Positions 1-64,000 of a stretch of 64,000 bases of DNA are shown here, piece after piece. The notes under the pieces were generated by a model. It had not been told where the DNA came from. It saw only the letters and a program-made list of their open reading frames with translations, and ran no database searches. A program made the position numbers and the translations under genes. Numbering within the stretch: the stretch's first letter is position 1; the number at the start of each line of letters is the position of its first letter. The stretch spans positions 310,001 to 374,000 of IMG/VR virus record IMGVR_UViG_3300028558_000016; one strand, written 5' to 3'.

Positions 1-501
1 GATGGTTACTTTAACAAGAACACGTCCTATATTAGACGTAAATTCAAACAACCTTTGATATACGTAGTTGGTTCGGATACATTAAACAGAATATTGGAAA
101 GCTCATATAACATTTTAAATCCAGAACTTAGCGAGAGATATAATCATTACGTCAATCAATTGATTTCCATGAAGCCTGAGAATGAACTGATAACAGACGA
201 AGAATTGGATGAAATAGAAAAAATGGCATTACAACATTATTTAAGAAGATTCAAAGAGGATTTCAAAGATGTAAAATTCTTCGTTGTAAATAGACCAGGG
301 AGCGAATTGCACGAAGATGCAAAACGAATAGAAGAATTTTATTCAATGGTTGAAGAACATCCTGAGTATTTCCATATAAGCTCAACTAAAATTCGTGCCA
401 TGCTTATAGCTGGAGATTATGAGACAATTAAAAAATTGATACCAGAAAAAATATTTGAAAAGTATATTAACCAAAAAACAAACAACCATGTCAACAACTA
501 A
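1..501 (+). CDS. NMN/NaMN adenylyltransferase-like protein (5'-partial)
   Basis: Frame open from base 1; VVGSDTL and ISSTKIR motifs of NadD/NMNAT cytidylyltransferase fold; near Nudix and NadV genes. Confidence 0.7.
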   Translation, partial: DGYFNKNTSYIRRKFKQPLIYVVGSDTLNRILESSYNILNPELSERYNHYVNQLISMKPENELITDEELDEIEKMALQHYLRRFKEDFKDVKFFVVNRPGSELHEDAKRIEEFYSMVEEHPEYFHISSTKIRAMLIAGDYETIKKLIPEKIFEKYINQKTNNHVNN

Positions 502-787
502 AACAAAAAAGTCAAAGAAAGAAAAAATTGAAATCAACAACTTCACAATCCATCGTTCGATGGGAGAGAGTTTTGATTGGAAAAAACTCGATCTTAAAAA
601 GAAACACATTGAAGCTCTTAATGAAATAGGAAATTCAGGAAAGTTAAAAGGCAAAAAAATAACCATCAGCGAATACTTTGAAAGGTATCTTAATGGAAAA
701 GGTCTTAAACACGAAGTGACATCTATGAAATCCAATAACATGGAATTTACAGACACGCTTTTAATAACAAGAGTTAAAGTAAATTAA
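488..787 (+). CDS. Hypothetical basic protein
   Basis: ORF; ATG at 488 preferred over the upstream TTG. Confidence 0.6.
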   Translation: MSTTKTKKSKKEKIEINNFTIHRSMGESFDWKKLDLKKKHIEALNEIGNSGKLKGKKITISEYFERYLNGKGLKHEVTSMKSNNMEFTDTLLITRVKVN

Positions 788-797
788 AAATTAAAAC

Positions 798-1157
798 ATG
801 GCAGCTTTTTACATATTGTTAGGAGTTATGTGTGGAGTAGTTGGAATTTTCATATTCGGTTATTATGCTTCAAAGAAGGATAACAAAAAATTTGATGCAA
901 CCGAAACAATGAATAAAACTGTAACTGAAAGCTCAGGCCCAATTTGGCCTGAGCCTGGTTACATGAGCGAACCTATATGGCAATCAACAAGGATTGAAAC
1001 AACGTTCGTCAATGCTGGAAAAGGTTCAGAAAAAAAGTCAGACAAGAATGCAAAAGAAAAACCTCTTGAAGACCAATTGAAAGAAGCTCTTGAAAATGAA
1101 TGGTACGAAAAGGCTGCAGAAATTAGAGATAAAATTAATAACGCTAAAACCAAATAA
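798..1157 (+). CDS. Membrane-anchored protein with C-terminal UvrB/UvrC (UVR) motif
   Basis: N-terminal TM helix; LEDQLKEALENEWYEKAAEIRDKI. Confidence 0.7.
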   Translation: MAAFYILLGVMCGVVGIFIFGYYASKKDNKKFDATETMNKTVTESSGPIWPEPGYMSEPIWQSTRIETTFVNAGKGSEKKSDKNAKEKPLEDQLKEALENEWYEKAAEIRDKINNAKTK

Positions 1158-2003
1158 ATGTATAACATAAAATACCCGGTCGCATTCCACCCAGTGGATA
1201 TGGCCATAACAAGAATACACGAAGGAAGAATACAAGTTCTCCTTGCGCAAAAAGTAAAAGACACAGAAGGTGGAGCTAACATTGTTAGATTCCCTGGAGG
1301 TTTCCTTGATGTGTGTGACTCGTGTGCTGAAGAAGCAGCATTGAGAGAAGCAATGGAAGAAACAGGAATGAGATTTGGAAACTCTGCTATGGCAGATTAT
1401 TTCATCGGATACTTTGCTAAGAAGAAACCATTTACCGATAAGTTGAACAAACTTATAGAATCAAACGGTGATGCAAAGGAAATAACTGAAACCATCAACC
1501 AATTGCATGCAATCAAAATATCCGATGATGCTTTAGCATGGTTGAGAACAAGAACAACTTACATTGGTTCAACTAAGATTGATGATGCAAGATATGCTGA
1601 CACAGATCACAAAGTAATCACAAGCTTTTATGAGCTACATCCAAATCCAAAATTCGATAAGGATGGTGAAGGTCCATTTGATGACATCGCAAGAACAAAA
1701 TGGTTTTTCCTTTCAGACATTAAAGAAGAAATCATGCACAAGTCGCATGTTCCATTGTTCAACATGTTATTTGAAAAATACAAAGCAGAGAGACTTGCAG
1801 ACAACGTGTTTAACGCTGCTGAAGAGGTATTCAAATCAACAGAGGAAATGTTCAACACCTTCAAAAAAGAAACTGATGAGATTTTTGATGGAATAAAAAA
1901 GAAAATGCCTGAATACGAAAAGAAAGTGGATGAAGCAATGCAAGGCATGGGAAAGAAAATGGATAAGTTCTTTAGCGGTTTAGAAGATATTTTAAAATCT
2001 TAA
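1158..2003 (+). CDS. Nudix hydrolase (ADP-ribose pyrophosphatase-like)
   Basis: Nudix box PGGFLDVCDSCAEEAALREAMEETG; DDIA..KWF motif; upstream of NAMPT. Confidence 0.85.
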   Translation: MYNIKYPVAFHPVDMAITRIHEGRIQVLLAQKVKDTEGGANIVRFPGGFLDVCDSCAEEAALREAMEETGMRFGNSAMADYFIGYFAKKKPFTDKLNKLIESNGDAKEITETINQLHAIKISDDALAWLRTRTTYIGSTKIDDARYADTDHKVITSFYELHPNPKFDKDGEGPFDDIARTKWFFLSDIKEEIMHKSHVPLFNMLFEKYKAERLADNVFNAAEEVFKSTEEMFNTFKKETDEIFDGIKKKMPEYEKKVDEAMQGMGKKMDKFFSGLEDILKS

Positions 2004-2006
2004 ATC

Positions 2007-2282
2007 ATGATAGACATCACAAAACTAACAGATGAGGATAAGGACCGTTGGGTTGCTTATACTGGAAAAGGACCCGACAATGAAGAAGTTGGAGCCATAA
2101 GTTCTTGGAACGACAAATTCATTTTTGTTAAGTATGTTTCAGGACAAGGTGGAACAGATAATGGAGTCGCTACAAAGCCAGAAGATCTAAGGTTCTTGTC
2201 AGAGGAAGAAGAGGAAGATCTTCCTGAATATTTGAATGCGCTTGAAGAAATGGAAGACGATGAAAACGAAGAAGAAAATTAA
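2007..2282 (+). CDS. Hypothetical acidic protein
   Basis: ORF in operon context. Confidence 0.6.
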   Translation: MIDITKLTDEDKDRWVAYTGKGPDNEEVGAISSWNDKFIFVKYVSGQGGTDNGVATKPEDLRFLSEEEEEDLPEYLNALEEMEDDENEEEN

Positions 2283-2300
2283 CGTAATAAAAACAACAAC

Positions 2301-4094
2301 ATGAAAAGATCAACTAAACATTTCGGAGATTATTCCGATGCGGAGTTAAAAAGCATGAGTCCTGAGCAACTCATTGCTATCATCTTGGAAGGTCAGAACG
2401 ATGATAACTTCATCATCATGACAGACTCTTACAAAATGACTCATCACCTGCTTTATCCTAATGGATTAAGAAGGGTTTACTCATATATGGAACCACGCGG
2501 CGGCGAAATGCCTTACACCGTATTCTTTGGATTGCAGTATTACATCAAAAGGTATCTTGCTGGAAGAAGAATCACCAAAGAGAAAATCGAAGATGCACGT
2601 CAAGCAAACATTGCACACTTTGGATTTGATTGCTTTGATGATACAATGTGGTATCACATATTAAATAAGCACGATGGTAAACTTCCATTGAGAATTAAAG
2701 CTATTCCTGAAGGAACTCCGATCGCTGTTAAGAATATCGTGATGGATATGGAAAACTTAGACCTTGATAATTGTGCAGCATTGACAAACATCACAGAAAC
2801 ATTGTTAATGAAAATCTGGGCAACATGTACTGTCGCAGCTTACAATAGAATCATCAAGGAATTAATAACAAAGAATCACGCGATCACTTCAGACCTTCCA
2901 GCATTCTTGATTGATTACATGCACCATGATTTTGGTTACAGAGGAACTTCATCAGAAGAGACTGCACGCTTAATGGCTGCGGCTGCAATGACAAGTTTTA
3001 AAGGAACTGACACAATGGGCGGTTTAAGCTTAATCAAGAAATATTATTCTCCTGATGGAGCAACATGGTCTGAATGCATGGCAGGTTTCTCTGTTATTGC
3101 GTCTGAACACTCAGTTGTTTGTTCATACGGTGGAAGACACAAAGAAGCGAAATCATACCTTGACATTATAAACAAGGTTAAGAACCATCCTAAAATTAAG
3201 ATAGCAAAACCATTGAGCGGAGTAATTATTCTATCTTTGGTGTCTGACACTTATAACATCTACAATGTGTCTAAGAAAATTCTTAAACAATTGGAAAAAG
3301 AATTTATTGGATGGACAAACGATAACGGCATTCCAATTAAGATTGTTATTCGTCCTGACTCGGGAGTTCCTGCTAACGTGTTATTTGGATATAACGATGT
3401 TGTTAAAGGAATGGTTGCTGACAAAGATGCTTTAGCAGTAGCACCAATCGACCTTTGCAAAAGAGTTGCAGATGACATGTCGATAACTTTAGAAGAAGGA
3501 ACAGAGCTTGTGACCAAAGGAGTATTTGAAATACTGTTCGATGAATTTGGATCAACAACAAACACTAAAGGTTACAGAGTATTCCATCCACAAATAGGAG
3601 TATTACAAGGTGATGGCGTTAAGTATACTGTCATCGATGAATTCCATGAGATCATGAAAACGAAAGAATACATGATAGACATCATGATGCTTGTTGTTGG
3701 TTCAGGCGGAAAAAATCTACAGGCTCACGATCGTGATGAACAAAAATGGGCAATCAAAGCAACTGAGGTTGGCATCGATAATGACTCAGTAATGGGTGGT
3801 ATAGAAACAGTTCAAATAGAAAAAAATCCAATCACAGATCCTGGAAAGAAATCTAAAAAAGGAGATCTTAAGCTTGGCAAGAAAATGCTTAAGGTAGGCC
3901 CTGATTACGATTTCACAAAAGAATGGATGAACTTTAAAACCTTCCAAGAAGGTGAAGAAGGATTTGATACTGTAACAAACCTTTTAGTTCCTGTATTTGA
4001 AATGGGAGAAATCCTCGTTGAATACGATTTTGAAGAAGTGAGAGCGAACAGTGCGGTAGTATATCCTCAAATTAAAAAAACGGCTTTAGCCTAA
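2301..4094 (+). CDS. nadV: Nicotinamide phosphoribosyltransferase
   Basis: TDSYKMTH, HDFGYRG, ASEHS, VSDTY, IRPDSG, QGDG, KNPITDPGKKSKKG motifs. Confidence 0.95.
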   Translation: MKRSTKHFGDYSDAELKSMSPEQLIAIILEGQNDDNFIIMTDSYKMTHHLLYPNGLRRVYSYMEPRGGEMPYTVFFGLQYYIKRYLAGRRITKEKIEDARQANIAHFGFDCFDDTMWYHILNKHDGKLPLRIKAIPEGTPIAVKNIVMDMENLDLDNCAALTNITETLLMKIWATCTVAAYNRIIKELITKNHAITSDLPAFLIDYMHHDFGYRGTSSEETARLMAAAAMTSFKGTDTMGGLSLIKKYYSPDGATWSECMAGFSVIASEHSVVCSYGGRHKEAKSYLDIINKVKNHPKIKIAKPLSGVIILSLVSDTYNIYNVSKKILKQLEKEFIGWTNDNGIPIKIVIRPDSGVPANVLFGYNDVVKGMVADKDALAVAPIDLCKRVADDMSITLEEGTELVTKGVFEILFDEFGSTTNTKGYRVFHPQIGVLQGDGVKYTVIDEFHEIMKTKEYMIDIMMLVVGSGGKNLQAHDRDEQKWAIKATEVGIDNDSVMGGIETVQIEKNPITDPGKKSKKGDLKLGKKMLKVGPDYDFTKEWMNFKTFQEGEEGFDTVTNLLVPVFEMGEILVEYDFEEVRANSAVVYPQIKKTALA

Positions 4095-4095
4095 T

Positions 4096-4575
4096 ATGGA
4101 AAAACAAGTAAAAATATCTCAGTCTGTTGCCATCTTGATTGATGGCAACAACATTGAGATCAGCATACATAAGGATGCAGAGAAAGATAACGTGATGTGT
4201 GATTTCGATAATCTCGTTCCCAAGCTTATTGGCGACAGATCATTAAATCGCTTGGTGTACTTCAGAGAAGGAAAAAGCATCTCGCCTAAATTGGCAGACA
4301 GACTCCATAAATTATTTTATGGAGTTGTTAAGCCATGCAGGAAGAATGCTGACATTCGTTTAACCATTGAAGCCATACAACTTGCAAACAAAGTGGACAC
4401 AATAATAATTATGAGTGGAGATTCTGATTACATTGAGCTTGTTCAACATTTGCAATCACAGGGATTAAGAGTTGAAATAGCCGGAGTCCAATCAAGCACT
4501 TCAAAGTCATTGATTGAAGCGGCCGATTTCTTCCATCCAATAACTAAAGACGATTGGTTCACATTTAAAAATTAA
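4096..4575 (+). CDS. NYN/LabA-DUF88 PIN-like domain protein
   Basis: ILIDGNN, ADIRL, SGDSDY, LIEAADFF motifs. Confidence 0.9.
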   Translation: MEKQVKISQSVAILIDGNNIEISIHKDAEKDNVMCDFDNLVPKLIGDRSLNRLVYFREGKSISPKLADRLHKLFYGVVKPCRKNADIRLTIEAIQLANKVDTIIIMSGDSDYIELVQHLQSQGLRVEIAGVQSSTSKSLIEAADFFHPITKDDWFTFKN

Positions 4576-4580
4576 TTGAA

Positions 4581-4898
4581 ATGAAGCAAGACGAAGAAGA
4601 AGACCAAATCATTTGTATTTGTTCAAAAGAAAATTCGGCTCATACCATTGGTATAAGAGTTCCATGCCGTGGTCCAGGCTGTAATGCTCAGCTTTGGCTG
4701 AGTGACAGCACTATTAATAGAATTAAAAAGGAAAAAACGGATGTTGATTTAACGAAAACACCTCCTACCCCATTGTGTATGGATTGTGGATTGAAGGCTT
4801 TGAAAAATTCAAAGGATTTTAAAATAGCTCCACCAACCACCGAACAGATGGAAGAAATATTAAAGGCAATGACAGAAATCGATGCTCAACAAAGATGA
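4581..4898 (+). CDS. Hypothetical Cys-rich (Zn-binding) protein
   Basis: CxxxxC and CxxC motifs. Confidence 0.55.
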   Translation: MKQDEEEDQIICICSKENSAHTIGIRVPCRGPGCNAQLWLSDSTINRIKKEKTDVDLTKTPPTPLCMDCGLKALKNSKDFKIAPPTTEQMEEILKAMTEIDAQQR

Positions 4899-5514
4899 CA
4901 TAATCAAAGCAGCAGGAGTCCATCCATTAAAGGTTAAAAACATTTACGTGTTTGGATCTCGGGTATATGGAACCGCAACAGCGGACTCTGACTATGACAT
5001 CATTGTTGTTGCTAATTCCATGGATGAAAAGAGAGAAGTTGTTTATAAGGATCTCAATATCCATATTCATACTCCAGATAAATTCATTAGAGATCTCAAA
5101 CAGCTTGACATGCATAACCTCGAGTGCATCTTTGCTCCAGAAGGAGCAAAGATATTGGAAAAAGTAAATTATGTCGATGCTAATTTTAAGATCAATCCAG
5201 ACCAAATGAAATATGCTGCAATGAGCCAATCATTCAACAGGTTTCACACGGCCAAGGTGAAAATTCTCGATGGAGATTTTCACAGAGGAATTAAAAGCTT
5301 ATTTCATTCATTAAGGATATTATTGTTTTCGATGCAAATACTTCGTAATGGAAGGATCGATGATTTTTCAGAAGCTAACAAATTTTGGGCCGACATCAAG
5401 ATAGACATTCAACTTACAAAAAATATCACCAACGAGGAAGAGATGTGGAGATATTTCAAAGATAAATATCTTCCACAAAAAATTGAATTAGAAAAACGAT
5501 TAAAAGAAATGTAA
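4882..5514 (+). CDS. Pol-beta superfamily nucleotidyltransferase
   Basis: FGSRVYGTATADSDYD motif. Confidence 0.85.
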   Translation: MLNKDDIIKAAGVHPLKVKNIYVFGSRVYGTATADSDYDIIVVANSMDEKREVVYKDLNIHIHTPDKFIRDLKQLDMHNLECIFAPEGAKILEKVNYVDANFKINPDQMKYAAMSQSFNRFHTAKVKILDGDFHRGIKSLFHSLRILLFSMQILRNGRIDDFSEANKFWADIKIDIQLTKNITNEEEMWRYFKDKYLPQKIELEKRLKEM

Positions 5515-5515
5515 T

Positions 5516-5917
5516 ATGAGAGTATTAGTAATGGGACCACCTGAAAAAGAGTCCATCAAAAAAGTAAAAGAATTCGCAGAGAGCCATGTTTTAAACTTCG
5601 ATGATCTGCTTGATATTAAAAATGGCGCTGAACCTTTTGTTGGAAACAGAAAAGGACATTCTTGTATCATCCCGCAAGATTTCAGAATTGTGTTTTCTGT
5701 TGAAATGCATCCAAGAAAAGATGGAAAAGGATTCACAAAATTAAGAGTGATGTCGATGTCAGTTCCTGCTGAGGGAAAACTTCCGAGTGTTGAAGCCGTT
5801 CAAATGGTTTTACCTGAGCTTGGATTCACTTCAAAATTTGAAGACTCTTATGTTACAATGGAGAATGATGCAAAAGGAGAACCTGTTGCCATAGTAGTAA
5901 TGGAAGAATTCAAATAG
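5516..5917 (+). CDS. Hypothetical protein (TAG stop)
   Basis: ORF in operon context. Confidence 0.6.
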   Translation: MRVLVMGPPEKESIKKVKEFAESHVLNFDDLLDIKNGAEPFVGNRKGHSCIIPQDFRIVFSVEMHPRKDGKGFTKLRVMSMSVPAEGKLPSVEAVQMVLPELGFTSKFEDSYVTMENDAKGEPVAIVVMEEFK

Positions 5918-6063
5918 AATGAGACCTATAGATCATAACGACACCTTATTGTACTTTGAAGAAGAAACTGGTTTTCTTTATAAGAAGAAGAAATATAGCG
6001 GCGCAGATTATTTTTCTCCGTTAAATTTTTGTACTTTAGAGTGTACACCTAAAAAAGATAATC

Positions 6064-6387
6064 ATGGCAACACAATTAACACCGTCAAAGAAGCAATTCA
6101 AGAACATACAGGAAATATACAACTACGCAGAGAACCAAAACGACAACCTGCACGTTGGGGACTTAGACCATACGTCAGCCTGCGAGATAGAACACCGAGA
6201 CGGGTCCAAGTTTTATTTAACCAATGTTCACATGGAATTGGTACGGTTCACAACAAAAACATTCGACGAAACTGTGTACATAGCATACTCGGAACATCAC
6301 CAACCACTCGTGTATATGGAATCGGACCTCGTGTCAGAACCAAAAATAATCCCATTAGGAAAGAAGAAGCTCGTAAAAAAGAAATAA
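6064..6387 (+). CDS. Hypothetical protein
   Basis: ORF with phage-like composition. Confidence 0.6.
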   Translation: MATQLTPSKKQFKNIQEIYNYAENQNDNLHVGDLDHTSACEIEHRDGSKFYLTNVHMELVRFTTKTFDETVYIAYSEHHQPLVYMESDLVSEPKIIPLGKKKLVKKK

Positions 6388-6402
6388 GATTTCCAATATC
6401 AC

Positions 6403-6858
6403 ATGGGACGAGAAAATTTTAAGCTATTAATACGTAATTTAAGAACGATGGAAACAACATGCGGGATATTTTTATTCTTAAAAAACGGAAAACTGTTGTT
6501 GGGACACGTAACAAACACTCAAGACAAATGGAGCATTCCGAAAGGACTTCCGGATGATGGAGAAGAATTGTTCGATGCAGCCAAACGAGAGATGTTCGAG
6601 GAGTCAAACATAGAATACGATAAGCTTAAGATAAACACCATTGTAAACAACCAATATACTTATTATAAGAATGGAAAGAAGAAGCTGTTCTCATTAACAG
6701 TTCACACTCATAATGAGGAAAAAGATTTTGATTTGAAATGTCATTCTTTGGTAAATGATGATTTTCCTGAAATAGATGGATATAAATTTGTCACAATAAA
6801 AGAAGCATTGGATATGGACATCCAAGAAACACAAAAAGAAATATTAAGAAATATATGA
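6403..6858 (+). CDS. Nudix hydrolase
   Basis: WSIPKGLPDDGEELFDAAKREMFEES; FPEID. Confidence 0.9.
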   Translation: MGRENFKLLIRNLRTMETTCGIFLFLKNGKLLLGHVTNTQDKWSIPKGLPDDGEELFDAAKREMFEESNIEYDKLKINTIVNNQYTYYKNGKKKLFSLTVHTHNEEKDFDLKCHSLVNDDFPEIDGYKFVTIKEALDMDIQETQKEILRNI

Positions 6859-7361
6859 ATAAGCTCGAATATAGAATGTATGGAATAGTTCCTTACAACA
6901 TTTCAGAAATACAAAAAGGAATCCAATTTGGACATGCTGTTGTAGAATACTCGTTGAAGTATTTTAAGAACGAAGACTTTCAACAGTGGGCCAAGAAGCA
7001 CAAAACATTCATGGTTATGAATGGAGGAACAACCAATATGGGAGAAGGAACAATTCAAGGAAGACCCGATTGGATGGTTGAAGAACTTAAAGGGTCATTA
7101 AATAAATACGCCGATTTACTTTCCAAAAATAAAATCAAATGCGCTTATTTCTTTGAGCCAGACTTAAATGATGCTTTAACTGCCGCGGTATTTCTTGCAG
7201 ATGAAAGAGTTTTCGACAAGATTAAATATCCTGATTATGTTCCTCTTTCTTTTGATTTAGCAAAAAATGATCCACAACACGAGAAAGAATGGGTCAAATC
7301 TATAGGAGGAAAACAAAATGTTTTCCTTCGTGAATTCATATCTAAACTAAGATTTGCATGA
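6855..7361 (+). CDS. PTH2-like (peptidyl-tRNA hydrolase type 2 fold) phage protein
   Basis: QKGIQFGHAVVEY ... FFEPDLNDALTA pattern. Confidence 0.6.
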   Translation: MNKLEYRMYGIVPYNISEIQKGIQFGHAVVEYSLKYFKNEDFQQWAKKHKTFMVMNGGTTNMGEGTIQGRPDWMVEELKGSLNKYADLLSKNKIKCAYFFEPDLNDALTAAVFLADERVFDKIKYPDYVPLSFDLAKNDPQHEKEWVKSIGGKQNVFLREFISKLRFA

Positions 7362-8044
7362 AAACGACAGACAAATACGTATTATTTTATACTGAGGTAT
7401 TTTCTCAGTGGCATCCTTCCAATTTTGAAGTAGGAGGTAAAAAATTCTGCACAGCAGAACAATTCATGATGTATTTCAAAGCATTAACGTTCGGTGATCA
7501 AGAGATTGCAGACAAGATATTAGCAACAAATAGTCCACGTGAACAAAAGAAACTTGGACGCGCTGTTAAAGGATTTGATGCTGTTAAATGGAATGCAATA
7601 GCCAAGGAAGTTGTATTCAAAGGAAACAGAGCTAAGTTTCAACAGAATCCAGAAATGTTCGAACAATTAATGGCAACAGGACACAAAGAACTTGTTGAAG
7701 CTTCCCCTTATGATACTATATGGGGAATAGGCTTTGATGAAAATGCTCCTGAAGCTCTTGATAAGTCAACATGGAATGGAACAAATTGGCTTGGCGAAGT
7801 ATTAACAAAGCTTAGAGATGTTCTTAGAAGAGAACAGACAATTCAAAACATAGTGAAACATGGTGAAGCTGAATTGGAAAAATTTGCCAGGGATTATCCA
7901 AATGACATAGGACGATTGTATGAAAGCTATAAAAAATTGAAAACACAATCTTGGTCTGAAGATTTTTTAAGAGGATATTTAGGAGCTATAACAGATTTAA
8001 TTATTATTAAAAAAGGACATTGGGGAGACTCATTTGTAAAATAA
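7358..8044 (+). CDS. NADAR/YbiA family protein
   Basis: FSQW, TAEQFMM, KKLGRAV, LVEASPYDTIWGIG, GTNWLG motifs. Confidence 0.92.
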   Translation: MKTTDKYVLFYTEVFSQWHPSNFEVGGKKFCTAEQFMMYFKALTFGDQEIADKILATNSPREQKKLGRAVKGFDAVKWNAIAKEVVFKGNRAKFQQNPEMFEQLMATGHKELVEASPYDTIWGIGFDENAPEALDKSTWNGTNWLGEVLTKLRDVLRREQTIQNIVKHGEAELEKFARDYPNDIGRLYESYKKLKTQSWSEDFLRGYLGAITDLIIIKKGHWGDSFVK

Positions 8045-8238
8045 TGGGAAATAAAAACAGATTATACAGAAATACCGATGATTGTTTTATCGGTGGAGTT
8101 TGTTCTGGAATATCAGACAAGCTTGGAATAGATCCAACATACGTTCGTGTATTGTGGGCTCTTTTCATATTCCTATTTGGATATGGATTATTGTTATACA
8201 TCCTCCTATGGATTATAATGCCTGAAAATGAAAACTAA
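8044..8238 (+). CDS. PspC domain protein
   Basis: RLYR..DCFIGGVCSGI...GIDPTYVR...YILLWIIMP. Confidence 0.9.
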   Translation: MGNKNRLYRNTDDCFIGGVCSGISDKLGIDPTYVRVLWALFIFLFGYGLLLYILLWIIMPENEN

Positions 8239-8500
8239 ATACGTCATAACTTTCCTTTTGAGCCTGACGATCTGTTTGTGTTCAGTATTGTATTTCCAAT
8301 TTTATTGGATGTTATTCATGCCTTTATTGGCCACAAATTTATTTCTTCCATTCTATATGATGGATCTTAAATCGGTAGAAACAAAGATGGAAATAATATT
8401 CTTCTTCTTGGTTCCGTTTGCAAGCGTTTTGTGGATTTTTGTAGATGGACTTCCTGGAACAATTTCTTACTTTGGAGATAAATGGAAAGAATTGAAATGA
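8228..8500 (+). CDS. Small membrane protein
   Basis: Hydrophobic ORF. Confidence 0.55.
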   Translation: MKTKYVITFLLSLTICLCSVLYFQFYWMLFMPLLATNLFLPFYMMDLKSVETKMEIIFFFLVPFASVLWIFVDGLPGTISYFGDKWKELK

Positions 8501-8667
8501 CAGCTTTATTAATCATATACATTATCGGTGCCTTGTTATTTCTATTCCTACTTTCATTAGATGCCAGCGCATTTAAACCTAAACATATAATACTAATAAC
8601 AGTATTTTGGTTTCTGTGGTTGCTTTACTTCTTGGTCATTTCAGTGACGCACTTCAAGAGAAAATAA
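8497..8667 (+). CDS. Small membrane protein
   Basis: Two hydrophobic segments. Confidence 0.5.
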   Translation: MTALLIIYIIGALLFLFLLSLDASAFKPKHIILITVFWFLWLLYFLVISVTHFKRK

Positions 8668-8681
8668 TAGATATATAAGTC

Positions 8682-9605
8682 GTGAAAAGATTCCACGATT
8701 ATAGCACATTCAACGGCCTTGAAAATCTAAAACAGATTGTTGCCAAGAAAGATCCTTCCATGAGCGAAGACCTCATGAAGGCACTATTTCCATTAAGAGA
8801 TAAGAACATTGGCAAAACATTGAAGGACATCATAAAGAGATTTGAAAAATCCGCTGAATACGATACACCGAACAAATGGTTCAGTCCAAACAAGTATAAC
8901 ACTTTTATGGAATACTTTCAAAGAGGATTAACCGACAAGAAGAAAGAAGAAATAGAAGCAACCATAGATCAATATCTCATGGTCATGCCTTCTGAATCAA
9001 ACATTGAATCAATAGGAAATTTCTCAGACACTTCATCGATATTAAGATTGAAGAAACCGACTAAAGACGTAGTTAAGGATTTAATGGATTTTGGAATAAG
9101 TGATGTGAGCACATTAAACTTTATAAGCCTAAAGCTTCTCAAATGTTATTACCACAGGGTGCATTGCCCAGTAAGCGGAACTATACAAAAGATAACATTC
9201 ATTGGAAGAGAAGAACCGTTGTTTGGAGACAATTCCCTATGGGTGGTTGAATTCAATTCAGAAGAAGGAAGAATTTACATGCTTGTAGTTGGAGAACTTT
9301 CTATACAGGATTTTAATTTCAACTTCAAAGAAGGAGACAAGGTTAACAAATTTGAAGAGCTCGGAAAATTCAATTGGGGTTCTCAGCTCGTTTTAATATA
9401 TGCAAAAGATTCATTCGTAAGCGAACCGTTGATCATAGAAAAGGAGAAATATTTTGTTGGTGATGGAATATTTAATAAGACAAAAATAGTTCAAGGCGAT
9501 ATTCTTAATTCAATGCCAATTGACCAGATAGGAAATGGACAAAGAAACGGAACAATATACGGAGATGATATTTTAAAAGCACCAACAGGAGCAAACATAT
9601 TTTAA
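8682..9605 (+). CDS. Phosphatidylserine decarboxylase-like protein
   Basis: F..YFQR.L, YYHRVHCPVSG, ELGKFNWGSQLVL (GxFxxGS autocleavage motif); GTG start. Confidence 0.7.
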   Translation: MKRFHDYSTFNGLENLKQIVAKKDPSMSEDLMKALFPLRDKNIGKTLKDIIKRFEKSAEYDTPNKWFSPNKYNTFMEYFQRGLTDKKKEEIEATIDQYLMVMPSESNIESIGNFSDTSSILRLKKPTKDVVKDLMDFGISDVSTLNFISLKLLKCYYHRVHCPVSGTIQKITFIGREEPLFGDNSLWVVEFNSEEGRIYMLVVGELSIQDFNFNFKEGDKVNKFEELGKFNWGSQLVLIYAKDSFVSEPLIIEKEKYFVGDGIFNKTKIVQGDILNSMPIDQIGNGQRNGTIYGDDILKAPTGANIF

Positions 9606-9943
9606 TGGAACAAGCAAAGATCGATAAGATAAACAGCATAATCGCAGATGCAAAGAATAAAATTAAATTTCTTGAATGTGACGGTTCAACGAGAGTATTT
9701 GATTACCTTCTAACTAAGAATAACATCAAACATACTGTAATGGTTGGAACTGCATCACTGGAAGATAAAGAGATGCTACATTATTGGATCAAAATTGATG
9801 ACATGATATTGGACCTAAAATCAAAGATGTGGTTTGGAGATGAAGCCTCAGAAGGATTATTCAAAACAAGCAAGGTCAAGTATAACGGTAAACCAATAGA
9901 GCTAAATACCTCCGAATTGATGTACCATATTTTAACAAGTTAA
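9605..9943 (+). CDS. Hypothetical protein (Cys-His-Asp, transglutaminase-like pattern)
   Basis: LECDG...HYWI...ILD. Confidence 0.45.
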   Translation: MEQAKIDKINSIIADAKNKIKFLECDGSTRVFDYLLTKNNIKHTVMVGTASLEDKEMLHYWIKIDDMILDLKSKMWFGDEASEGLFKTSKVKYNGKPIELNTSELMYHILTS

Positions 9944-9980
9944 ATTTTCGAGGCTCAAAAATATCTTTTATATTTGTTGC

Positions 9981-10208
9981 ATGAGCAATGAATTAATAAG
10001 AATACTTAAAGACATAACACATGACAATGAAGAAAAAAGACTTCAAAAAGCGAGTGAATGTTCTGATGGAATAAGCTATTACAATTGTAATGCTTTACCA
10101 ATGGTAGATCAATTAGCAAATGAACTTTCCAAGTTGTCTGAAGTTGAATTGTCATTGGCCTTAAGAATTCTCGTTAGAAAGACTCAGAAAAAGGCCCAGA
10201 AAAAATAA
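9981..10208 (+). CDS. Hypothetical protein
   Basis: ORF downstream of a TATATTTG box. Confidence 0.55.
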   Translation: MSNELIRILKDITHDNEEKRLQKASECSDGISYYNCNALPMVDQLANELSKLSEVELSLALRILVRKTQKKAQKK

Positions 10209-10233
10209 ATTTTTTAGTTTCAGAAATAGTTCC

Positions 10234-10241
10234 TATATTTG
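10234..10241 (+). promoter_or_regulatory. Bacteroidota-type sigma-A -7 box (TAnnTTTG)
   Basis: TATATTTG; same box recurs near 9969, 16490, 23375, 28358, 47648 and 54525 upstream of genes. Confidence 0.7.
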
Positions 10242-10244
10242 CAC

Positions 10245-10406
10245 TGATCATAGTTAAATGGCTTTATGCAATATATGTGTAGCTGTTCTACCTTCATCAG
10301 ATGCAAGGACAAAAATTTAGGTGCGGTTATCTCCTTGCTAAACTATCGCATAGGTCAGGATTGCATTGAGAAATGCAATTGTATGGACAGACTTTAGGTA
10401 TGATCA
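10245..10406 (+). ncRNA. Candidate structured ncRNA
   Basis: Terminal stem TGATCATA/TATGATCA, several internal helices, GAGA-tetraloop hairpin, no ORF, own promoter box. Confidence 0.55.
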
Positions 10407-10448
10407 TAATTTTAGAAACAAAAAAGGTATATAAGAATATAACAAGTC

Positions 10449-10520
10449 ATGAAAACAACATTGTCATTAAGTCTAAGTTTGTCGCTATCCTTATCAGGAT
10501 GGACTAACCGGGCTATGTGA
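10449..10520 (+). CDS. Leu/Ser-rich attenuator leader peptide MKTTLSLSLSLSLSLSGWTNRAM
   Basis: 12 alternating Leu/Ser codons using 7 different codons, followed by a terminator and a Leu/Ser tRNA array. Confidence 0.85.
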   Translation: MKTTLSLSLSLSLSLSGWTNRAM

Positions 10521-10549
10521 TAATTTCTGACTAATAAGAAATTTGAATG

Positions 10550-10580
10550 AACCCGGTGGAAACATCGGGTTTTTTATTTT
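10550..10580 (+). terminator. Attenuator terminator
   Basis: AACCCGGTG-GAAA-CATCGGGTT + T tract; 5' arm CCCGGT also complementary to ACCGGG (10507-10512) in the leader. Confidence 0.85.
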
Positions 10581-10588
10581 ATACACAT

Positions 10589-10671
10589 GCCCATGTGGCG
10601 GAATTGGTAGACGCGCCGGTCTTAGGAACCGGTGCCTTTAAGGCGTGCAGGTTCGAGTCCTGTCATGGGTA
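10589..10671 (+). tRNA. tRNA-Leu(TAG)
   Basis: Cloverleaf, anticodon arm CCGGT-CTTAGGA-ACCGG, long variable arm. Confidence 0.95.
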
Positions 10672-10752
10672 CAACGTGGTGAAAGTACATTCAGACTGTA
10701 CCATCAGATTTTAGCTACTGATGAAGCATTTGTGGTGATGCTGCTGCGAATT

Positions 10753-10839
10753 GGTGAGATGTCCGAGTGGTTTAAGGAGCAACCCTGGAAAGGTTGTATA
10801 CGGGAAACCGTATCGTGGGTTCGAATCCCACTCTCACCG
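10753..10839 (+). tRNA. tRNA-Ser(GGA)
   Basis: CAACC-CTGGAAA-GGTTG, long variable arm, G73. Confidence 0.95.
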
Positions 10840-10849
10840 CAAATAAAAT

Positions 10850-10934
10850 GGAAGGTTGGTAGAGCGGTCTATTGCACCAGTCTTGAAAACTGGAGATCCT
10901 ACGGGGTCCGTGAGTTCGAATCTCACACCTTCCG
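10850..10934 (+). tRNA. tRNA-Ser(TGA)
   Basis: CCAGT-CTTGAAA-ACTGG, long variable arm, G73. Confidence 0.95.
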
Positions 10935-10939
10935 CAATT

Positions 10940-11027
10940 GGAGAGCTACTCAAGTTGGTTAAGAGGCGCGTTTGCTAAACGTGTAGGACGAGAAATCGTT
11001 GGGTGGGTTCGAACCCCACGCTCTCCG
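10940..11027 (+). tRNA. tRNA-Ser(GCT)
   Basis: CGCGT-TTGCTAA-ACGTG, long variable arm. Confidence 0.95.
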
Positions 11028-11038
11028 CAGAAAATTCT

Positions 11039-11121
11039 GCCCCCATGGTGGAATTGGTAGACACGCAGGACTTAAAATCCTGTGCCCTTAGGGCGTACGA
11101 GTTCGAGTCTCGTTGGGGGTA
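11039..11121 (+). tRNA. tRNA-Leu(TAA)
   Basis: CAGGA-CTTAAAA-TCCTG. Confidence 0.95.
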
Positions 11122-11128
11122 CATAAAT

Positions 11129-11210
11129 GCCGAGTTGGCGGAATTGGTAGACGCGCTGGTCTCAAACACCAGTGACGAAAGTCGTGTGGGTTCGAGTCCC
11201 ACACTCGGTA
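11129..11210 (+). tRNA. tRNA-Leu(CAA)
   Basis: CTGGT-CTCAAAC-ACCAG. Confidence 0.95.
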
Positions 11211-11226
11211 CAAGAAGAAGAATAAA

Positions 11227-12690
11227 ATGGAAAATGATAAAAAATATTGCTTGGTGATGTTTCCTTATCCGTCTGGAGATGGATTGCACATTGGACATTG
11301 CTACAACTACTTGATAGTTGATAGCTATTGTCGTTGGATGAAGAGAAAAGGAATTGAAGTGTTTCAACCATTTGGTTATGACGCTTTCGGTTTGCCTGCG
11401 GAGAATTATGCGATCAAGCATAACAGAGATCCAAAAGAAGTCACCTATGAAAACATAGAAAATTTCAGAAGGCAGATGAAGAGATTGGATACTAATTATG
11501 AAGAGAAGTTAATTACAGCTGATCCATCTTATTTCAAATGGACACAATGGTTGTTCACAAAGATGTTGGAGAAGGGAATTGCTTACAAGAAATTTCATCC
11601 AGTAAACTTTTGTCCATCTTGCGCAACAGTGATTGCCAATGAGCAGGTGAAGGAAGGAAAATGTGAGAGATGCAATTCAGTTGTTGAGATGAAAAACTTG
11701 AATCAATGGTTCTTCAGAATAACAGACTACACAGATAGGTTGATCAAGAACTTGCAATGGTTGGATTATCCCGAGAAAACCAAGAAGCAACAATTACATT
11801 GGTTGGAGAAGATGAAAGAAAACAAGATCGATTGGTGTGTGTCAAGACAGAGAAAATGGGGATGTCCAATTCCTGTTGAAGGAGAGGAAGATACTTTGGA
11901 CACATTTGTTGACAGCTCATTTTACTACTTGAGATTCTTGACGGATTCTGAAGATGAATTCTTGCCAAGAGAAAAATATAAGCAGGTTGATTTGTACGTC
12001 GGAGGAAATGAACATGCTTGCATGCATTTGATTTATGCAAGATTTGTGAACATGTTCTTGTATGACTTGGGAATTGTTGAACAAGAAGAACCGTTCAAGA
12101 AGTTGATTCATCAGGGAATGATCAAGATGAATGGAACAAAGATGTCCAAGTCTATCGGCAATGTTGTTAATCCGGATGGGTATGATCCAGATGAATTGAG
12201 ATTTTACTTGATGTTCATTGGACATTATTTTGATGGCGGAGATTGGAACGATCAAAACATTGTTGGCATAAGAAAATTCTTTGCACGATGGGATAAGCTT
12301 ACTTTTAGAGAAGCAAAGGAAGGAATTGAATCTATGGATTTGACTGAATTTGAAAACCAGATCGATGGTTATGTGAAAGCTTTCAAGTTCAATAAGGTTG
12401 TTAGTTCATTCATGGAATTTTACAACAATAATAGCAGCAGAAACTTTGACAAGGAAACCAGATTGAAGTTGAGAAGAATGTTGGAGTGTTTTGCGCCAAC
12501 AAGATTTTCTAAAGATGAAAGGCCTCCAGTTGGCATGGATGAATTAAGAAGAAAATCCAATGAGTTGTCTGAGAACGTAAACAAGATTGAAGTAATGGTT
12601 AATAAAATTTTTAAAGATGTTGAACAAAAAGAAAATATCACCGGAATATCCGAGAATACCTCACTTGATGGGGAAGTCAAATCTGTATGA
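11227..12690 (+). CDS. leuS: Minimal leucyl-tRNA synthetase (no CP1 editing domain)
   Basis: MFPYPSG-LHIGH, GYDAFGLPAEN, DWCVSRQRKWG, DTFVDSS, GGNEHA, KMSKS; only 487 aa. Confidence 0.9.
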   Translation: MENDKKYCLVMFPYPSGDGLHIGHCYNYLIVDSYCRWMKRKGIEVFQPFGYDAFGLPAENYAIKHNRDPKEVTYENIENFRRQMKRLDTNYEEKLITADPSYFKWTQWLFTKMLEKGIAYKKFHPVNFCPSCATVIANEQVKEGKCERCNSVVEMKNLNQWFFRITDYTDRLIKNLQWLDYPEKTKKQQLHWLEKMKENKIDWCVSRQRKWGCPIPVEGEEDTLDTFVDSSFYYLRFLTDSEDEFLPREKYKQVDLYVGGNEHACMHLIYARFVNMFLYDLGIVEQEEPFKKLIHQGMIKMNGTKMSKSIGNVVNPDGYDPDELRFYLMFIGHYFDGGDWNDQNIVGIRKFFARWDKLTFREAKEGIESMDLTEFENQIDGYVKAFKFNKVVSSFMEFYNNNSSRNFDKETRLKLRRMLECFAPTRFSKDERPPVGMDELRRKSNELSENVNKIEVMVNKIFKDVEQKENITGISENTSLDGEVKSV

Positions 12691-13321
12691 CGATGACATT
12701 GAGATCAATGTTGAGTTAGGGTTTGATGCCTTTGTACAAGAGAAGGTTGATGGAGCAAACTGTGGAATCAGTTGGTTCGATGGACCCATTCTCAGAAACA
12801 GAACCCATGTGTTAAGAAAGGGATTTGAAAGAGACACTCCAGCAAAGAAACAATTTGTTCCAGCTTGGAATTGGTTGCATGAAAGAGAAGATGACTTGAA
12901 GGAGATGATGAAGAAGTGGAATGGACAGATAACTGTTTATGGAGAGTGGATGCTTGCAAAACATTCTATTGGATATGAGAAGCTTCCAGATTATTTTCTT
13001 GCTTATGACATTTGGTCGTGTGAAGAAAACAAGTTTGTTTCTCCGAAGGAATGCAAGGAACTTTTGAATGGGACTGGCATAAGATGGATCGAAGCAGAAA
13101 GAATAAGCATTCAATCGTTCTCTGATTTGAAGTCAGTTCTTGATGTTCCCTCTAAGTACAGAGATGGAATTAAAGAAGGAATAGTTATCAAGAAAACTGA
13201 CGAAGACGATAAGTGGATAGAGAAGACTTTCAAGGTTGTTAGAAAAGATTTTGAAAGGGCTGATGAAAGCTGGAATAAGAAAAAGCTTGAAAAGAATAAG
13301 CTGATAAAGAGGAGTGCCTGA
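12617..13321 (+). CDS. RNA ligase (ATP-dependent nucleotidyltransferase)
   Basis: YPRIPHL, QEKVDGAN (motif I), YGEW, FLAYDI, EGIVIK. Confidence 0.85.
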   Translation: MLNKKKISPEYPRIPHLMGKSNLYDDDIEINVELGFDAFVQEKVDGANCGISWFDGPILRNRTHVLRKGFERDTPAKKQFVPAWNWLHEREDDLKEMMKKWNGQITVYGEWMLAKHSIGYEKLPDYFLAYDIWSCEENKFVSPKECKELLNGTGIRWIEAERISIQSFSDLKSVLDVPSKYRDGIKEGIVIKKTDEDDKWIEKTFKVVRKDFERADESWNKKKLEKNKLIKRSA

Positions 13322-13393
13322 GTGGCTGAAAGGACCGGTCTCGAAAACCGGCACACCCAAAAGGTGTCGTGAGTTCGAATCTCACCTCCTCTG
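13308..13393 (+). tRNA. tRNA-Ser(CGA)
   Basis: CCGGT-CTCGAAA-ACCGG; overlaps the end of the RNA ligase ORF. Confidence 0.93.
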
Positions 13394-13432
13394 CATTTTT
13401 TAATTTGATGATTTTTTTGTAAATTCACTATC

Positions 13433-13738
13433 ATGAATGATGAAGATAAAAAAATAAAGGGATCATTGTTTTTCTTGTACATCGGCAAGCTTAAAGAATT
13501 GGGTTTGATAGAAGGTGGCGCAGGAGATTTGACCATGAAAGGTTTTGACATTGCCATTGATGCCTATAACAGTGGACATAGATTGTCAGATGAGGAGATT
13601 AGTAATTTTCTCGAAGCCGCTCCTGGAATGGACGATGACGACACAATAGAGGCAGCATTTGGAATGATAGCCAAGATGCAAGAAATTGGATTTGATGGAA
13701 TGAAAGAATTGGTTGAACGAGTAAAGAAAACATTATGA
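13433..13738 (+). CDS. Hypothetical protein
   Basis: ORF. Confidence 0.6.
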   Translation: MNDEDKKIKGSLFFLYIGKLKELGLIEGGAGDLTMKGFDIAIDAYNSGHRLSDEEISNFLEAAPGMDDDDTIEAAFGMIAKMQEIGFDGMKELVERVKKTL

Positions 13739-14445
13739 AAAAGAAATTAGTGGTGTTTAGCGGTGCAGGAGTTTCTGCTGAGAGCGGAATTCCTACATTC
13801 AGAGATTCAAATGGTCTTTGGGAAAACCATAAGATGGAAGATGTTGCTACTCCAGAAGGATGGGAGAAAAACAGAGAGCTTGTTCTCAACTTCTACAATC
13901 TTATGAGAACGAAACTCAAAGCAGTTGTTCCGAATAAAGCTCACAATATAATTGCAGAGCTTGAAGAACATTTTGAAGTTACAGTCATCACACAAAACAT
14001 AGATGACTTGCATGAGAGAAGCGGCTCAAAGAAGGTCATACATCTTCATGGAGAATTAATGAAGAGCAGAAGCACATTTAATCCAAATCTAAAATACGAG
14101 TGTACTGGAAATATAAACATAGGTGACAAATGTGAGAAAGGTTCTCAATTGAGGCCTGACATAGTTTGGTTTCATGAAAATGTTTATCACCTTGACACTG
14201 CGGCTGAATTGGTAGAACAGTGCGATATTCTTCTTGTTGTTGGAACTTCATTAAATGTTTGGCCTGCAGCAGGATTGTTATATGTGACGAAACCGGAAAC
14301 TGAAATATATTGCATTGATCCAAAAACAGTTGTTGGAAGTGATATTCAAGTTACTCACATAAAGAAGAAAGCGAGTGAAGGGATGGAGAAATTTAAAAAG
14401 ATTATTCTCGAGAAAAAAGATAAGAAAGAAAATTGCTGTTTATAA
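13735..14445 (+). CDS. cobB: Sir2/CobB NAD-dependent deacylase
   Basis: GAGVSAESGIPTFR, TQNIDDLHE, HLHG, LRPDIVWF, VGTS. Confidence 0.95.
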   Translation: MKKKLVVFSGAGVSAESGIPTFRDSNGLWENHKMEDVATPEGWEKNRELVLNFYNLMRTKLKAVVPNKAHNIIAELEEHFEVTVITQNIDDLHERSGSKKVIHLHGELMKSRSTFNPNLKYECTGNINIGDKCEKGSQLRPDIVWFHENVYHLDTAAELVEQCDILLVVGTSLNVWPAAGLLYVTKPETEIYCIDPKTVVGSDIQVTHIKKKASEGMEKFKKIILEKKDKKENCCL

Positions 14446-14449
14446 TAAT

Positions 14450-14531
14450 GCCCAGGTGTTGGAATTGGTAGACAAGCACGGTTGAGGGCCGTGTGCAGTA
14501 ATGCGTAGGGGTTCGAGTCCCCTTCTGGGTA
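14450..14531 (+). tRNA. tRNA-Leu(GAG)
   Basis: CACGG-TTGAGGG-CCGTG. Confidence 0.95.
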
Positions 14532-14532
14532 C

Positions 14533-14745
14533 ATGGAATTAATAGGAAAAAAATTCACAAGAAAAGATAGAACCTTCGTAGAAGATTTGCTCAAGAGCAC
14601 AACAGTGTACACCATAGAAGAATCAAAAAAGAAAGGTGTTTTAGTTGTTAGATGGGATAAGGACGGAGAGTCGGCTCATACAACATGCTCAATAAAAGAA
14701 GCTGAAAAAAACGTGAAGAAGGGAAAATGGGTTTTACAGCCATGA
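14533..14745 (+). CDS. Hypothetical protein
   Basis: ORF. Confidence 0.55.
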   Translation: MELIGKKFTRKDRTFVEDLLKSTTVYTIEESKKKGVLVVRWDKDGESAHTTCSIKEAEKNVKKGKWVLQP

Positions 14746-14924
14746 TTTCGATGGAACCTAAAAATATCTATATTAAGGATAAGAAAGATTTCAGGAGAGT
14801 TGAACACCTTCTTAATGGAAGAGTGTTCTGGAGAGAGAAGAAAGATGACATTAGTAAAGTAGAAATAAAAATAGCATTTCCAAGTAAATACACGAGAAAT
14901 ATTGTTAAATCTTTAAAAGACTAA
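14742..14924 (+). CDS. Hypothetical protein
   Basis: ORF with ATGA overlap. Confidence 0.5.
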   Translation: MISMEPKNIYIKDKKDFRRVEHLLNGRVFWREKKDDISKVEIKIAFPSKYTRNIVKSLKD

Positions 14925-14925
14925 A

Positions 14926-15381
14926 ATGGCAAAGATCAGCGAGGAAGATAAAATAGAATTAGAAGAATACACAAGGCTTAGAGATTTTCATCTCTCTGAA
15001 TATAAAAGATACAAAGGTTTATTGGAAAATAAAAGGACAAGCACGAAGGTTGTCTATAATCCAACCACCGATGCAGCAAAAGTTTATTGGAAAGAAAAGA
15101 AAAAGATGGACTGTGATGCAGTCTATTCGATCTTGATTAATAAGAAGGAAGAAATAGGAACCGGAGAGCTCTGTGATGTTTTAAACACAAAAATGGAATA
15201 CATCAACAACAAATATGATTCCATGACTTTCGCTGGAATTCTTGGTAAGCATTTAAAGGAGGATGATAGGATATATTGTTATATGGGGCAAGTTAATGGA
15301 AGAAGATCCACTATATGGGGATTGAATGAATGGAAGAAAACAAATCCATCTGTGATATTAAAATTCAAAAAACCAAAATGA
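14926..15381 (+). CDS. Hypothetical protein (possible C-terminal winged helix)
   Basis: ORF; ..WGLNEW terminal pattern. Confidence 0.55.
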   Translation: MAKISEEDKIELEEYTRLRDFHLSEYKRYKGLLENKRTSTKVVYNPTTDAAKVYWKEKKKMDCDAVYSILINKKEEIGTGELCDVLNTKMEYINNKYDSMTFAGILGKHLKEDDRIYCYMGQVNGRRSTIWGLNEWKKTNPSVILKFKKPK

Positions 15382-15397
15382 CCATGATATATAAATC

Positions 15398-15778
15398 ATG
15401 GATTATATTTTCACAATAACAGAAACTGACGAAGATAACGTAGATTCTTCATTCGCAGCTCTTCATGGAAGACTTGAACACTGGTTCAACCTCACTCAGA
15501 AAACCTATACAACTTACAGAATAGCAGATAATGTTCCAACTGTAACAACCGTTCTCGTATGGGAAGAAAACATCGCAAAGATTTACTACTATAAAAACCT
15601 TGAGATAAACAGACTTGAGCGACAGCTTCTGTTAGAAAAAACAAGGATGCATGAGATAAATTATTTTAAGGCTTACATGAGAATAGGTGCTGATGAAACC
15701 AATGCCACGATAGAGGCACAAATGGCACAGACCAACGCTGATCTAACATATCTGAAAAATTACAATCCTAATTTATGA
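15398..15778 (+). CDS. Hypothetical protein
   Basis: ORF after an ATATATAA motif. Confidence 0.6.
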   Translation: MDYIFTITETDEDNVDSSFAALHGRLEHWFNLTQKTYTTYRIADNVPTVTTVLVWEENIAKIYYYKNLEINRLERQLLLEKTRMHEINYFKAYMRIGADETNATIEAQMAQTNADLTYLKNYNPNL

Positions 15779-15933
15779 CGCACGACGAAGATTGCCCTAA
15801 TTGTGGTGAGCTTGTTGAAGTAGAGATTTGGGAAGAGGGAGAATGCCCGAGATGTTCTTCCCGCTATTGGTGGGAAGAAATATTTGATGAAGATGATTAC
15901 GAGACAACAGATCCTATTTTAGTTTGGGAATAA
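15775..15933 (+). CDS. Small Zn-ribbon protein (52 aa, not in ORF track)
   Basis: MTHDEDCPNCG...ECPRC; ATGA overlap. Confidence 0.6.
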   Translation: MTHDEDCPNCGELVEVEIWEEGECPRCSSRYWWEEIFDEDDYETTDPILVWE

Positions 15934-15978
15934 TATTGATTTTTTTTACTATATTAGCTAATAATCAACTGAAAACCC

Positions 15979-16461
15979 ATGGAGCGTAATTACGTGTTAT
16001 TCATATTCAATAATTCTAAGGATGAATTCCTTAAGGAACCAAAAGAACTTAAAATACTACAGCAAGTAACGGTAGGAGATATTAGAGGAGCAAGCTGTGG
16101 TCCAATCAACATGTGTTTCTTTCCAAGTGAACACAGCAAAGAAGAAATTTCCGATTTGTTAGTAAAAGATGGAATTCATTTTCTTCTTGTGGATGATCAA
16201 GATTCTGAACATTCATACCCAAAACACATTCGTAGCATGTTATCCGGAAAAATGGATCACACCGCTGTCAGAAAGATAGAAATAGGTGGTGGAATGGAAA
16301 TTACTGAACCAAAGAAATTATCATTGGAAGATCAACTCAAAGAAGCTTTAAAAGAAGACGATTTTGAGTTGGCCGCAGTATTACGTGACAAAATAGCCAA
16401 AGCAAAATCCCCAGAACCTAAGACAGGAAAGGGCTCAACCCTAAGGCAACTTTTTGATTAA
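15979..16461 (+). CDS. Protein with C-terminal UvrB/UvrC motif
   Basis: LEDQLKEALKEDDFELAAVLRDKI. Confidence 0.7.
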   Translation: MERNYVLFIFNNSKDEFLKEPKELKILQQVTVGDIRGASCGPINMCFFPSEHSKEEISDLLVKDGIHFLLVDDQDSEHSYPKHIRSMLSGKMDHTAVRKIEIGGGMEITEPKKLSLEDQLKEALKEDDFELAAVLRDKIAKAKSPEPKTGKGSTLRQLFD

Positions 16462-16503
16462 AATCTTTTTAATTTTAATTGATTTTTAGTATATTTGTTC
16501 TCT

Positions 16504-17238
16504 GTGATAGAGATAAAATGTATATTAAAATACGATCCTGTTCCATTATCTGGAAAAGCAGAAACCATGTGCAAACCTTGGTGGATGATCGCAACATGCG
16601 AAGGAGATCTCACTGAATATTATGCATGGCTTCTTAAAAAACGAACAGGATTAATTCTCCAACGCCCTGCATGGGGCGCACATATCTCAGTCATAAGAGG
16701 AGAAGAACCACCCAACAAAGAATTATGGAAAAAATACCAGGACAAAGAAGTCACTTTGCTCTATGATCCAAACGTCAGAACAAATGGAGATCATTGGTGG
16801 ATGAGAGTCCATTGCAACGAACTTCTTGACATAAGAGAAGAATTAGGTCTTCCAAGATTTGGAGCATTAACTTTACACCTCACGTTAGGAAGACCAATCC
16901 CAAGACACGAAGAAGCATCAGATTATTTCCATACAGTTTTTAAATCATTCGCTCCATCGGCGCCAATAAGACCATACATGACACAAGAAGAAGCTTTAAA
17001 GAATTTGTCTTTGCCTCCAATGGAAGTAAAGCATAAAGAATTAAAAACACCTGAACATTCAGACTCTATGTTCAGAAAGGAATGTCCAAACTGTGAGACT
17101 GGATTATTGATGATGAAAAGAAATCAGTCAACGCTCGCTCTTGAAAAAGATGATAATTGCACTTATTGTGGAAGACGATTCACTTACACTGACATAAAAG
17201 AAAACTCAGTAATATTAGAATATAATGAAAAAGCTTGA
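16504..17238 (+). CDS. 2H-phosphoesterase-like protein with C-terminal Zn ribbon
   Basis: HISV and HLTL motifs; CPNC..CTYC; probable GTG start. Confidence 0.55.
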   Translation: MIEIKCILKYDPVPLSGKAETMCKPWWMIATCEGDLTEYYAWLLKKRTGLILQRPAWGAHISVIRGEEPPNKELWKKYQDKEVTLLYDPNVRTNGDHWWMRVHCNELLDIREELGLPRFGALTLHLTLGRPIPRHEEASDYFHTVFKSFAPSAPIRPYMTQEEALKNLSLPPMEVKHKELKTPEHSDSMFRKECPNCETGLLMMKRNQSTLALEKDDNCTYCGRRFTYTDIKENSVILEYNEKA

Positions 17239-17599
17239 AACAAAAGATATAGAAAAAAATGGTGTAGCAGTGGAAAATTACGAAGGGGTATTATCTTACA
17301 TCTGTGAAGACGTTAATCGTAGTATAAGACTTACTACTTTCCTCAAAGACGAACTATCATCCATTTTTGGTACACACAACACAAAATACAAAGGTGACGA
17401 GTATAATTTTCACGTATGGATAATTGAGTTCGAACAAGAAATATTTCAGATTTTCACAGCTAATGGTAAAGGAACTTGTTTCTCTATTGTGGATCCAACA
17501 TTCTCGTTCGATGATGATGGACAACCGGACGGTAAATCTGACGTATGTTTAAGATTCCTAAAAGACATGGACATGAAACTTCAAAAGCTAATAAAATGA
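17225..17599 (+). CDS. Hypothetical protein
   Basis: ORF. Confidence 0.6.
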   Translation: MKKLETKDIEKNGVAVENYEGVLSYICEDVNRSIRLTTFLKDELSSIFGTHNTKYKGDEYNFHVWIIEFEQEIFQIFTANGKGTCFSIVDPTFSFDDDGQPDGKSDVCLRFLKDMDMKLQKLIK

Positions 17600-17600
17600 A

Positions 17601-18548
17601 ATGAAAGAAATAATATTACCGGTAGGACTTCCTGCAGCAGGAAAATCCACAATAGTAAATGATTACGTCAGCCAGGGGTTTGCTAAACTTTCGAGAGATG
17701 AAATTGGAGGAGGTCTTGAAGTAGACGGAAAAGTAAATACAAAACTCAAGGATTGGATCCGAATGGGCAAGGAACAAATAATAATGGATGCTACTTACAT
17801 GACTAAGGAAGTTAGGAAGCATGTTATAGACATTGCGAAGAAGAATGGATATAAAGTAACATGCGTTCACATTGCAACATCAATAGAAGATTCTCAATTT
17901 AATGCAGTTTCGAGAATGATCAACAGGCATGGAAAACTATTTCAACACGCAGACGATTATACCAAGGCAAAAGATCCTAACATGTTTCCAGTTGCTGCCT
18001 TATACAAAGCGAATAAAATAATCGAAAAGCCAACCATGTCAGAAGGATTCGACGAGGTTAAAATAGTTCCTTTCAAAAGGAAATTAAACGGCTACACAAA
18101 CAAAGCAATATTATTTGATTATGATGGAACACTAAGACAGACTAAAAATGCCGATTCATTATATCCAACAGATCCAAGCGACATTGAAATTCTTCCTGGG
18201 AGAACTGAAAAGATCAATGAATTGAAAAAAGAAGGTTACATCATACTCGGTGTTTCAAATCAAAGTGGTGTTGCTAAAGGAGTATTGACTTACGAAATGG
18301 CCGATAAGTGTTTCAAGAAAACAAATGAGCTTTTAGGTGTTGACATCGATTACAGATTTTGTTCTCACAAGGTTCCACCTATCACATGTTATTGCAGAAA
18401 ACCAGGAGTTGGATTTGGGGTTGAGTTCATCGAGAAATATAAATTGGATCCATCACAATGTATCATGGTTGGAGATATGAAATCCGATGAGACCTTCGCA
18501 AAGAGATGTGGTTTTAAATTTGTTCACGTAGATAAATTCTTTAAATGA
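17601..18548 (+). CDS. Polynucleotide kinase/3'-phosphatase (P-loop kinase + HAD IIIA)
   Basis: GLPAAGKS Walker A; FDYDGTL, SNQSG, CRKP, MVGD..SD. Confidence 0.85.
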   Translation: MKEIILPVGLPAAGKSTIVNDYVSQGFAKLSRDEIGGGLEVDGKVNTKLKDWIRMGKEQIIMDATYMTKEVRKHVIDIAKKNGYKVTCVHIATSIEDSQFNAVSRMINRHGKLFQHADDYTKAKDPNMFPVAALYKANKIIEKPTMSEGFDEVKIVPFKRKLNGYTNKAILFDYDGTLRQTKNADSLYPTDPSDIEILPGRTEKINELKKEGYIILGVSNQSGVAKGVLTYEMADKCFKKTNELLGVDIDYRFCSHKVPPITCYCRKPGVGFGVEFIEKYKLDPSQCIMVGDMKSDETFAKRCGFKFVHVDKFFK

Positions 18549-18700
18549 AGAAGAGCGATGAAGAAAAAATCAAAGACTTAAACTATGCTATAAAAGTATT
18601 TGAGAAAGCTTTAAAGGATGGAGGTTCTCCTGAAGCAGTTGAATGGGGAAAAAAATATCTCGAAAAGTTAAAGAAGAAAAAATTAAAACTAAAAAAATAA
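18545..18700 (+). CDS. Small basic protein (51 aa, not in ORF track)
   Basis: MKKSDEEKIKDLNYAIKVFEKAL...; fills the gap with an ATGA overlap. Confidence 0.55.
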   Translation: MKKSDEEKIKDLNYAIKVFEKALKDGGSPEAVEWGKKYLEKLKKKKLKLKK

Positions 18701-18706
18701 ATTATT

Positions 18707-19057
18707 ATGACAGAAGTTTTAGACAAATACGTGAAGTTCCTATGGGAACGTTTCATGGCAGACATGGATGTGCTAACGAATGTTTGGATGTACATTCCGC
18801 TTTTAATACCATTCATCTTCTACATGATATTCTTTGTCATCAAATGGTGGATCCTTCTTTTTCCAATAACCCTGCCTATAAGCATATTGAAAGGATTCTT
18901 CAGTGTAAAAATAAGAAATCAAAATGGAGTTTCCACTAAAAGTGAAATATTAAAAGAGATGAGCGATGACCTTGAAGATGTGGGTGTTCACCCAGACAAA
19001 AGTTACAAGGTCATCATGGAATGGAAGAAGAAATTCAGGATAGCTCGAAAAGATTAA
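18707..19057 (+). CDS. Membrane protein
   Basis: Hydrophobic central segment. Confidence 0.6.
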   Translation: MTEVLDKYVKFLWERFMADMDVLTNVWMYIPLLIPFIFYMIFFVIKWWILLFPITLPISILKGFFSVKIRNQNGVSTKSEILKEMSDDLEDVGVHPDKSYKVIMEWKKKFRIARKD

Positions 19058-19536
19058 AGCTTCTTTGTTATGACATGGTCTTCTATGTCCTCAAAGTTAT
19101 CGTTGAACTTAATTCTTTTCTTCTTAAGATATTCCTTGACAGATCCTATTCGTGTAAATCCCTCTCGGTAATAAAAACTGAGAGGTTTTCCTTCTTTATT
19201 TACGTATGAATTTATTTTCTTGCATCCGGCTTCCTTAGCAATCGAACACAGAAATTTCATAACTTCTTTTCCTTCTCCTTTATTTCTGTGTTGTGGAAGA
19301 ATACCGAGCCAACCGAGCCAAAGCTCTTTTGTGTCAAAATCGAGAGAATATAAACCACATACTCCTATGGTTTCTTTCTTATCATTCTTGATCAACCAAA
19401 CCTCCCAAAATTTTCCATCATCCACACATTTGCACCACATCTTCATAGTTTCTTTGAAGGACTCTCCAAAGTCAGCCATAAGTCCTGTAGTCAAACATTT
19501 GTACTGTCTGATATTTCTTGACTGAATAAATTTCAT
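19054..19536 (-). CDS. GNAT acetyltransferase
   Basis: LGWLGILPQHRNKGEG; FYYREGF. Confidence 0.85.
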   Translation of the reverse strand: MKFIQSRNIRQYKCLTTGLMADFGESFKETMKMWCKCVDDGKFWEVWLIKNDKKETIGVCGLYSLDFDTKELWLGWLGILPQHRNKGEGKEVMKFLCSIAKEAGCKKINSYVNKEGKPLSFYYREGFTRIGSVKEYLKKKRIKFNDNFEDIEDHVITKKL

Positions 19537-19538
19537 TG

Positions 19539-20279
19539 TTAACTTTGTTTAAAGTACCTAAATAGATGCGCAGACATAACATAGGTAATAGCAAGTCCGA
19601 TTCCGATAATGGTGAAAGACTTATCTATTCCTGCGTCGCCATTAACAAATATATTAAAATCGTACAAACCGTGATAAAAAGTTGCCGCACAAATACCAGC
19701 AAAAGTATGACACATCATCCTGAAACGTGGGTGAATTGATGATAGCATGTTCTTAGGCGAATCGTTGTCAATTCTGCCGAGGGCTACGAAGTATCCGAGC
19801 ATCAAACCACAAATCATGTGAACTAAGACTGAACTGAAAGATCTGATAAGAAGAACATCGCCCCCATAGATCTGGGCGTAAAGAATATTTTCAGAAACAG
19901 CAAAACCACAAGAAATAGACATCGCATAAAACATTATTGATGAAGGGTGATCAACCATCTTTTTGTTTCTGTACCAATCAGTGAGTTTGAACATCGAGAA
20001 TTTGCTCATCTCTTCAAGAGCACCAACCTTGACGAATGCCGTCGCAAAAAGCGCAATCATCATGTTCTTGCTCATTGGTTCATCCCAATTTGGGAACATG
20101 TAGTGAACTGCATTTACGAGTATCGTTGATAGAACTCCCATGCAAAAATAAAGTGATGCGGTTCTCCATCTAATTGTAAATGGTGGTGCTGTGATGTAAA
20201 CTATTATAGAGTAAATCAAAGCTGGAAGGAACGTGAAAATAAATGAGATCACGTTGTTGTCGTCAAACATTGAATGCAT
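19539..20279 (-). CDS. PrsW-family intramembrane protease
   Basis: LEEMSKF, GFAVSEN, VHM, YHGLYDF motifs. Confidence 0.85.
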   Translation of the reverse strand: MHSMFDDNNVISFIFTFLPALIYSIIVYITAPPFTIRWRTASLYFCMGVLSTILVNAVHYMFPNWDEPMSKNMMIALFATAFVKVGALEEMSKFSMFKLTDWYRNKKMVDHPSSIMFYAMSISCGFAVSENILYAQIYGGDVLLIRSFSSVLVHMICGLMLGYFVALGRIDNDSPKNMLSSIHPRFRMMCHTFAGICAATFYHGLYDFNIFVNGDAGIDKSFTIIGIGLAITYVMSAHLFRYFKQS

Positions 20280-20350
20280 GGAAAATAAACCTTTATTTTA
20301 TATATTCAAAATGATTTTATTGATTATATGTATTATTTCCAAGACGTTGT

Positions 20351-20424
20351 AACTTATTGATAATCAATAGATTGCTTCGATCATTTTCCATCTATAATTT
20401 TAACCTATTGATAATCAAGCAGTT
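20351..20424. promoter_or_regulatory. Two copies of palindromic box AACnTnTTGAnnATCAAnnnnTT
   Basis: 20351-20373 and 20402-20424; further copies at 27574-27596 and 56671-56693. Confidence 0.6.
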
Positions 20425-20532
20425 ACAAAATTGTTATTAAATATTGATGAAATTATTTTTCCATGTCACAAATAGTTAGTAAATTTACTATATCAAATTA
20501 ATCATTTAATTATAAACTCTAAAAACAAAAAA

Positions 20533-21180
20533 ATGTCAACAACTAAAAAACCAGGAGCCGGATTATTAGGCTTAGCGAAAAAAACAGTAAAAACAACTGC
20601 TGCTAAAAAAGACAACAAAGAAGTAATTACAGTTTCGGATAAAACCGTTTCTGATGCAATTGACACTTATATTAAAAACAAAAAGATCGCCGACGAAGCT
20701 GCCGCTGCAATGGCTGCCGCTTCTGAAATCGTGAAAAGCGAAGGTGGTAAAAAAATCTTCATCGAAGAAATGGAGAAAACCGGTCGCTCAAAAGAATCAT
20801 TCATTCTTGCCAGCCAAAATGGAAACAGCTTAATGTATGTTGTTACCGACGCTTACAAACGCGCAAACTTGGATGAAGAACGTGTTGAGTACTTACGCAA
20901 AATGTTTGGCGAAGAAATCATCACAGACAAAAACGAATTCATCGTTAATCCTGAATTAATCGATGAGCATGGTGAAACACTTTGCGAATTAATTAAAAAT
21001 TGTCCTAAGTTTACCGATGAGGTTAAAGAAAGCCTTATCCAATTGAAACAATCGTTCACAATTGCAAAAGGAACTAAAGATAAAATGCGCGACATCGCAA
21101 AAGCTTCCAATACAACTGTTGAAACAGTGTTTGAAGAAGTTCAACCAACATGTCAAGTGAAAGTTCGCGGTTCAAAATAA
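20533..21180 (+). CDS. Hypothetical (probably early) protein
   Basis: ORF after TAGTAAATTTACTA, followed by a terminator. Confidence 0.7.
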   Translation: MSTTKKPGAGLLGLAKKTVKTTAAKKDNKEVITVSDKTVSDAIDTYIKNKKIADEAAAAMAAASEIVKSEGGKKIFIEEMEKTGRSKESFILASQNGNSLMYVVTDAYKRANLDEERVEYLRKMFGEEIITDKNEFIVNPELIDEHGETLCELIKNCPKFTDEVKESLIQLKQSFTIAKGTKDKMRDIAKASNTTVETVFEEVQPTCQVKVRGSK

Positions 21181-21200
21181 TCCGCGGAATTTCCAAAATC

Positions 21201-21234
21201 AAGGGAAGGTTCGCCATGGACCTTCCCTTTTTTT
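21201..21234 (+). terminator. Rho-independent terminator
   Basis: AAGGGAAGGT..ACCTTCCCTT + T tract. Confidence 0.8.
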
Positions 21235-21260
21235 ATTTCACAAAACTAAAAATGATAAAA

Positions 21261-21764
21261 ATGAATAACGAAATTGAAAAAGAAGCAACAAAAGAAGCAC
21301 TCATTGATGGATTATACAATGCATGTGAGGATGTTTGCAAGACACTCACCATTGATGAAATCATGGAAACCATAGAGGAATCCAAAAAAAGAATTAAAGA
21401 TCACCTGCTGTTACTCCCATATAGCAAGAAGGAACAAACTCCATATCTTGATTGGGCTTTTGAGGATTTTGGTTACAGAGGAGGAATTACCGCTGAGGTT
21501 ATTGACAAGCTTGCTCCGCACACAATTATCGCAAAAGGAGAAATTGAAAATTCCGAAAAAGGATTATTCATGGTAAATTCCAATATTGGAAAAAAATTAT
21601 TGTGGGTGGCGAAAAAAGGTGGTGGAGATGATTGGGCCATTTACACTTTTTGGGCAGAAAAAGGTATTGATTATGTTCTGAAACATGGGGATAAAGTTAG
21701 CAAATACAATGTGCACAAACTTGTTCCTGTCGATGACGAAGCATTGAAAATGTATAGAAGTTAA
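21261..21764 (+). CDS. Hypothetical protein
   Basis: ORF; start placed downstream of the terminator. Confidence 0.6.
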   Translation: MNNEIEKEATKEALIDGLYNACEDVCKTLTIDEIMETIEESKKRIKDHLLLLPYSKKEQTPYLDWAFEDFGYRGGITAEVIDKLAPHTIIAKGEIENSEKGLFMVNSNIGKKLLWVAKKGGGDDWAIYTFWAEKGIDYVLKHGDKVSKYNVHKLVPVDDEALKMYRS

Positions 21765-21838
21765 ATCCGTAGTATGGTGCGTGGGGGAAAGCCCCCGACT
21801 CGTGTTATCATTTTCACGGTTTGAAACATACGGATAGT

Positions 21839-21869
21839 AAAACGGCCTCAATGAGGCCGTTTTTATTTT
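21839..21869 (+). terminator. Rho-independent terminator
   Basis: AAAACGGCCTC-AAT-GAGGCCGTTTT. Confidence 0.85.
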
Positions 21870-21913
21870 ACATGAAAAGTTAGTACATTTACCTGAAATC
21901 AAAAGATAACAAA

Positions 21914-22189
21914 ATGGCAACTATCATTAAAGCTGACGGCTCAGAAGAAAATCTTGTTTTGGAAAAAACAACCTCATTGAAAACATTGCAAAAAGCAGTT
22001 GGAGGTTATATCGAACTTTTACATACCAAAGATGGAAGATACATGCTCTGCAATGAAGATGGAAAAAGCATGAACCTTTCTCCAAACGAAAAAGCCACAG
22101 AGTTATGGGCTGGGCAAAACGAGATAATTCTCGGAGATGTTGTTGTCTGTGATAGAATTGAACTTGATAAAGGAGAAGGAGATGAATGA
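21914..22189 (+). CDS. DUF3846-like protein
   Basis: LQKAVGGYIE...NEDGK...N..AT...ILGDVVV. Confidence 0.75.
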   Translation: MATIIKADGSEENLVLEKTTSLKTLQKAVGGYIELLHTKDGRYMLCNEDGKSMNLSPNEKATELWAGQNEIILGDVVVCDRIELDKGEGDE

Positions 22190-22544
22190 AGAATTGACCA
22201 TAAAGGAAACAATCGTTTATGACGTTGACAAACAAAATGCAAGTGTTGTAGCTGGAGAAAAACCGAGGTCGTGGACAACATGGGAAGGCAGACGATTGAC
22301 TGTTGACCAAATTGACCACCAACATTTGTCAAACATATATTGGTTCAATGTGCTATTGTATAACAGAGTTTATTTGTTCATTGTTGAAGAACTTCAAAAA
22401 AGATTTAATTCAGTTCTTCTTCCATACAGACCGGATGTCAGATTTGACAACGAGATAAGAAGCCTTGATAAAAAAGGATTCTTATATGAGGGCGGAAGGT
22501 TGATCATGTATAACGGAGTTGTTATAGGAGAAATTAAAAAATAG
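22182..22544 (+). CDS. Hypothetical protein (TAG-TAA stop)
   Basis: ORF. Confidence 0.6.
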   Translation: MNEELTIKETIVYDVDKQNASVVAGEKPRSWTTWEGRRLTVDQIDHQHLSNIYWFNVLLYNRVYLFIVEELQKRFNSVLLPYRPDVRFDNEIRSLDKKGFLYEGGRLIMYNGVVIGEIKK

Positions 22545-22548
22545 TAAA

Positions 22549-23064
22549 ATGGAAAACACATTGGTTCAATTTAATGTTAACGATCACGTTCTTGTGAAAC
22601 TTCTCGATGATGGAATTATTGCTTTCATCAAACACTACAATCAATATGCTTTAAAGAAAGAAGACAAGTTGACCATCACTGAATTTGTAAAGAGAGCCGA
22701 CAAGGATGGATATTATGAAATTCAAATGCATGAATTCATGTCAGTGTTTGGAGAGCATGTTTCTAATACAATGGATTTTAGATACTTCGAGCCGAACATT
22801 TATTTCAACAAGAAAGACCTTCATCAAAAAGAAGTGAAAGCTGTTGAAGGATGGAGCGCCCAGAATTATCACGGATTTCAAGTTGATCTTCCCGATGGAT
22901 ATTATGAAGGAGTTTGGGGTGGCGGAGAAGTTGATATTATCAATTTGAATATTAAAGGAAGAGAATCAACTTATACATTCAAAACTTCCGTTGAAGTAAA
23001 ATGTACCAATTGTCCAGTGAAAGTGACAGTCGTTAATAAAAGAGCTTACGTATACGAACCTTAA
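22549..23064 (+). CDS. Two-domain hypothetical protein
   Basis: C-terminal LPDGYYEGVWGG domain paralogous to 24943-25161. Confidence 0.6.
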   Translation: MENTLVQFNVNDHVLVKLLDDGIIAFIKHYNQYALKKEDKLTITEFVKRADKDGYYEIQMHEFMSVFGEHVSNTMDFRYFEPNIYFNKKDLHQKEVKAVEGWSAQNYHGFQVDLPDGYYEGVWGGGEVDIINLNIKGRESTYTFKTSVEVKCTNCPVKVTVVNKRAYVYEP

Positions 23065-23073
23065 AACAAGAAT

Positions 23074-23340
23074 ATGAACAAATGCTTATGTGATGGAAAA
23101 GGATGGATTAGAATGCCTGGAACAAAGGCCCTGATTTATTGCCCTGACTGTGAAAAGCCAAGGATCCTCAAAAGAATGATAAAATCTGGAACCAAGATAG
23201 TAAGCCCTGTGTTTGGTACAGGAGAAGTGGTGGAAGATGGAAAGGCGGCAAAAAAGACCATAAAAGTGAGGTTTTCCAAGCAGGATAAAGATATTGACCT
23301 GGATAGGACAGAGGTGGCCTACGTCTATGACCAGGCTTGA
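23074..23340 (+). CDS. Hypothetical Zn-finger/SH3-like protein
   Basis: CLC..CPDC; PVFGTGEV. Confidence 0.5.
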   Translation: MNKCLCDGKGWIRMPGTKALIYCPDCEKPRILKRMIKSGTKIVSPVFGTGEVVEDGKAAKKTIKVRFSKQDKDIDLDRTEVAYVYDQA

Positions 23341-23402
23341 CTTCCGGGCATTTTTTTATGTGGATAAAAGTTAGTATATTTGTAGTATAAAACCAACCAG
23401 AT

Positions 23403-24083
23403 ATGATACAGTATAATGAGTTCAGATACATTTTTCCACCACGTGCGGAAAATGCTCTTTCACCTGATGCGTTGAAAGATTACGATAACGGAAAATATAT
23501 TGCCCAACCAAAACTTGATGGCGATTGCATGTTGATATTCACAAATGGAATAGAGACACGCATTATGGATCGTCACAAAAAAGAATTCTTGAAGAACATC
23601 AAGATGACTCCAACACTTCAAAAGCTTCACAGAGAAACTGACAATGGAACAAAAAATAAATGGATGATCCTTGTTGGTGAGCACATGATCAAATCAAAAA
23701 AGAATGCCGAAGGTAAAACATGGAATGAGAAGTATGTTATTTTTGACATCATTGCTTTTGATGGAATTCAGTTAGTAGGCAAAACATTTCAGGAGAGACA
23801 AGAACTTCTCGATAAGCTTTTTGGAAAAGAAGAAGTTGCATTGACAAAAACTGGAACATATAAGGATAAATTCCTTTATGCAACGGAAATTGAAGACGTG
23901 TTTCGCGTTAAATCATTCCGTGATTGTTTTTCTGCTCTTTGGAGCGATTTGACAAAGATTGACATGTACGAAGGTCTCGTTATAAAAAGAGCCGATGCAA
24001 AACTTGAAAATGGAAGCACACAAAAGAACAACATAAATTCACAATTAAAATTCAGAAAGGCCACTTTAAATTATCCACATTAA
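23403..24083 (+). CDS. ATP-dependent ligase-like adenylation domain
   Basis: QPKLDG, VGE, FDII, ERQELL, EGLVIK. Confidence 0.8.
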   Translation: MIQYNEFRYIFPPRAENALSPDALKDYDNGKYIAQPKLDGDCMLIFTNGIETRIMDRHKKEFLKNIKMTPTLQKLHRETDNGTKNKWMILVGEHMIKSKKNAEGKTWNEKYVIFDIIAFDGIQLVGKTFQERQELLDKLFGKEEVALTKTGTYKDKFLYATEIEDVFRVKSFRDCFSALWSDLTKIDMYEGLVIKRADAKLENGSTQKNNINSQLKFRKATLNYPH

Positions 24084-24550
24084 TGAGCAAGGAAAAAACA
24101 GTAAAGGCACATGAGACGAAATTAATAACCGCAAGGGAATTATTTTCCATGTCATACGCAACGCGTGAGCTTTATACACCGGACAAAATTGAGTCCATGA
24201 AAAAGAAAATAATCGAAAGACTCAAGCTGAAAATGTCGAGCGTTGAATTTTTCGAGAATGAAGGAATAATTTTTTATTCATCAACATTCAAGGAAGAAAA
24301 AGGTCCAAACAAAGGAGATCAATTAACCACCATCAATTATCTAAAGGATTATTCCGTAATGAGTGGTGGCGAATTATGGAAATTCGGTTACATCAACAAG
24401 AAGACAGGACAAATAACTCTTCTTTTTGGCGGTCATTGCGTGGCCAAAGGAAGACAAGAAGCATTTAAGTATTTTGAAATAGCAAAAGTAGTAACAACCA
24501 GTAAATTTGAAAACTCAGCAGACTTAATTCCGTTTGCTCATAAAGATTAA
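24083..24550 (+). CDS. Hypothetical protein
   Basis: ORF. Confidence 0.6.
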   Translation: MSKEKTVKAHETKLITARELFSMSYATRELYTPDKIESMKKKIIERLKLKMSSVEFFENEGIIFYSSTFKEEKGPNKGDQLTTINYLKDYSVMSGGELWKFGYINKKTGQITLLFGGHCVAKGRQEAFKYFEIAKVVTTSKFENSADLIPFAHKD

Positions 24551-24554
24551 AACC

Positions 24555-24941
24555 ATGAAAAAACTTTTATTCATTCCGTTAATTTTCCTTTTCGCATGTG
24601 GAAAGGAAGTAGTCCTAAACAAGGATTTCATCACCATCGACAACATTGAAAAGAACGATGATAATTCCTTTGAAATAAGCTTGAAAGCTCCGGCTGAAAG
24701 CGGAGGTTCAATGCCTGATGTCCATTTCACTTCCAAATTCAGATTTCAAGCCGGTGATACTCTTTGGTCGAGATACCAATTGAAAGAGTATAACATTGAC
24801 AAAATAACTCAAGCCAATATTGAAAATGCTTCTTTGAAAGATTCTTTACAGAAGATAAACATGCTTCTTAAAAAAGCTGAATTGGAAAATGAGCTTTTAA
24901 AAGATCATTACTTTTCAACATTACAACCAGCATCAAAATAA
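24555..24941 (+). CDS. Lipoprotein with coiled-coil C-terminus
   Basis: MKKLLFIPLIFLFAC lipobox. Confidence 0.7.
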   Translation: MKKLLFIPLIFLFACGKEVVLNKDFITIDNIEKNDDNSFEISLKAPAESGGSMPDVHFTSKFRFQAGDTLWSRYQLKEYNIDKITQANIENASLKDSLQKINMLLKKAELENELLKDHYFSTLQPASK

Positions 24942-24942
24942 T

Positions 24943-25161
24943 ATGAAACATAAAATCAAATCAATCAAAGAAAAAGTTCCTCAATTAACTACATTGCCAG
25001 ACGGCCTTTATAATGGAGTTTGGGGCGGATATGTTATAGAAGTTAAGTACAAAGACAAAACTTTTGAATTAGAAACAGAAGAAGGGGTAAGAGGTATGGA
25101 CATAAAAGTTGTTGTTGAAGTTAAAGATGGTGTTCCATCATTCGATGAAGTCAATTCTTAA
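24943..25161 (+). CDS. Hypothetical protein
   Basis: LPDGLYNGVWGG. Confidence 0.6.
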   Translation: MKHKIKSIKEKVPQLTTLPDGLYNGVWGGYVIEVKYKDKTFELETEEGVRGMDIKVVVEVKDGVPSFDEVNS

Positions 25162-25172
25162 TTCTTAAAAAC

Positions 25173-25853
25173 ATGTTTGATCAATTACAAGAATTTTTAT
25201 ATGTCATTGTAGCTTGCATTTCAGCCTACATCATTTATCAAGTATATCAGTTTAGAAAACTCCTTTTATTAGCAGGAGTTTTCGCTGTTTTAGGATATAT
25301 CGGTTACTTGATATATGGTCAACGAATGTTGACAAATGAAGTGGCACAAAAGACCACTGAAATAAAAGAGAAATCGAATGAACTCCAACAAATAAAAAAG
25401 ACGCTTGCGGAAGAAGATTTTAATAACACAAGATCGCTTGGTTATCGTTTAAACAATCCTGGAAACATACGCAAATCTTCGACAACATTTAAAGGCGAGG
25501 TGGAAAGTCCTGAAGCTTTCAAGCAATTCAAATCTATGAAGTATGGATTTAGAGCCATGACATCCTTGCTCCACACCTACATAAATAGCGGTTTCAATAC
25601 AGTGGAAACAATATTAAACAGGTATGCGCCATCGAGCGATGGAAATAATCCTGTGAATTATACAAAGTCAGTTATTAAATTAGCCAATGTTCGTCCAGAC
25701 CAGGCTCTATCAACTCCTGATTTTAAAAATGGAAATATGCTCAACATCATGTATGCTATGACGAGAGTTGAACAAGGATATTCTCCTAACATTCATGATC
25801 TCCATGAGGGTTACATGATGTATGTGAGAGAAATTAATTTACAAGTAGAATAA
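25173..25853 (+). CDS. Membrane-anchored lysozyme-like (NNPGNI family) protein
   Basis: Two TM helices; RLNNPGNIR, F.SM.YGFRA, RYAP..DGNN...Y, MTRVE.G. Confidence 0.7.
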   Translation: MFDQLQEFLYVIVACISAYIIYQVYQFRKLLLLAGVFAVLGYIGYLIYGQRMLTNEVAQKTTEIKEKSNELQQIKKTLAEEDFNNTRSLGYRLNNPGNIRKSSTTFKGEVESPEAFKQFKSMKYGFRAMTSLLHTYINSGFNTVETILNRYAPSSDGNNPVNYTKSVIKLANVRPDQALSTPDFKNGNMLNIMYAMTRVEQGYSPNIHDLHEGYMMYVREINLQVE

Positions 25854-26173
25854 TGGAAAGAATAATAATACCAGAAAAAGATTTCAACAAGCTTACAAAA
25901 GATGAGCTCATGAATTGTTTTGCATTAGTAACACATGATGGCTCAGACCAATATGTTTCAGGATGGAAAGTAATCATTGATGATTGCATGCAAGAAGCAC
26001 GTGAAACAAAATCTAACGCAGAAGCCACAAAATTTATAGCTGCTCGAACAAATTTACAGTTGCTTGATAAGTACTATGAGCAAAATTCAGATCTTAATGG
26101 AAATAATCACGAATTGTTATTGGCCAAAATAATTAAAGGAATTCCTAAACTGTACGTAATACAAATCGACTAA
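25853..26173 (+). CDS. Hypothetical protein
   Basis: ORF. Confidence 0.6.
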   Translation: MERIIIPEKDFNKLTKDELMNCFALVTHDGSDQYVSGWKVIIDDCMQEARETKSNAEATKFIAARTNLQLLDKYYEQNSDLNGNNHELLLAKIIKGIPKLYVIQID

Positions 26174-27259
26174 ATGAAAATAGAAGCCGGAAGTAAAGCA
26201 AAAATCTATTGCCTATCTGACAAACCAGAAGGTGAAATAATTTCAGTGACGGACACCACAGCAGTAATTAAGATTGACCGTGGAGTTCTAACTGTTGACA
26301 TGGATGACATCGTGGAAGGCGATGAATTCCTAAAAGTATTAAACTACAGATCCATAGAGGAAGAAAAGAATGAGCCTGAACCTAACAGTCCAGAAAAATT
26401 CGCAGATGACATGATGGCAACTGTACAAGCCTTGAAGGAAGATGACAAAGACATTTATAAGTTGTTCATGCACTTCATAAGAACTTCTGACACTGTAAAG
26501 AAAGATGGAATAATATTTCCTCTGCCATGCATATTTGAAATGCCATCAGGAAAAACCCTCGAAGGACTCGAAGATAAAATTAACACAAAGGCCACGATCG
26601 CGATGGCTGGATTGGCTTTACCTGTTCCACAGGTTTATGCTTCTGCTTCAGGCATAATTAAAAAGGAAAATCCGAAGGAAATAATATTTGCCACATTCAT
26701 TGAAAATAAATTGTCTGAAGGAAAAATAGATCCAAAATATTACAGAGTTCTTTGCATATTCAGGATGAAAAGAAATAAGTGGATGTATGGCGTCATGGGA
26801 TATAACACAAAAGAAGATCTCGTAAATCAAGAGCCTGATTGGAAGAACGAAGCATGGATCGAAAAGATGAAAGCTCTTCTTGGTTCAGGTGGTGCAATTC
26901 CTATTCCAGAAAAAGTTGGAACTGCGTATGGCAACAAGATCGACATAAAGATTTGGAGAGAGAACAGCCAAGGTTATTTTTATGAAGGAGATGTCGTTCT
27001 GGAAAAGCTCGATAAGAAGACTCAGAAGTATGTAAAGGAAAATAACCTCGATCTTAAATTCAGTGATCCGGATAACAGAACTAAGATAATGGATTTCTTC
27101 AAGAGCAAAGACATGACACTTGATTTCATGGACACTGGGACTGGTTCATTCGTTAACCTTATGGTATCAAACAAAGGATTCATGTTCATGGACAGAAGAA
27201 GTAAAACAAGAGCAATCCTCGAAGCAATAGAAGCAGTAGCAAACGAAAAGAAAAAGTAA
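26174..27259 (+). CDS. Hypothetical protein
   Basis: 361-aa ORF. Confidence 0.7.
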   Translation: MKIEAGSKAKIYCLSDKPEGEIISVTDTTAVIKIDRGVLTVDMDDIVEGDEFLKVLNYRSIEEEKNEPEPNSPEKFADDMMATVQALKEDDKDIYKLFMHFIRTSDTVKKDGIIFPLPCIFEMPSGKTLEGLEDKINTKATIAMAGLALPVPQVYASASGIIKKENPKEIIFATFIENKLSEGKIDPKYYRVLCIFRMKRNKWMYGVMGYNTKEDLVNQEPDWKNEAWIEKMKALLGSGGAIPIPEKVGTAYGNKIDIKIWRENSQGYFYEGDVVLEKLDKKTQKYVKENNLDLKFSDPDNRTKIMDFFKSKDMTLDFMDTGTGSFVNLMVSNKGFMFMDRRSKTRAILEAIEAVANEKKK

Positions 27260-27260
27260 T

Positions 27261-27575
27261 ATGAAAACAATAGTAGTAAAAGTTGAAGTAAAAACCGACA
27301 GGGTACAGGACTTCATAGATGCAACAATTGAAAGTCAAACAGCAACAACAAAAGAACCTCGTTGTTTGTCTTACACAATTTTGCAAGACGAAAAAGAGAA
27401 ACACAAATTCACTTTGGTGGAAACTTACAAGAACGATGCGGCCATAGAAGAACACAAGGCAACACCTCATTTTTTAAAGTGGAGAGAAGTGGTTCAGGAA
27501 ATGATGGCATGTCCGAGAGTGAGTTCTAAACACGATTTCATTGATTGGAAGAACAGCTCAGTAGAAACACTGTAA
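27261..27575 (+). CDS. ABM/LsrG-type putative quinol monooxygenase
   Basis: EPRCLSY, F.LVETY, H..TPHF..W. Confidence 0.85.
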   Translation: MKTIVVKVEVKTDRVQDFIDATIESQTATTKEPRCLSYTILQDEKEKHKFTLVETYKNDAAIEEHKATPHFLKWREVVQEMMACPRVSSKHDFIDWKNSSVETL

Positions 27576-27668
27576 CTTGTTGATTATCAATAGATTAGAA
27601 TTGAATAAGCATTTTTAAATGTGATGGAAATTTAGTAATTTTACTATGTAAATCAATAACAAACCAAC

Positions 27669-28283
27669 ATGGCCAAAGTAAAAGAAGTTGCTCCTAAAAA
27701 GGACGAGAAAAAAGTAAAAGTAGCAGAAACTAAAAAAGTTGAAGCTAAAAAAGCAGTTGAAAAACCTGCAAGCGAAATGACCTTTGAAGAAAAGGTTGCA
27801 AAGAACGAAGAATTCCAAGCAAAAAAACGCGAAATAAAAACCCGTATTGAAGCTGCTAAAAAAATAGAAAACGATGTTACTGTTTTTGAAATAAGCTTGA
27901 AACAAGTTCAGAATGAAGAAAGAAAATGGTTAGAGAGTTTTGCCAAGATGCTTGAACCTGAAATCAAGAAAAACGGTTTCATTTATAAGTTGTTCAAACG
28001 TGGAGAAAAAACTTTGATCTACGCACAACACGATAAACGTGATGCTGAAGATGGTGGTGGAATTAGCGAAACACCAATTGCTTACGAAGTTTTCTTAAGC
28101 AAGATTTCTCCTCCAAAAATTGCATTCAAAAAACCATACGACGCATACGAGATGTTTCCTGGAAATGGCGTGTTTGGAATTTGGGCATGGACATGTTCAA
28201 CAATCGAAAGAGCTGAAGAACGTTTCACCAACCTTGAAAAAGGTGACATCGCAGAAAGCGAAGCTGATAGCGATGAAGAATAA
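27669..28283 (+). CDS. Hypothetical (probably early) protein
   Basis: Lys/Glu-rich N-terminus; after the operator/promoter module. Confidence 0.7.
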   Translation: MAKVKEVAPKKDEKKVKVAETKKVEAKKAVEKPASEMTFEEKVAKNEEFQAKKREIKTRIEAAKKIENDVTVFEISLKQVQNEERKWLESFAKMLEPEIKKNGFIYKLFKRGEKTLIYAQHDKRDAEDGGGISETPIAYEVFLSKISPPKIAFKKPYDAYEMFPGNGVFGIWAWTCSTIERAEERFTNLEKGDIAESEADSDEE

Positions 28284-28326
28284 TTGAGTGGATGACCGGG
28301 AAGTTTTACTTGCTGGGCTCAAACTG

Positions 28327-28355
28327 AAAGCCTGAAAGAAATTTCAGGCTTTTTT
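28327..28355 (+). terminator. Rho-independent terminator
   Basis: AAAGCCTGAAA-GAAA-TTTCAGGCTTT + T tract. Confidence 0.85.
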
Positions 28356-28370
28356 GTTATATTTGCACTG

Positions 28371-28613
28371 ATGAGAAGAAGAAAAAAGAAAATACCAATC
28401 ACAAATGATCTTGACCTTCATGGCATAAAACACCGTGACGTTGAACTCATTGTTGAGGACCATGTTCTTCTACACAAACCTCCTTTTAAGATAATCACAG
28501 GTCATTCTACGACCATGAAGAAGCTCACCACAGATGTTCTTGAAAAACATCAATACAAATACCAGGATGGTGTTTTAAACAACCTCGGATGCATCCTCGT
28601 CATATCTGAATAG
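28371..28613 (+). CDS. Smr-like domain protein
   Basis: LDLHG, IITG.S, N.G motifs. Confidence 0.65.
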   Translation: MRRRKKKIPITNDLDLHGIKHRDVELIVEDHVLLHKPPFKIITGHSTTMKKLTTDVLEKHQYKYQDGVLNNLGCILVISE

Positions 28614-28659
28614 AAACTTCATCGTCTGTCATTCATATAAGTAGTAAATCATTTCAATT

Positions 28660-29904
28660 ATGATAAACATACTTATCGACGGCAATTTTATAAGTTTTTC
28701 TGAATTCTCATTGTTCTGCAATTATGGAAAAACAAAAGATCCCTTAAAGAAAGAAAGGGATCAAGTGGCATTCATCCAAGGATTATCAAACAGATTATTC
28801 TACATTCTAAACGGTCTTCCCAAAGGTGGAAGAGTCGTGTTCTGTCTTGACTCGAGATCTTGGAGAAAAGATTTCATGGACAAATACAAAGAGAGCAGGG
28901 AAGATGCTAATGGAAATAAGGGCATCATGGACACAGACACCAAGCAGATCTTTTATAGTCTTCTCGCTGAATTCGGCGAGGTGCTTCAAAAAGCTGGAAT
29001 AATTTCTTCAAAGGTACAAGGTGCTGAAGGTGATGACTTGCTTTTCAAATGGGCAAAGTTCTTCAATGACAGAGGAGAAAATTGCATCGTAATATCCGGT
29101 GACAAGGACATGACTCAAACAGTCGTTGGCCCAGAAGAACCTTGGACAGTAGTTTGGTCAAACAAATCAAACAACAACAAATTATATTCCATGCCAGGTT
29201 GGCAAGACACTATTGAACAAACAACAAGCAACACGATATTCGAGTTTGACATGGCTGGAGACAATGATTCTCTTTCAAGAATGATAAGAGACTCAGGAGC
29301 AGCGATGCAAGTCATGGACACAGACTTTTATATTTTGCACAAGATCTTAATTGGTGATGATGGTGATGATGTGCCTTCTTCTTGGAAGGTCAAAACCACT
29401 ACAGCAAAGGGAGAAGAAAAATGGGTGAGAGTTACAGACGGAAAAGCCAAAAAAATCATCGATGTCATAACAGCTCCTAACGTTGATCAATCCCTTAGCG
29501 CAAGGGAATGGTTGGATGTTATTTTAAAGTCCATCAATCCACAAGCAAAATCAATTTTACCCTATTTCAATGCTGGTCTTTCTGTTGACAAGAGAATGGA
29601 TGAAATTGCTGGAACTCTTTTAAGAGTCATGGGAGATGTCGATGATAAGGAATTAAGAAAACAAGTCATAGAAAACATAAAGAGGAATGCAAAGCTCGTT
29701 TGGCTGAAAGATGAGATGCTTCCTTTTAATGTCAACGAGATGATAAACGATAATATTGATAAATCAATAAATGAAGTACCAGCTCCTAACAGAACAAAAT
29801 GGAATAAGATGGCACTTCTTGATGGATCAAGATTTGGAAAGGTAAAGATAGCACCGAGAGGATTTGATCCTTTCAGCCTGATAAATTTGCCTGATGAAGA
29901 TTAA
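28660..29904 (+). CDS. 5'-3' exonuclease / T4 RNase H-like (FEN/PIN fold)
   Basis: LIDGN, DSRSWRK, YK..R, EGDD, SGDKD, GDDGDDVP. Confidence 0.85.
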   Translation: MINILIDGNFISFSEFSLFCNYGKTKDPLKKERDQVAFIQGLSNRLFYILNGLPKGGRVVFCLDSRSWRKDFMDKYKESREDANGNKGIMDTDTKQIFYSLLAEFGEVLQKAGIISSKVQGAEGDDLLFKWAKFFNDRGENCIVISGDKDMTQTVVGPEEPWTVVWSNKSNNNKLYSMPGWQDTIEQTTSNTIFEFDMAGDNDSLSRMIRDSGAAMQVMDTDFYILHKILIGDDGDDVPSSWKVKTTTAKGEEKWVRVTDGKAKKIIDVITAPNVDQSLSAREWLDVILKSINPQAKSILPYFNAGLSVDKRMDEIAGTLLRVMGDVDDKELRKQVIENIKRNAKLVWLKDEMLPFNVNEMINDNIDKSINEVPAPNRTKWNKMALLDGSRFGKVKIAPRGFDPFSLINLPDED

Positions 29905-29989
29905 AAGTTAATATGTTGTTAAGAACAGCAAAAAATGATTATATTAGCTTGTGTTGATAAACTGATGTTTAACAAAAAATCAAAAACAA

Positions 29990-30256
29990 ATGAGTAAAAA
30001 AAGCAGCTCTTCAAAGAAGAGCAACAGCTCTAAAAAGAGCAAGACTGATGTTACCGCATTAGGAACATTAACCAGAAGCACGGACAGAAGTAAATTCACT
30101 GAAAACACATGGGTTGTTTTTAGAGGTCCATCTGGAGAAAGAAAACCAATGTTGTTCAGCGGAAAATTAAGCCGTGACAGAGTACGTGGCGCTTATGCCA
30201 AGATCACTGGAACGTCTCACGATCGCACAAGATCAAGGAGATTGAGAAATTACTAA
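29990..30256 (+). CDS. Small very basic protein
   Basis: Ser/Lys/Arg-rich 88 aa. Confidence 0.65.
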   Translation: MSKKSSSSKKSNSSKKSKTDVTALGTLTRSTDRSKFTENTWVVFRGPSGERKPMLFSGKLSRDRVRGAYAKITGTSHDRTRSRRLRNY

Positions 30257-30263
30257 GAAATAG

Positions 30264-30378
30264 GGGAAAGTGAAACGGTTGGAACTCGACTAAGGAGTGG
30301 TGTTGAAACTCCTGTGCAACCAGGATGACCGTTGCCTTCGCAAGAAGTTTAATTGAAGACACCTTATAGATCTTTCCC
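30264..30378 (+). ncRNA. Candidate structured RNA with possible pseudoknot
   Basis: GGGAAAG/CTTTCCC closing stem, nested helices, GCAA tetraloop. Confidence 0.45.
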
Positions 30379-30387
30379 GCCAATTGG

Positions 30388-30416
30388 AAAAGCTTGCAGA
30401 AATGCAGGCTTTTTTT
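30388..30416 (+). terminator. Rho-independent terminator
   Basis: AAAAGCTTGCA-GAAA-TGCAGGCTTTT. Confidence 0.8.
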
Positions 30417-30481
30417 ATTTATTTTTATTACAAGGAAGTCATTCCGGGTTTGAATATATACAAAAACAAACTCAGCCTGTA

Positions 30482-33421
30482 ATGACTCTTAAAGAATTAT
30501 TTGACCTAAAAGAGGTATTAAGCACTGACTCTATTTCGACCACGAGGCTAACAGTCAATGATAACTTTTCCAAACTTAGAAAAGGATTATCGGCTTTAAT
30601 AGACACACTTCAGGTAAACGAAGGGCCAAACATCGTAGTAGATTCAGTTGCAGCCACAGACATTGTGGCCAATACTTTTTCAACACCTCTTCCAAAAGGA
30701 GGAACATATAAATTCACTGTAAATTCAAACGGTGAGATAACTGCAACAAGCGTTCTTGGAAAGGTTGTCGTAGAGACACCAAGATTAAGGCTTGATCCAG
30801 ATCCAACCCTCATTGCTTTTCAAGCGGGTGAGATTCGTTGGAGCGGAACAGATTTCGTTGGATGGAATGGAACTCAATGGATTTCGTTTACGGCCGGAGC
30901 AAACATTGTTATCACTGCAGGCCCTCTCGTAGTAAATCAACTTTATACAATAGTATCATACGGTGCAGGCGATGACTTCACAAACGTGGGCGCATCTTCT
31001 AATGCAGCCGGAGTCATATTTGTTGCAACCGGAATAACTCCTACAACATGGACAAACGGTTCCGTTCTCGCAAGCAGCAACGGAGAAGCAAACACATCAA
31101 GCAATGTTGGAACTGGAATAGGATCAGCACTTCCTAAAGCAGGAGTAAATCTTCCATTCAAATCATTTGCAGCAGGCGCAGGAATATTTTTAGACAACGT
31201 AACAGATCCTAATACGATTGTGATCAGCAACGTTGGTGCAACATCTGGTTACTCAGGAACTTCTGGAACATCAGGAAGATCTGGTTACTCAGGATTAAGC
31301 GGTTACTCAGGAAGCATTGGAGCAAATGGTACATCAGGTTTTAGCGGTTATTCGGGAGCTCCAGGTCTTTCTGGATTCTCAGGAATAGCAACATCTGGAT
31401 ATTCTGGAACATCAGGTTTTGGAAGTTCTGGATTTAGTGGTTACTCAGGAGTTTCTGGAACAAGCGGTTTTTCTGGAGCATCAGGAGTAAGCGGTTACAG
31501 TGGAACATCTGGTCAAGAAGGTCCAATTGGACCTGCAGGTGTTGCGGGTGGAATTGGTCCTGCTGGTACATCAGGAACATCAGGATTTTCTGGTTACTCA
31601 GGACAAGCTGGAGCACCAGTTCTTGGTCCAGCAGAAGATGGAAGTTATCTTGACGGATTCTGGACAGACTTAACTCCATTAACTCCAATCGGAACATTTG
31701 CTGATAGGGTGAACGAAATAATGCTTGCATTACTTCCTCCACCAGCACCAGCTCTTACAGATTGGAGTCAAACAACTTTAGCGCTTTCAGTTCAAGGAAA
31801 ATTAAGCTTTGACAACTTGAGTCCTATCATTGGTTACAATAACGCAAGCTCTGCAACGCCACCAGTATTTGTGGATGGAGTGTTTGTGCTTTCAGGAAAA
31901 AGACTTGGAATAACTCAACAGGTTGGAGGTACAAAACTTTCAGGAGTGTTGAATTATCAAGTCGTAACAGGACCAGGAGTTCCAACACCAGCATATCCAG
32001 CACAAACATTTGGAGATGCTGAAAAAGGATTTTTAAAATTATACATAAACGGAACTGAATTGGTTCCTAAAAGAATAGATTTAACATCGACTACTTCTGC
32101 AATTGATACGAGTGCAGGTGGATCATTAACTGGAATGGCTGTATCTGCGCAAGGAGATGTTCAGTTCCCTAATGGTGTTCCGCTTCCTCAATTTGAATAC
32201 AGAACTGGAACATGGAACGTATACAAAACAGATCTCAGCTTGGGATATAACATAGTGGAAATAAAACACGAGATAACACCTTTCAACATTCAAAGCTTAG
32301 CTGGTTTTGAAGTTGTTGTTGATGGAGACACAACACTTACTTCATTCAGCAGCGAATCTGTATTTAATCCAATCATGGGTTCTCCTAAGAAATTATCTGG
32401 AATAGAATACCATCAGGCTGGAACAATTCAGTACAACATCAACATTGATAATGCGTACAGAAATACTTATAGCACTTCTGCGACTGCGGTATCACACACA
32501 GGAAATTCCAATGGTTATGGAGTTTTATTAACTGCAGCGTCACAAGCACTTGCAGCAAACGGTGGTAACGAAGGATTAACCGTCAGCATTGTAGGAAAAA
32601 TAGGAACAGTTAGTTCTCCAGGAAAGAGATTAATCAACGAACCTTTAACTCTTACAACTACTGTATTGAGAACAGTTCAAGCAACTGCAACAAGCAGCGG
32701 AAGTTCTCTTCTTGGATTTTTAATTGACAACGTTGCAGCATCTTCAACAGCATTGTTGGAGAATTTTGACGATGAGAATTATAGATTAAACACAAACTCA
32801 AGTTACAACTTGATTGCAGATGTTACGACTGTGGGAAATGTATGGGATTCGATTCAATCATTGATTGACGGTTCTGTTGGTCACACAACTGGATTACAAG
32901 TCATTGATGGTAAATTAATATACCCTGGAGTTAATCCAAGTTATCCGTTAGATTTCAGAACAAGTAATATCATTAACGGAAGTACATTCAACAACGGTGG
33001 TATCGGTGGTACTGGAAGAGATTATACTCCAGGAAGTCCTTCGATAATCAGAACTTACATAAGGAAATTCCAACAGATCTCTCCTACAACAGGAAACTTT
33101 GTGATGAACATTGCAGGATCAGGCGGAACATTTGTGCCATTGACTACTTCATTGACAGGAACAAATATTCACGTTGAGGTAAAAGGTCCTTCACAAACCG
33201 GATGGATGGATGCTTACACAGACTTCATCACAGGAAACTGGGCTGATGGTGATGGTGCAAGATCTGCTTCAGGCGGTGTTGGACAAGCATTTGGAACACC
33301 ATGGGGATTGACTATCGGAACTAAGAATACTTCTGCGACTGGAGGATACATGTTAGTGAGAATAAGCGTTGCAGATTCGTTCACTGGTTCTTTTGATGCA
33401 ATAACATTCTCATTTGTATAA
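30482..33421 (+). CDS. Virion structural/fibre protein with collagen-like Gly-X-Ser repeats
   Basis: SGYSGTSGTSGRSGYSG tract; Gly/Ser/Thr-rich; ATG at 30482 after an ATATATAC motif. Confidence 0.75.
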   Translation: MTLKELFDLKEVLSTDSISTTRLTVNDNFSKLRKGLSALIDTLQVNEGPNIVVDSVAATDIVANTFSTPLPKGGTYKFTVNSNGEITATSVLGKVVVETPRLRLDPDPTLIAFQAGEIRWSGTDFVGWNGTQWISFTAGANIVITAGPLVVNQLYTIVSYGAGDDFTNVGASSNAAGVIFVATGITPTTWTNGSVLASSNGEANTSSNVGTGIGSALPKAGVNLPFKSFAAGAGIFLDNVTDPNTIVISNVGATSGYSGTSGTSGRSGYSGLSGYSGSIGANGTSGFSGYSGAPGLSGFSGIATSGYSGTSGFGSSGFSGYSGVSGTSGFSGASGVSGYSGTSGQEGPIGPAGVAGGIGPAGTSGTSGFSGYSGQAGAPVLGPAEDGSYLDGFWTDLTPLTPIGTFADRVNEIMLALLPPPAPALTDWSQTTLALSVQGKLSFDNLSPIIGYNNASSATPPVFVDGVFVLSGKRLGITQQVGGTKLSGVLNYQVVTGPGVPTPAYPAQTFGDAEKGFLKLYINGTELVPKRIDLTSTTSAIDTSAGGSLTGMAVSAQGDVQFPNGVPLPQFEYRTGTWNVYKTDLSLGYNIVEIKHEITPFNIQSLAGFEVVVDGDTTLTSFSSESVFNPIMGSPKKLSGIEYHQAGTIQYNINIDNAYRNTYSTSATAVSHTGNSNGYGVLLTAASQALAANGGNEGLTVSIVGKIGTVSSPGKRLINEPLTLTTTVLRTVQATATSSGSSLLGFLIDNVAASSTALLENFDDENYRLNTNSSYNLIADVTTVGNVWDSIQSLIDGSVGHTTGLQVIDGKLIYPGVNPSYPLDFRTSNIINGSTFNNGGIGGTGRDYTPGSPSIIRTYIRKFQQISPTTGNFVMNIAGSGGTFVPLTTSLTGTNIHVEVKGPSQTGWMDAYTDFITGNWADGDGARSASGGVGQAFGTPWGLTIGTKNTSATGGYMLVRISVADSFTGSFDAITFSFV

Positions 33422-33443
33422 TGGAAAATAATATATCTAAATA

Positions 33444-36400
33444 ATGTCAGGACTATCTTTAAACACGCAGACCACGATCGCGTTCAAAAACCTTTTGAAC
33501 AAGTCCAACACGGACGTAACGAAAGGTTTGGGAAATGAGGCAGAGGATATTAAATTTAATATCCACTCAGATACAATTTTTGTCAATCCAATATCGGCAA
33601 CAACTGCTACCGCAATTGCAGCTGGAGTTGCTGTGTTCGTTCAAGCCAATTTGACTCTTGATGGAACTTCAAACGGTCATGCATATTTTGCAACTTGGCC
33701 AGTAACTCCTCCAACAGGAACTGACCCTTTCACTGCATTGCCTTACGCTTATGGTTCTGGTGTATTGACAGGAATTTCTGCTGGACAAAGAGTTAAAAAT
33801 GCAATATCATTTTCATACGGAACTGCGTATGAGGTAATTCCTTATTCTGGACCTCCGGTAATTGCAAATAGAATATTCGTTAATGATCCACGAAATTGGG
33901 TTTATCAATATCAATCTGGAATTTTCTTTCAAGAAAATATTGGCGCAGCTCCTCAAATAATAGAAGTATATGCTTACACAGGTCAGATATTAACTGACGT
34001 CATAGGTGTTGCTTCATCTTCAATACCTTTAGCAGGAACAAGTCCAGGATTTCCTGTAACAGGCGATATAGAATTTACTGACGGAGTTAAAATATTTTTA
34101 AATACATCTCCGGCATCTTACATTCAATTTCACTCTGGACTTTCTCCTTCTGTTCCTACTGTTGAGATAGCAGGAAACTTGCTTCTCCTTGGAGACTTAA
34201 GTGTTTATGGAACAACAACCACAATACACGAAGAGACTGTACAGGTAGAAGACAACAACATAGTAATGAATTTTGGTGGAACTCACACCACAGCAAACGG
34301 TGGAGGTATTACAATACAAGATGGTATTAGCACTGGAGTTCCTGCTACGTTTGAGATCGACACAAACGGTGATTGGTATTTAAACGGATTCAAATTAAAA
34401 TTATCTGGAAACTTAACAACTACCGGATCTTTCAACACTACATTAGTACAACAATTTACTGGTTCAATAACTCTACCTGCTGTTGCAACAACATTGGTAG
34501 GAAAAACTGGAACTAACGTAACTAATAATGTTACGCTTTGGGCTGATGCAGATCAAGTCACAAGTGCCGCTGCAGGTTATTTAACTTTCGACGGATCATT
34601 ATTTAAAGTTGGTCCATCATCTTTGGATTTAATTGCATTTGGTCTTGGCACTGCAGAAACTTTAAACGGTGTTATAGGAATAAATGCAAAAAATATTTCG
34701 GCTGGAACTTCTGCATATTCAGTAATTGCTGCATCTGAAAGTTCAACAAACTATGTTGGAATGTTTAACTACAACGCAAGCAAATCTTCGGTGTATGTCG
34801 GAACTTCTATTTCATTGGCTTCAACAGGACACATCGCAAGTTCAAATGCCACGTTGGGAGGAAGAGCTTTAGTAATAAACGGACTTCCTATTTATAACAT
34901 ATCAGGAAACACAAGCACAAATTATGGATCAAGACTTGATGCAGCAGGTTTAAAAATTGATCAAATACAATTTTTACATTTAGCTTCTGCGTTAGCAAAG
35001 CTTCACGTGAAAGATTCTACAAACAACGGTTCAACAAACACATTGTTGCTTCAGGACTCTGTTGGAACAAACATGGTGACTGTGAATTCTGCAGGAAACG
35101 TTAATGTAGGAAATCTTGCAGGAGTAGGAAGCAGATTGGTTGAAGCAGATTCAAGCGGAAATTTATTCGCGACCATCTCAGGATCTTCACTTGGACTTTG
35201 GGAACTTGTTGGTTCTGACATTGTGACAAGCGCTTCTCTATTGAGTCCAGCTGTTCCTAATGTTTTACCAGCGTTTAATGACCTACAAGATCTTGGTTCA
35301 GTGAGCAATCGTTGGAGAGATTTATATCTTGGATCTAAAATAGATTTTTCTTCTGTTCTTGATTTTGCTGTAGGAAATTCGCCATTTGATTTGATCGGAA
35401 GATTTGAAAATGCCGGTCTTTCTATGTACAGTCAGAAAGTAATAAAGAGTCAAAATGGTAACGGGCAAATAAATATGGATTATTTTGCTACACCAGGCGT
35501 AGTAGCAATATCAAGTGATGCTGGTGGATTATCGGAATCATTCTTGTTTGTACATCCAGCGCAAATACAATTATATGGAAAAGTAACTTATGTTTCAGCA
35601 ACAGCAGGTCAATTGCAAATGACTGCAACATCGGACGTGGTTATAACCGGTAATGGAACTAATGTGTTGGGTGTTGGAGATTTTGCTGCAGACATTGCAG
35701 TGGCCGATGTACAATCAACATCTAAATCTAACAACACAGGATACACTCCAGCTCCAGTAATGATTTCTTCTAAATCAGCAACCGCTGCAGTAGGAGTAAA
35801 CACTTCGGTATTTCTTGGTGGTGTAGGACATTCAATGTTTAGTTCTGTTTCTCGATCAGCAATAATCGGAGGTTCAAGCAACACAATTCAAACTGCAGTT
35901 AATGCAGTATTAATTGGTGGTTCAGGAAATACAATTGGAACTGGTTCAACCAACGTAATTGTATTAGGCGGTTCAGGATTCAGCACAGGTTTTGTAAGCA
36001 ATTCTATATTCCTTGCAGACAATTCTATTATTGCTTCTACAAAAGTAATAAAGAGCACGAATGGTGGTGGTCAAATCGATCTTGATTATGGTGGAACTGC
36101 TTCTTTGATTGCATTGACTACAGATAATGGAGCAGCGTTTGGAGCAGCTTTAAAATTACAAGACGGCGCAGTTATATTACAAGATAGTTCTCCTTCGGCT
36201 TCAATATTAATAAACACTCCGGATACTTTTATACATTTAGATGAGTCTTCACAATTAATTACAATATCGAGCACAACCTTAACTGGACAAATTGATCTGA
36301 ATGTTTCAGCAATGTCATTAAGCATAAGCACGATCGGCGGAACTAAATTTACCGACTCAAGAATTTCACAACAAGGTATCGAATATTTTGCAGATTACTC

Positions 36401-37073
36401 TGCAACTTATTCTGCAAGATCTCTTGTGGACAAAGGATATGTTACTGGATTAATTGCAGGAATGGTGACTGGTACTGGAACAACTTATACACTTCCTCTT
36501 TGGACGGATGGACCTTCGAGCATTATTGGAGATTCTTTGTTCTTCCAAGACTCTTTAGCAAGAGGAGCAGGAGTTGGAGTTTCAACAGCGGCAGTTGTAA
36601 AAAGATACAAAGAATTCGTTCACTCATCAGACGACGCAGGTGTTGTTGGTGACGCGCAAGCTTCTGAACAAATTTTGCAAGCATTGACGTTTGATGCAAC
36701 AGTAACACAAATGTCGCTTGACTCAGGAGGATTGGAATATCTTTCAATAGGAACGGGATTAGGTGACAATAGAGTAGTAGGTTTTGAAGTTTTTGTTTCT
36801 GCTGTTCAAACAGGAGGAGTTGCTGGAACACCTGGAGATGCAATGATAATGAAATTCAGAGGTGGAATAAAATTCATCGGAGGTTCTGCAACACAAATAG
36901 GAAGCACCACACAAGAAATAGTTGCAGTGGACTCAGGAGCTTCAGCTTGGACAGTCGTTGTTGATTCAGATCCATTAGCAGTTGTTGGTGGAGTTAGAAT
37001 TAGAGTTACTGGAGAAATAAACAAGAACATCAAGTGGGTTGCCAAGTGTAATCTAACTGAAGTTGCATACTAA
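33444..37073 (+). CDS. Tail fibre/structural protein
   Basis: 1209 aa, G/S/T-rich, DLGSVSNRWRDLY and VEDNNIVMN fibre-type motifs. Confidence 0.75.
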   Translation: MSGLSLNTQTTIAFKNLLNKSNTDVTKGLGNEAEDIKFNIHSDTIFVNPISATTATAIAAGVAVFVQANLTLDGTSNGHAYFATWPVTPPTGTDPFTALPYAYGSGVLTGISAGQRVKNAISFSYGTAYEVIPYSGPPVIANRIFVNDPRNWVYQYQSGIFFQENIGAAPQIIEVYAYTGQILTDVIGVASSSIPLAGTSPGFPVTGDIEFTDGVKIFLNTSPASYIQFHSGLSPSVPTVEIAGNLLLLGDLSVYGTTTTIHEETVQVEDNNIVMNFGGTHTTANGGGITIQDGISTGVPATFEIDTNGDWYLNGFKLKLSGNLTTTGSFNTTLVQQFTGSITLPAVATTLVGKTGTNVTNNVTLWADADQVTSAAAGYLTFDGSLFKVGPSSLDLIAFGLGTAETLNGVIGINAKNISAGTSAYSVIAASESSTNYVGMFNYNASKSSVYVGTSISLASTGHIASSNATLGGRALVINGLPIYNISGNTSTNYGSRLDAAGLKIDQIQFLHLASALAKLHVKDSTNNGSTNTLLLQDSVGTNMVTVNSAGNVNVGNLAGVGSRLVEADSSGNLFATISGSSLGLWELVGSDIVTSASLLSPAVPNVLPAFNDLQDLGSVSNRWRDLYLGSKIDFSSVLDFAVGNSPFDLIGRFENAGLSMYSQKVIKSQNGNGQINMDYFATPGVVAISSDAGGLSESFLFVHPAQIQLYGKVTYVSATAGQLQMTATSDVVITGNGTNVLGVGDFAADIAVADVQSTSKSNNTGYTPAPVMISSKSATAAVGVNTSVFLGGVGHSMFSSVSRSAIIGGSSNTIQTAVNAVLIGGSGNTIGTGSTNVIVLGGSGFSTGFVSNSIFLADNSIIASTKVIKSTNGGGQIDLDYGGTASLIALTTDNGAAFGAALKLQDGAVILQDSSPSASILINTPDTFIHLDESSQLITISSTTLTGQIDLNVSAMSLSISTIGGTKFTDSRISQQGIEYFADYSATYSARSLVDKGYVTGLIAGMVTGTGTTYTLPLWTDGPSSIIGDSLFFQDSLARGAGVGVSTAAVVKRYKEFVHSSDDAGVVGDAQASEQILQALTFDATVTQMSLDSGGLEYLSIGTGLGDNRVVGFEVFVSAVQTGGVAGTPGDAMIMKFRGGIKFIGGSATQIGSTTQEIVAVDSGASAWTVVVDSDPLAVVGGVRIRVTGEINKNIKWVAKCNLTEVAY

Positions 37074-37090
37074 AAATAAATAGAGATTAG

Positions 37091-39046
37091 ATGTCTGTAT
37101 TTCAAATATTAAACGTAGAAGGAATTGAAGCCAATTCCGGATTATTCATCGATACATCGGGTCTCGTTGGAGTTGGTGTTACATCTTCTCTTCTTGCAAA
37201 TCTGCATGTTCGTGGAACCGGTTCACCTGCAAACGACATTTTAAGAATCGAAGACATTTCCACAAACGTGGTTGTGTATATCGATGATGTTGCAGCAGGC
37301 GTTGCGATAGGAAGCACAAATCTTTCTGGAACTGTTTACACAAATCCGAAATTAATAGTAAACACAGGAAGCGGAATTCCCGGCTTGATGCACTATAATT
37401 CATTTGGTGTTGAACTTATTACATTCACAAATGTATCAGACTCTTTATTTGGAAATGCGTCAAACCACGATCTATCATTAATAACAAATAACATTGAAGT
37501 AGTAAAAATAACTGCAGGCGGAAATGTTGGTATAAACCACTTGACTCCTCCTGCTAAATTAACTATTGTTGGTTCTGGAAATACAGTAGCGACTCATTCA
37601 TTGAGAATCGCTAATACATCTTCAGACATTATGATGAACATCCAAGATGATGGATTCGTAGGTCTCGGAACTATCACAAGATTAAATGGTTTCGGACTTG
37701 GTAACTTTGGATTAACGATGCCAGCTTTATTTGTTGATATGCAGGACACTACAGCATCAGCAAATTTATCGATAAGAATAGGAAATTTTACTACATCAAC
37801 TATAATAGGTACTTATAATTACACTCACGCATTGGATGGAACTAAAGTTGCAGCTATAGAATTTGATGATGCAACTGGTAATGTTTGGTTTGGTGGATAT
37901 GGCTACTCAGGACAAAAATATGATTTCGTATTAAATTATCAAGACGTAGTTTCTGGACAAAGATTTGCTATAGGAAGTGGAAATCACGTTCAAGACAGCG
38001 GAGCGAATCTTTGGTTTTATGGAGCTTCAAATTCAGCTTCAAATTCACAACAAGCTTATGCAAGCATAGAAGCGTTAAAAGAAAATGCGCTTGATGCGAA
38101 TTTTGCCGCATATTTAAAATTTGGAATAAGCGACAGCTCAAGTCCAACTGTTACGACTGAAGCAATGCGTATAACCAGCGCACAACATTTAGCCATCGGT
38201 CTGACTGTACCTTTAGCAAGACTTGATGTAAGAGCAGGAACTACTGGAGATATTTTCAGATTGAACAATTCCAATTTCCTTTTCGCAGATAAAATGTTGA
38301 TCAACAATGACGGATCTTTTTATTCTGGTTCTATAAATGGTTTTGGAGGTTCTGGAACAGGAACATTTAGGACTGATCATCTCGATTATACTTTAAATAC
38401 TGCATTCAGCACGTATTTAGCATTTACAAATAATGGATTGGCTGCAAACATTTCTTCTTATGGAATAATTGGCGGACCTATTGGAAGTTCTGACGTTAAT
38501 TTCAAACTGAAAGTTCTTAATACCGACGATGGATCTTTAGGAAGCGTAATGAACGTTGTCACAACTGCCAACAGCACGGCAAGTGATGGAACTAATTATG
38601 ATAATTATTCTATAAAAGTTGTTTCAAGCGGAACTCAGACAAATACTGGAGCTGGAACATTTTTCAAAACCGGTTTATATGTTGATGTGACCAATGGTGA
38701 TGTCAACAAAGCTATTGAGACTGTTGGAGGAACTGTTACAATTGGAGACTTAGCCGGAACTGGAAATAGAGTTGTGGAAGCTGATTCAACTGGTAAATTA
38801 GTTGCTGGCGCTGCTGTTATTGGATCTGCCGCTTCAAAGGTTGCATTTACATTTACGCCTGGAACACCTGGATCTCCAAACACAATAACACATGGACTTG
38901 GAACTACTGATTTTTCAGTTACTCTTTGGGATGTTACGGCTGGAGATATAATTTATGCTAAAATTGATAATGCATCTACTACGGCTGTAGATGTAACATT
39001 CACTGTAAATCCAGCTGGAAATGTTAGAATAGTCATAATTGGATAA
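37091..39046 (+). CDS. Tail fibre-like protein
   Basis: GNVGI..P.AKL repeats; ITHGLGT C-terminal module. Confidence 0.75.
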   Translation: MSVFQILNVEGIEANSGLFIDTSGLVGVGVTSSLLANLHVRGTGSPANDILRIEDISTNVVVYIDDVAAGVAIGSTNLSGTVYTNPKLIVNTGSGIPGLMHYNSFGVELITFTNVSDSLFGNASNHDLSLITNNIEVVKITAGGNVGINHLTPPAKLTIVGSGNTVATHSLRIANTSSDIMMNIQDDGFVGLGTITRLNGFGLGNFGLTMPALFVDMQDTTASANLSIRIGNFTTSTIIGTYNYTHALDGTKVAAIEFDDATGNVWFGGYGYSGQKYDFVLNYQDVVSGQRFAIGSGNHVQDSGANLWFYGASNSASNSQQAYASIEALKENALDANFAAYLKFGISDSSSPTVTTEAMRITSAQHLAIGLTVPLARLDVRAGTTGDIFRLNNSNFLFADKMLINNDGSFYSGSINGFGGSGTGTFRTDHLDYTLNTAFSTYLAFTNNGLAANISSYGIIGGPIGSSDVNFKLKVLNTDDGSLGSVMNVVTTANSTASDGTNYDNYSIKVVSSGTQTNTGAGTFFKTGLYVDVTNGDVNKAIETVGGTVTIGDLAGTGNRVVEADSTGKLVAGAAVIGSAASKVAFTFTPGTPGSPNTITHGLGTTDFSVTLWDVTAGDIIYAKIDNASTTAVDVTFTVNPAGNVRIVIIG

Positions 39047-39063
39047 AATAATTATAATATAAA

Positions 39064-41766
39064 ATGAGCAGAATATTTGATAATTTATTTGTAGAAGGGA
39101 ATGTTGGAGTTTATACGCAAACACCTACCGCAAAATTGCATGTAGCACAAGAAAGCCCATTATTTGTCGGTAATTTATTTACTGCATCAGATTCTGCATT
39201 AAGCTTTGAATATTTCAAAATAGACACATTAGTTAATGGAGCTGCAAACATAACGGCTTCATTATATGATAGTACATTCTTGGTTAACATAGGAGGATCT
39301 ATTGGAAAATTTAAACTTGACCAAGGTAATGGAAATACATTTGAAACAGATAAACCAGGTGGAAATGCTTTCATATACACAGCAGGATCTAATGTTGGAT
39401 CATCTCTCGAAGCTGGAGTTTTAATTAATTATTCTGCCGCTTTTACGAGTCCTTATGGTTGGGATGTGTGTGCTAATAGAATTGATGTTGGTTCTACTGG
39501 AACTGAAACTGGTATTATAAATGGTTTATTGGTAAGACAAAACAATTTCTTAAATACAGCTGCAACTTTTTATCCTGGTATATTTTTAGACGGTAATGTT
39601 GGTATTGGTACACCTACACCTCTTAATACACTGCAGGTTGGTGGAACTGGTGGAACTGGAACCATGAACATGAATGGTGGTGGTGGTCTTGGTTCTACAC
39701 TTTCAGTGCGTGGACATGCTACATCAGGATACCAATTTGATATGTACACTAAGGATTTTTCAAGAGCCTTCTTCCTGGCACAAACAACCGGAACCGGTCC
39801 TGGTACAAATGGAGAATTACAAATGATGTTTGTTTCTGGAAATGGAGCAGCCATCACAGCATACGATGTTGATGGAAAATTCAGAGTAGGATTTGGAGGA
39901 CATTATATTGGAGACGGAGCTTTATTAAACACAAGACATGACTTTGCTTCAACAGGAACTGATGCTTTATTTTCTTGGACTGATACTCAAAATTACATTC
40001 AAATAGATTCTATAGTTAAAGGAGCTTTAGCCGAACCATATTTAGAAATGGCTGGTGGTATTGGTGTTGGTTCAGTAGCTTCTGGAACTTTTAGAATATC
40101 AACTACACAAAATTCTTATTTTGGAGTTCCTCTTGTTGGAACTGTTGGAAACTTAGGTGTTGGAACTTCAACGCCTGGATTCAAACTTGATGTGGTAGGA
40201 GCGATTAATACCGACAATGGATTTTGGCATAACGGACACAGACTGTTACAAAGTGATACCGTTGATTATGGAAATGTATTTGTTGGATCCTATGGATTTG
40301 ATGCTACTCCTGGAAATACAGGAACATCAGTAAGCGCACTTGGTTATAATGCAGCTCAATCGAATACTGGCGATAATGTAATTGGAATTGGAAATTCTTC
40401 TGCTCTTGGAAACACAGGATCAAATATTACAGGAATTGGAACACAATCTGCGCAAGGTAATTCAGGAAACAACGTTATCGCGATCGGTTATCAATCTGCA
40501 ATTGCAAATACTGGAAATAACATTATAGCTTTAGGTGCATTTGCCGCAGATACAAATGCAATTAACGATGCTGTAATAATAGGTAAGTCAAGAGCCGCAG
40601 CTAATGCATTTTTAGAAATGTGGGTTGGTGTTGGTCCAAACAAGGACGGTACAGAAGCAATGCATCCACATACTATTAGACAAGGAAGTATTGCTTCCGG
40701 AGTAACTGACACAGGCATGACAGGCGTAGATTTAATTTTAGCTGGTGCTGTTGGTACTGGAACTGGTGTTGGTGGAAAAATTAAATTTCAAGTTGCTCCT
40801 GCTGGGACAACTGGTTCAACGCAGAACGCTCTAATAGATGCAGCAATCATTGACCAAGATGGACACATAGGTATAAATACAGCTCCAGTATCATCTTATT
40901 TCATGAAGATTGATAGTGCTACAGGTGTTGCAAATGGATTGCTTGTAAATAATGATTGGGATAGAGCAATAGTTGGACAGGTAATAACTAATCCAGGATT
41001 AATTGCAATACAGGGTATAGCTAACACTGGTGGAACTGGTGTCGGAGTTCAGGGTTTAACTTCAAATGGATTTGGAATTTATGGATCGGCTTCAACTGGA
41101 GTTGCTGCATACGGATATGCTTCCGGAGCTGGAATAGCTGGACAGTTTGAAGTCAACGACGCAAGTGCATTAATATTTAAAGGTATTGGAATAGGTGGAA
41201 CAGAAAGATTCAGAGTTACCGAAAAAGGTGATTGGGGTATTGGATTAATTTCTCCAACTGCCAAAGTTCACATACAAGGTTCTGATACAACTTCATCGAA
41301 TTTTGCTATTAAAGTTGATTCATCTACAGCAAATATTTTAACTGTAAGAAACGATCATACTTTATTATTTAGTGGAATTTCATCTGGGTTCACAGGTTCA
41401 CAGAAATATGAAAAACAGGATGGCACTCAAACCACATCAAAACCTTTAACAAAAACTATTTCTACTATTTCTACAGCAAGCAATCAAATGGTTATAGTTA
41501 AAGGAACCGTTGCTGGATTTAGAAGTACTTTTGCTGAGTCTTATGGTTCAACATTCTTTGCGGTGTTCTACAATAATGGTGGAACGCTTACACAAGTATC
41601 AACTACTGACTTAAGCGAAAAACACAATTTCGCTGGATTGCCTGCGCCAACTACAACAGTTACTACAAGTGGAACTGACATTATAATACAAGTTACTGGT
41701 GTCAGTGGAACTACAATAAATTGGGTATCAAGTTATGAATATTCAGCAGTTAATACTAACGCGTAA
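39064..41766 (+). CDS. Tail fibre-like protein
   Basis: GNVGIGT.TP repeats; NTG..V.(A/G)(L/I)G beta-solenoid repeats. Confidence 0.75.
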   Translation: MSRIFDNLFVEGNVGVYTQTPTAKLHVAQESPLFVGNLFTASDSALSFEYFKIDTLVNGAANITASLYDSTFLVNIGGSIGKFKLDQGNGNTFETDKPGGNAFIYTAGSNVGSSLEAGVLINYSAAFTSPYGWDVCANRIDVGSTGTETGIINGLLVRQNNFLNTAATFYPGIFLDGNVGIGTPTPLNTLQVGGTGGTGTMNMNGGGGLGSTLSVRGHATSGYQFDMYTKDFSRAFFLAQTTGTGPGTNGELQMMFVSGNGAAITAYDVDGKFRVGFGGHYIGDGALLNTRHDFASTGTDALFSWTDTQNYIQIDSIVKGALAEPYLEMAGGIGVGSVASGTFRISTTQNSYFGVPLVGTVGNLGVGTSTPGFKLDVVGAINTDNGFWHNGHRLLQSDTVDYGNVFVGSYGFDATPGNTGTSVSALGYNAAQSNTGDNVIGIGNSSALGNTGSNITGIGTQSAQGNSGNNVIAIGYQSAIANTGNNIIALGAFAADTNAINDAVIIGKSRAAANAFLEMWVGVGPNKDGTEAMHPHTIRQGSIASGVTDTGMTGVDLILAGAVGTGTGVGGKIKFQVAPAGTTGSTQNALIDAAIIDQDGHIGINTAPVSSYFMKIDSATGVANGLLVNNDWDRAIVGQVITNPGLIAIQGIANTGGTGVGVQGLTSNGFGIYGSASTGVAAYGYASGAGIAGQFEVNDASALIFKGIGIGGTERFRVTEKGDWGIGLISPTAKVHIQGSDTTSSNFAIKVDSSTANILTVRNDHTLLFSGISSGFTGSQKYEKQDGTQTTSKPLTKTISTISTASNQMVIVKGTVAGFRSTFAESYGSTFFAVFYNNGGTLTQVSTTDLSEKHNFAGLPAPTTTVTTSGTDIIIQVTGVSGTTINWVSSYEYSAVNTNA

Positions 41767-41767
41767 T

Positions 41768-42352
41768 ATGATCACACTTGAAGAATATCGTGGCAAGACA
41801 AGGCCGTTAGGAATTGTTCCAGTTGAAACTGATGAGAGATATGGTTATTATGAAACCGACCAACGTGTTCTGACTAATTTTATTAACTCACTTTACAATG
41901 CTAATTTATTAAATAACGAAGTTAAGTTAATAGATGTTGGATGTGGTTTATCGACAACATTATATAATTTTTATTTGCAATTGAAGGAAGATAATAGGTT
42001 TAAATTTGAATTGTTTGGCATAGAGGGAGATCCTATTATTGCAGAAAAATTTGAAAAAGAACTGTTGTCATTTTTCCAAGGAAATTTATCATTTTCTTTT
42101 AATGAAGCAGAAAAAATTAATTATTCAAAATACAATGTTGTGTATTTATACTCACCTATGAAATATGAGGGAATGTGTAGGCTTTATGACAAAATATTTT
42201 CTGAAATAAAACCAGGAACAATTGTTTATGATGCATATCTATATGGAAAAGGATTAAATGATGTTATAGATAGTAGGATTATAAAATTTGGATTAACGAA
42301 AATACAACTGGAGTTTGGTGGGATCAAGCACGAAATACACGTGAAAAAATAA
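41768..42352 (+). CDS. SAM-dependent methyltransferase
   Basis: IDVGCG, GIE, VVYLYSP, KPGT. Confidence 0.75.
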   Translation: MITLEEYRGKTRPLGIVPVETDERYGYYETDQRVLTNFINSLYNANLLNNEVKLIDVGCGLSTTLYNFYLQLKEDNRFKFELFGIEGDPIIAEKFEKELLSFFQGNLSFSFNEAEKINYSKYNVVYLYSPMKYEGMCRLYDKIFSEIKPGTIVYDAYLYGKGLNDVIDSRIIKFGLTKIQLEFGGIKHEIHVKK

Positions 42353-42367
42353 TAAATGAAGAAATAA

Positions 42368-44080
42368 ATGAAACAGACTAATAATAGTAAATTTTTAGAT
42401 TCTAATAACATAGTGTCGATAGATTTAGAACTAAGAAAAATGTATGACGCAACTGGAGCCCAAACATTGGATTGGACTTCTGTTTCATCTGTTCCGTCTT
42501 TTGGAACAGCAAGATGTGTATATCTCGTCCAAGACACAACAGACCAAACTAAACTCGGAGGAACTGCAAATAGAGTTTATACTACTTTCCAAACTGCTTA
42601 TGATGCAGCTAACGCTTTACAGGTTGCATTGGGAGGTACTAACATCGTTGATCTTGTAGTTGGAAATATGATAACCAACCAAGTTGCTAACACAATAACT
42701 CCAGCTGGCGGAGACTTAACCTTGTCAGCAAATTTTAATGCACGTGTAAGAATTGTTGGAGCAAGTCCAATAGTTTCAACGCTTGGAAACATTATTGCCA
42801 ATGGATTCACTATTGGAGCAGGAAGCGCAGTAGCTACATTCAGCAATGTATCCATTGGAAATATCACAACAAGCCAAGCCGGAGCTTCTGGTAATGGTGG
42901 AAGTATTTCTTTGAGATTAAATAATGCAAAAATAGGAAATATTGATACATCAATAACAAATGCTGCTAATACAACTGGAAATGGTGGAGGTGTTGGAATT
43001 ACAACTACTGTTCAGCTTGGGTCTATTGCACAAGTTGGTTCTATTGTAACATCGTCTAAAGCAACAACTACCACTGCCGGTGGATTATCTTTAACTGGAG
43101 GAAATATTACTGTTGGTGCAGTTACATTGTCAAACAATAATTTGGCAGGATTTTTGCAAATTAGTGGATTAAATAATTCAATATCATCATTCAGCAGTAC
43201 AGTTACAGATTCAACTGGAGGAACTCAGACTATATCAAACTGTTCTTTTGGAGCATTCACATCGTCTATATTTGGAGATACTTTTCCAGGAGATCCTATT
43301 TGGAAATTCCAAAATTGTAGTTTTGCTGCAGTTACTATAACACAGAATGCTTCAAGCGCAAATCACGTATACGTTATTTTCAATAATTGTTTTCTACAAA
43401 ATTTTGTAGGAGGCTCTGATTTTTTAACCACAGTATATGCGTACAATACAACATTTTGGGTAAGAGAAGGAGCAGGTGCTGGTATTTGTCCTATTCAAAA
43501 CTTAGGAGATGATTCTGCATTATTAAGCTGTGTTCTTTCAAAAGAACATCAATTCACTGTGCCGGTCATAAACAATCTTGGAACAGGATGTAAAATAGAA
43601 AATTCTTCATTAAGAGGAGGTTCTGCTTCTATATCAAGCACTTCAGGTGTTACAGTTAAATCTAACAATTCGATTTTTGAAAAAGGAAACATCCACGTAA
43701 CAATAGAAAAAGATGGTGGTGTTGTTAATTTGCCTGATGATGGTGCCGGAAATTTTTTATTTGATGCGTCTTCATATAGACATGCTATCGTAATACTAAA
43801 TGGAAGTGCTGGTGGACCAAACACATTAGCGATTAGTAATATCTCCATAGGAGAAACCTATACAGTATTAATAAATAATGCGACAGGCGCTGACACTGTT
43901 ACTATAGCAGATAGCAACGGACTTTACAGTTCCTATGTGGAAAGTACTGGTAGCTTAACTCCTGGTGGTGGTGGAGTTTATACACCAACTAACGAAGTTG
44001 GATCAATTGATAGATTATTAATAACATTTGATGGTGCTAACATATACACTGCCGCTGCTGGTAAAAACTTTATAGCATAA
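42368..44080 (+). CDS. Beta-helix tail fibre/spike-like protein
   Basis: G/N/T-rich repeats; YTTFQTAYDAA. Confidence 0.65.
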   Translation: MKQTNNSKFLDSNNIVSIDLELRKMYDATGAQTLDWTSVSSVPSFGTARCVYLVQDTTDQTKLGGTANRVYTTFQTAYDAANALQVALGGTNIVDLVVGNMITNQVANTITPAGGDLTLSANFNARVRIVGASPIVSTLGNIIANGFTIGAGSAVATFSNVSIGNITTSQAGASGNGGSISLRLNNAKIGNIDTSITNAANTTGNGGGVGITTTVQLGSIAQVGSIVTSSKATTTTAGGLSLTGGNITVGAVTLSNNNLAGFLQISGLNNSISSFSSTVTDSTGGTQTISNCSFGAFTSSIFGDTFPGDPIWKFQNCSFAAVTITQNASSANHVYVIFNNCFLQNFVGGSDFLTTVYAYNTTFWVREGAGAGICPIQNLGDDSALLSCVLSKEHQFTVPVINNLGTGCKIENSSLRGGSASISSTSGVTVKSNNSIFEKGNIHVTIEKDGGVVNLPDDGAGNFLFDASSYRHAIVILNGSAGGPNTLAISNISIGETYTVLINNATGADTVTIADSNGLYSSYVESTGSLTPGGGGVYTPTNEVGSIDRLLITFDGANIYTAAAGKNFIA

Positions 44081-44213
44081 AATAAACCGAGAAACGAAAC
44101 AAATCTCGAAAGATGTGATAAGACTATCATCGAGAGAATCCGGTGAAGTTTAAGAAAGTTTCATCTTAAAGAAAACTTAAGACAAACATATTACGAACAC
44201 TATTTGATACTTT

Positions 44214-44235
44214 AACCCCGCTCTGCGGGGTTTTT
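44214..44235 (+). terminator. Rho-independent terminator
   Basis: AACCCCGC-TCT-GCGGGGTT + T tract. Confidence 0.85.
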
Positions 44236-44271
44236 AGTTAAACATTATTCAAAGATTTTAATATAACAAAT

Positions 44272-44838
44272 ATGTTCACCATAATCAAAACTTTAGACCC
44301 ATCGATAACCGAAGAACTTCTTTCTATCGCCAAGCAAGCCCCACTCAAAGCAGACGTTTCAACCTATGCCAAAGGAAGACAGAGAACTTTTCTTAACATG
44401 AATTGGGATTTCAGAGATCGAAAATTTGATAAGGATTGTTTTCAGAATGAAAGAATGTGGGAAATACTTAAAGGAATTTGGCCTGAAGCAGAAATAGGAC
44501 TTCTCACATATTCAGGTGAAGAAAATCCAAAAGGAATAAACTTACACAGAGATGACAGCTATGCTGATTATGAAAGTTGGGGAGTTCAATTATCTGGAAC
44601 CTGCGAATTTCATTATATGGGAGGTTACAAGAATTTCAAATGGGAACAGGAAAGAGATCCAGAGATTGATCAATCATACACATTAAATCCAGGCGATGTT
44701 TTCAGGTTCAACTGCAAGAACAGACATAGCGCAATTCCAAGCATAAACAGATATGCTATAAACCTTTGGAAGATAGCAGAAAAATTCAAAAGAGATTACG
44801 ACAATTCAATAAACACAAAGATAACACCCCTATTTTAA
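44272..44838 (+). CDS. 2OG-Fe(II) oxygenase-like protein
   Basis: HRDD...H.....RYAINLW. Confidence 0.6.
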   Translation: MFTIIKTLDPSITEELLSIAKQAPLKADVSTYAKGRQRTFLNMNWDFRDRKFDKDCFQNERMWEILKGIWPEAEIGLLTYSGEENPKGINLHRDDSYADYESWGVQLSGTCEFHYMGGYKNFKWEQERDPEIDQSYTLNPGDVFRFNCKNRHSAIPSINRYAINLWKIAEKFKRDYDNSINTKITPLF

Positions 44839-45246
44839 ATGGAATTAAAAGATTTTATAAAAACCGTATTCGAGAAACCCGAAGAATATTTAGAACTGAG
44901 ATCTGAAAAGGCAAAGTTCTTCTTCATGACACAGAGATTCATGAGCATTGCTTTCCCTATTCAGGCACAAGCGTTCAACCATATAAGAATCCCTCAAGCA
45001 GAAACAATGGATTATTGGCATGAAAGCATGACGAAGCTTTACAAGAAGACTCCACCATGGATATACACTAAAACCAAGAAGGCTGAAAAGAAAAAAGCGA
45101 AGGAAGATATGCCTTCAGATGAAGCTGTCAACTATTACCTTGAAAGGATGAAAATGTCTAAAAGAGAGCTCACCGATGCCATAAAATTATTTGGTGAAGA
45201 AGCCATTGAACCCATCAGAAGAATAGAAGCTATCATGAAGGAATAG
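44839..45246 (+). CDS. Hypothetical protein (possible clamp-loader small subunit-like); TAG stop
   Basis: Size and FFMTQRFMS..WIY pattern; weak. Confidence 0.4.
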   Translation: MELKDFIKTVFEKPEEYLELRSEKAKFFFMTQRFMSIAFPIQAQAFNHIRIPQAETMDYWHESMTKLYKKTPPWIYTKTKKAEKKKAKEDMPSDEAVNYYLERMKMSKRELTDAIKLFGEEAIEPIRRIEAIMKE

Positions 45247-45275
45247 AATATATAAGAAAAGAATTCTATCATTAA

Positions 45276-45809
45276 ATGTCTAAGAACAATGGTTTTGTAG
45301 AAGGTTACGGAAAACCACGCTTTATAAAAGGTATAGGTCCGGATGAAATACCTACTACTCCGGTACCGCCATCACAAACAGGTGGATTTACAGAAGGATA
45401 TGTTGATGGTGGAGAAAGGGATATTAAACCTTTCAATCCAAATCAGCAAGTCATCGAGGAGATCATAATAGTTCCGCCAGCAGGCGGAAATGGTGGAATT
45501 CTTTTCGTTCAATATGTTACGTCAGTAAATGCCACGTTTTCAGATGGAGATTTCATAACATCAGACTCTTTTGCATTCGTGCCAGTAACAAAATCGGATA
45601 TGTGGATAACCGTCAATGGTCTTCCGATATATCCAGCAAATGGAGTGACCGAAGTTTCTACAAGCGCATTTTATGTGACTGATTCGACTGGGTCTATAAT
45701 AAGACCGAAAGGAACGTATCAAGTAGGAGACATGTTTAAATGGAATGGCAGCATCGCCAATTATCAAATTGAGACCGACGATGAAATAAAAATTGTATAC
45801 GAAGTTTAA
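45276..45809 (+). CDS. Probable virion protein
   Basis: After an ATATATAA motif; VNGL..YQIETDDEI. Confidence 0.55.
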   Translation: MSKNNGFVEGYGKPRFIKGIGPDEIPTTPVPPSQTGGFTEGYVDGGERDIKPFNPNQQVIEEIIIVPPAGGNGGILFVQYVTSVNATFSDGDFITSDSFAFVPVTKSDMWITVNGLPIYPANGVTEVSTSAFYVTDSTGSIIRPKGTYQVGDMFKWNGSIANYQIETDDEIKIVYEV

Positions 45810-47620
45810 TGTCAATATACGCTTTAGCATTTACAACAAACAACACTCTTGGCCACATAGGAAGCTATAGGATAATTTCTTATTCCGATGCTTTCTTAAA
45901 TGTGATTTCTATAGATGACGTATTTGATTCCGTATCTGGAGAAACAGATGGATATTATGCCAAGAGAAGCTTCAGATATAGCAAGGATGGAAGCAATTGG
46001 TCGTTGTGGATAGATTTCGTTCCAAGCAATCAGTCTCCAGAAAATATGGCACCAATAAGAAATTTGGTGTTCGATCCCGACCTTCAATATTATTTTGAGT
46101 TCAGATACATGGTGACGGATGTTCCAAACTTCAGTCCTCAGCTTGATCCTGGAGAACAGATTTCTCCAGAAATAACATTAGACACTTTTGACATTGGAAT
46201 AACATTTAAAAACAGAGACCCATTTGCAGGATTCAACATTAGGCCTGTGAATGGATTGTGCTCAGATGAATTTTACACAATTCCAGTTTTATTTCAAAAC
46301 ACTAACTTCACATTTGATCCATACAACGTGAACAGAGGAGTTGCGCTCTATCAAGATCTTTCTTTGATGGTGAACAACGTTTTCGGATTCATGGTCAATT
46401 ATTATAGAGTCATTCCACAGTGGAGAGCCAAGGATATTGTGTTGAAAGAATATACTATCAAATCAGTTCAAAGCGAGAAGTGTATTAAGGTTCTTGTTCC
46501 AAACAATGAGTTTCCAGATAATAAGGTAAACTACAATGAATTTGGAATTGATTTTCAACAACCGTTCGAGATTCATATCGACAAAGGATATTGGGAAAGT
46601 TTTTACGGAAAAGGAACCATGCCTCAGAAGAGGGATGTTATTTATTTCCAATTAAACAATAGGTTGTACCAAGTTCAATCAAGCTACATTTACAGAGATT
46701 TCATGCAACAGCCTTTATATTTTAAAGTGCTTCTTGTTAAATACGAAAACTACGCAGACACAATCATACCAGACGACATTCAGTCAACTCTTGACGACAT
46801 AACTATTTCCACAGAAGAATTGTTCGGTGAGGACATTCAAAAGGAGATGGATAAGATAACCAAGCCTCAGCAGTATGTCACAATAACATTTGACTCAGAT
46901 CCTATAAGAGAGAAAGTATTGAGAGTTCTCCCAATAACAAGATATGATTTCTATGTGAATTGGACTTTGGTGGCAGAACATTTTTATTCCATGAACCAAC
47001 CATTCTTGCAATTTGACGGTTCAAACGTTGAAGCAGTTAAATACAGAATTAAATCAAAAGTGCTTGCAAACGAAAATAGGTCGTTTACTTGTTGGTTCCA
47101 ACCTCAATTGAATACTAAAACTTCTGACAAGACAAGACCTTTATTGAGAGGAATGAATGAGTCAGGTCTTGGTGTTAATATTGATTTGATGTTTTCAAAC
47201 ACGGCTTTAAATGTTGCACCAAGTCAAATTGTGTTATCATTAAATGCTGATCAATACATATTCAATTTGCAAAAACAATTAAACAAGGATACTTGGTATG
47301 CGCTTGTGGTTAATTGGAGCAACGAATTTAGTCAAGCGAGTGTAGATCTTTATACACAGCAACAGGCATCTAATCAGTTGTTAAGAATATCACATGAACA
47401 GAAGAACATTGTTTCAGCTGTATTTGATACTGATACTAATTACACGTTGCTTGTGAGTCCGTTGAATTTGACAAACATCAGATTGTTCAACGAGATGCTC
47501 GAGGAAGAACATCACAACATAGTGTTAAACCAATTAGTTATTAAAGATTCTGAGAAGGCAATAATAATAGATAACGCTAAACCTATATTAAGGCTTCCAC
47601 GTATTGCTAATCCTAAATAA
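45809..47620 (+). CDS. Probable neck/head-closure-related structural protein with LamG-like C-terminus
   Basis: FG..VNYYR, FGIDF, P.KRDVIYF motifs; C-terminal jelly-roll pattern. Confidence 0.5.
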   Translation: MSIYALAFTTNNTLGHIGSYRIISYSDAFLNVISIDDVFDSVSGETDGYYAKRSFRYSKDGSNWSLWIDFVPSNQSPENMAPIRNLVFDPDLQYYFEFRYMVTDVPNFSPQLDPGEQISPEITLDTFDIGITFKNRDPFAGFNIRPVNGLCSDEFYTIPVLFQNTNFTFDPYNVNRGVALYQDLSLMVNNVFGFMVNYYRVIPQWRAKDIVLKEYTIKSVQSEKCIKVLVPNNEFPDNKVNYNEFGIDFQQPFEIHIDKGYWESFYGKGTMPQKRDVIYFQLNNRLYQVQSSYIYRDFMQQPLYFKVLLVKYENYADTIIPDDIQSTLDDITISTEELFGEDIQKEMDKITKPQQYVTITFDSDPIREKVLRVLPITRYDFYVNWTLVAEHFYSMNQPFLQFDGSNVEAVKYRIKSKVLANENRSFTCWFQPQLNTKTSDKTRPLLRGMNESGLGVNIDLMFSNTALNVAPSQIVLSLNADQYIFNLQKQLNKDTWYALVVNWSNEFSQASVDLYTQQQASNQLLRISHEQKNIVSAVFDTDTNYTLLVSPLNLTNIRLFNEMLEEEHHNIVLNQLVIKDSEKAIIIDNAKPILRLPRIANPK

Positions 47621-47700
47621 TTTTTTTCAATTAGATTATTATTTTGCTATATTTGTATCTGTTAGTCGTATCTGATAATGTTAAACTAAAAAAAAGAAAA

Positions 47701-47955
47701 ATGAACATTTTTGTAAGCAATCTGAACTTCAAGATGACTGAAGATCAGCTAAGAGAAGAGTTCGAGAAATACGGAGACGTAAGCTCGGCCAAGATCATCA
47801 AGGACAGGGATTCCGGAAGAAGCAAAGGCTTTGGTTTCGTAGAAATGCCTGAAACAGAAGATGCCAATGAGGCAATAAAAGAATTAAACGGAGCAGAGAT
47901 CAATGGCCGTGCAATCGTTGTTAACGAAGCGCGTCCAAAGACAGCATCACGATAA
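47701..47955 (+). CDS. RRM RNA-binding protein
   Basis: MNIFVSNL (RNP2), KGFGFVEM (RNP1). Confidence 0.95.
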   Translation: MNIFVSNLNFKMTEDQLREEFEKYGDVSSAKIIKDRDSGRSKGFGFVEMPETEDANEAIKELNGAEINGRAIVVNEARPKTASR

Positions 47956-47979
47956 TATTCTCTTCGCGAAAAGAACAAG

Positions 47980-48012
47980 AAAACCTCTGTACGAAAGTGC
48001 AGAGGTTTTTTT
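47980..48012. terminator. Bidirectional terminator
   Basis: AAAACCTCTGTAC-GAAA-GTGCAGAGGTTTTTT between convergent genes. Confidence 0.8.
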
Positions 48013-48020
48013 ATTTGCAG

Positions 48021-48092
48021 AACTCCAAGTGGGGATCGAACCCACGACCAAAGGTTTTAGAGACCTACGTTCTACCACTGAACTATTGGAGC
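48021..48092 (-). tRNA. Amber suppressor tRNA (anticodon CUA)
   Basis: GCTCCAA-TA-GTTC AGTGGTA GAAC-G-TAGGT CTCTAAA ACCTT-TGGTC-GTGGG TTCGATC CCCAC-TTGGAGT-T. Confidence 0.9.
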
Positions 48093-48093
48093 A

Positions 48094-49107
48094 TTAAGAG
48101 AAGATTTCTTTAATGTGAGAGTCTAATGTTTTTTCATCGAAATGTGACAGCAATTCTTGTTCTGAGATCATTTTAATCATTCCACCCATTTCAGTTATTT
48201 TGGAAATAACATTTTCGTACCAATAGGCTTCCGTCTGTCCTGTATTTTTAATTTTGAATATTGGACCCTTTGTTTGTTTTGAAAAACCTACAAACTCAAA
48301 ATCACTTGTGAAGTTCATCATGAGTCTGTCATCAGCAGGATCTTCAAGACCTACAATGTTTGCATACCACGTTAGGTCTAATATTTTGGTTGCATTTTCA
48401 AACGAAGGTGTTTTGCTTTGTATTTGTAAATTACGTACATTTACTCCGTGCATCGTAGTGTCAAGTTGTAATTTTCCATAGTATATTAATCCGTAAGAAT
48501 AATTATATCCTTGCCTATTGCTGCAGGTATCACCTTTGGCAGTGTCTTGACATAAAAATATTTGGCCACCTTCTAATGTTATTTTTCCTTTAGCAGGTTT
48601 ATAACCGCTTCCGGCATGATCGATTTCTCCTACGAACATTTGTCCTTGGTAAAAATCTTCTACGACTAATTCTGATTGTGGCTTGTTGATAGGTGAAAAT
48701 TGTTCAGTCATTTTAATAGGTTTTTTCGTAAATTTATCTTCCATAACAGATCTCATCAACCATTGTTTTTCTAAAAGATTAGCAGGTCTGCAATTTCTTC
48801 CAGTTATCCAAGGAGTGCATTCATGAATTTTACCTTTGTTATTTGAATCTTTCCTGAATGTTTCTGTTACGTCAGAAGATTCAGTTACATGAGTAATGGT
48901 TGACACATAATAATGAGAATGTGCACGATCTTTATCGTCGGTATGCTCTTTAAATTTGAACACAATCTCGAGATCCTTTTGTATTCCATCAGCATCATCC
49001 AACATTTCGTGACAGTGATAAATTTCTCCAGGTACAAGGTCCTCAACCTTAAGCGATTCCATTTTAATCTGTTTAAATGCGTAGCTTAAAACCTCTACCA
49101 TGAACAT
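48094..49107 (-). CDS. Hypothetical protein
   Basis: ORF; true start may be the downstream MESLKV. Confidence 0.65.
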   Translation of the reverse strand: MFMVEVLSYAFKQIKMESLKVEDLVPGEIYHCHEMLDDADGIQKDLEIVFKFKEHTDDKDRAHSHYYVSTITHVTESSDVTETFRKDSNNKGKIHECTPWITGRNCRPANLLEKQWLMRSVMEDKFTKKPIKMTEQFSPINKPQSELVVEDFYQGQMFVGEIDHAGSGYKPAKGKITLEGGQIFLCQDTAKGDTCSNRQGYNYSYGLIYYGKLQLDTTMHGVNVRNLQIQSKTPSFENATKILDLTWYANIVGLEDPADDRLMMNFTSDFEFVGFSKQTKGPIFKIKNTGQTEAYWYENVISKITEMGGMIKMISEQELLSHFDEKTLDSHIKEIFS

Positions 49108-49582
49108 TTAGAATTTCAATGCTGCTATCTTGTTTTAAATAAGCTCTCAGCTTTGTAATGTAAACATCCATGCTTCGGCTGTTGTAATAATTGATGTCTC
49201 TCCAAATTTCTTTCAACGCAACATTTCGTTCAAGCTCAGTGTTCATGCAAAGCATTTTGAGTAATTGAGTTTCTTTGTTTGTCAATTTCTTGTCAATTGA
49301 ATTTAGAGTTAAAATTCTCTTGTTTTCATTGAACATGTATTTACCAATTTTGAAATTGACTTCATCATTGGTTCTGATTTTAGTATCAAGACTCATGTCC
49401 TTCATCATTGTTTCCATCATAGACTCTTCGGTCCTGCCATTGAATATCATGACATTCGCGTCGATGTCCTCGATCCCTGCTTCCTTTAAGTTGAACAGTA
49501 TCGGTTCGTTGTTTTTAAGCTTCTCGATATTCTTATCGCTCAAGCCTAAAATTATTGTGTTTCCTACTTTTGCTTTTATCAT
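49073..49582 (-). CDS. OmpR/PhoB-type winged-helix DNA-binding protein lacking a receiver domain
   Basis: LTNKETQLL..IW..RSMDVYITKLR..IEILNVHGRGFKL. Confidence 0.85.
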   Translation of the reverse strand: MIKAKVGNTIILGLSDKNIEKLKNNEPILFNLKEAGIEDIDANVMIFNGRTEESMMETMMKDMSLDTKIRTNDEVNFKIGKYMFNENKRILTLNSIDKKLTNKETQLLKMLCMNTELERNVALKEIWRDINYYNSRSMDVYITKLRAYLKQDSSIEILNVHGRGFKLRI

Positions 49583-50313
49583 GGTTTTTTGTATAATTCT
49601 GGTCTGTCATGTAATCCATTGAATTGGATAAATGATTTTGCTATCTTATCAAAGTCCTTGTCATTTTTAATTTCATATCTTTCCACGGCATTAAAAAATC
49701 CATCGTCGGCCGTGCATCCGCCATAACTCTCACCGATGTAAAGAAGATACTGTCCAGGCTTCATGGCATTCCATATCATGTGAGCCAACGGATCCATATA
49801 AGGCCAAGACAACACGAACATATCTGCATCTTCTGCCTGCTTGACGAATCTAACCGCATCCTCTTGTTTAACTATTGGAAGAAAATTGTTTGATTTCTTG
49901 TAATGGGCCCACGTCTTATTGTCAACGGCTTCCTTTAATGGTATTCCATATTTTTTCATCCAATGAGAGAACCAGCCTGTTCCGCAACACAATTCGTGCA
50001 CAACCTTCATCTTCTTCTTATCACAGAACTTCTTCATGGCAGTAAGCATCTCGTCATTATAAGCGACGAACGAATGTTCGAGATACATCTCTCTAATAAC
50101 GAAAGGACTCATCCATTTGTTCTCATCCTTGATTATATCCTTAATGGATTTAATTGACAATAGGTTGTCATACGGGTCTCTTACATGCTGTGTGATTACT
50201 TTTCTTGATGGAAGCTTCTCAGACGACAAATCGAATGTAGAACGGATTGCTTCCGTAACATCCTGGTCGAGGGTTTCTATCAGTGAACCGTATCTTTTTT
50301 CAGCCCGTGTCAT
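49579..50313 (-). CDS. Methyltransferase-like protein
   Basis: ELCCGTGW, LSWP, YIGE..GGCT. Confidence 0.65.
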   Translation of the reverse strand: MTRAEKRYGSLIETLDQDVTEAIRSTFDLSSEKLPSRKVITQHVRDPYDNLLSIKSIKDIIKDENKWMSPFVIREMYLEHSFVAYNDEMLTAMKKFCDKKKMKVVHELCCGTGWFSHWMKKYGIPLKEAVDNKTWAHYKKSNNFLPIVKQEDAVRFVKQAEDADMFVLSWPYMDPLAHMIWNAMKPGQYLLYIGESYGGCTADDGFFNAVERYEIKNDKDFDKIAKSFIQFNGLHDRPELYKKP

Positions 50314-50387
50314 TGTAGCAATTTACCAAAAAACCATGAATCTTTTAAAGATATATAGATCAAATACACAAATTAACTAAAATCGCC

Positions 50388-50987
50388 ATGCTTAAGTACG
50401 TAAAATTATATGAGTCTTTTCTTTCTGAGGCACAGGCCGAGGTCACCACGACTAAGACTATCAAGCTGAATAAGGGAATTCAAGAGAAGGTTAAATTGGC
50501 AGCAGAATTAAGCTCCCAATTGAAACATGCTACAGCCGATTACGAGGCAAAGATAAAACCAATGCAAGAGGTTCTTAACAAGTATGATGAAGAGATCTTA
50601 AATGCTTTAACGGCTGTTAATGCTAATCAGGCAAAGGTTGAAGACATCATCGCAAAAGTTATGATGGCCAAAGGAAGAATGACTGACTCTTACAAAACTC
50701 TTTGGGAAGAAGCATTGAAGAAAATGAATGACGCAACAAGAAAAACAATGTTGGAAATTCAAGCAGCAAACAAGAAGCAAAATCCAGATAAGTACTGGAT
50801 GGAATATGTTAAGGAAGAAGCAATGACTAACGAAGGTTTCAAGGACATCCAAGAATGGGGTTCTAAATTGGTTAACAAATTTAAAACTTGGGTTAAAGAC
50901 GTTTGGTCTAAAGTTAAGAATGCGATTGGCGAACATGAGAAAGCAGTCGACAATCTCGAAGCAGTTGCAGCAAAACTTCCTAAATAA
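50388..50987 (+). CDS. Coiled-coil probable head internal protein
   Basis: MLKYVKLYESFLSE N-terminus; after an ATATATAG motif. Confidence 0.55.
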   Translation: MLKYVKLYESFLSEAQAEVTTTKTIKLNKGIQEKVKLAAELSSQLKHATADYEAKIKPMQEVLNKYDEEILNALTAVNANQAKVEDIIAKVMMAKGRMTDSYKTLWEEALKKMNDATRKTMLEIQAANKKQNPDKYWMEYVKEEAMTNEGFKDIQEWGSKLVNKFKTWVKDVWSKVKNAIGEHEKAVDNLEAVAAKLPK

Positions 50988-51664
50988 TGAAAAACCTTCT
51001 CCTCTACGAGAAATATATTGCTCCATTTGATTCTTCCATGAAGAAGGCAAAAGGACGTTGGGATGCATTACATGCATCAGATGAATTCGTTGAGAAGGCA
51101 GTTGATGCCATGTATAAATGGTTCTATGGTGGATTCATGTCAGGCCCTCACAAGCACGACAGTGATTACATTATAGAAATAACTAACGTGTTTAAAAACA
51201 TAGGAAAAGTTTATCACACTCCAGTTGATAAAAGCATGTTTAGAATTGCTCACTTACACATTGAACCTGGAATGGGAACAAAGGAAATAAGAAAGATAAG
51301 CAAAACGCAATCAGGTCCTAAGCAATTACAAAGTTGGTCAACTACAAAGGAAGGTGCTGAATGGTTTTTCAATCATTTTGTGAGAGACCAAAATCAAGAT
51401 GCAGTGTCACATCCGTCGAGGACGTGGGTTTTGTTAAGTACTGAAGCAGAGAATCTGAATCAGCTCTTGACATTTGAAGAATGCATGCAGTTTTTATATG
51501 ACATAGGTCACATGGATTCTAATGTGGAAATGCTGGCAGATAGATTAGTTTCCAACGACATGTTGAAATTGCATGAATTGATATGTGATACTCCAAAAGA
51601 AGTTCCAGTCAAGATAGAAAACATTCTCGTTCCGCCAGTAAAGAAAACAACAAAGAAGAAATAA
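50987..51664 (+). CDS. Hypothetical protein (SWS motif, possibly ADP-ribosyltransferase-like)
   Basis: FR..QSWSTT..E pattern; weak. Confidence 0.45.
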   Translation: MKNLLLYEKYIAPFDSSMKKAKGRWDALHASDEFVEKAVDAMYKWFYGGFMSGPHKHDSDYIIEITNVFKNIGKVYHTPVDKSMFRIAHLHIEPGMGTKEIRKISKTQSGPKQLQSWSTTKEGAEWFFNHFVRDQNQDAVSHPSRTWVLLSTEAENLNQLLTFEECMQFLYDIGHMDSNVEMLADRLVSNDMLKLHELICDTPKEVPVKIENILVPPVKKTTKKK

Positions 51665-51810
51665 TGGCCTGGATACCACCGAATTATAGAAGTAAATCAG
51701 CGTCTAAGGACAGAGACGAAAACGTTTTCATGTACAAGAAGAAAAAGAAAGGTGCAAAATCAATGGTTAGCTCTTTCAAGGGATTCAAAGAAATAAAGAA
51801 AATGAAATAA
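51664..51810 (+). CDS. Small basic protein (48 aa, not in ORF track)
   Basis: MAWIPPNYRSK...; TAATG overlaps on both sides. Confidence 0.55.
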   Translation: MAWIPPNYRSKSASKDRDENVFMYKKKKKGAKSMVSSFKGFKEIKKMK

Positions 51811-52247
51811 TGAGCATAAAGAAATTTGAAGATTTCTTCATCAATGAAGATAACAAAACAATAAAGGTAAAAGAAGTTGAACCTTATGGTGGAATGTATT
51901 CAGATGAGAACGGTGATAAATATTATCAAGACGACAAGAAAAACATTTATAAGCAAGTAGATGGAGTATGGCACATTTGCACAGACTCAGGTGAAGCTGA
52001 ATATCCTGTTCGTTATACGATTGAAATAGACGAGGCAACTAATGAAGCTAAGATCAATGAAGTTGGTCCAATGAAATTTACAAAGTCGACTGCCGGAATG
52101 ATTCCTGCGAATAAAAAGCAAGAATTTAAAACAGACGTTAAGCTAAAGAAATCCGAATGGGATGCAATGTTTGATAAAATAAACAAATTGACTTCAGCTA
52201 AACGTGCAGAAATAATAAAGAAGCTCCACCAAATGGGGTTGATGTAA
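51810..52247 (+). CDS. Probable head internal protein
   Basis: MSIKKFEDFFINE N-terminus; xNE motifs. Confidence 0.55.
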   Translation: MSIKKFEDFFINEDNKTIKVKEVEPYGGMYSDENGDKYYQDDKKNIYKQVDGVWHICTDSGEAEYPVRYTIEIDEATNEAKINEVGPMKFTKSTAGMIPANKKQEFKTDVKLKKSEWDAMFDKINKLTSAKRAEIIKKLHQMGLM

Positions 52248-52248
52248 T

Positions 52249-52494
52249 ATGGAAAACCAAGATCAAGACAGCACAGAAAAACAATTGGATAAGGTAGATA
52301 GTTATCTTACCAAGTTTGGAAACATATTGAAGAAACATTGGGGCAAATTACTTTTGCTTGGATTTGGATATTTAGTTTATTGGTATATGTCTCAACCTGC
52401 TGAACAAACAGAAGCAGATGAACAATATCAAATAGTAGATACTGTTTACGTGGAAGATACGGTTTTCGTGGCTGACACAACAGAAACAGAATAA
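52249..52494 (+). CDS. Single-TM membrane protein
   Basis: WGKLLLLGFGYLVYWY. Confidence 0.6.
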   Translation: MENQDQDSTEKQLDKVDSYLTKFGNILKKHWGKLLLLGFGYLVYWYMSQPAEQTEADEQYQIVDTVYVEDTVFVADTTETE

Positions 52495-52591
52495 TTTTCT
52501 AACCCGCTTAAATGCGGGACTTAGGACCGGTGAATCGATATTCGCTACATTGATTCACGAAAGAGAGGTACCAACGGGTACCTCTTGCTTT

Positions 52592-53116
52592 TTAATCCAA
52601 CGATTTTCTTGTGCTGTATTGAATCTTGAAGAATTCTCTTCCATCTAAAAGCTCTTTGTTCTTGTCATCAACTTCTTCTATTCGACTGTTCATCTTATTA
52701 AAGAGTCTTGTTGGTTTTAAACTGTAAGCTGTGTTTAATATGGAATTTTTTTGATCATCGTGAGACCACTTTCTGGAAAATCTATTGTCATCCTTTGTTA
52801 TTGGTTCTTTGATCAGGGTTTTCTCCTTGTTGAGCTTTATAAGCATTTTGAATGCTTCATCAGAAACAACGTATCTGTCTGGAATTATTTTTCCAGGATA
52901 CAAGAACATCAGCATAAATTTATACATCAACATTCCATATCCTCGTCCAGCTATCTCAATGATATATGTTCCGTCGAATTTATTAGTTGCCTTTATATAG
53001 GCAACAGGTTTGAAATTTTTTGAAAATACAAACTCCTGAATTTTGTTTCCTTCACAATGAAGTATTCTTAAGTTTTTTGGAAGTGTAAATTCTTCAAATG
53101 AATCTATGCGTGTCAT
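52592..53116 (-). CDS. Hypothetical protein
   Basis: MTRIDSFEEF; GRGYG..MY GNAT-like motif. Confidence 0.55.
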   Translation of the reverse strand: MTRIDSFEEFTLPKNLRILHCEGNKIQEFVFSKNFKPVAYIKATNKFDGTYIIEIAGRGYGMLMYKFMLMFLYPGKIIPDRYVVSDEAFKMLIKLNKEKTLIKEPITKDDNRFSRKWSHDDQKNSILNTAYSLKPTRLFNKMNSRIEEVDDKNKELLDGREFFKIQYSTRKSLD

Positions 53117-53130
53117 GAACTATATATCGA

Positions 53131-53580
53131 TCATAAACCTAAAGCATCACTTATTTTTTTCCTGACTTCTCTTAACGGAGTTGTTTCTCCGGCTTTAATC
53201 TTAGATGGAATTATGAAACCAGTTTCGCGCGTTTCTTCAACGCCATTCATAGTATATGATTCTCCAATAACATCCGTAAAAGTATCTTTAAACAATTCGT
53301 CTAATTGAGCAAAGTATTTTTCTTTAACGAGAAAGAAGAATTGATTCTCGTGCATCATCAAAGAATTGTAATGCCTGAGGAATATTATGTCGCTTCCCCA
53401 TTCTCCAGCTTCTTTTCTTGCTTGAACTATTCTTCCAACATACTTATCAACACCATTATTACCGGCCTGTGGACCTGTTATAAGATATTTTCCATGATCA
53501 GCATCTGTGAAGTTTCTGATCATCATTCCCTTGTCATCAACTATTTGATTTAGGAGTTTTGTTATTTCTGATTTTTTCAT
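53131..53580 (-). CDS. Hypothetical protein
   Basis: ORF. Confidence 0.6.
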   Translation of the reverse strand: MKKSEITKLLNQIVDDKGMMIRNFTDADHGKYLITGPQAGNNGVDKYVGRIVQARKEAGEWGSDIIFLRHYNSLMMHENQFFFLVKEKYFAQLDELFKDTFTDVIGESYTMNGVEETRETGFIIPSKIKAGETTPLREVRKKISDALGL

Positions 53581-54463
53581 TGTCTCGTATTTCGTTTATT
53601 GTTTTCATTTTCATTTTCCATTCATCACCTTTCCCCCATTTTTCCCAGGCAACCTTTTCTACTAATTTTCCATACTCACCTGTTGGATTTGCTATAAGCA
53701 ATGCAGAAAGCTCATTCATCGTTTTGGCCTTTATCTCTTCTTCTATTTTATGCAAATCAATATAGGCTTCTTCCATCTTTTCAACATTCTTGTCAAACCT
53801 GATGTTAAGAGTTTCCATTAATATGGCGAACAGCATCATTGAATAGATGTAACCTTTTGGAATGTTTATTCCCATACCGTCTATAAATAAGGAGAAACCT
53901 ATCATGACAAGGAACGCGAGAGCAAGTATCTTAAATGATGGATGTTTCTCTATGAAATTGTTCAATGGGGTAAAGAATAGAAACATGCAGAATATGGCGG
54001 TCAATGTTGCAGTCAATTGGATCCATCGAACATCTGACATTCCAACTGCTGTGATCGTCGAGTCGATGCTGAATATCAAATCAATTGCAGTCATCGTCAT
54101 AATCATCGACATCATTGTTTTTTTCTCAATTGGTTTGTCTGTTCCTTTTTGTTCAATGTTGTGATATAATTCCTTTACGGCTTTGAACACAAGAAAGAAA
54201 CCTCCACCAACCATTATAAGGTCATGCACGTTGTAAGATTTTCCCATGACAGAGAAAAGTTCTTCTTTCATGTTGGCGAGAAATCCAGCACATAGAATCA
54301 AGATGGTGTTCATGATCATCGAAATAACTATTCCAATTCGTCTTGCTTTCTTTTTAAACGCTGGGTCAAGCTCAGATGTTACTATTGATAGGAATATGAC
54401 GTTGTCTATCCCGAGAACTATTTGAAGGGCAGTTAACCCTATTACTGATATAATCAAATCCAT
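53537..54463 (-). CDS. terC: TerC family membrane protein
   Basis: IVLGIDNVIF, DLIFSIDS.ITAVGM, HPSFKILAL.FL..IG, IPKGYIY. Confidence 0.92.
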   Translation of the reverse strand: MDLIISVIGLTALQIVLGIDNVIFLSIVTSELDPAFKKKARRIGIVISMIMNTILILCAGFLANMKEELFSVMGKSYNVHDLIMVGGGFFLVFKAVKELYHNIEQKGTDKPIEKKTMMSMIMTMTAIDLIFSIDSTITAVGMSDVRWIQLTATLTAIFCMFLFFTPLNNFIEKHPSFKILALAFLVMIGFSLFIDGMGINIPKGYIYSMMLFAILMETLNIRFDKNVEKMEEAYIDLHKIEEEIKAKTMNELSALLIANPTGEYGKLVEKVAWEKWGKGDEWKMKMKTINEIRDNEKIRNNKTPKSNS

Positions 54464-54548
54464 GATAAGTATGATAAGTTTAATGCAAAAATAAAAAAAA
54501 TTTCTGAAGAATAAAAATTATTGGTATATTTGTGCTTATTGATAATTT

Positions 54549-55451
54549 ATGGACAACTTGTATAATAGTAATGGTTTGATTTTTTGGTCAGAAGCGGAGA
54601 TAAAACTTCGTGAGATGTTCGAGAACTATTTCGTTCAAAAACTGAAGACCAATCTCAAATCTCAGAACAGAGCATTCGACCTTTATAAGTGCGAAGCTCC
54701 ATTATTGACTCCGGTCGATTTAATAAACCCGAATTATACCGAAGAGGATGTTTGGATTCAAGCCAATTTAAGAGGTGCAATGCCGGTTGTTCGTTATGCT
54801 GAAAAGAAATCGAGCATTGACGATGACATGGAAAAATTAATGTCATTGAGCAAAGAACACATGCGTTCCGAAGAGGATAGTTATTACAAACGCATGCTTG
54901 AATTGAACGATCAAATTACAAATGGAAAATTGAATATGGACCTTGCCATTGAAATGGGTGCGGTATATACTGAGATGTATCCTAATCATTCATTAGTATT
55001 AAGGCCTGAAACCACAATGGGAAGTTATGCTTATGCAAGACATTTGCTTAATCCGCACAATGCAGTTAAGATAATGCCACCATTGGTTGTATATCAACAT
55101 GGAAAATCATTTAGAAGAGAACAGGATCAGCCCACAAAATACATGAGGCTTAAGGAATTCTATCAATTGGAATTCCAGATACTATATTCACCTTCTACCA
55201 AGAACGACTATTCTCTAACGTTGATCCCTACAGTAAAACAAATGATAGAGGATATGATTGGTCCGTGTCATGTGGAAGATTCAGACAGACTTCCAAGCTA
55301 TGCTGAATGGACAAGAGATGTCATCTGCGATAAAACAGGAATGGAAGTTTGTTCAATGTCAAAAAGAACTGACTACGAGAACATGAACGTCATTGAGGTG
55401 GCAATAGGAACCGACCGGTGCATATATAATTTCAATTTGAAGAATGGATAA
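54549..55451 (+). CDS. GlyRS-like class II aaRS catalytic core without anticodon-binding domain
   Basis: LRPETTMG, GKSFRRE..RLKEFYQLEFQ (motif 2), VIEVAIGTDR (motif 3); ends 10 aa later. Confidence 0.8.
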   Translation: MDNLYNSNGLIFWSEAEIKLREMFENYFVQKLKTNLKSQNRAFDLYKCEAPLLTPVDLINPNYTEEDVWIQANLRGAMPVVRYAEKKSSIDDDMEKLMSLSKEHMRSEEDSYYKRMLELNDQITNGKLNMDLAIEMGAVYTEMYPNHSLVLRPETTMGSYAYARHLLNPHNAVKIMPPLVVYQHGKSFRREQDQPTKYMRLKEFYQLEFQILYSPSTKNDYSLTLIPTVKQMIEDMIGPCHVEDSDRLPSYAEWTRDVICDKTGMEVCSMSKRTDYENMNVIEVAIGTDRCIYNFNLKNG

Positions 55452-55800
55452 CGAATATGGAAGCTGCATGTTTTCTATGATGTCATTGAGACATCTTGGA
55501 CAAACTTTAAAATGGGAAGCTTCTGATATTGCTTTGAAACATGTATGTCCATTTTGTAGCGGACAGGCAAAGATAAGAGCTGAACTTAGAGACTTTGGAA
55601 TTTATGGAGAATCAATACAGGCATTCTATGCCTGTGTTAAATGCGAGGAAGAGTTTACGACAACGGAAATTGATGAGATAAATATAACGCCTCTTCTTAA
55701 AAAGAAGCGTGGAACGAGAAAAGTAGTGGAAATAATAAAATCGGTATTAAAACTTAAATTAAAAAACAATGGCACAAGAAGTAACAGACAGCAATCTTGA
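55444..55800 (+). CDS. Zn-ribbon protein
   Basis: CPFC...CVKC..FTT.E. Confidence 0.6.
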   Translation: MDNEYGSCMFSMMSLRHLGQTLKWEASDIALKHVCPFCSGQAKIRAELRDFGIYGESIQAFYACVKCEEEFTTTEIDEINITPLLKKKRGTRKVVEIIKSVLKLKLKNNGTRSNRQQS

Positions 55801-56083
55801 GGAAACTCTTAAGACGGAAAAATTAGTGGTTCTCGATTTTTGGGCACCATGGTGTGGACCTTGCAGGACGATTGGTCCTGTCATAGAAGAACTACACACT
55901 GAGTATGGAGAAAATGTGGTAATTGGAAAAGTCAACGTTGATGACAATTCTGAAGCTGCCACAAAATACGGAATCAGAAGCATTCCAGCAATTTACTTCA
56001 TTAAGAATGGAGAAGTTGTTGACAAGATAATTGGCGCAGCTCCTAAAACGGAGTTTGTGGCAAGGATCGAGGCTAACAAATAA
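55769..56083 (+). CDS. trxA: Thioredoxin
   Basis: DFWAPWCGPC. Confidence 0.97.
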   Translation: MAQEVTDSNLEETLKTEKLVVLDFWAPWCGPCRTIGPVIEELHTEYGENVVIGKVNVDDNSEAATKYGIRSIPAIYFIKNGEVVDKIIGAAPKTEFVARIEANK

Positions 56084-56084
56084 T

Positions 56085-56636
56085 ATGGCGAACAATAATT
56101 TCAAAAGGCCTTACAGGCCAATTCAGAAACAAAGGGAACACAAGATCAATGAAGAGATCAGACATCCCAATGTGAGAGTTACAGGTGATGACATTGAGTC
56201 ACAGGTTGTAACCATCCAAGAGGCATTGCGCATGGCAAGGGAAGCTGGAGTTGATCTCGTTGAGATTGCTCCAAGCGCAAACCCACCTGTGTGCAAGATA
56301 ATCGAATATGGAAAACTCCTTTACGAGAAAAAGAGAAAAGACAAGGAGAATAAAAAGAACCAAGATCAGGTTGAAATAAAAGAACTTCGATTGACACCAA
56401 GCACAGACGAACATGATTTGCAATTCAAATGCAACAATGCAATGAAATGGTTAGCTGATGGAAATAAAGTGAAAGCCGTTGTAGTATTCAAAGGAAGAAT
56501 GATCAAATATAAAGAGATGGGAGAAATCCTTTTGCTTAAACTTTCTGTGATGCTCGAAGACCATGGAAAAGTTGAACAGCTACCAAAACTCGAAGGCTTC
56601 AAAATGACCATGATGGTCATTCCAAAAAAGAAGTAA
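56085..56636 (+). CDS. infC: Translation initiation factor IF-3
   Basis: INEEIR, DLVEIAP.ANPPVCKI..YGK, IKELRL.P..DEHD, GNKVK..FKGR. Confidence 0.95.
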   Translation: MANNNFKRPYRPIQKQREHKINEEIRHPNVRVTGDDIESQVVTIQEALRMAREAGVDLVEIAPSANPPVCKIIEYGKLLYEKKRKDKENKKNQDQVEIKELRLTPSTDEHDLQFKCNNAMKWLADGNKVKAVVVFKGRMIKYKEMGEILLLKLSVMLEDHGKVEQLPKLEGFKMTMMVIPKKK

Positions 56637-56778
56637 AATATTCCATTTACTAAAATTTATTATGCAATCTAACTTATTGACTATCAATAGGTTAGATTTC
56701 CATTTATTATTCTAATTATTTTTATTATTGATATTTATTTAGTAATTTTACTAATGTAAATCAATTAAACAACCAACC

Positions 56779-57198
56779 ATGAAAATTAAACAATTTAACT
56801 CAGCAGTAGATTTTAACCAATTAAGATCTGAAATCAATCAAGCTTTAGAAGGTGTAGGAAAAAAATATGGCGTAAATTTTCAAGCGCGTAATGCCTCATA
56901 CCTTGATCAAGTTGCAACCTTCAAACTTGAATTAACAACACTTGGGGAAGGTGGAACCGTAGAAACAAAAGAAGCCAAAGAGTTTAAATCTATGGCAACG
57001 TTATATGGAATGAAACCTGAGGACTTAGGTAAAACTGTTACCATACAAGGACGTAAATTTGAAATCACCGGAATGAAACCTAAAAGCAGAAATTGCATAA
57101 CAGGAAAAGATTCAAGTGGTAGAGGTTACAAACTTCCATTAGCTGGAGTAAAACGTTCTCTTGGATATGCAGTTACTGCAATGGATGAAACTTTATAA
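56779..57198 (+). CDS. Hypothetical (probably early) protein
   Basis: ORF after the operator/promoter module. Confidence 0.65.
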   Translation: MKIKQFNSAVDFNQLRSEINQALEGVGKKYGVNFQARNASYLDQVATFKLELTTLGEGGTVETKEAKEFKSMATLYGMKPEDLGKTVTIQGRKFEITGMKPKSRNCITGKDSSGRGYKLPLAGVKRSLGYAVTAMDETL

Positions 57199-57207
57199 AT
57201 TAAAATT

Positions 57208-58275
57208 ATGAAAAAATCTGTAATAAAAGTTTTTTATACAGAAAAACAAGTAAACACTAACGCAAACATAGAAGCTGCATCGAAATCAAAATCACCACTC
57301 AAACCGGTTCTTTTGATGAAAGCTTTAGATGTTCTTGGATATGGAAAAAATCTGGATATTGATCCAGATTTTTTTCCATTTAAAGACGAGGACTTCCTGC
57401 TTGCGCACACTAAAAATTACGTTGAAGCATTTTTCAATGGTGTTCAACCATTGTGTCAAAGTAATTTCTTACCGTGGAGCCAAGAATTGGCAGACTCAGT
57501 TCGTTACACTAATGCGAGTTTGTATAACGCAATTAGATATGCTTACTTAAATCCTGACCAAGTTACATTAAGTCCTACATCAGGATTCCATCATGCAATG
57601 CCTCACAGAGGCGATGGATTTTGTACATTCTCAGGACAGGTTATTGCTGCAGAAAAAATGTATCAAGAGTTTGGAGTGTCTGGTGCTGTTCTTGATTTGG
57701 ATGGTCACACAGGAAATTCCATAGATGATGCTCGTGGTTTTGCTAAAACAATTGATTTAGCAATTCCGCACGAATATAATTTTGCTCAGCTTAAAGGTAG
57801 TGATAAACACTATCTCGACTCTCTTTTAGAAGCAATGGATAAAATTGAAACAGGTGTATTGGAAAATAAAATACATTATCTAATGTGGTGCCACGGTGCA
57901 GACTCTCACGAGGATGATGATTTTGGTGGACAGGTTGACACAGAATATTGGGTTAAATGTTCTGAAGCATTTTATGCTTGGGTGAATCAATTGGATGCTA
58001 AATTGATTGCAATGGGAAGAAAACCTCTTCCAGTCATTTTAAGTTTATTTGGAGGTTATCGTGATGATGATTATTATTCAGTTATTTCGTTGCACATAAA
58101 AGATTTGACAACATGTCTTAATCTTCTTTGTGGAGAAAACATAAATTATGATGTGAACGTAAAAGATAAACGTCCAACAATAAAACGTAAACCACCTGAA
58201 AAATGGTTTGATGGAATGCCGCTATCTCTTTTGAATGTTCTTTACCCAGGAAAATATGACGATATAAACACATAG
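57208..58275 (+). CDS. Histone deacetylase-family (Zn-dependent) protein
   Basis: GFHHA..GFCTF, LDLDGH.GN, GADSH.DD, GGY; TAG stop. Confidence 0.88.
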   Translation: MKKSVIKVFYTEKQVNTNANIEAASKSKSPLKPVLLMKALDVLGYGKNLDIDPDFFPFKDEDFLLAHTKNYVEAFFNGVQPLCQSNFLPWSQELADSVRYTNASLYNAIRYAYLNPDQVTLSPTSGFHHAMPHRGDGFCTFSGQVIAAEKMYQEFGVSGAVLDLDGHTGNSIDDARGFAKTIDLAIPHEYNFAQLKGSDKHYLDSLLEAMDKIETGVLENKIHYLMWCHGADSHEDDDFGGQVDTEYWVKCSEAFYAWVNQLDAKLIAMGRKPLPVILSLFGGYRDDDYYSVISLHIKDLTTCLNLLCGENINYDVNVKDKRPTIKRKPPEKWFDGMPLSLLNVLYPGKYDDINT

Positions 58276-58349
58276 GGCTTGGCCGGAATCAGGGGACTGC
58301 GGATTCTAAACCCGCTGAACCGTGGGTTCGACTCCCACCCAGGCTACCA
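58276..58349 (+). tRNA. Second CUA-anticodon tRNA with degenerate D-arm
   Basis: GGCTTGG/CCAGGCT-A-CCA acceptor, GCGGA-TTCTAAA-CCCGC arm, GTGGG-TTCGACT-CCCAC T-arm. Confidence 0.7.
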
Positions 58350-58379
58350 ATTAAAAAAAGTAAAAAATAAAAACCAACC

Positions 58380-58697
58380 ATGGAAAAAACAACGTTAATA
58401 ACAGAATTAAAAGGAATAAGCAAAAGCTTATTTGAGAAAAAAGATTTTCAAAATGCAGGACGAATAAATCTTGCAATTGATGTTCTTGAAGAAGTATTGC
58501 CAATCAAAGAAACACCGGCACCAATAAAGACTGGTGATAAAACCAATAAATTTTTAAATGAATGTGAAGAGATGAATTGTGATAATTGCAAAGCAGTCAC
58601 TGGACATGTATTGAAAAGAAAAAGACTTGGTGGAACATCAGCAAATTCTGAAAAATCTTGGACATGTTCAATATGTGGAAATCAAAAAATTAAATAA
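58380..58697 (+). CDS. Zn-ribbon protein
   Basis: CDNC..CSICG. Confidence 0.6.
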   Translation: MEKTTLITELKGISKSLFEKKDFQNAGRINLAIDVLEEVLPIKETPAPIKTGDKTNKFLNECEEMNCDNCKAVTGHVLKRKRLGGTSANSEKSWTCSICGNQKIK

Positions 58698-58714
58698 CCT
58701 TAACATCATTAAAT

Positions 58715-59026
58715 ATGTTTGATTTTCACCAAAAAGATACACACGCAACTAATTTCTCTATAGACAAAAAAGATCTATATGAGAAGGCAATGGAAATTTT
58801 TAAAAGCTATAATCCAAAAATAAAAATATGGATTGAAGATACAGCATTTGATTCTTTCGGAAGACCCTATTATGACCATTTGAGTTTACATACAGATCAA
58901 GGTCATAAAGGTAAAATTAAATGGATAGGATTCTTTTCTACCATCAATAAAAGAAAGCTCCTGGCTGGAGAAATAAAACCAAAACAAACAATCAAAGAAA
59001 AACTTAAAGTATTTTTAAACCTATGA
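58715..59026 (+). CDS. Hypothetical protein
   Basis: ORF. Confidence 0.55.
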   Translation: MFDFHQKDTHATNFSIDKKDLYEKAMEIFKSYNPKIKIWIEDTAFDSFGRPYYDHLSLHTDQGHKGKIKWIGFFSTINKRKLLAGEIKPKQTIKEKLKVFLNL

Positions 59027-59964
59027 AAACGTTAACAGAGAACAAGTCCAAAACTTTATCTAAGTTTTTGGAAACCCTAAGGGATAAAAGAGGATTTGAC
59101 GCTGAAATTTATACAGAAAGAAAAGCGTATGCAATAAATAAATTCTTTAGAGAAAATAATCTTGATTGTGCTGTCATTGGACTTTCTGGAGGTGTCGATA
59201 GTGCTGTTGCATTTTCTCTTCTCGAATTTGCTTCTCGCAGACCAGACTCACCTATCAAAAAAATTCTTGCATTAGCAATGCCAATATATGGAAATGGAAC
59301 AACGAACCAAACTGATGCTACTAATAAAGCAACGAGGTTCATAACAAATTTTCTTGGTACAAAAAGAAAAAGGTACAATGATAAAGTAGAGTTTGAAATG
59401 TTTGATCTTTCGCATGCCTACGAATCATATCAATATGGACATGAAACAGACGCATGGTCTAACGGACAATTAGCGAGCATTGTAAGAACTCCGTTTCTAT
59501 ATTATAATGCCGCATTGTTACAAACAAAAGGATATAAATCAATTGTGGTTGGAACTACAAATCGTGATGAAGGTTCTTACATTGGCTTCTTTGGAAAAGC
59601 TTCTGACGCAATGGTCGATCTTCAACCGATAGCAGATATACACAAAAGCGAAGTGTATCAGGTTGCAAAACTTTTAGAAGTTAGTGATGAAATAATAAAT
59701 GCAACTCCGGCTGGTGACGTTCACGATGGCAGAGTTGATGAAGAAATGATTGGTGCTCCATATTGGTTTCTTGAATTATTCCTTCTTCAAAAACAATACA
59801 AAGAGACTGCCAAGTTAGAAACGTTTGAAGACGGAGAAATTTATGGAAAATATTACGCATCAATAGAAAGCATTCACGAAAAAAATAAACACAAATACCA
59901 GGTAGGTTCACCAGCACATTTTATTGATGTGATGGAACGTAAAATAGAAGGAGGTTGGCAATGA
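59023..59964 (+). CDS. nadE: NH3-dependent NAD+ synthetase
   Basis: GLSGGVDSAV, VGTTNRDE..GFFGK..D, PIADIHKSEV, DEEMIG. Confidence 0.9.
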   Translation: MKTLTENKSKTLSKFLETLRDKRGFDAEIYTERKAYAINKFFRENNLDCAVIGLSGGVDSAVAFSLLEFASRRPDSPIKKILALAMPIYGNGTTNQTDATNKATRFITNFLGTKRKRYNDKVEFEMFDLSHAYESYQYGHETDAWSNGQLASIVRTPFLYYNAALLQTKGYKSIVVGTTNRDEGSYIGFFGKASDAMVDLQPIADIHKSEVYQVAKLLEVSDEIINATPAGDVHDGRVDEEMIGAPYWFLELFLLQKQYKETAKLETFEDGEIYGKYYASIESIHEKNKHKYQVGSPAHFIDVMERKIEGGWQ

Positions 59965-60731
59965 TACAAATAGTTAATACAGAAAAACCAGCAATAGAAA
60001 AACTTCCAGGCGGTTGGGAGCCTGATTTCTCAATTCAGCTTAAAGAGACAACTGATTGTAACGAAGAAATGTTCAAGCGAGCATCAGTCTACACGAATTT
60101 ATTTTCTTCAGAAGAATGTGATGATATAATAAAAAAATTCATGCAGTCTCCGCGATTTGAAAATGTAACCGTTCAAGGAATAAAAGATGTTCCAGACGAT
60201 AGAATTGGAAGCATAAGAACAACTGCATGGAGCACGAAAATTGCAGATGAGATATGGGAAAAGAAATTCAAATTCTTTATGCAAGACATCGCATGTAGCA
60301 CAAAAACTCCAACTGATTGGTGGCAAGGGGATAACGAAAGAAGATTATGGAAACCAGTTGGCATTTCTCCCATGTTGAGATTCATGAAGTATGAAAACGG
60401 TGGACAACATTATGCTCATTACGATGCAGGCCACATATACAAGGATGATAAATTCAGAACACTTTGTTCGTTTGTAATGTATTTGACCACCAATGAAAAT
60501 GGTGGAACCACGAGGTTCATAGAAGACCAACAGAGTGATCTTAATGAATGGGAAAGAAAACACGAAGATTGGCCGAGAGAATCAAGAGAAGATGAAGTGC
60601 TGTTCAGATCTAAACCTATAAAAGGAAATGTTCTGGTATTTCCACACAGAATGTGCCATGACGTTGAAAAATATTTTGGGGACACTCCAAGGATTATTAT
60701 AAGAGGTGATGTTTTATTTGAAGCAATATGA
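59955..60731 (+). CDS. 2OG-Fe(II) oxygenase (prolyl-4-hydroxylase-like)
   Basis: RFMKY..G..HYD, YL..GG.T.F, HD, R.DVLF. Confidence 0.85.
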   Translation: MAMIQIVNTEKPAIEKLPGGWEPDFSIQLKETTDCNEEMFKRASVYTNLFSSEECDDIIKKFMQSPRFENVTVQGIKDVPDDRIGSIRTTAWSTKIADEIWEKKFKFFMQDIACSTKTPTDWWQGDNERRLWKPVGISPMLRFMKYENGGQHYAHYDAGHIYKDDKFRTLCSFVMYLTTNENGGTTRFIEDQQSDLNEWERKHEDWPRESREDEVLFRSKPIKGNVLVFPHRMCHDVEKYFGDTPRIIIRGDVLFEAI

Positions 60732-60979
60732 ATTGGAAAGTAATATTCTTCAAAGAATATAATGATTGGGTTCCATATCAAAATGAATCTGTATGTGAAT
60801 GTGTTGAAGAAGCTTGTCTTAAAAAAGTCTACAATCAATTAAATCCTGGAATTGAAGCTGACCATGATTATAAAATTGAATTTAAAGATGGTGAAATCGT
60901 TCATATTCTTTTTGGAGTAATAGTTTCTGGAAAAATTAAGTTTACTAATAAATTTGCTAATGAATTGGAAAGTAAATAG
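60728..60979 (+). CDS. Hypothetical protein (TAG stop)
   Basis: ORF. Confidence 0.5.
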   Translation: MNWKVIFFKEYNDWVPYQNESVCECVEEACLKKVYNQLNPGIEADHDYKIEFKDGEIVHILFGVIVSGKIKFTNKFANELESK

Positions 60980-62423
60980 AGATACATTTTATAAAGAACT
61001 TCTTCCAGTCCTTGGAGAAAAAGGAATTGCTGAAGCCGGTTTCTTTGAGGATGCTGCAACGAAAGACGAAGATGTCTTAAAGACCACAAAGGTTTTGTGC
61101 ACACCTCTTTCTTTTTTAAAACCTGCAACAGGACATCCTTGCATATTGCTAACGACTGGTTCTTTTTGTCCATTGCATCCAGGCCACATCAATATGATGG
61201 AAAAAGCCAAGGAGCATCTTGAAAAAAATGGATACAATGTAATTGGTGGTTTCATTTCACCTGGACACGATGAATACATATCTGCCAAGAATAAAGAAAA
61301 AGCAATTCCAATACACTATAGAATAAGAACCATAACTGAGATGATTAAAAACCACGATTGGCTTTCTGTCGATCCATGGGAAGGAATGTTCTGTAAGGTT
61401 GCTGTAAATTTCACAGATGTTTATATAAGGCTTGAGGCATACATCAGCGAACACCTAAAGAAAGACATTCCAATATTCTTTGTTAGTGGTGGTGATAATG
61501 CGAGATTTGCTTTGACCTTCATGAAGAAAGGAAATTGTGTGATAGTTAACAGACCTCCGTATGACGATAAATTCGAACATTATAAAAAAGTTTTAAAGGA
61601 TTGTCCTAACATCCATTTCGTTGAAGGTGGAATTCCTATATCTTCAACTGAATTAAGAAAGGAAGCTTTTGTTCCAGATGAAAAGAAAAACTTATTAATA
61701 AGAGTTGAAAACACTGAGAAGAGAGGAGTTCTAAGAATAATGTATAAATATTTCAATAATATAGAAAAGAAGGAACTACACAGTCAGAAAAAACACTTTT
61801 ATGGAAAGATGTCTCTTGGCGAGATGATAAGTCTTGACTCACTTCTTAAATCAGTGCACAACTTGAAAATATCAAGATCCTATGACATTTTCGGTGCAAA
61901 GAAGATGGGATTCACAAATAGACCAGGAACTCCATCATTAGAGGAACAACTGTCTGAAATAGAGAATGGGGAATACACTCTGTTCGATGATGACATCCAC
62001 AGTGGTTCAACCATGAGATTTGCTAAATCGTTAATAGAGGGAACAGGCTCTAAGGTGAAAGAAGTGACATCATTAAACATCTCACCAGATGGTTTTGAGA
62101 TTCTCGATTCAAGAGATTTTTTCATAGGAGGAAAGAACAATGGCCTTGTGATTAAAATGCCTGATGGAAAAAACGTCAGAGCTCCTTATGTTTATCCTTA
62201 TGTTTGTCCGTTTATTAGAGGCTCAATAGACAGTCCAATGCAGTTTTCAATAGATATTTGGAAGATGAACATGGATCTATTTGAAAAGACTAATCAAACA
62301 TTGGGTGACATGCCATTCCTCCAAGACCTATTCAAAAGAGCTGGATTTAGTTTGACAGATTCAATGTATGACATCTGTAAATGGCATCATGATTATTTGG
62401 TTTTGGTACTTTTCACCAAATAA
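60960..62423 (+). CDS. NMNAT-like cytidylyltransferase fused to a PRTase-like domain
   Basis: TGSFCPLHPGH, SPGHDEY, VDPWE, GGD, ISSTELR; LFDDDIHSGST. Confidence 0.8.
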   Translation: MNWKVNRDTFYKELLPVLGEKGIAEAGFFEDAATKDEDVLKTTKVLCTPLSFLKPATGHPCILLTTGSFCPLHPGHINMMEKAKEHLEKNGYNVIGGFISPGHDEYISAKNKEKAIPIHYRIRTITEMIKNHDWLSVDPWEGMFCKVAVNFTDVYIRLEAYISEHLKKDIPIFFVSGGDNARFALTFMKKGNCVIVNRPPYDDKFEHYKKVLKDCPNIHFVEGGIPISSTELRKEAFVPDEKKNLLIRVENTEKRGVLRIMYKYFNNIEKKELHSQKKHFYGKMSLGEMISLDSLLKSVHNLKISRSYDIFGAKKMGFTNRPGTPSLEEQLSEIENGEYTLFDDDIHSGSTMRFAKSLIEGTGSKVKEVTSLNISPDGFEILDSRDFFIGGKNNGLVIKMPDGKNVRAPYVYPYVCPFIRGSIDSPMQFSIDIWKMNMDLFEKTNQTLGDMPFLQDLFKRAGFSLTDSMYDICKWHHDYLVLVLFTK

Positions 62424-62502
62424 TTTTTCTATTTCTTTTATATGGCATCATGATTATTTGGTTTTGGTACTTTTCACCAAATAATTTTTCTATTTCTTTT
62501 AT
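62381..62502 (+). repeat. Exact 61-nt tandem duplication
   Basis: 62381-62441 is identical to 62442-62502. Confidence 0.9.
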
Positions 62503-62529
62503 TTTGTATTTTAGCTTAAAATTATCATT

Positions 62530-62814
62530 ATGAGCCAAGGACAGATGAATATGATAGAATGCACAGGATGCAAAGCATTGTTGGACGCATTCACAAGTGC
62601 GGATGAAGGAAGCAATAGTCTTCCGAATGATGAAGATTTAAGTGTGTGCGTATATTGTGGAGCAGTTGGAAAATATATTGAAGGAACAACAAAGATAAAA
62701 CCATTATCAGAAGTTGAATTGGCTTACATTAAATTGACTGAACCTGAACTCGCAATGGAATTGGATAAAATATCTGTTGCGGTTTTAATGATGAAAAAAG
62801 CAAAAAACAATTGA
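62530..62814 (+). CDS. Zn-binding hypothetical protein
   Basis: CTGC..CVYCG. Confidence 0.6.
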   Translation: MSQGQMNMIECTGCKALLDAFTSADEGSNSLPNDEDLSVCVYCGAVGKYIEGTTKIKPLSEVELAYIKLTEPELAMELDKISVAVLMMKKAKNN

Positions 62815-62968
62815 TATATAAATTATGAATGGTGGCGGACGTATTGTTTAATACTGAAAATCAAATAGTTATAACATTTTCACAAATTTTATAATTTAGT
62901 TTTAAAAATAAGTTACTACATTTGTACATCACAAACGAAACAAAGCTGATAAGCGACATATAACAATC

Positions 62969-63349
62969 ATGAAGTAGATTAACACATACCCAAAATTAAC
63001 CATCGTAACAAGACAAGATCTTGCACCTGGTTACCAGTTAGTACAAACGGCCCATGCCATGGCTGATTTTGCAACTTCTTATCCTAAGGAGTTTCAACAA
63101 TGGCATTCCACCTCCAATTATTTAGCGTGCCTATCTGTTAAGGATGAAAATTCTTTACAAGCTCTTTCACATAAACTTATGTGTGAAGATATTAAGCACA
63201 TCACATTCACTGAACCCGATCTCGGAAATCAGATCACTGCAATTGCTATTGAGCCAACTGATATGGCTCGAAGAATATGTAGCTCATTTCCATTGGCATT
63301 AAAGGAATGCACAAACGGATTAAACAAACATTCAATAATAAAACAATGA
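62969..63349 (+). CDS. PTH2-like peptidyl-tRNA hydrolase with in-frame TAG at codon 3
   Basis: ATG AAG TAG ATT..PKLTIVTRQDLAPGYQLVQTAHA..FTEPDLGNQITAIA..FPLAL. Confidence 0.75.
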
Positions 63350-63663
63350 ACAAGTACGAAAATTTAAAAGAAAACCTTGCAACAAAAGGAACAGGTCAAA
63401 TGAAATGCTTTGGCAATTCAATGACTCCTATATTGGAAACTGGAGGTTTGCTAACCTTTGTGAAGCAAGAAACTTACGAGATAGGAGACATCGTCTTCTG
63501 TAAAGTAAAAGGTCGTTACATCGATGCGCACAAGATAACAAAGAAAGATGCGGCAGGAAGATTTCTGATCTCAAACAATCATGGATGGGATAACGGATGG
63601 ACGAAAACAATTTACGGTAAAGCAATAAAAGCAGAATATCCAACTAAAACAAAAATGTTATGA
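63346..63663 (+). CDS. S24/S26 peptidase-like protein
   Basis: GNSMTP, GDIV, HKI, NN. Confidence 0.65.
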   Translation: MNKYENLKENLATKGTGQMKCFGNSMTPILETGGLLTFVKQETYEIGDIVFCKVKGRYIDAHKITKKDAAGRFLISNNHGWDNGWTKTIYGKAIKAEYPTKTKML

Positions 63664-63923
63664 CTTAGATAGTAAATTGCGAGAAAAAAGATTACATCAT
63701 CTTTCACTTTAACAAGATGCACTTAACTGATCAGACTATTCCAATGTGGACGATCAAACATAAAGGAGAAACATATTATGTTAATCATATAGAAGTTTCT
63801 CCAGGAGTTGGGTTCTCGACGAAAGAAACGCCAGAGAATCCTCATACAAAAGGAAGCTTGAAGTTCAGAGCGAAGTTGAAGATAGAAGAAATTGATGGAC
63901 AAGTGATGGCGACGATATATTGA
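63660..63923 (+). CDS. Hypothetical protein with in-frame TAG at codon 3
   Basis: ATG ACT TAG ATA.. in frame with ORF 63717-63923; ATGA overlap with the upstream stop. Confidence 0.65.
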
Positions 63924-63928
63924 AACAA

Positions 63929-63998
63929 GGCGATGTGACCGAGTGGTAGGTACAGATCCGCAAGATCTGGTACGGGGGTTCGAATCCTTCCATTGCCT
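63929..63998 (+). tRNA. tRNA-Cys(GCA)
   Basis: GGCGATG/CATTGCC-U73; CAGAT-CCGCAAG-ATCTG. Confidence 0.88.
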
Positions 63999-64000
63999 CA

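What the first reader, a model, noticed from the sequence alone, without database searches (positions are those of the whole stretch)
10245..10406. Promoter-driven ~160-nt multi-helix RNA with possible pseudoknot, upstream of the attenuator
Seen: begins 4 nt after TATATTTG. Closing stem TGATCATA/TATGATCA; CTGTTC(10283-10288)/GGACAG(10385-10390); GCAAGGA(10303-10309)/TCCTTGC(10332-10338), whose loop GTGCGGT can pair with ATCGCAT(10345-10351) as an H-type pseudoknot; ATTGCATT-GAGA-AATGCAAT hairpin. No ORF. I cannot assign it to a known family.
Basis: seen in the sequence. Interest (0 to 1): 0.6.

Follow-up and report, generated by a model that had tools for sequence, protein, structure and literature searches.

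The report
Conserved RNA insert in phage tRNA leader
A 162-base non-coding piece sits between the promoter and the leader-peptide attenuator of a giant phage's Leu/Ser tRNA operon; only one related phage shares it, it has changed far less than neutral DNA, and it probably folds as a closed RNA domain at the start of the leader transcript, but its job is unknown.

Summary
The window lies in a 482-kb phage genome. In it, seven tRNA clusters each follow the same cassette: a 42-nt promoter box, an A-rich "box2", a leader peptide rich in the amino acids of the tRNAs that follow, and a terminator.

The finding is a 162-nt insertion between promoter box and box2 of the Leu/Ser cassette. Five paralogous cassettes aligned and three orthologous cassettes in related phages lack it. 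One relative (L020) has it at the same site.

It is 94% identical between the two phages. Third codon positions of flanking genes are 65-69% identical, and a spacer inside the same cassette is about 70%. Selection at the nucleotide level is therefore likely.

It is not protein-coding, matches no Rfam family, is single-copy, and has no MITE-like relatives. The terminal pairing is significant (about 0.2% of shuffles). All four substitutions in the proposed helices keep pairing through G·U, which favours a + strand RNA. There is no compensatory change, folding z-scores are weak, and no RNA data exist.

Best reading: a self-contained 5' domain of the leader transcript, not a discrete 160-nt RNA. 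Function unresolved.

The parts
9981..10208 (+). 75-aa ORF just upstream, with its own TATATTTG box at 9969. Among the Leu/Ser cassettes examined, only the two phages that carry the element have it.
   Evidence: The model is three helices with no Pfam or PDB fold match. A 66%-identical homologue occurs elsewhere without the element.
10202..10243 (+). Conserved 42-nt promoter box shared by the tRNA cassettes. It ends in TATATTTG (10234-10241), which fits the TAnnTTTG -7 motif of Bacteroidota promoters.
   Evidence: Repeated at five other + strand places in the genome (four by BLAST at 90-100% identity, the Pro/Phe/Val one by pattern search with 5 of 24 core mismatches) and in weaker form at a seventh, minus-strand cassette, always before a tRNA cassette. 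It is 95% identical in L020. Promoter function is inferred, and TAnnTTTG is not enriched in the window overall.
10245..10406 (+). The 162-nt inserted element (the finding).
   Evidence: Absent from the same site in L013/L016, L008, L017 and four paralogous cassettes; the Pro/Phe/Val cassette, not in that alignment, has a different ~85-nt insert there. Present in L020:3268-3432 at 93.9% identity. Single copy.
10245..10258 (+). 5' strand of closing helix P1/P1b. It pairs with 10393-10406.
   Evidence: Pair probabilities 0.54-1.0. Significance. Invariant in L020.
10393..10408 (+). 3' strand of P1/P1b (10393-10406). It overlaps the second TGATCATA copy (10401-10408) and the 10-bp palindrome TATGATCATA (10399-10408).
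   Evidence: The 8-bp repeat is both direct and inverted, so a target-site duplication and a closing stem cannot be told apart.
10283..10288 (+). P2 5' strand (CTGTTC). It pairs with 10385-10390.
   Evidence: G10386 is A in L020, turning U.G into U-A. P2 is part of the MFE in L020.
10303..10338 (+). P3 hairpin (10303-10309 pairs with 10332-10338). Its loop segment 10321-10327 could pair with 10345-10351 as a pseudoknot.
   Evidence: A10309 is G in L020, turning A-U into G.U. The pseudoknot strands are invariant, so it is untested.
10359..10380 (+). P4 hairpin: 9 bp with a GAGA loop.
   Evidence: Pair probabilities 0.57-0.93. In L020 the loop changes length while the stem is kept, and G10359 becomes A, turning G.U into A-U.
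10415..10434 (+). Box2 (GAAACAAAAAAGGTATATAA), the second conserved box of the cassette. In cassettes without an insert it lies 10-25 nt after the promoter box.
   Evidence: Found only in the six + strand tRNA cassettes of the genome, with a variant in the seventh.
10449..10520 (+). Leader ORF MKTTLSLSLSLSLSLSGWTNRAM. Its Leu and Ser codons match the tRNAs downstream.
   Evidence: 96% identical in L020.
10549..10582 (+). Intrinsic terminator of the attenuator. tRNA-Leu follows at 10589.
   Evidence: A compensatory A-U to G-C change at the stem base in L020 is visible in the alignment.

Best explanation
The element is a lineage-specific insertion of about 150-162 nt. It entered the conserved promoter-leader cassette of the phage's Leu/Ser tRNA operon in the common ancestor of this phage and the L020 phage, and it has since been kept by selection on the nucleotide sequence.

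It is transcribed from the cassette promoter as the first ~160 nt of the leader RNA on the + strand. There it folds into a self-contained multi-helix domain. The 5'-terminal bases pair with the last bases of the insert (P1). That leaves the A-rich box2, the Leu/Ser leader peptide and the terminator to work as in cassettes without the insert.

Most likely mode of action (inferred): a cis-acting 5' domain that changes the fate of the leader transcript. It would sequester the 5' end, stabilising the ~330-nt terminated leader RNA, and it may add a second input to the attenuator.

Shown: the insertion, its conservation, its non-coding nature, its single-copy state and its compatibility with the fold. 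Inferred: transcription, the fold itself and the function.
For: - Insertion: an alignment of nine cassettes shows the extra block only in the window and L020. Promoter box and box2 are otherwise 10-25 nt apart.
- Constraint: the element is 93.9% identical to L020. Third codon positions of three flanking ORFs are 64.5-69%, IGR 9944-9980 is 76%, and the roughly 33-nt spacer between leader stop and terminator in the same cassette is about 70%. The binomial probability is 3e-15 at a neutral difference rate of 0.31 and 4e-7 at 0.20.
- Not coding: third positions of the 43-codon frame are as conserved as the rest. Two of three codon changes are non-synonymous, and indels of +2 and +1 change the C-terminus.
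- RNA on the + strand: the four substitutions inside proposed helices all keep pairing through G.U/A-U exchange. These would be A/C mismatches on the other strand. The P4 loop changes length while its stem is kept.
- Fold: the L020 MFE equals the P1-P4 architecture. In the window that architecture is 0.9 kcal/mol above the MFE.
- Terminal helix at the insertion borders: p about 0.002.
- No terminator before 10549, so the element belongs to the leader transcript.
- The identical sequence is present in contigs of four further rhizosphere runs, and no skipping joint over 10245-10406 was seen.
Against: - Only two sequences exist and there is no compensatory double change.
- With 2:1 transitions, four of four pair-keeping changes has a probability of only about 0.13.
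- Folding z-scores are weak (-1.1 and -1.5) and no better than the minus strand.
- P1 is lost in the MFE of the full 341-nt leader.
- No RNA-seq run holds the region, so neither the transcript nor its 5' end has been seen.
- High identity could also come from a later lateral spread of a site-specific mobile element rather than from selection.
- The 8-bp TGATCATA repeat also reads as a target-site duplication.
- No specific link to the attenuator was found. A 10-bp complementarity to the leader stop region is at chance level by my estimate of about 1.6 expected.
Confidence: 0.45

Rival explanations
1. A selfish or neutral MITE/PATE-like insertion. A small non-autonomous mobile element landed in the palindromic target TGATCATA, duplicated it, and spread recently between the two phage lineages. 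Its high identity would then reflect youth, not function. It is co-transcribed only by accident.
For: An 8-bp direct repeat at both borders, an imperfect terminal inverted repeat and empty orthologous sites. The empty site in L017 (CAATGATAAAG...) aligns with one repeat copy. The size is typical of MITEs.
Against: It is single-copy in the 482-kb genome by blastn-short, nhmmer and a covariance model. No element with these termini and size exists in 185,579 species genomes or in IMG/VR, and no 20-mer match either. The junctions are identical in both phages, while the adjacent 75-aa ORF and the in-cassette spacer have diverged 20-30%. This rival therefore needs two hits at one site or a recombination tract that happens to end at functional borders. 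The substitutions that did occur avoid breaking helices.
Confidence: 0.22
2. An independent trans-acting RNA, such as a regulatory sRNA or a decoy against a host RNA-targeting defence. It would be released from, or act as part of, the terminated leader. This resembles attenuator-derived sRNAs, or the stable non-tRNA RNAs co-transcribed with the T4 tRNA cluster.
For: Sequence conservation is at tRNA grade even in the predicted single-stranded linkers: stretches of 47 and 48 nt show no change. The element sits in an island of tRNA, aminoacyl-tRNA synthetase, RNA ligase, Sir2 and NADAR genes. The full leader is well structured, with z = -3.08.
Against: It has no terminator or processing signal of its own. 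No complementarity to the phage tRNAs exceeds that of shuffles. The 12-13-nt exact matches in the genome are at the chance level. No Ro/TROVE partner is encoded. No RNA data exist.
Confidence: 0.15
3. A DNA-level operator or roadblock. The palindromes (ATTGCATT-N4-AATGCAAT and TATGATCATA) would bind a dimeric regulator, perhaps the co-occurring 75-aa protein. The regulator would block transcription from the cassette promoter.
For: A perfect 8-bp inverted repeat and a 10-bp palindrome lie downstream of a promoter. The 75-aa ORF co-occurs with the element in both phages.
Against: The half-site spacing changes by 2 bp in L020, which an RNA loop tolerates but a dimeric DNA binder does not. Palindromes are not enriched over shuffles (p = 0.14). 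The 75-aa protein has no HTH or any known fold, and a homologue occurs without the element. The G.U-type changes are strand-specific.
Confidence: 0.08
4. A gene for a 40-43-aa Cys-rich micro-protein (10266-10397).
For: An ATG-started frame is open in both phages, with 32 of the first 34 residues identical.
Against: Third codon positions are about 95% conserved, against 65-69% in real genes. Changes are mostly non-synonymous, the C-terminus is frameshifted and two Cys are lost. The only Pfam hit is far below threshold.
Confidence: 0.03

Closest known systems
Riboswitch aptamers and T-box leaders (structured 5'-leader domains closed by a P1 helix, often before aminoacyl-tRNA synthetase or amino-acid genes)
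   Same: It sits in the 5' leader of an operon for tRNAs and a LeuRS-like enzyme. It is a multi-helix junction closed by pairing of its two ends, and its sequence is highly conserved.
   Different: No Rfam model matches, even at E <= 10 in a 186-nt search. No expression platform overlaps P1. The downstream terminator is governed by a leader peptide. Only two homologues exist and there is no covariation.
Co-transcribed MITEs of bacteria (ERIC, Correia/NEMIS) and IS200/IS605-derived PATEs
   Same: About 100-160 bp with terminal inverted repeats. Inserted between promoter and gene, transcribed with it and folding into RNA helices. Orthologous sites are empty.
   Different: It is single-copy, with no family in the phage, in 185,579 species genomes or in IMG/VR. 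Its divergence is far below the neutral rate.
Stable RNAs 'species 1 and 2' (rnaC/rnaD) of the phage T4 tRNA gene cluster (from my own knowledge)
   Same: A small non-tRNA RNA made from the same transcription unit as a phage tRNA cluster, with unknown function.
   Different: Here it lies at the 5' end, before an attenuator. A distant blastn against 50,697 phage records found no similarity. Processing is unknown.
5'-terminal stabiliser stem-loops (ompA 5' UTR, T4 gene 32) and attenuator-derived sRNAs such as rnTrpL (from my own knowledge)
   Same: The predicted 5' end is base-paired from about the first transcribed base. The terminated leader could accumulate.
   Different: It is much larger and more sequence-constrained than a simple stabiliser hairpin. 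No transcript data exist.

Membership tests
Any Rfam 15 family (riboswitches, T-box, ribozymes, 6S, YrlA, leaders, sRNAs) | Covariance-model score at or above the family's gathering score | tested here: not met
   Only tRNAs pass in the window. At E <= 10 on 801, 241 and 186 nt, only chance snoRNA-type rows of 15-19 bits appear.
Riboswitch / cis-regulatory aptamer | A fold conserved with covariation across homologues | tested here: inconclusive
   Two sequences only. All 84 cells (42 pairs) are paired, with 4 one-sided changes and 0 compensatory changes.
Riboswitch / cis-regulatory aptamer | An expression platform (terminator or start-site sequestering helix) coupled to P1 | tested here: inconclusive
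   No terminator lies next to P1. The 3' strand of P1 ends 42 nt before the leader ATG. Alternative long-range pairings in the 341-nt fold are at chance level.
Riboswitch / cis-regulatory aptamer | Specific ligand binding | not testable with these tools
   Needs in-line probing or ITC.
MITE / PATE | Terminal inverted repeats | tested here: met
   13 of 14 terminal positions pair; 36 of 20000 shuffles reach this.
MITE / PATE | Target-site duplication | tested here: inconclusive
   TGATCATA stands at 10245 and 10401. It is part of a palindrome, so the direct and inverted readings coincide. In L020 the second copy reads TGATCAAA.
MITE / PATE | Several copies, or a family elsewhere | tested here: not met
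   (own genome). (IMG/VR and GTDB species genomes). (phage records).
Independent sRNA gene | Own terminator or a defined 3' end | tested here: not met
   The only terminator-like site in 9900-10700 is at 10549-10572.
Independent sRNA gene | A discrete transcript | not testable with these tools
   The three runs listed as RNA hold only 0.04 of the sampled words. All runs laid were DNA contigs.
Small protein gene | A conserved frame with changes biased to synonymous sites | tested here: not met

The most novel reading that the evidence does not exclude
The element is a new class of compact, tRNA-grade-constrained RNA. It would be an aptamer, a ribozyme or a protein-binding decoy that gives a phage's codon-matched Leu/Ser tRNA attenuator a second sensory or protective input. 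One example is sensing a signal of tRNA damage by host defences, or titrating such a factor.
Probability: 0.15. Interest if true: 0.75.

Novelty: new member of a known kind. Interest (0 to 1): 0.4.

Why it matters
By itself the element is an orphan: a conserved, probably structured leader RNA of unknown function in an uncultured giant phage. Its value comes from its setting.

The phage groups its tRNA genes by amino acid. Each group follows a copy of one promoter-leader-terminator cassette, and the leader peptide is rich in the amino acids, and at least for Leu/Ser uses the codons, that those tRNAs serve. This looks like feedback control of phage tRNA supply by ribosome stalling.

The 162-nt insert is one of several modular RNA pieces added to these leaders. 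If it adds stability or a second signal, it shows how phages tune such circuits. If it is an exapted mobile insertion, it is a clean example of that process.

The empty and filled orthologous sites make the question directly testable with reporter constructs.

Tried and rejected
- Rfam with gathering and lax thresholds, on the window, the L020 copy and the other cassettes: nothing but tRNAs and chance rows.
- megablast and blastn against phage records: no match.
- Exact and degenerate pattern scans of IMG/VR, JGI metagenomes and GTDB genomes, for the promoter box, the hairpin, a core 20-mer and the two termini. Only the window's own record and the L013 contig came back.
- The search for related loci with the LeuRS-like protein: none. 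Relatives were reached instead through protein word searches and exact-protein look-ups. Several places had no DNA on hand.
- Reads: four further DNA runs hold the identical element, so they give no variation and no RNA evidence.
- Duplex search against all 55 phage tRNAs: no better than shuffles (the first try, timed out).
- Y-RNA idea: no TROVE/Ro gene and no YrlA match.
- Homology to the inserts of other cassettes: not significant (p = 0.13-0.95).
- Local palindrome enrichment: p = 0.14.
- Covariance model R1 over the whole genome and the relatives' loci: only the two known copies.
- The 75-aa neighbour as regulator: no fold or family match.
- My first L020 coordinates (3260-3424) were offset by 8 nt, so searches are superseded.

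Full report
**Setting.** The window is bases 310001-374000 of a 482,156-bp virus record from a rhizosphere metagenome. The genome has about 36% G+C and at least 55 tRNA genes. The finding lies just upstream of a run of Leu and Ser tRNA genes at 10589-11211, with more at 13308 and 14450. Downstream genes include a LeuRS-like class I synthetase (11227-12690), an RNA ligase and a Sir2 protein. A NADAR protein and a phosphatidylserine decarboxylase lie upstream.

**The observation.** As an isolated 162-nt RNA the + strand folds to -39.1 kcal/mol with z = -1.09 against dinucleotide shuffles. The minus strand gives -33.9 kcal/mol and z = -2.02. The total folding energy is therefore not remarkable. 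In the ensemble, the closing helix (10245-10252 with 10399-10406, extended by 10254-10258 with 10393-10397) and the 3' hairpin (10359-10380) are robust, with pair probabilities of 0.54-1.0. P3 reaches 0.33 and P2 0.12. A 43-codon ATG frame (10266-10397) exists, so 'no ORF' is inexact.

**What the surroundings show.** The 42 nt before the element (10202-10243, ending in TATATTTG) recur at four other + strand places in the genome by BLAST at 90-100% identity. A looser search adds a fifth, the Pro/Phe/Val cassette, with 5 of 24 core mismatches. A seventh, weaker copy lies on the minus strand. Each copy precedes a tRNA cluster.

Each copy is followed by a second conserved box (GAAACAAA...GRTATATAR, 'box2'). 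Box2 occurs nowhere else in the genome. After it come a short ORF and an intrinsic terminator.

The short ORFs are rich in the amino acids of the tRNAs that follow:
- LSLSLSLSLSLS before the Leu/Ser tRNAs.
- RIIRIRRR before Ile/Arg.
- NNNNQQQYQQNNY before Asn/Gln/Tyr.
- ADCADE before Asp/Cys/Glu/Ala.
- HIHKHQIWH before Trp/His.
- IIPQFQFVVPF before Pro/Phe/Val.
- TTGTTTTTKTGKGK before Met/Thr/Lys/Gly/Asn.

For Leu/Ser, the leader codons TTG, TCA, TTA, AGT, CTA, TCG and TCC match seven of the eight anticodons in the operon. These are leader-peptide attenuators in front of tRNA genes.

**The element is an insertion.** In four of the other cassettes, promoter box and box2 are 10-25 nt apart. The Pro/Phe/Val cassette has a different ~85-nt insert at that site. 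Orthologous Leu/Ser cassettes were recovered through LeuRS homologues of 82-83% identity. They come from three related phages: L013/L016, L008 and L017. All have the same promoter box, box2, nearly the same leader peptide and the terminator, but no 162-nt block. The nine-sequence alignment places the extra block precisely between 'TTTGCAC' and 'TAATTTTAGAAAC'.

The borders carry TGATCATA at 10245 and again at 10401. The 3' junction TATGATCATA is a 10-bp palindrome. The same bases therefore read as a closing stem, as terminal inverted repeats, or as an 8-bp target-site duplication. Terminal pairing of 13 of 14 positions is reached by 36 of 20000 shuffles, even allowing 3 nt of slack at each border.

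**A homologue, and constraint.** The 75-aa ORF just upstream (9981-10208) has only two relatives in the protein collection. The contig of one of them (L020, a Logan assembly) carries the element at the same site, at 3268-3432. Identity between the two phages, by segment:

| Segment | Identity |
|---|---|
| Third codon positions of the three flanking ORFs | 64.5-69% |
| Intergenic 9944-9980 | 76% |
| Spacer between leader stop and terminator hairpin | about 70% |
| Promoter box | 95% |
| Box2 + UTR | 95% |
| Leader ORF | 96% |
| tRNA genes | 96.5-98% |
| The element | 93.9% (155 of 165 columns) |

Ten or fewer differing columns out of 165 has a probability of 3e-15 at a neutral difference rate of 0.31, and 4e-7 at 0.20. 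A neutral-looking spacer lies inside the same cassette. The identity is therefore best explained by purifying selection rather than by a recently exchanged block, although a later site-specific spread cannot be excluded.

**Coding or RNA.** In the 43-codon frame, third positions are as conserved as the others. Of three changed codons, one is synonymous. Indels of +2 and +1 alter the C-terminus and remove two Cys. A second, 20-codon frame, read from the sequence, shows only non-synonymous changes. The constraint is therefore on the nucleotides.

- A-U to G.U in P3.
- G.U to A-U in P4.
- U.G to U-A in P2.
- A-U to G.U at the loop-closing pair of P4.

On the complementary strand these would be A/C mismatches, which favours a + strand RNA in the direction of the promoter box. 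The change in P4 loop length with the stem kept argues against a dimeric DNA operator.

The limits are clear. There are only two sequences and no compensatory double change. The chance that four random substitutions all keep pairing is about 0.13 (my estimate). The pseudoknot strands are invariant and so untested.

**Family membership.** No Rfam family matches at any threshold tried. The element is single-copy by blastn-short, nhmmer and a covariance model run over the whole genome. No phage record matches. A core 20-mer, and the two termini at the right spacing, are absent from IMG/VR and from 185,579 species genomes. It is not significantly similar to the inserts of the other cassettes. No Ro/TROVE gene is present. 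No complementarity to the phage tRNAs exceeds that of shuffles.

**Transcript.** No terminator follows the element. The only terminator-like site in 9900-10700 is at 10549-10572. If the box is the promoter, the element is the 5' part of a ~330-nt leader, which folds with z = -3.08. It would not be a discrete 160-nt RNA. No RNA run holds the region. Four further DNA runs carry the identical sequence, with no form lacking it.

**Verdict.** This is a real feature: an inserted, selectively maintained, non-coding block. It is most probably a self-contained structured domain at the 5' end of the leader RNA of the Leu/Ser tRNA attenuator operon (confidence 0.45). Its mechanism is inferred, not shown.

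Rivals:
- A young MITE-like insertion without function (0.22).
- A trans-acting or decoy RNA (0.15).
- A DNA operator (0.08).
- A micro-protein gene (0.03).

It belongs to no described family.

Noticed in passing
window 10202-10582; G000 123435-123688, 386000-386604, 391912-392311, 413544-413914, 417108-417750, and minus strand about 8625-9000: Seven tRNA clusters are grouped by amino acid. Each is preceded by the same promoter box, box2, a leader peptide rich in exactly those amino acids, and a terminator. For Leu/Ser, the leader uses the codons read by 7 of the 8 downstream tRNAs. This looks like leader-peptide attenuation of phage tRNA genes. Two literature searches found no description of it.
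   Followed up: partly
G000 391958-392042 and 392070-392156 (Pro/Phe/Val cassette), 413632-413768 (Trp/His), 386080-386186 (Asn/Gln/Tyr): Other cassettes carry a different recurring leader insert: a GATTGC/GCAATC stem around TTCAGCAWAACAAA, followed by TGAARAA. The two Pro/Phe/Val copies are clearly homologous, with a compensatory stem change (GGTTGC/GCAATC against GGATGC/GCATCC). The Trp/His copy encloses a tRNA T-arm-like hairpin. There is no Rfam match.
   Followed up: partly
window 10673-10752: The 80-nt spacer between tRNA-Leu and tRNA-Ser is conserved in L017, with an apparent compensatory change in a hairpin (GTAC..GTAC against GCAC..GTGC). It contains a CTGATGA..GAA stretch. It is deleted in L020. 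No Rfam hit.
   Followed up: no
window 48020-48092 (-), 58276-58349 (+); G000 374278-374351: There are three tRNAs with anticodon CUA, which ARAGORN labels 'Pyl'. This suggests amber suppression or TAG recoding in part of the genome. Large ORFs in the window are open under table 11.
   Followed up: no
window 7358-14445: An island of tRNA- and NAD-related genes: NADAR, phosphatidylserine decarboxylase, a shortened LeuRS-like class I synthetase (487 aa, with hundreds of ~410-450-aa relatives at 65-87% identity in metagenomes), RNA ligase and Sir2.
   Followed up: partly
window 9944-10208: The 75-aa ORF has its own TATATTTG box at 9969, and the sequence after the 112-aa ORF stop resembles a diverged copy of the promoter box. 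In L013 and L008 the cassette follows the 112-aa ORF directly. The ORF and the element may have arrived in the same lineage.
   Followed up: partly
L004 1785-1865 (G000 about 417396-417476): A tRNA-like sequence lies between the Ile/Arg terminator and tRNA-Ile. Rfam's tRNA model scores it at 37 bits but ARAGORN misses it. Several other tRNAs in L002-L004 are likewise found only by Rfam.
   Followed up: no
window 10198 (run X4, contig record 10): A 1720-nt Logan contig matches 10198-10460 and then departs upstream of the promoter box. This is probably an assembly jump between the repeated 42-nt boxes rather than a different genomic context.
   Followed up: no

Follow-up and report, generated by a model that had tools for sequence, protein, structure and literature searches.

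Computational evidence for a probable leader-peptide attenuator controlling leucine and serine tRNA genes in a huge phage

What is the role of a short open reading frame (ORF), made up largely of alternating leucine and serine codons, that is followed by an intrinsic terminator and then by tRNA genes for leucine and serine in a phage genome? We addressed this for IMG/VR record IMGVR_UViG_3300028558_000016, positions 310,001-374,000, where the whole 64,000-nt stretch analysed is referred to as the window and all coordinates are window positions. An earlier interpretation (here the sequence-only reading) had proposed a ribosome-stalling attenuator gating the tRNA genes. Our data support this computationally through the structures, their conservation and co-variation, the promoter, and recurrence of the design; in the absence of experimental data we regard it as likely that the locus is a ribosome-mediated (leader-peptide) transcription attenuator. 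Its parts and their positions are shown, and the central ones are:

10449-10520, + strand: leader ORF of 23 sense codons, with ATG at 10449 and TGA at 10518-10520
10461-10496, + strand: regulatory block (region 1), codons 5-16, 12 alternating Leu/Ser codons
10507-10512, + strand: region 2, the ACCGGG strand of the antiterminator, located within the ORF (10 nt past the final Ser codon, 5 nt ahead of the stop)
10522-10543, + strand: small hairpin nested in the antiterminator (arms 10522-10528 and 10537-10543; -4.3 kcal/mol)
10549-10572, + strand: intrinsic terminator stem-loop of 10 bp, -14.8 kcal/mol (region 3, 10549-10558; GAAA loop, 10559-10562; region 4, 10563-10572)
10573-10580, + strand: T-tract of the terminator
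10589-11211, + strand: six tRNA genes, Leu-TAG, Ser-GGA, Ser-TGA, Ser-GCT, Leu-TAA and Leu-CAA (ARAGORN)

Leu and Ser occupy 12 of the 22 codons after the initiator, and the terminator stem ends 16 nt short of tRNA-Leu (TAG); two membership tests for an attenuator (a short ORF in which codons for the sensed amino acids are clustered, and an intrinsic terminator between leader and regulated genes) are thus met. Region 2 is complementary to CCCGGT at 10552-10557 in the 5' arm of the terminator. The ORF, the GAAA-capped terminator, this pairing and the nested hairpin had all been claimed by the sequence-only reading and held in the sequence check and in the folds. The Leu/Ser block is, as that reading also held, encoded by seven different codons and therefore no DNA tandem repeat; as evidence that isoacceptors are sampled this is weakened, as seven kinds among 12 codons are expected from the codon usage of the window (P(≥7) = 0.67). 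The further claim, that for each codon there is a downstream tRNA to read it, holds (12/12) but is uninformative because the array is a complete set of Leu and Ser isoacceptors, and monitoring of individual isoacceptors is not shown for this window. The leader codons are skewed towards rare ones (CTA, TCG, TCC and AGT are present; CTT and TCT are absent). That the leader is actually translated is an inference without experimental data. No further leader-like modules were found elsewhere in the 64-kb window.

The sequence-only reading had suggested searching related phages for a conserved Leu/Ser leader with synonymous variation and a covarying antiterminator; the search was run and all of these were found. 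Leader conservation was examined in L065/L066/L067, L062, L018 and L150, and the Leu/Ser leader is kept in five related phages with changes that are synonymous, swap Leu for Ser or the reverse, and remain in frame. Between the window and L018, 11 of the 12 regulatory codons differ and every one still specifies Leu or Ser, and leader indels among the relatives are 3 or 6 nt. The leader is hence conserved at the amino-acid and not the nucleotide level. All relatives have a terminator, with differing sequences. Co-variation is shown as well: the pairing of region 2 with the terminator arm is CCGGG:CCCGG in the window versus UUGAG:CUCAA in L018, and in L065 the nested hairpin is preserved by changes on both sides of one pair.

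The alternative structures were evaluated by folding. In free RNA the Leu/Ser codons pair with 10500-10532 in a 1:2 hairpin (10445-10532, -24.3 kcal/mol), so that the membership test of an anti-antiterminator pairing in untranslated RNA is met in the window and in L065, and the antiterminator element (10505-10559) has a folding energy of -15.6 kcal/mol. Together with that of the terminator, these three energies are of the order typical for classical attenuators, and the region folds better than 200 of 200 shuffles (z -4.7). Folding with and without a ribosome footprint, as had been suggested, was run on nascent RNA cut before the 3' arm of the terminator, with a footprint reaching from -15 to +14 nt relative to the A site (a modelling choice). 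With the A site at codons 5-15, region 2 pairs with 10552-10557; without a ribosome there is no antiterminator and the 1:2 hairpin forms instead; and with the A site at codon 17 or later no antiterminator forms, region 2 being covered once the ribosome is past codon 16. These position-dependent folds were reproduced in L065, L062 and L018 despite their different sequences, and the membership test of an antiterminator placed to respond to a stalled versus a finishing ribosome is met, on computational grounds only. The switch is seen in truncated nascent RNA and not at full-length equilibrium: in minimum free energy folds of the full 10440-10580 RNA, with the ribosome mask at every codon, the terminator was always retained. 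The switch must therefore be kinetic, as in classical attenuators; this kinetic competition is inferred, and the switch would rely both on kinetics during transcription and on the coupling of transcription to translation in the host.

Transcription of the leader would start at a putative promoter, listed here with the elements between it and the leader ORF:

10234-10241, + strand: putative promoter, Bacteroidota-type -7 box TATATTTG
10245-10402, + strand: lineage-specific insertion of ~158 nt within the transcript's 5' leader; L065 and L062 lack it, and there the conserved 5' UTR directly follows the promoter
10403-10448, + strand: conserved A-rich 5' UTR of the leader, near-identical between the window, L065 and L062; L018 and L150 have a recognisable counterpart

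The -7 box and the A/T-rich stretch preceding it are kept in L065, L062 and L150, 45-52 nt from the leader ATG, and TAnnTTTG occurs within 120 nt upstream in 16 of 28 modules of this kind in huge phages (see below) versus 10% at random positions. As a window-wide promoter signal TAnnTTTG shows no enrichment, and the assignment therefore rests on position and conservation. The insertion has inverted ends; it folds no better than shuffles, gave no Rfam match, and no second copy was found. A AATATATA-like motif is present 5-12 nt upstream of the leader ATG and recurs in most modules.

These data bear on the possibility that the hairpin is merely the terminator (insulator) of the upstream unit, the small ORF being fortuitous and the tRNAs being transcribed from another promoter. 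Terminators often separate phage transcription units, and a chance TAnnTTTG match does lie inside the leader at 10474-10481. However, this match is not conserved in L065 or L062, the conserved promoter is upstream of the leader and not of the terminator alone, and the 16 nt between stem and tRNA-Leu(TAG) leave no space for the separate promoter that would have refuted the sequence-only reading. Moreover, the amino-acid conservation of the ORF, the leader/tRNA match far beyond chance and the locus-specific antiterminator complementarity (both below) speak against it, and we consider this alternative very unlikely.

Downstream of the array the following genes were identified:

11227-12690, + strand: short LeuRS-like class I synthetase without editing domain (Pfam tRNA-synt_1/1g)
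12617-13321, + strand: RNA ligase (Pfam RNA_ligase 3e-27; PHROG RNA ligase), ORF as listed with its true start uncertain
13308-13394, + strand: tRNA-Ser (CGA) (ARAGORN; Rfam at gathering threshold)
13735-14445, + strand: Sir2-family protein (Pfam SIR2 3e-45), syntenic in L062 and L065
14450-14532, + strand: tRNA-Leu (GAG) (ARAGORN)

For the six tRNAs of the array, the Rfam tRNA model detected five at the gathering threshold and all six in an E-value scan; in BLASTn searches against cultured and deposited phages tRNAs were the only matches. The LeuRS-like protein has thousands of relatives of ~420 aa, and its best solved relative is the Mycoplasma mobile LeuRS (3ziu), which likewise lacks the editing domain. 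Using tBLASTn, no phage-type copy was found in cultured phages: an uncultured huge phage provides the sole close match (64.5% identity), and the matches in records bearing the names of cultured phages are weak (≤44%) and resemble ordinary bacterial LeuRS. Co-control of the LeuRS-like and RNA ligase genes, as had been proposed, is an inference whose sole basis is that no terminator or promoter match lies in between, and the extent of the read-through transcript is equally an inference. The window also encodes Pnkp and RNA ligase of the tRNA-repair type, and NAD-salvage genes are located nearby. TAG recoding, prompted by two tRNAs with CTA anticodons, was considered and rejected, there being no split frames in the window.

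The design is not confined to this locus, and its generality is shown. Approximately 28 leader-terminator modules, representing at least 15 unrelated types, were identified ahead of tRNA arrays in uncultured huge phages. Among 15 unrelated types the leaders are enriched in the amino acids of their own downstream tRNAs (odds ratio ~32-33, Fisher p 9e-20; 0 of 20000 permutations), and 11 leader ORFs match their downstream tRNAs at p<1e-3, against 1.1 expected. Over all modules the 20 amino acids are covered (20/20), with up to seven per leader and with Gln-only, Lys-only and Glu/Tyr leaders among the simpler ones, and each array amino acid is found in its own leader, Met being the sole exception among 24 tabulated pairs. 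The complete 635-kb phage genome LR745206.1 carries seven modules, which are present at all four array regions and account for 49-51 of its 59 tRNAs. Chance origin of the leader in the window is excluded, given its conservation in relatives and the family-wide match between leader and tRNAs.

The architecture recurs too: a strong terminator follows 17 of 21 candidate leaders, a matching leader is present at 16 of ~19 strong terminators upstream of tRNAs, and the terminator starts 20-37 nt after the leader stop. Region 2 starts at a median of 7 nt past the final regulatory codon and in every case is inside the ORF or immediately next to the stop codon. For 17 modules the 3' part of the leader pairs with its own terminator arm with a mean of -11.5 kcal/mol, compared to -7.0 kcal/mol (sd 0.57) when partners are swapped (0 of 5000 permutations). 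Regulatory codons over all modules are far rarer than predicted from the codon usage of the locus (0 of 5000 simulations), and codon-to-anticodon matching is in weak excess (248 vs 237.5 expected, P = 0.017). In many other modules the antiterminator forms also in untranslated RNA and there is no 1:2 hairpin, which accordingly is not family-wide; untranslated transcripts of such modules would read through, a departure from the textbook design. No module could be detected at some arrays (L009, L004/L148) or at any isolated tRNA. In 1.38 Mb of control loci, none of 16 array starts had an upstream terminator; these loci were retrieved by scanning metagenomes and genome collections with the LeuRS-like alignment, are mostly bacterial LeuRS loci with few tRNAs, and serve as a negative control only.

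The following mechanism is proposed. A host-type promoter (about 10234-10241) would start transcription, and the leader would be translated while it emerges. With ample Leu- and Ser-tRNAs the ribosome would clear the 12 Leu/Ser codons, then enter and cover region 2; the terminator would form and RNA polymerase would halt 9-16 nt short of the tRNA array. Slow reading of any Leu or Ser codon, be it that the tRNA is scarce, cleaved or uncharged, would stall the ribosome on 10461-10496 and leave region 2 free to pair with the 5' arm of the terminator once this is made, i.e. to form the antiterminator. Polymerase would then continue into the Leu/Ser tRNA array and probably also into the genes for the LeuRS-like protein, RNA ligase, tRNA-Ser (CGA), Sir2 and tRNA-Leu (GAG). 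Since the products would relieve the stall, this would constitute a negative-feedback loop with supply on demand. The physiological trigger is inferred; genes for RNA repair and NAD salvage in the neighbourhood lend plausibility to anticodon nuclease or starvation, as suggested by the sequence-only reading, in the absence of experimental data.

A variant of this mechanism keeps the attenuator and holds that the signal is ordinary amino-acid starvation and that the LeuRS-like, RNA ligase and Sir2 genes are the main targets, the tRNAs being merely co-transcribed. In its favour, a stalled ribosome cannot distinguish a missing from an uncharged tRNA, and the LeuRS-like gene directly follows the array; a synthetase operon (pheST) is known to be attenuated. 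Yet the leader has Ser codons and no SerRS is present, leader amino acids track the tRNAs in about 28 modules, where most arrays lack a cognate synthetase nearby, and internal modules, placed between tRNA sub-arrays, are followed by tRNAs alone. We therefore judge this variant to be unlikely.

Another possibility is that the peptide itself is active, either through nascent-chain arrest (as in TnaC, SecM and ErmCL) or as a small hydrophobic protein serving some separate function. Leu/Ser-rich peptides are hydrophobic, and across modules the leaders begin alike (MKT/MKN/MTT) and have a polar segment downstream of the regulatory block. However, the peptides have sequence in common only at their ends, and the middles are entirely different from one tRNA set to the next. 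The C-terminal segment that recurs coincides with region 2, the nucleotides of which co-vary with the terminator arm, and the constraint is therefore on the RNA and not on the peptide; this makes an active peptide very improbable.

A translation-independent RNA switch, e.g. direct T-box-like binding of tRNA to the leader RNA, can be all but ruled out. T-box leaders do gate translation-related genes by antitermination that depends on tRNA status. In the region 10000-11300, however, neither the T-box covariance model (membership not met) nor any other riboswitch gave a match at E≤10, and the region lacks the size and conserved elements of a T-box. Furthermore, the frame, start, stop and amino-acid identity are kept while the nucleotides drift, and a single specifier cannot account for leaders with up to seven specificities.

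Returning to the leader-peptide attenuator, a bolder reading is that it represents a general programmable code, where each tRNA sub-array of huge phages is gated by its own leader spelling its amino acids and chained modules cause only the tRNAs in short supply to be transcribed; we consider this fairly likely. If true, the phage would gauge the decoding capacity of the cell codon family by codon family, by a direct feedback from tRNA supply to tRNA gene transcription that is not known for any cell or virus, which would serve against tRNA-targeting defences and in matching supply to the codon demand of the phage. Should the attenuation mechanism hold, huge phages would make tRNAs on demand, per amino acid, rather than constitutively, and the question of codon usage versus counter-defence would become testable, the leader revealing what the phage measures. 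The modules would also constitute a natural library of compact, orthogonal sensors of decoding capacity for all 20 amino acids, of use in synthetic biology and in detecting tRNA-cleaving immunity. For annotators, the order short ORF, terminator, tRNAs would provide a rule that finds small genes missed by every gene caller.

How does this compare with known systems? Textbook control of tRNA genes is at the promoter level (growth rate and stringent response). To our knowledge no organism or virus has been shown to gate tRNA transcription by the decoding speed of matching codons; none was found in the full-text literature searched, nor was any account of phage tRNA genes preceded by a leader peptide, in agreement with the sequence-only reading, which knew of no described phage tRNA attenuator. 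Phage tRNAs have been studied as counter-defence against tRNA-cleaving immunity, e.g. PARIS AriB (PMC12409363) and Cash (PMC13462974). These studies provide a rationale for replacing specific tRNAs, and the window has RNA ligase and Pnkp, but they address tRNA function and not the switching of tRNA genes. T-boxes similarly couple tRNA status to translation-related genes by antitermination; they sense uncharged tRNA by direct RNA-RNA contact, without ribosome or ORF. In mycobacteria, poly-Cys leaderless short ORFs are Cys-responsive attenuators (bioRxiv 10.1101/834739) and, as proposed here, ORFs of one codon kind couple decoding speed to downstream expression, but they regulate cysteine metabolism genes and not tRNAs. 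The pheM leader of the Escherichia coli pheST (PheRS) operon is a case of leader-peptide attenuation of a translation-apparatus gene, and a synthetase-like gene is also present in the window unit. PheM, however, reads one amino acid and controls a synthetase, whereas in the window the first and main products are tRNAs.

The closest likeness is to the Enterobacteria attenuators trpL, hisL, leuL, thrL and ilvL (RF00513, RF00514, RF00512, RF00506), which share the short ORF with a run of regulatory codons, the alternative 1:2, 2:3 and 3:4 pairings and the intrinsic terminator; leuL in addition shares the rare codons, and thrL and ilvL the multi-amino-acid ("multivalent") leaders. An Rfam scan for leader families (Trp_leader, Leu_leader, His_leader and Thr_leader) gave none at the gathering threshold, and membership is not met; a sub-threshold Trp_leader match (22.9 bits vs a threshold of 41, E 0.068), the only one besides tRNAs at E≤10, reflects the shared architecture. 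The phage modules differ in being phage-borne, in reading up to seven amino acids per leader and in being chained inside arrays. Leader-peptide attenuation itself is already known and what would be new is its application to tRNA genes: classical attenuators control biosynthetic enzymes, whereas the phage modules would control tRNA genes, the output of which would feed back on the very quantity that is sensed.

The leader, terminator and tRNA genes of the window, which comes from the 482-kb contig IMGVR_UViG_3300028558_000016 of an uncultured phage, likely act as a ribosome-mediated attenuator whose regulated product is the very tRNA that is sensed; the case is wholly computational, and translation and switching are inferred. 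The generality of this leader-terminator-tRNA design is the main new result of our analysis. The parts of the unit are listed below (L-numbers denote huge-phage loci fetched for comparison, each with its own coordinates).

Features of the probable attenuator unit
10234-10241, putative Bacteroidota-type -7 box TATATTTG, conserved with an A/T-rich upstream stretch in L065, L062 and L150
10449-10520, leader ORF: ATG start, 23 sense codons, TGA stop
10549-10572, terminator stem-loop: 10-bp stem, GAAA loop, -14.8 kcal/mol, 28 nt past the leader stop
after the stem, up to 10580, terminator T-run
10589-11211, six closely spaced tRNA genes: Leu-TAG, Ser-GGA, Ser-TGA, Ser-GCT, Leu-TAA, Leu-CAA
11227-12690, short LeuRS-like protein without editing domain
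beyond the LeuRS-like gene, in order: RNA ligase, tRNA-Ser-CGA, 101-aa ORF, Sir2-family gene, tRNA-Leu-GAG

Leader codons 5-16 are Leu and Ser in strict turn, spelled with seven different codons, and the fold of the leader region beats 200 of 200 shuffles (z -4.7). Against chance, we give more weight to the comparative evidence. A Leu/Ser leader, terminator and Ser/Leu tRNA array lie at the same place in phages with LeuRS-like proteins 76-87% identical to that of the window, and likewise in L018 (63% identical); the loci with the conserved module are L065, L066, L067, L062, L018 and L150. Of the 12 regulatory (Leu/Ser) codons, 11 have different nucleotides in the window and in L018, TCN/AGY switches included, and all still specify Leu or Ser, while indels within this block in the relatives compared are of 3 or 6 nt. 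Such drift is the mark of a sequence that is translated and under selection for the amino acids it encodes, as far as can be inferred from sequence alone. The window leader prefers rare codons (CTA, TCG, TCC and AGT used; CTT and TCT avoided), and over all modules the regulatory codons are rarer than expected (summed log-likelihood -402.6 observed, -323.1 with sd 10.5 simulated).

The sequence-only reading, which had proposed a Leu/Ser leader-peptide attenuator and a search for it in related phages, thus held in its coordinates and base-pairing statements, and in its claim that the dipeptide repeat is not a DNA repeat, which the codon differences and in-frame indels confirm. Its use of seven distinct codons as support failed, seven among 12 being expected from window codon usage (P = 0.67). 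That a tRNA for every leader codon lies downstream is true but without value as evidence, because the Leu and Ser isoacceptor set is complete once Leu-GAG and Ser-CGA are counted and the match is automatic.

As to gene order, the protein genes past 11211 are inferred to lie on the read-through transcript, since neither a terminator nor a promoter match comes in between. The L065 and L062 arrays begin with Ser-GGA and carry Leu-TAG further down, and Leu-TAG has therefore moved in the lineage of the window; the 80-nt spacer (10673-10752) between Leu-TAG and Ser-GGA has no relative among the fetched loci. Related arrays also contain many tRNA-Leu genes of just 74-77 nt (e.g. L062 4794-4867, L065 4884-4957, L007 3803-3877), in which the long variable arm, the defining trait of bacterial tRNA-Leu, is missing; they adjoin Leu tRNAs of the normal 83-88 nt. 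No CP1 editing domain is present in the LeuRS-like protein, and among solved structures its best match is Mycoplasma mobile LeuRS (3ziu), an enzyme naturally devoid of editing; the family (~410-450 aa) is very large in metagenomes, with at least 8000 matches, many on 200-600 kb contigs.

In folding at equilibrium the complete leader retained the terminator whatever the position of the ribosome footprint. The E. coli trp attenuator likewise retains its terminator in equilibrium folding, so this outcome is uninformative on the switch, and we therefore folded the nascent RNA, with the terminator 5' arm and loop made and the 3' arm absent, using a model footprint. In ribosome-free RNA, the Leu/Ser codons are taken up in pairing with 10500-10532 (hairpin 10445-10532, -24.3 kcal/mol) and the terminator arm is unpaired. 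When the A site is placed at any codon from 5 to 15, and only with a ribosome there, ACCGGG (10507-10512, region 2) pairs with CCCGGU (10552-10557) around a small hairpin (10522-10543), giving an antiterminator of -15.6 kcal/mol, similar in size to the terminator; from codon 17 onwards region 2 is covered and the antiterminator is absent. The modelled folds match the classical four-region attenuator logic. Folding with and without a footprint, a check suggested by the sequence-only reading, agrees with an attenuator for this nascent RNA, and in the related phages the Leu/Ser leader is kept despite codon changes and the antiterminator strands are altered together in L018 (region 2:terminator arm UUGAG:CUCAA, versus CCGGG:CCCGG in the window). 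L065, L062 and L018 fold in the same manner from different sequences, and the nested hairpin of L065 is changed on both sides. The untranslated RNA of many other modules already forms the antiterminator, so the logic elsewhere may differ in detail. That the product is a functional or arrest peptide is very unlikely, since only the peptide ends recur and the recurring C-terminal part coincides with region 2, whose changes track those of the terminator.

A separate promoter between terminator and first tRNA, named beforehand as a refuting observation, has no room, because only 16 nt separate the terminator stem from that gene. The -7 box lies 45-52 nt ahead of the leader ATG in L065, L062 and L150; in the window alone, ~158 nt of inserted sequence (10245-10402) stand between the box and the conserved 5' UTR. 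This insertion has inverted ends (TGATCATAG ... TATGATCA) and is missing from L065 and L062; its fold is not above shuffles, and neither an Rfam match nor a second copy in the window or fetched loci was found. A 75-aa ORF (9981-10208) directly upstream is likewise inserted relative to L065 and L062. The TAnnTTTG within the leader (10474-10481) was rejected as a promoter, being an unconserved chance match. Modules that come first in an array usually have a -7 box ~45-60 nt upstream, and internal ones directly follow a tRNA and have none; this suggests serial gates along one transcript, an inference from sequence alone. Most leaders have an AAAGG(G)A stretch and a AATATATA-like motif ending 5-12 nt ahead of the ATG (e.g. 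window 10426-10443, L153 2840-2869, L240 48350-48379), which may either serve in translation initiation or act as a second promoter, phage-specific, from which an almost leaderless mRNA would arise. Upstream of the L038 module a sigma-70-like TTGACA/TATAAA pair replaces TAnnTTTG in a G+C-richer context, and the module type is perhaps not restricted to phages of Bacteroidota.

Short ORFs upstream of tRNAs were sought irrespective of composition in 59 huge-phage loci gathered via the LeuRS-like gene; the resulting modules come from loci picked by this one marker gene and from one complete genome.

Examples of modules with other amino acids (leader; downstream tRNAs)
L007 2943-3029, Leu/Tyr-rich; Tyr and seven Leu
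L005 9893-9970, six Gln codons; four Gln
L017 10754-10789, Lys-rich; Lys
L048 9396-9431, Lys-rich; Lys
L017 8850-8939, rich in His, Phe, Trp, Lys; His, His, Trp, Phe, Trp, Lys
L023 8002-8103, rich in Asn, Leu, Ile, Thr, Cys, Val, Met; Asn, Leu, Asn, Leu, Ile, Thr, Val, Thr, Val, Met, Cys, Met
L048 10547-10606, Ser/Arg-rich; Ser, Arg, Ser
L010 2026-2100, rich in Leu, Val, Cys; Cys, Val, Leu
L038 797-931, rich in Gly, Arg, Val, Ala, Asn; Met, Gly, Gly, Arg, Arg, Val, Asn, Ala, Asn

Enrichment in the amino acids of the own array was seen for 11 of 227 such ORFs (binomial p<1e-3), and for a mean of 1.1 (maximum 5) when arrays were reassigned between loci. When 15 unrelated module types were each represented once, amino acids occurring at least three times in the leader matched the tRNAs downstream (odds ratio 33; Fisher p 9e-20; 0/20000 permutations reached the observed count). 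All array amino acids are found in the leader in 23 of 24 tabulated pairs, Met being the sole exception, and the modules jointly cover all 20 amino acids. A strong terminator lies 20-37 nt past the stop in 17/21 candidate leaders; conversely, a leader of matching type precedes 16 of the ~19 strong terminators located ≤600 nt upstream of a tRNA. The median distance from the last regulatory codon to the start of region 2 is 7 nt, and this start is always inside the ORF or directly next to the stop codon; the leader 3' part pairs with its own terminator arm at -11.5 kcal/mol, versus -7.0 (sd 0.57) with those of other loci (0/5000 permutations).

The complete 635-kb genome of an uncultured phage, LR745206.1 (LeuRS-like protein 64.5% identical to that of the window), has 59 tRNA genes. 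Its four array regions (49 to 51 tRNAs, depending on two outlying genes) are all split among seven modules (His/Lys/Phe/Trp; Ser/Arg; Glu/Tyr; Ile/Gly/Ala; an Asn/Leu/Thr/Val/Ile/Met group; Pro/Asp/Gln; Gln), each fitting the tRNAs that lie before the following module, and isolated tRNAs outside these regions have none. Among 1.38 Mb of mostly bacterial control loci fetched via the same protein, a terminator ≤650 nt upstream was found at 0/16 tRNA array starts. The 12-tRNA array (Ile, Leu, Pro, Asn) of a 455-kb phage (L009, identical to L068; 904-4921) has no module by the criteria used, and may be under different control or have been missed by our thresholds. In loci that have no tRNA, a 13-codon ORF of Met, Leu and Ile codons only (L040 4531-4572, equal to L039 3681-3722) lies ~430 nt ahead of the LeuRS-like gene, and might be a leader for a protein gene.

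An insulator terminator with a fortuitous ORF is very unlikely, as conservation and the leader/tRNA statistics rule against it. A T-box-like RNA is also very unlikely: no model matched, and frame conservation and seven-specificity leaders would be unexplained. Response to amino-acid starvation only, with the synthetase as true target, is unlikely, leaving both the Ser codons and the many synthetase-less arrays unexplained.

Under attenuation by the sensed tRNA, the tRNA made would be the tRNA read, so the loop would be a negative-feedback supply on demand. What causes the stall is not readable from the sequence; too little tRNA for the codon demand of the phage, cleavage by a host anticodon nuclease, host tRNA loss during takeover and uncharged tRNA are each possible. 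Host, RNA polymerase used and degree of transcription-translation coupling are undetermined. The neighbourhood leans, tentatively, towards counter-defence, because RNA-repair and NAD-salvage genes surround the unit; this is context and not proof.

Neighbouring genes
1158-2003 and 6403-6858, two NUDIX proteins
2301-4094, NAMPT
4882-5514, RlaP-like nucleotidyltransferase
7358-8044, NADAR
13735-14445, Sir2-family gene
16495-17238, 2H-phosphoesterase (weak match)
17601-18548, polynucleotide kinase-phosphatase, of tRNA-repair type like the nearby RNA ligase

The unit sits within this NAD-salvage/RNA-repair island (1158-9605 and 15979-18548), which resembles a counter-defence or translation-rescue island. 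Elsewhere, two tRNAs have the anticodon CTA (amber suppressors, labelled 'Pyl' by ARAGORN; 48020-48092 on the minus and 58276-58349 on the plus strand). TAG stops are rare (5/75 long plus-strand frames), and no gene pair in the same frame split by TAG was found in the window; recoding is therefore not evident locally.

The window meets every structural feature of the leader-peptide attenuator class that is testable in silico, and by sequence its leader belongs to no Rfam leader family (Trp_leader 22.9 bits, threshold 41). In the literature searched (PubMed Central and bioRxiv full text) we found no leader peptide or attenuation tied to phage or cellular tRNA genes, in agreement with the initial supposition that no described attenuator controls phage tRNA genes; such attenuation is likely undescribed, although coverage was incomplete and an earlier description is possible. 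The working principle is that of trpL, leuL, thrL and ilvL, of which thrL and ilvL are also multivalent. The phage modules differ from these in that the target is tRNA genes, which closes the loop on itself, in that the user is a virus, and in being modular and chained, with up to seven amino acids per leader.

Follow-up and report, generated by a model that had tools for sequence, protein, structure and literature searches.

The window analysed here is a 64,000-nt stretch of a complete 482-kb phage genome recovered from a rhizosphere metagenome (positions 310,001 to 374,000 of IMGVR_UViG_3300028558_000016). The phage belongs to the huge-phage clade of LR745206.1, and its host is probably a member of the Bacteroidota. 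Within this window lie eight tRNA genes, four for Leu and four for Ser, which are interleaved with genes for a short leucyl-tRNA synthetase (LeuRS), an RNA ligase and a Sir2-family protein, and which are preceded by a small open reading frame and an intrinsic terminator (Table 1). A preliminary description of the sequence had reported the eight tRNAs, the three interleaved protein genes and a PNKP gene about 3 kb downstream, and these observations are confirmed by our analysis.

Table 1. Features of the Leu/Ser locus (positions refer to the window)
Position	Strand	Feature	Details
10234-10241	+	TATATTTG box	Matches the Bacteroidota-type -7 promoter consensus TAnnTTTG
10242-10412	+	Insertion of about 170 nt	Between the promoter-like box and the leader; bounded by TGATCATA repeats
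10426-10435	+	GGTATATAAG box	14 nt upstream of the leader ATG
10449-10520	+	Leader ORF	MKTTLSLSLSLSLSLSGWTNRAM; 23 codons plus TGA
10461-10496	+	Sensor run	12 alternating Leu/Ser codons: TTG TCA TTA AGT CTA AGT TTG TCG CTA TCC TTA TCA
10507-10512	+	Region 2 (ACCGGG)	Distal part of the leader ORF, 6 nt before the stop codon; pairs with CCCGGT (10552-10557), the terminator's 5' arm
10522-10543	+	Small hairpin	AAUUUCU / AGAAAUU; between stop codon and terminator, enclosed by the antiterminator helix
10549-10582	+	Intrinsic terminator	10-bp stem with GAAA loop (10549-10572), then TTTATTTTAT; ends 7 nt before the first tRNA
10589-10672	+	tRNA-Leu (TAG)	First of a block of six tRNAs (10589-11211)
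10753-10840	+	tRNA-Ser (GGA)	
10850-10935	+	tRNA-Ser (TGA)	
10940-11028	+	tRNA-Ser (GCT)	
11039-11122	+	tRNA-Leu (TAA)	
11129-11211	+	tRNA-Leu (CAA)	Last of the block of six
11227-12690	+	Minimal LeuRS	487 aa
12617-13321	+	RNA ligase, PF09414 family	234 aa; nucleotidyltransferase domain only; motifs KVDG (KxDG), YGEW, EGIVIKK, KVVRK
13308-13394	+	tRNA-Ser (CGA)	
13433-13738	+	Acidic protein of unknown function	101 aa
13735-14445	+	Sir2-family NAD-dependent deacylase-like protein	236 aa; motifs GAGVSAESGIPTFR, QNIDDLH, HLHG
14450-14532	+	tRNA-Leu (GAG)	
16495-17238	+	2H phosphoesterase-like protein	Two HxS/T motifs (HISV, HLTL); C-terminal CxxC...CxxC element
17601-18548	+	Bifunctional PNKP	N-terminal P-loop kinase (GLPAAGKST), C-terminal HAD phosphatase (DYDGT); 3,069 nt after the last tRNA

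tRNA genes and encoded proteins

ARAGORN finds exactly the eight tRNAs, all of which score 42.8-58.9 bits against Rfam RF00005, whose gathering score is 29. All eight have long variable regions of 12-18 nt, mostly drawn as a stem-loop, and the five whose drawings were inspected show A73 (Leu) or G73 (Ser).

The synthetase best matches bacterial LeuRS (TIGR00396) at 401.6 bits, which is below the 548-bit cut-off of this profile. HIGH and KMSKS motifs are present, and their residues are invariant in the alignment examined (A2), yet the CP1 editing domain and the C-terminal part are absent. The best PDB match is 3ZIU, the naturally CP1-less LeuRS of Mycoplasma mobile, to whose last ~115 residues no match was found. 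Well over a hundred homologues of 410-450 aa share 63-87% identity with this protein. The ligase was recognised by profile search (PF09414, E 3e-27), but has no match to any solved structure by sequence, and the 101-aa acidic protein gave no significant family match. The Sir2 assignment (PF02146) is supported by an E-value of 2.8e-45, and the gene is syntenic with LeuRS in four relatives (designated L013, L015, L019 and L021), while PNKP is syntenic in L013 and L015. The 2H phosphoesterase-like protein, which was not noted in the preliminary description, rests on a match to 2H-SAK below the cut-off (E 8e-4) together with the presence of both HxS/T motifs.

A leader and terminator upstream of the first tRNA

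The 12 codons of the sensor run are cognate to seven of the operon's eight anticodons, with only CTY, read by Leu-GAG, missing. The same leader is kept in four relatives. Against L021 and L015, there are five differences within the run, all of which are synonymous, whereas the four differences in the tail are non-synonymous. The lack of a Shine-Dalgarno site before the leaders is normal here, as the genome does not use such sites.

The duplex between region 2 and the terminator's 5' arm, i.e. the antiterminator, has a predicted energy of -12.1 kcal/mol (P = 0.0005 against random genome segments), and the position of region 2 means that a ribosome at the stop codon would mask it. With the sensor run masked, as by a stalled ribosome, all five Leu/Ser attenuators folded into the antiterminator, although at equilibrium the terminator form is still favoured under this condition, so that the switch would have to be kinetic, as it is in the classical cases. 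Unmasked, the sensor run pairs with the distal ORF, as in the classical four-region design. The terminator stem is kept by compensatory changes at 3-4 positions in relatives. Yet, in L021 and L015 the core of the antiterminator shrinks to CCGG plus two outer pairs, and five sequences show no clean covariation of this helix. An Rfam search returned a weak Trp_leader hit at 10474-10578 (22.9 bits, below the gathering score of 41); in total, two attenuators give such weak, sub-threshold hits, to the Trp and Thr operon leaders, and no T-box hit was found.

Further upstream, the TATATTTG box lies inside a block (AAATTTTTTAGTTTCA...TTCCTATATTTG) shared with relatives and with the leaders of clusters c2 and c7, two of the seven tRNA clusters (c1-c7) of the genome. 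Its reading as a promoter is an inference from the known consensus. The GGTATATAAG box is conserved as G(G/A)TATATA(A)G before the leaders of c1, c2, c3 and c7 as well as before those of L013, L014, L015, L021 and LR745206.1, and is possibly a second (phage?) promoter or an initiation element. By contrast, c4, c5 and c6 lack the promoter-like boxes within 90 nt of their leaders. The insertion of about 170 nt is present in a single copy, is absent from the leaders of the other clusters and has no significant fold (z = -0.67); it remains unexplained.

Seven tRNA clusters and their leaders

The preliminary description had asked whether other tRNA clusters of the genome possess codon-matched leaders of their own, and all of them do. 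The genome carries at least 56 tRNAs in seven clusters, and all 55 tRNAs called by ARAGORN are sorted into amino-acid-specific clusters. The all-Leu/Ser composition is not due to chance, but it is not special to this cluster either. All seven clusters have a small ATG ORF that is rich in the cluster's own amino acids and is followed within about 25-37 nt by a strong intrinsic terminator. Per-cluster empirical P values are 0.0005-0.029 against 4000 random 700-nt segments, and the true leader-to-cluster pairing is the single best of 5040 permutations. In all 11 attenuators tested (seven in this genome and four in LR745206.1), the terminator's 5' arm can pair instead with a segment of the distal leader ORF, with a complementarity exceeding that of random genome segments (Fisher P = 4e-13), even though the antiterminator in c3 is only 6 bp. 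All nine synthetase-like genes examined in the clusters lie in the cluster that holds their cognate tRNAs, while c1 has no synthetase among the ORFs tested.

Leader composition co-varies with tRNA content in relatives, where at least 20 clusters have such a leader. In LR745206.1, HKNFSKSHKWFS precedes His/Phe/Trp/Lys/Arg/Ser, MNLNMTMNLTLNVVNITLCNIR precedes Asn/Arg/Leu/Val/Ile/Thr/Met, IASYESYYEEG precedes Glu/Tyr/Ile/Gly/Met/Ala and PVNPQPQDQDP precedes Pro/Asp/Gln. In the relative L017, LRLRSFVLVQVLFVLF is found before Leu/Phe/Val/Arg and QQQQQQ before four Gln tRNAs. A census of IMG/VR with 17 unique candidates gave a mean match of 0.78 against 0.44 +/- 0.04 for permuted pairs, a value reached by 0 of 10,000 permutations. 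Matching at the level of individual isoacceptors is, however, not demonstrated: 36 of 39 anticodons have a cognate codon in their own leader, but resampling synonymous codons gives 33.3 on average (P = 0.09).

One may ask whether the small ORFs and terminators constitute a switch at all, since the terminators could simply end upstream transcription units, the sorted clusters could reflect tandem duplication of tRNA genes, and the peptide matches could be incidental or reflect some other use of the peptides. Isoacceptors do look like local duplicates, with long and short pairs of the same anticodon lying side by side, and both the non-significant codon-level matching and the absence of expression data leave room for this view. 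We nevertheless consider it very unlikely, because the joint statistics argue against coincidence, leader composition tracks cluster content across very different groupings in at least seven other genomes or contigs, and changes within the sensor run are synonymous only. Moreover, the terminator sits directly before the first tRNA with a complementary segment placed where a terminating ribosome would cover it, and low-complexity small ORFs directly before strong terminators are, genome-wide, almost confined to tRNA clusters.

Attenuation and counter-defence as possible functions

The preliminary description interpreted the locus as a counter-defence module against a host nuclease that targets type II (long-variable-arm) tRNAs, combining replacement, recharging and repair of these molecules. 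This interpretation is supported only in part. The locus does combine replacement tRNAs, a putative charging enzyme and, on the same strand, a predicted RNA end-healing and sealing set consisting of ligase, 2H phosphoesterase-like protein and PNKP; it also has a codon-matched leader, as had been suspected, and a role against tRNA depletion is plausible. In addition, the Leu and Ser grouping is kept in L013, L014, L015, L021 and L038, and Leu+Tyr (L027) and Phe+Leu+Ser+Tyr (L039) also occur, meaning that type II species recur together more often than a random partner would. Bacterial Schlafen-type tRNases exist as phage defences (PMC13056530), and the neighbourhood carries NAD-salvage and ADP-ribose-reversal genes typical of counter-defence islands.

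Yet, neither type II shape as the organising principle nor a type-II-specific nuclease as the target is supported. Nine other long-variable-arm tRNAs lie in other clusters and are sorted by the codon they read rather than by shape, namely Tyr and long versions of Asn, Met, Lys, Glu, Gln, Trp and His, while the six other clusters, made mostly of type I tRNAs, have the same leader/terminator/synthetase design. RNA ligases occur in three clusters (c1, where it is Rnl1-like, c3 and c5). In the syntenic operon of L013 and L015 (82-84% LeuRS identity), tRNA-Leu(UAG) is a 74-nt type-I-like tRNA, and the ligase is missing in L013, L014 and L015. In more distant relatives, Leu is grouped with Cys/Val, Phe/Val/Arg(/Gln), Ile/Met/Asn/Thr/Val or Arg instead of Ser, which is placed elsewhere. 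Finally, the bacterial Schlafen defences characterised so far are not type-II selective (PMC13056530, PMC13462974). A module dedicated to type II tRNAs therefore appears unlikely.

Instead, we favour, with reasonable though not full confidence, a model in which ribosome-mediated transcription attenuation gates each of the seven tRNA/synthetase operons, giving a demand-driven supply of tRNAs. In this view, transcription would start upstream of the leader ORF. If charged Leu- and Ser-tRNAs are plentiful, the ribosome would run to the stop codon and mask region 2, the terminator hairpin would form and RNA polymerase would stop before the first tRNA. If any of these aminoacyl-tRNAs is scarce, the ribosome would stall in the sensor run, freeing region 2 to form the antiterminator, such that polymerase reads through into the six tRNAs, LeuRS, the RNA ligase, tRNA-Ser(CGA), Sir2 and tRNA-Leu(GAG), and possibly further on into the 2H phosphoesterase-like protein and PNKP genes. 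The products would relieve the stall, making the loop self-limiting, and Leu and Ser would be together because one leader reports on both, not because they share the type II shape. While the anatomy of the locus, the statistics and the conservation are established by the sequence analysis, the response to charged-tRNA levels, the promoter and the extent of the transcript are inferred, the model presupposes coupled transcription and translation in the host, and no RNA run was found to hold this DNA, so neither termination at 10572-10582 nor read-through on starvation has been observed. Full-text literature searches found no prior description of such a system, and the other six operons would be gated by the same design, each with a leader written in that operon's own amino acids.

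The attenuators could also serve counter-defence, albeit not of a type-II-specific kind. It is possible, though tentative, that they exist mainly as sentinels for tRNA-targeting host immunity of any specificity (PrrC, PARIS, PtuAB, Schlafen or VapC-like) and switch on replacement tRNAs and repair enzymes only for the tRNA species under attack, a reading that shares the attenuation mechanism and differs only in the selective pressure. Nothing in the sequence distinguishes immunity from starvation, from codon-usage demand or from host tRNA loss caused by the phage itself, and the repair genes are not conserved parts of the operons in relatives. Still, a stall-sensing leader would be inferred to respond to tRNA cleavage just as it does to starvation, and phage tRNAs are known to rescue infection from tRNA-cleaving defences (literature cited within PMC13056530). 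In line with this, three of the seven operons contain RNA ligases, an RlaP nucleotidyltransferase lies near the Leu/Ser locus in addition to PNKP and the 2H-like protein, and an Rnl1-like ligase lies downstream of the Lys-tRNA cluster on the same strand, echoing T4 Rnl1/PrrC.

The Leu/Ser cluster and its leader

The observation in the preliminary description, that eight Leu and Ser tRNA genes are interleaved with a LeuRS, an RNA ligase and a sirtuin and that a PNKP follows about 3 kb downstream, was confirmed. ARAGORN recovered exactly these eight genes, and all of them exceed the Rfam tRNA gathering score (42.8-58.9 bits against 29). Their variable regions are 12-18 nt long and the five drawings inspected show the A73 (Leu) or G73 (Ser) discriminator, in agreement with type II (long-variable-arm) tRNAs. 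The positions of these and all other features are collected in the following table.

Features of the locus and of the genome. Window positions are converted to genome positions by adding 310000; positions within L004 and L005, two loci of the same genome, are given in parentheses.
Frame	Position	Strand	Feature	Properties
Window	1158-2003	+	NUDIX	upstream island
Window	2301-4094	+	NAMPT	upstream island
Window	4096-4575	+	NYN RNase	upstream island
Window	4882-5514	+	RlaP-type nucleotidyltransferase	upstream island
Window	6403-6858	+	NUDIX	upstream island
Window	7358-8044	+	NADAR	upstream island
Window	8682-9605	+	phosphatidylserine-decarboxylase-like protein	upstream island
Window	10234-10241		TATATTTG box	inferred promoter element
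Window	10242-10412		inserted segment of about 170 nt	bounded by TGATCATA repeats
Window	10426-10435		GGTATATAAG box	inferred promoter element
Window	10449-10520		leader ORF, 23 codons	encodes MKTTLSLSLSLSLSLSGWTNRAM
Window	10507-10512		ACCGGG	inside the leader ORF, 6 nt before its stop codon
Window	10549-10572		terminator stem	10 bp, GC-rich, GAAA loop
Window	10552-10557		CCCGGU	5' arm of the terminator
Window	to 10582		U-tract	ends 7 nt before tRNA-Leu(TAG)
Window	from 10589		tRNA-Leu(TAG)
Window	from 10753		tRNA-Ser(GGA)
Window	from 10850		tRNA-Ser(TGA)
Window	from 10940		tRNA-Ser(GCT)
Window	from 11039		tRNA-Leu(TAA)
Window	from 11129		tRNA-Leu(CAA)
Window	11227-12690		LeuRS-like class I synthetase	487 aa
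Window	12617-13321		RNA ligase (PF09414)	KVDG (KxDG), EGIVIKK, KVVRK and the other nucleotidyltransferase motifs
Window	from 13308		tRNA-Ser(CGA)
Window	13735-14445		Sir2
Window	from 14450		tRNA-Leu(GAG)
Window	15855-15879		terminator-like site	same strand as the operon
Window	16495-17238		2H phosphoesterase-like protein	HxS/T motifs HISV and HLTL
Window	17601-18548		PNKP (kinase-HAD-phosphatase)	GLPAAGKST and DYDGT; 3,069 nt after the last tRNA
Window	19161-19185		terminator-like site	same strand as the operon
Window	48020-48092	-	tRNA(CUA)	67.7 bits in Rfam
Window	54549-55451		weak GlyRS-like ORF	300 aa; outside any cluster
Window	58276-58349	+	tRNA(CUA)
Genome	c[5778,5869], c[6974,7059], c[7373,7464], 124757-124843, 386605-386692, 387507-387591, 413915-413998, 414375-414464		long-variable-arm Asn, Met, Lys, Glu, Gln, Trp and His tRNAs	84-92 nt
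Genome	124929-125720		AlaRS fragment	263 aa
Genome	374278-374351	+	tRNA(CUA)
Genome	387449-391398 (L004 1449-5398)		Asn/Gln/Tyr cluster	GluRS and GatB-like protein
Genome	394865-398577 (L004 8865-12577)		Pro/Phe/Val operon	AlkB-like and further genes
Genome	414409-415185		HisRS-like protein	258 aa
Genome	415182-415913		TrpRS-like protein	243 aa
Genome	417396-417476 (L005 4396-4476)		tRNA with anticodon GAU (Ile)	37.4 bits in Rfam; missed by ARAGORN

The window belongs to a single contig of 482,156 bp with 36.8% GC, an IMG/VR virus record that CheckV rates complete and that was assembled from a rhizosphere metagenome. A search of the phage collection found no near-identical DNA. The LeuRS is 64.5% identical to that of the 634,780-bp 'uncultured phage' LR745206.1, and genomes of that size have been placed in the Mahaphage clade and are predicted to infect Bacteroidetes (Al-Shayeb et al. 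2020, PMC7162821). The genome makes no use of Shine-Dalgarno sites, since only 5.9% of starts have one as compared to 12.3% of random positions, and regions upstream of starts are A-rich, which fits such a host.

Directly upstream of the first tRNA lies a short ORF containing 12 consecutive Leu/Ser codons, followed by a small hairpin and then by a strong intrinsic terminator. Like the other genes of the genome, the leader ORFs start with ATG in an A-rich context. The ACCGGG segment, which is placed where a ribosome at the leader stop codon would cover it, is complementary to the 5' arm of the terminator. In silico, the unmasked sensor run pairs with the distal part of the ORF and the terminator forms; with the sensor run masked, as by a stalled ribosome, and the 3' arm not yet transcribed, the distal ORF pairs with the 5' arm of the terminator instead. 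This is the classical four-region attenuator. Yet, the antiterminators are short, and a comparison of five sequences gave no clean covariation for them, even though the terminator stem is kept by compensatory changes. Rfam returned a weak, sub-threshold match to the Trp operon leader (22.9 bits against a gathering score of 41), whereas no T-box or other known riboswitch was hit, with no T-box match at E <= 1 in 9900-14700.

Two conserved boxes precede the leaders of three of the other six clusters (c1, c2 and c7) and of the Leu/Ser cluster (c3), as well as the leaders of LR745206.1 and of L013, L014, L015 and L021, four contigs from relatives. One, (c)TATATTTG, is like the Bacteroidota -7 promoter element; the other, G(G/A)TATATA(A)G, lies 12-31 nt before the leader ATG. 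GATATATAG occurs 11 times and GTATATAAG twice in the genome. This may be a tandem host and phage promoter arrangement. A scan for sigma-70-type promoters gave nothing above shuffled sequence. The segment of about 170 nt between the first box and the leader is absent from the equivalent position in c1, c2 and c7, does not fold better than shuffles (z = -0.67) and is single copy.

Matched leaders across the genome and in relatives

ARAGORN finds 55 tRNAs in the genome and Rfam adds at least one more. Apart from three tRNA(CUA) genes and one Cys, they fall into seven clusters that are sorted by amino acid. Whether other tRNA clusters carry leaders of their own had been set beforehand as a test, and all seven were found to have one, each followed within about 25-37 nt by a GC-rich hairpin and a U-tract. 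An intrinsic terminator between the leader and the downstream genes is likewise seen in relatives.

Amino acids, leader peptides and synthetase-like genes of the seven tRNA clusters
Cluster	Amino acids	Leader peptide	Synthetase-like genes
c1	Thr/Asn/Gly/Lys/Met	MNSQQIFKITTGTTTTTKTGKGKPMCFGMCE
c2	Asp/Cys/Glu/Ala	...FTADCADEQ...	non-discriminating AspRS and an AlaRS fragment
c3	Leu/Ser	MKTTLSLSLSLSLSLSGWTNRAM	LeuRS
c4	Asn/Gln/Tyr	MRFNNNNQQQYQQNNY...	TyrRS, a bacterial GluRS and a GatB-like protein, beside the Gln and Asn tRNAs
c5	Pro/Phe/Val	...IIPQFQFVVPF...	ProRS
c6	Trp/His	...NHIHKHQIWH...	short HisRS-like and TrpRS-like proteins
c7	Ile/Arg/Met	MMNTVNITRIIRIRRR...	an ArgRS-like protein

Against 4000 random 700-nt genome segments, the per-cluster probabilities are 0.0005-0.029, and the true pairing of leaders with clusters is the single best of 5040 permutations. 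Genome-wide, strongly low-complexity small ORFs directly before strong terminators are almost confined to tRNA clusters. Pairing between the distal ORF and the 5' arm of the terminator is seen in 11 of 11 attenuators tested, with complementarity exceeding that of random segments in 10 of 11 (Fisher P = 4e-13). In contrast, matching at the level of isoacceptors is not beyond expectation: 36 of 39 cluster anticodons have a cognate codon in their own leader, but resampling synonymous codons already gives 33.3 on average (P = 0.09), and we therefore claim matching at the amino acid level only. The synthetases follow the same sorting, as all nine synthetase-like genes in the clusters sit with their cognate tRNAs.

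In LR745206.1, which has 61 tRNA matches in differently composed clusters, the leaders differ accordingly: HKNFSKSHKWFS precedes His/Phe/Trp/Lys/Arg/Ser, MNLNMTMNLTLNVVNITLCNIR precedes Asn/Arg/Leu/Val/Ile/Thr/Met, IASYESYYEEG precedes Glu/Tyr/Ile/Gly/Met/Ala and PVNPQPQDQDP precedes Pro/Asp/Gln. The short LeuRS has well over a hundred metagenomic homologues of 410-450 aa at 63-87% identity, and contigs with 76-84% LeuRS identity keep the Leu/Ser leader and operon, namely L021 (MKTTLSLSLSLSLSLSGWTNRTM), with the same gene order as here, L015 (MKTTLSLSLSLSLSLSGWMSRTM), L013 (MRTSLSLSLSLSSLSLSGQRAGLCFNLS) and L014 (MKTVTTLSSSLSLSLLHEHDGLLFVVS). Within the sensor run, all five differences between this window and L021/L015 are synonymous, whereas the four differences in the tail are non-synonymous. 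A search for the exact leader DNA pattern returned nothing in IMG/VR and, in metagenome contigs, hit only the window's own contig and that of L015.

Among loci from more distant relatives, L017 has a Leu/Arg/Phe/Val leader before those tRNAs plus LeuRS, and a QQQQQQ leader before four Gln tRNAs. Other groupings are Leu/Cys/Val (L018, L030 and L032), Phe/Leu/Gln/Arg/Val (L025), Leu/Tyr (L027), Phe/Leu/Ser/Tyr (L039) and Ile/Leu/Met/Asn/Thr/Val (L034 and L043). No leader was called by our criteria in three further loci, L016, L019 and L020. A search of IMG/VR with the single LeuRS protein returned no relatives, so that an alignment query was needed. In an automated census of 58 IMG/VR loci, 17 unique terminator-plus-ORF candidates upstream of tRNA runs match their own clusters at 0.78, as compared to 0.44 +/- 0.04 for permuted pairs, and 0 of 10,000 permutations reach the observed value.

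The closest known systems are the leader peptide attenuators of enterobacterial operons, i.e. trp, his, leu, pheA, the multivalent thr (Thr+Ile) and ilvGMEDA (Ile/Leu/Val) leaders and, above all, pheST, where the Phe-rich pheM leader controls a synthetase. Shared with these are a short ORF with a run of regulatory codons, a 1:2/2:3/3:4 set of alternative helices, an intrinsic terminator before the structural genes, multivalent sensing of several amino acids, a synthetase among the controlled genes, as in pheST, and the weak Rfam similarity to the Trp and Thr leaders, the latter seen for the c7 attenuator (Thr_leader, 25.1 bits, below the gathering score). Here, however, the controlled genes are tRNA genes plus cognate synthetases and repair enzymes rather than biosynthetic enzymes, the element is in a virus and lacks a Shine-Dalgarno site, it occurs seven times per genome and partitions the whole tRNA set, and one leader can cover up to seven amino acids. 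T-box riboswitches, which sense uncharged tRNA upstream of synthetase genes in Firmicutes, follow the same regulatory logic, coupling the expression of charging capacity to the charging state of a specific tRNA through a terminator/antiterminator choice, but the sensor here is a translated ORF and not a tRNA-binding RNA.

What the analysis establishes is the arrangement of these elements, their statistics and their conservation. Everything about function is in silico: that read-through responds to limiting aminoacyl-tRNA and depends on leader translation, the assignment of the promoters and the 3' extent of the transcript are inferred, and among public RNA runs none was found to hold this DNA, with only proteins of relatives matching.

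Leader peptide attenuation as such is textbook. Its use to gate tRNA genes, in a virus, seven times per genome and with leaders that co-evolve with cluster content, appears to be new, as full-text literature searches found no description of leader peptides or attenuators in front of phage tRNA clusters. The survey of huge phages, which covers the same clade as that of LR745206.1 and reports up to 67 tRNAs and 15 synthetases per genome, contains no occurrence of 'leader', 'attenuat' or 'RNA ligase' and does not describe the amino acid sorting of the clusters or their leaders (PMC7162821).

Why phages carry tRNAs is debated, with codon usage, host shut-off and escape from tRNA-cleaving immunity as candidates, and how the expression of these tRNAs is controlled is essentially unknown. 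A stall-sensing leader in front of every tRNA/synthetase operon would mean that the phage measures the supply of each group of aminoacyl-tRNAs and tops it up on demand, turning the debate into the simple experimental question of which stimulus opens each attenuator. It would also extend a mechanism of amino acid biosynthesis to tRNA genes, to viruses and probably to Bacteroidota hosts, offer compact, orthogonal, amino acid-specific sensors, and explain the otherwise odd amino acid sorting of tRNA clusters in huge phages. A bolder reading, which we regard as possible but unlikely, is that a clade of huge phages runs an amino acid-resolved feedback controller of translation capacity, in which each operon is gated by a leader written in exactly the amino acids it supplies and the leader is rewritten whenever tRNA genes move between operons. 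These would be the first attenuators known to control tRNA genes and the first in a virus. In its strongest form, the leaders would act as sentinels, such that when a host defence or the phage's own shut-off removes particular tRNAs, only the matching replacement tRNAs, synthetase and RNA repair enzymes are switched on.

Type II tRNAs, RNA repair and tRNA depletion

The preliminary description had interpreted the operon as a counter-defence module against a host nuclease targeting type II tRNAs, combining replacement, recharging and repair. This interpretation is only partly supported, because the ingredients of replacement and repair are present, while the proposed restriction to type II tRNAs does not hold. 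The design is general and most clusters are type I. Nine tRNAs outside c3 also have long variable arms, namely Tyr (85 nt) and long versions of Asn (92 and 88 nt), Met (86), Lys (92), Glu (87), Gln (85), Trp (84) and His (90), to which a D-arm-poor long-arm tRNA-Ile can be added, and long-arm tRNAs are spread over five clusters. Where the anticodon is duplicated, the long copy usually lies next to a normal-length copy with the same anticodon, so that tRNAs are filed by the codon they read and not by shape. Conversely, L013 and L015 have a 74-nt tRNA-Leu(UAG) with a 4-nt variable loop in the syntenic operon. In addition, the characterised bacterial Schlafen defences cut several host and phage tRNAs, or the T-loop broadly, and are not type II selective (PMC13056530, PMC13462974). 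For annotation, this shows that 'type II only' clusters need not point to a type II-specific threat.

In favour of the idea, Leu recurs with Ser and/or Tyr in several lineages (Leu/Ser, Leu/Tyr and Phe/Leu/Ser/Tyr), which may reflect common descent of long-arm genes or something functional, and the neighbourhood is rich in counter-defence-like genes, with NAMPT, two NUDIX proteins, NADAR, a NYN RNase and an RlaP nucleotidyltransferase upstream and the 2H phosphoesterase-like protein and PNKP downstream. A general role against tRNA depletion remains possible and is compatible with the attenuator.

T4-type tRNA repair, in which Pnkp and Rnl1 counter the PrrC anticodon nuclease, and phage tRNA arrays that rescue infection from PARIS or retron PtuAB (T5) are also among the closest known systems. 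Phage-encoded tRNAs lie together with a kinase-phosphatase and RNA ligase(s), the catalytic motifs of both enzymes are intact, and the PNKP has the T4-like domain order with the kinase at the N-terminus. However, the ligase here is a stand-alone PF09414 domain and not Rnl1, any target nuclease remains hypothetical, and the repair genes are not a conserved functional unit with the tRNA cluster: the ligase is absent from the syntenic operons of L013, L014 and L015 and truncated to 134 aa in L021, whereas PNKP is kept in L013 and L015. Only the leader, the tRNAs and LeuRS are constant, with Sir2 kept in L013, L015, L019 and L021. RNA ligases occur in three clusters, as an Rnl1-like gene downstream of c1, the Lys cluster, on the same strand and as PF09414 genes in c3 and c5, and a further PF09414 gene lies elsewhere. 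To our knowledge, no stall-sensing leader has been described for the T4 or T5 tRNA regions.

Minimal synthetases, unusual tRNAs and neighbouring genes

The best family match of the LeuRS is bacterial LeuRS (TIGR00396, E = 6.6e-120, against 7.5e-44 for the next family, ValRS), yet its 401.6 bits fall below the cut-off of 548.4 and its 487 aa compare with about 843 for the full-length architecture with the CP1 editing domain and the C-terminal tRNA-binding domain. Its best solved relative is the LeuRS of Mycoplasma mobile (PDB 3ZIU, E 1.8e-92), a natural enzyme without the CP1 editing domain. The alignment runs straight across the CP1 insertion point and ends at residue 522 of 637, leaving the last ~115 residues of the M. 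mobile enzyme without a match, and the phage enzyme is shorter still. HIGH (residues 21-24) and KMSKS (residues 305-309) are present and invariant across 28 family members. It is therefore best called a minimal and probably non-editing LeuRS-like enzyme, with its activity inferred from sequence alone. Several other synthetase-like genes are strongly shortened as well, i.e. the AlaRS fragment and the HisRS-like, TrpRS-like and weak GlyRS-like proteins, all of which score below their family cut-offs. The GluRS and GatB-like protein beside the Gln and Asn tRNAs of c4, together with the non-discriminating AspRS of c2, suggest that the phage brings parts of the indirect (transamidation) route to Gln-tRNA and Asn-tRNA.

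In this clade, variable-arm length is decoupled from amino acid identity, since normally type I tRNAs occur as long-arm versions while relatives (L027, L034 and L017) carry type I-like tRNA-Leu of 74-77 nt and a tRNA-Tyr of 73 nt. These tRNAs recall allo-tRNA-like scaffolds. The additional tRNA-Ile found by Rfam has an almost absent D-arm and a 21-nt variable region, and lies directly after the terminator of the c7 attenuator. The three tRNA genes with a CUA (amber-reading) anticodon suggested TAG recoding, but this was rejected on present evidence, as TAG ends 16 of 354 long ORFs, frames do not stay open past TAG and coding density is normal under table 11, the only code used here.

The island of NAD and RNA-related genes just upstream of the operon is syntenic in L013 and L015. 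NAMPT plus NUDIX resembles phage NAD+ reconstitution pathways, and the Sir2 in the operon may belong functionally with this island. Finally, the Pro/Phe/Val operon carries, besides its PF09414 RNA ligase, an AlkB-like 2OG-Fe(II) oxygenase, a metallophosphoesterase and an R2K ATP-grasp protein. The same AlkB-like and R2K genes lie near LeuRS in L016, and this may be an RNA repair or modification set.
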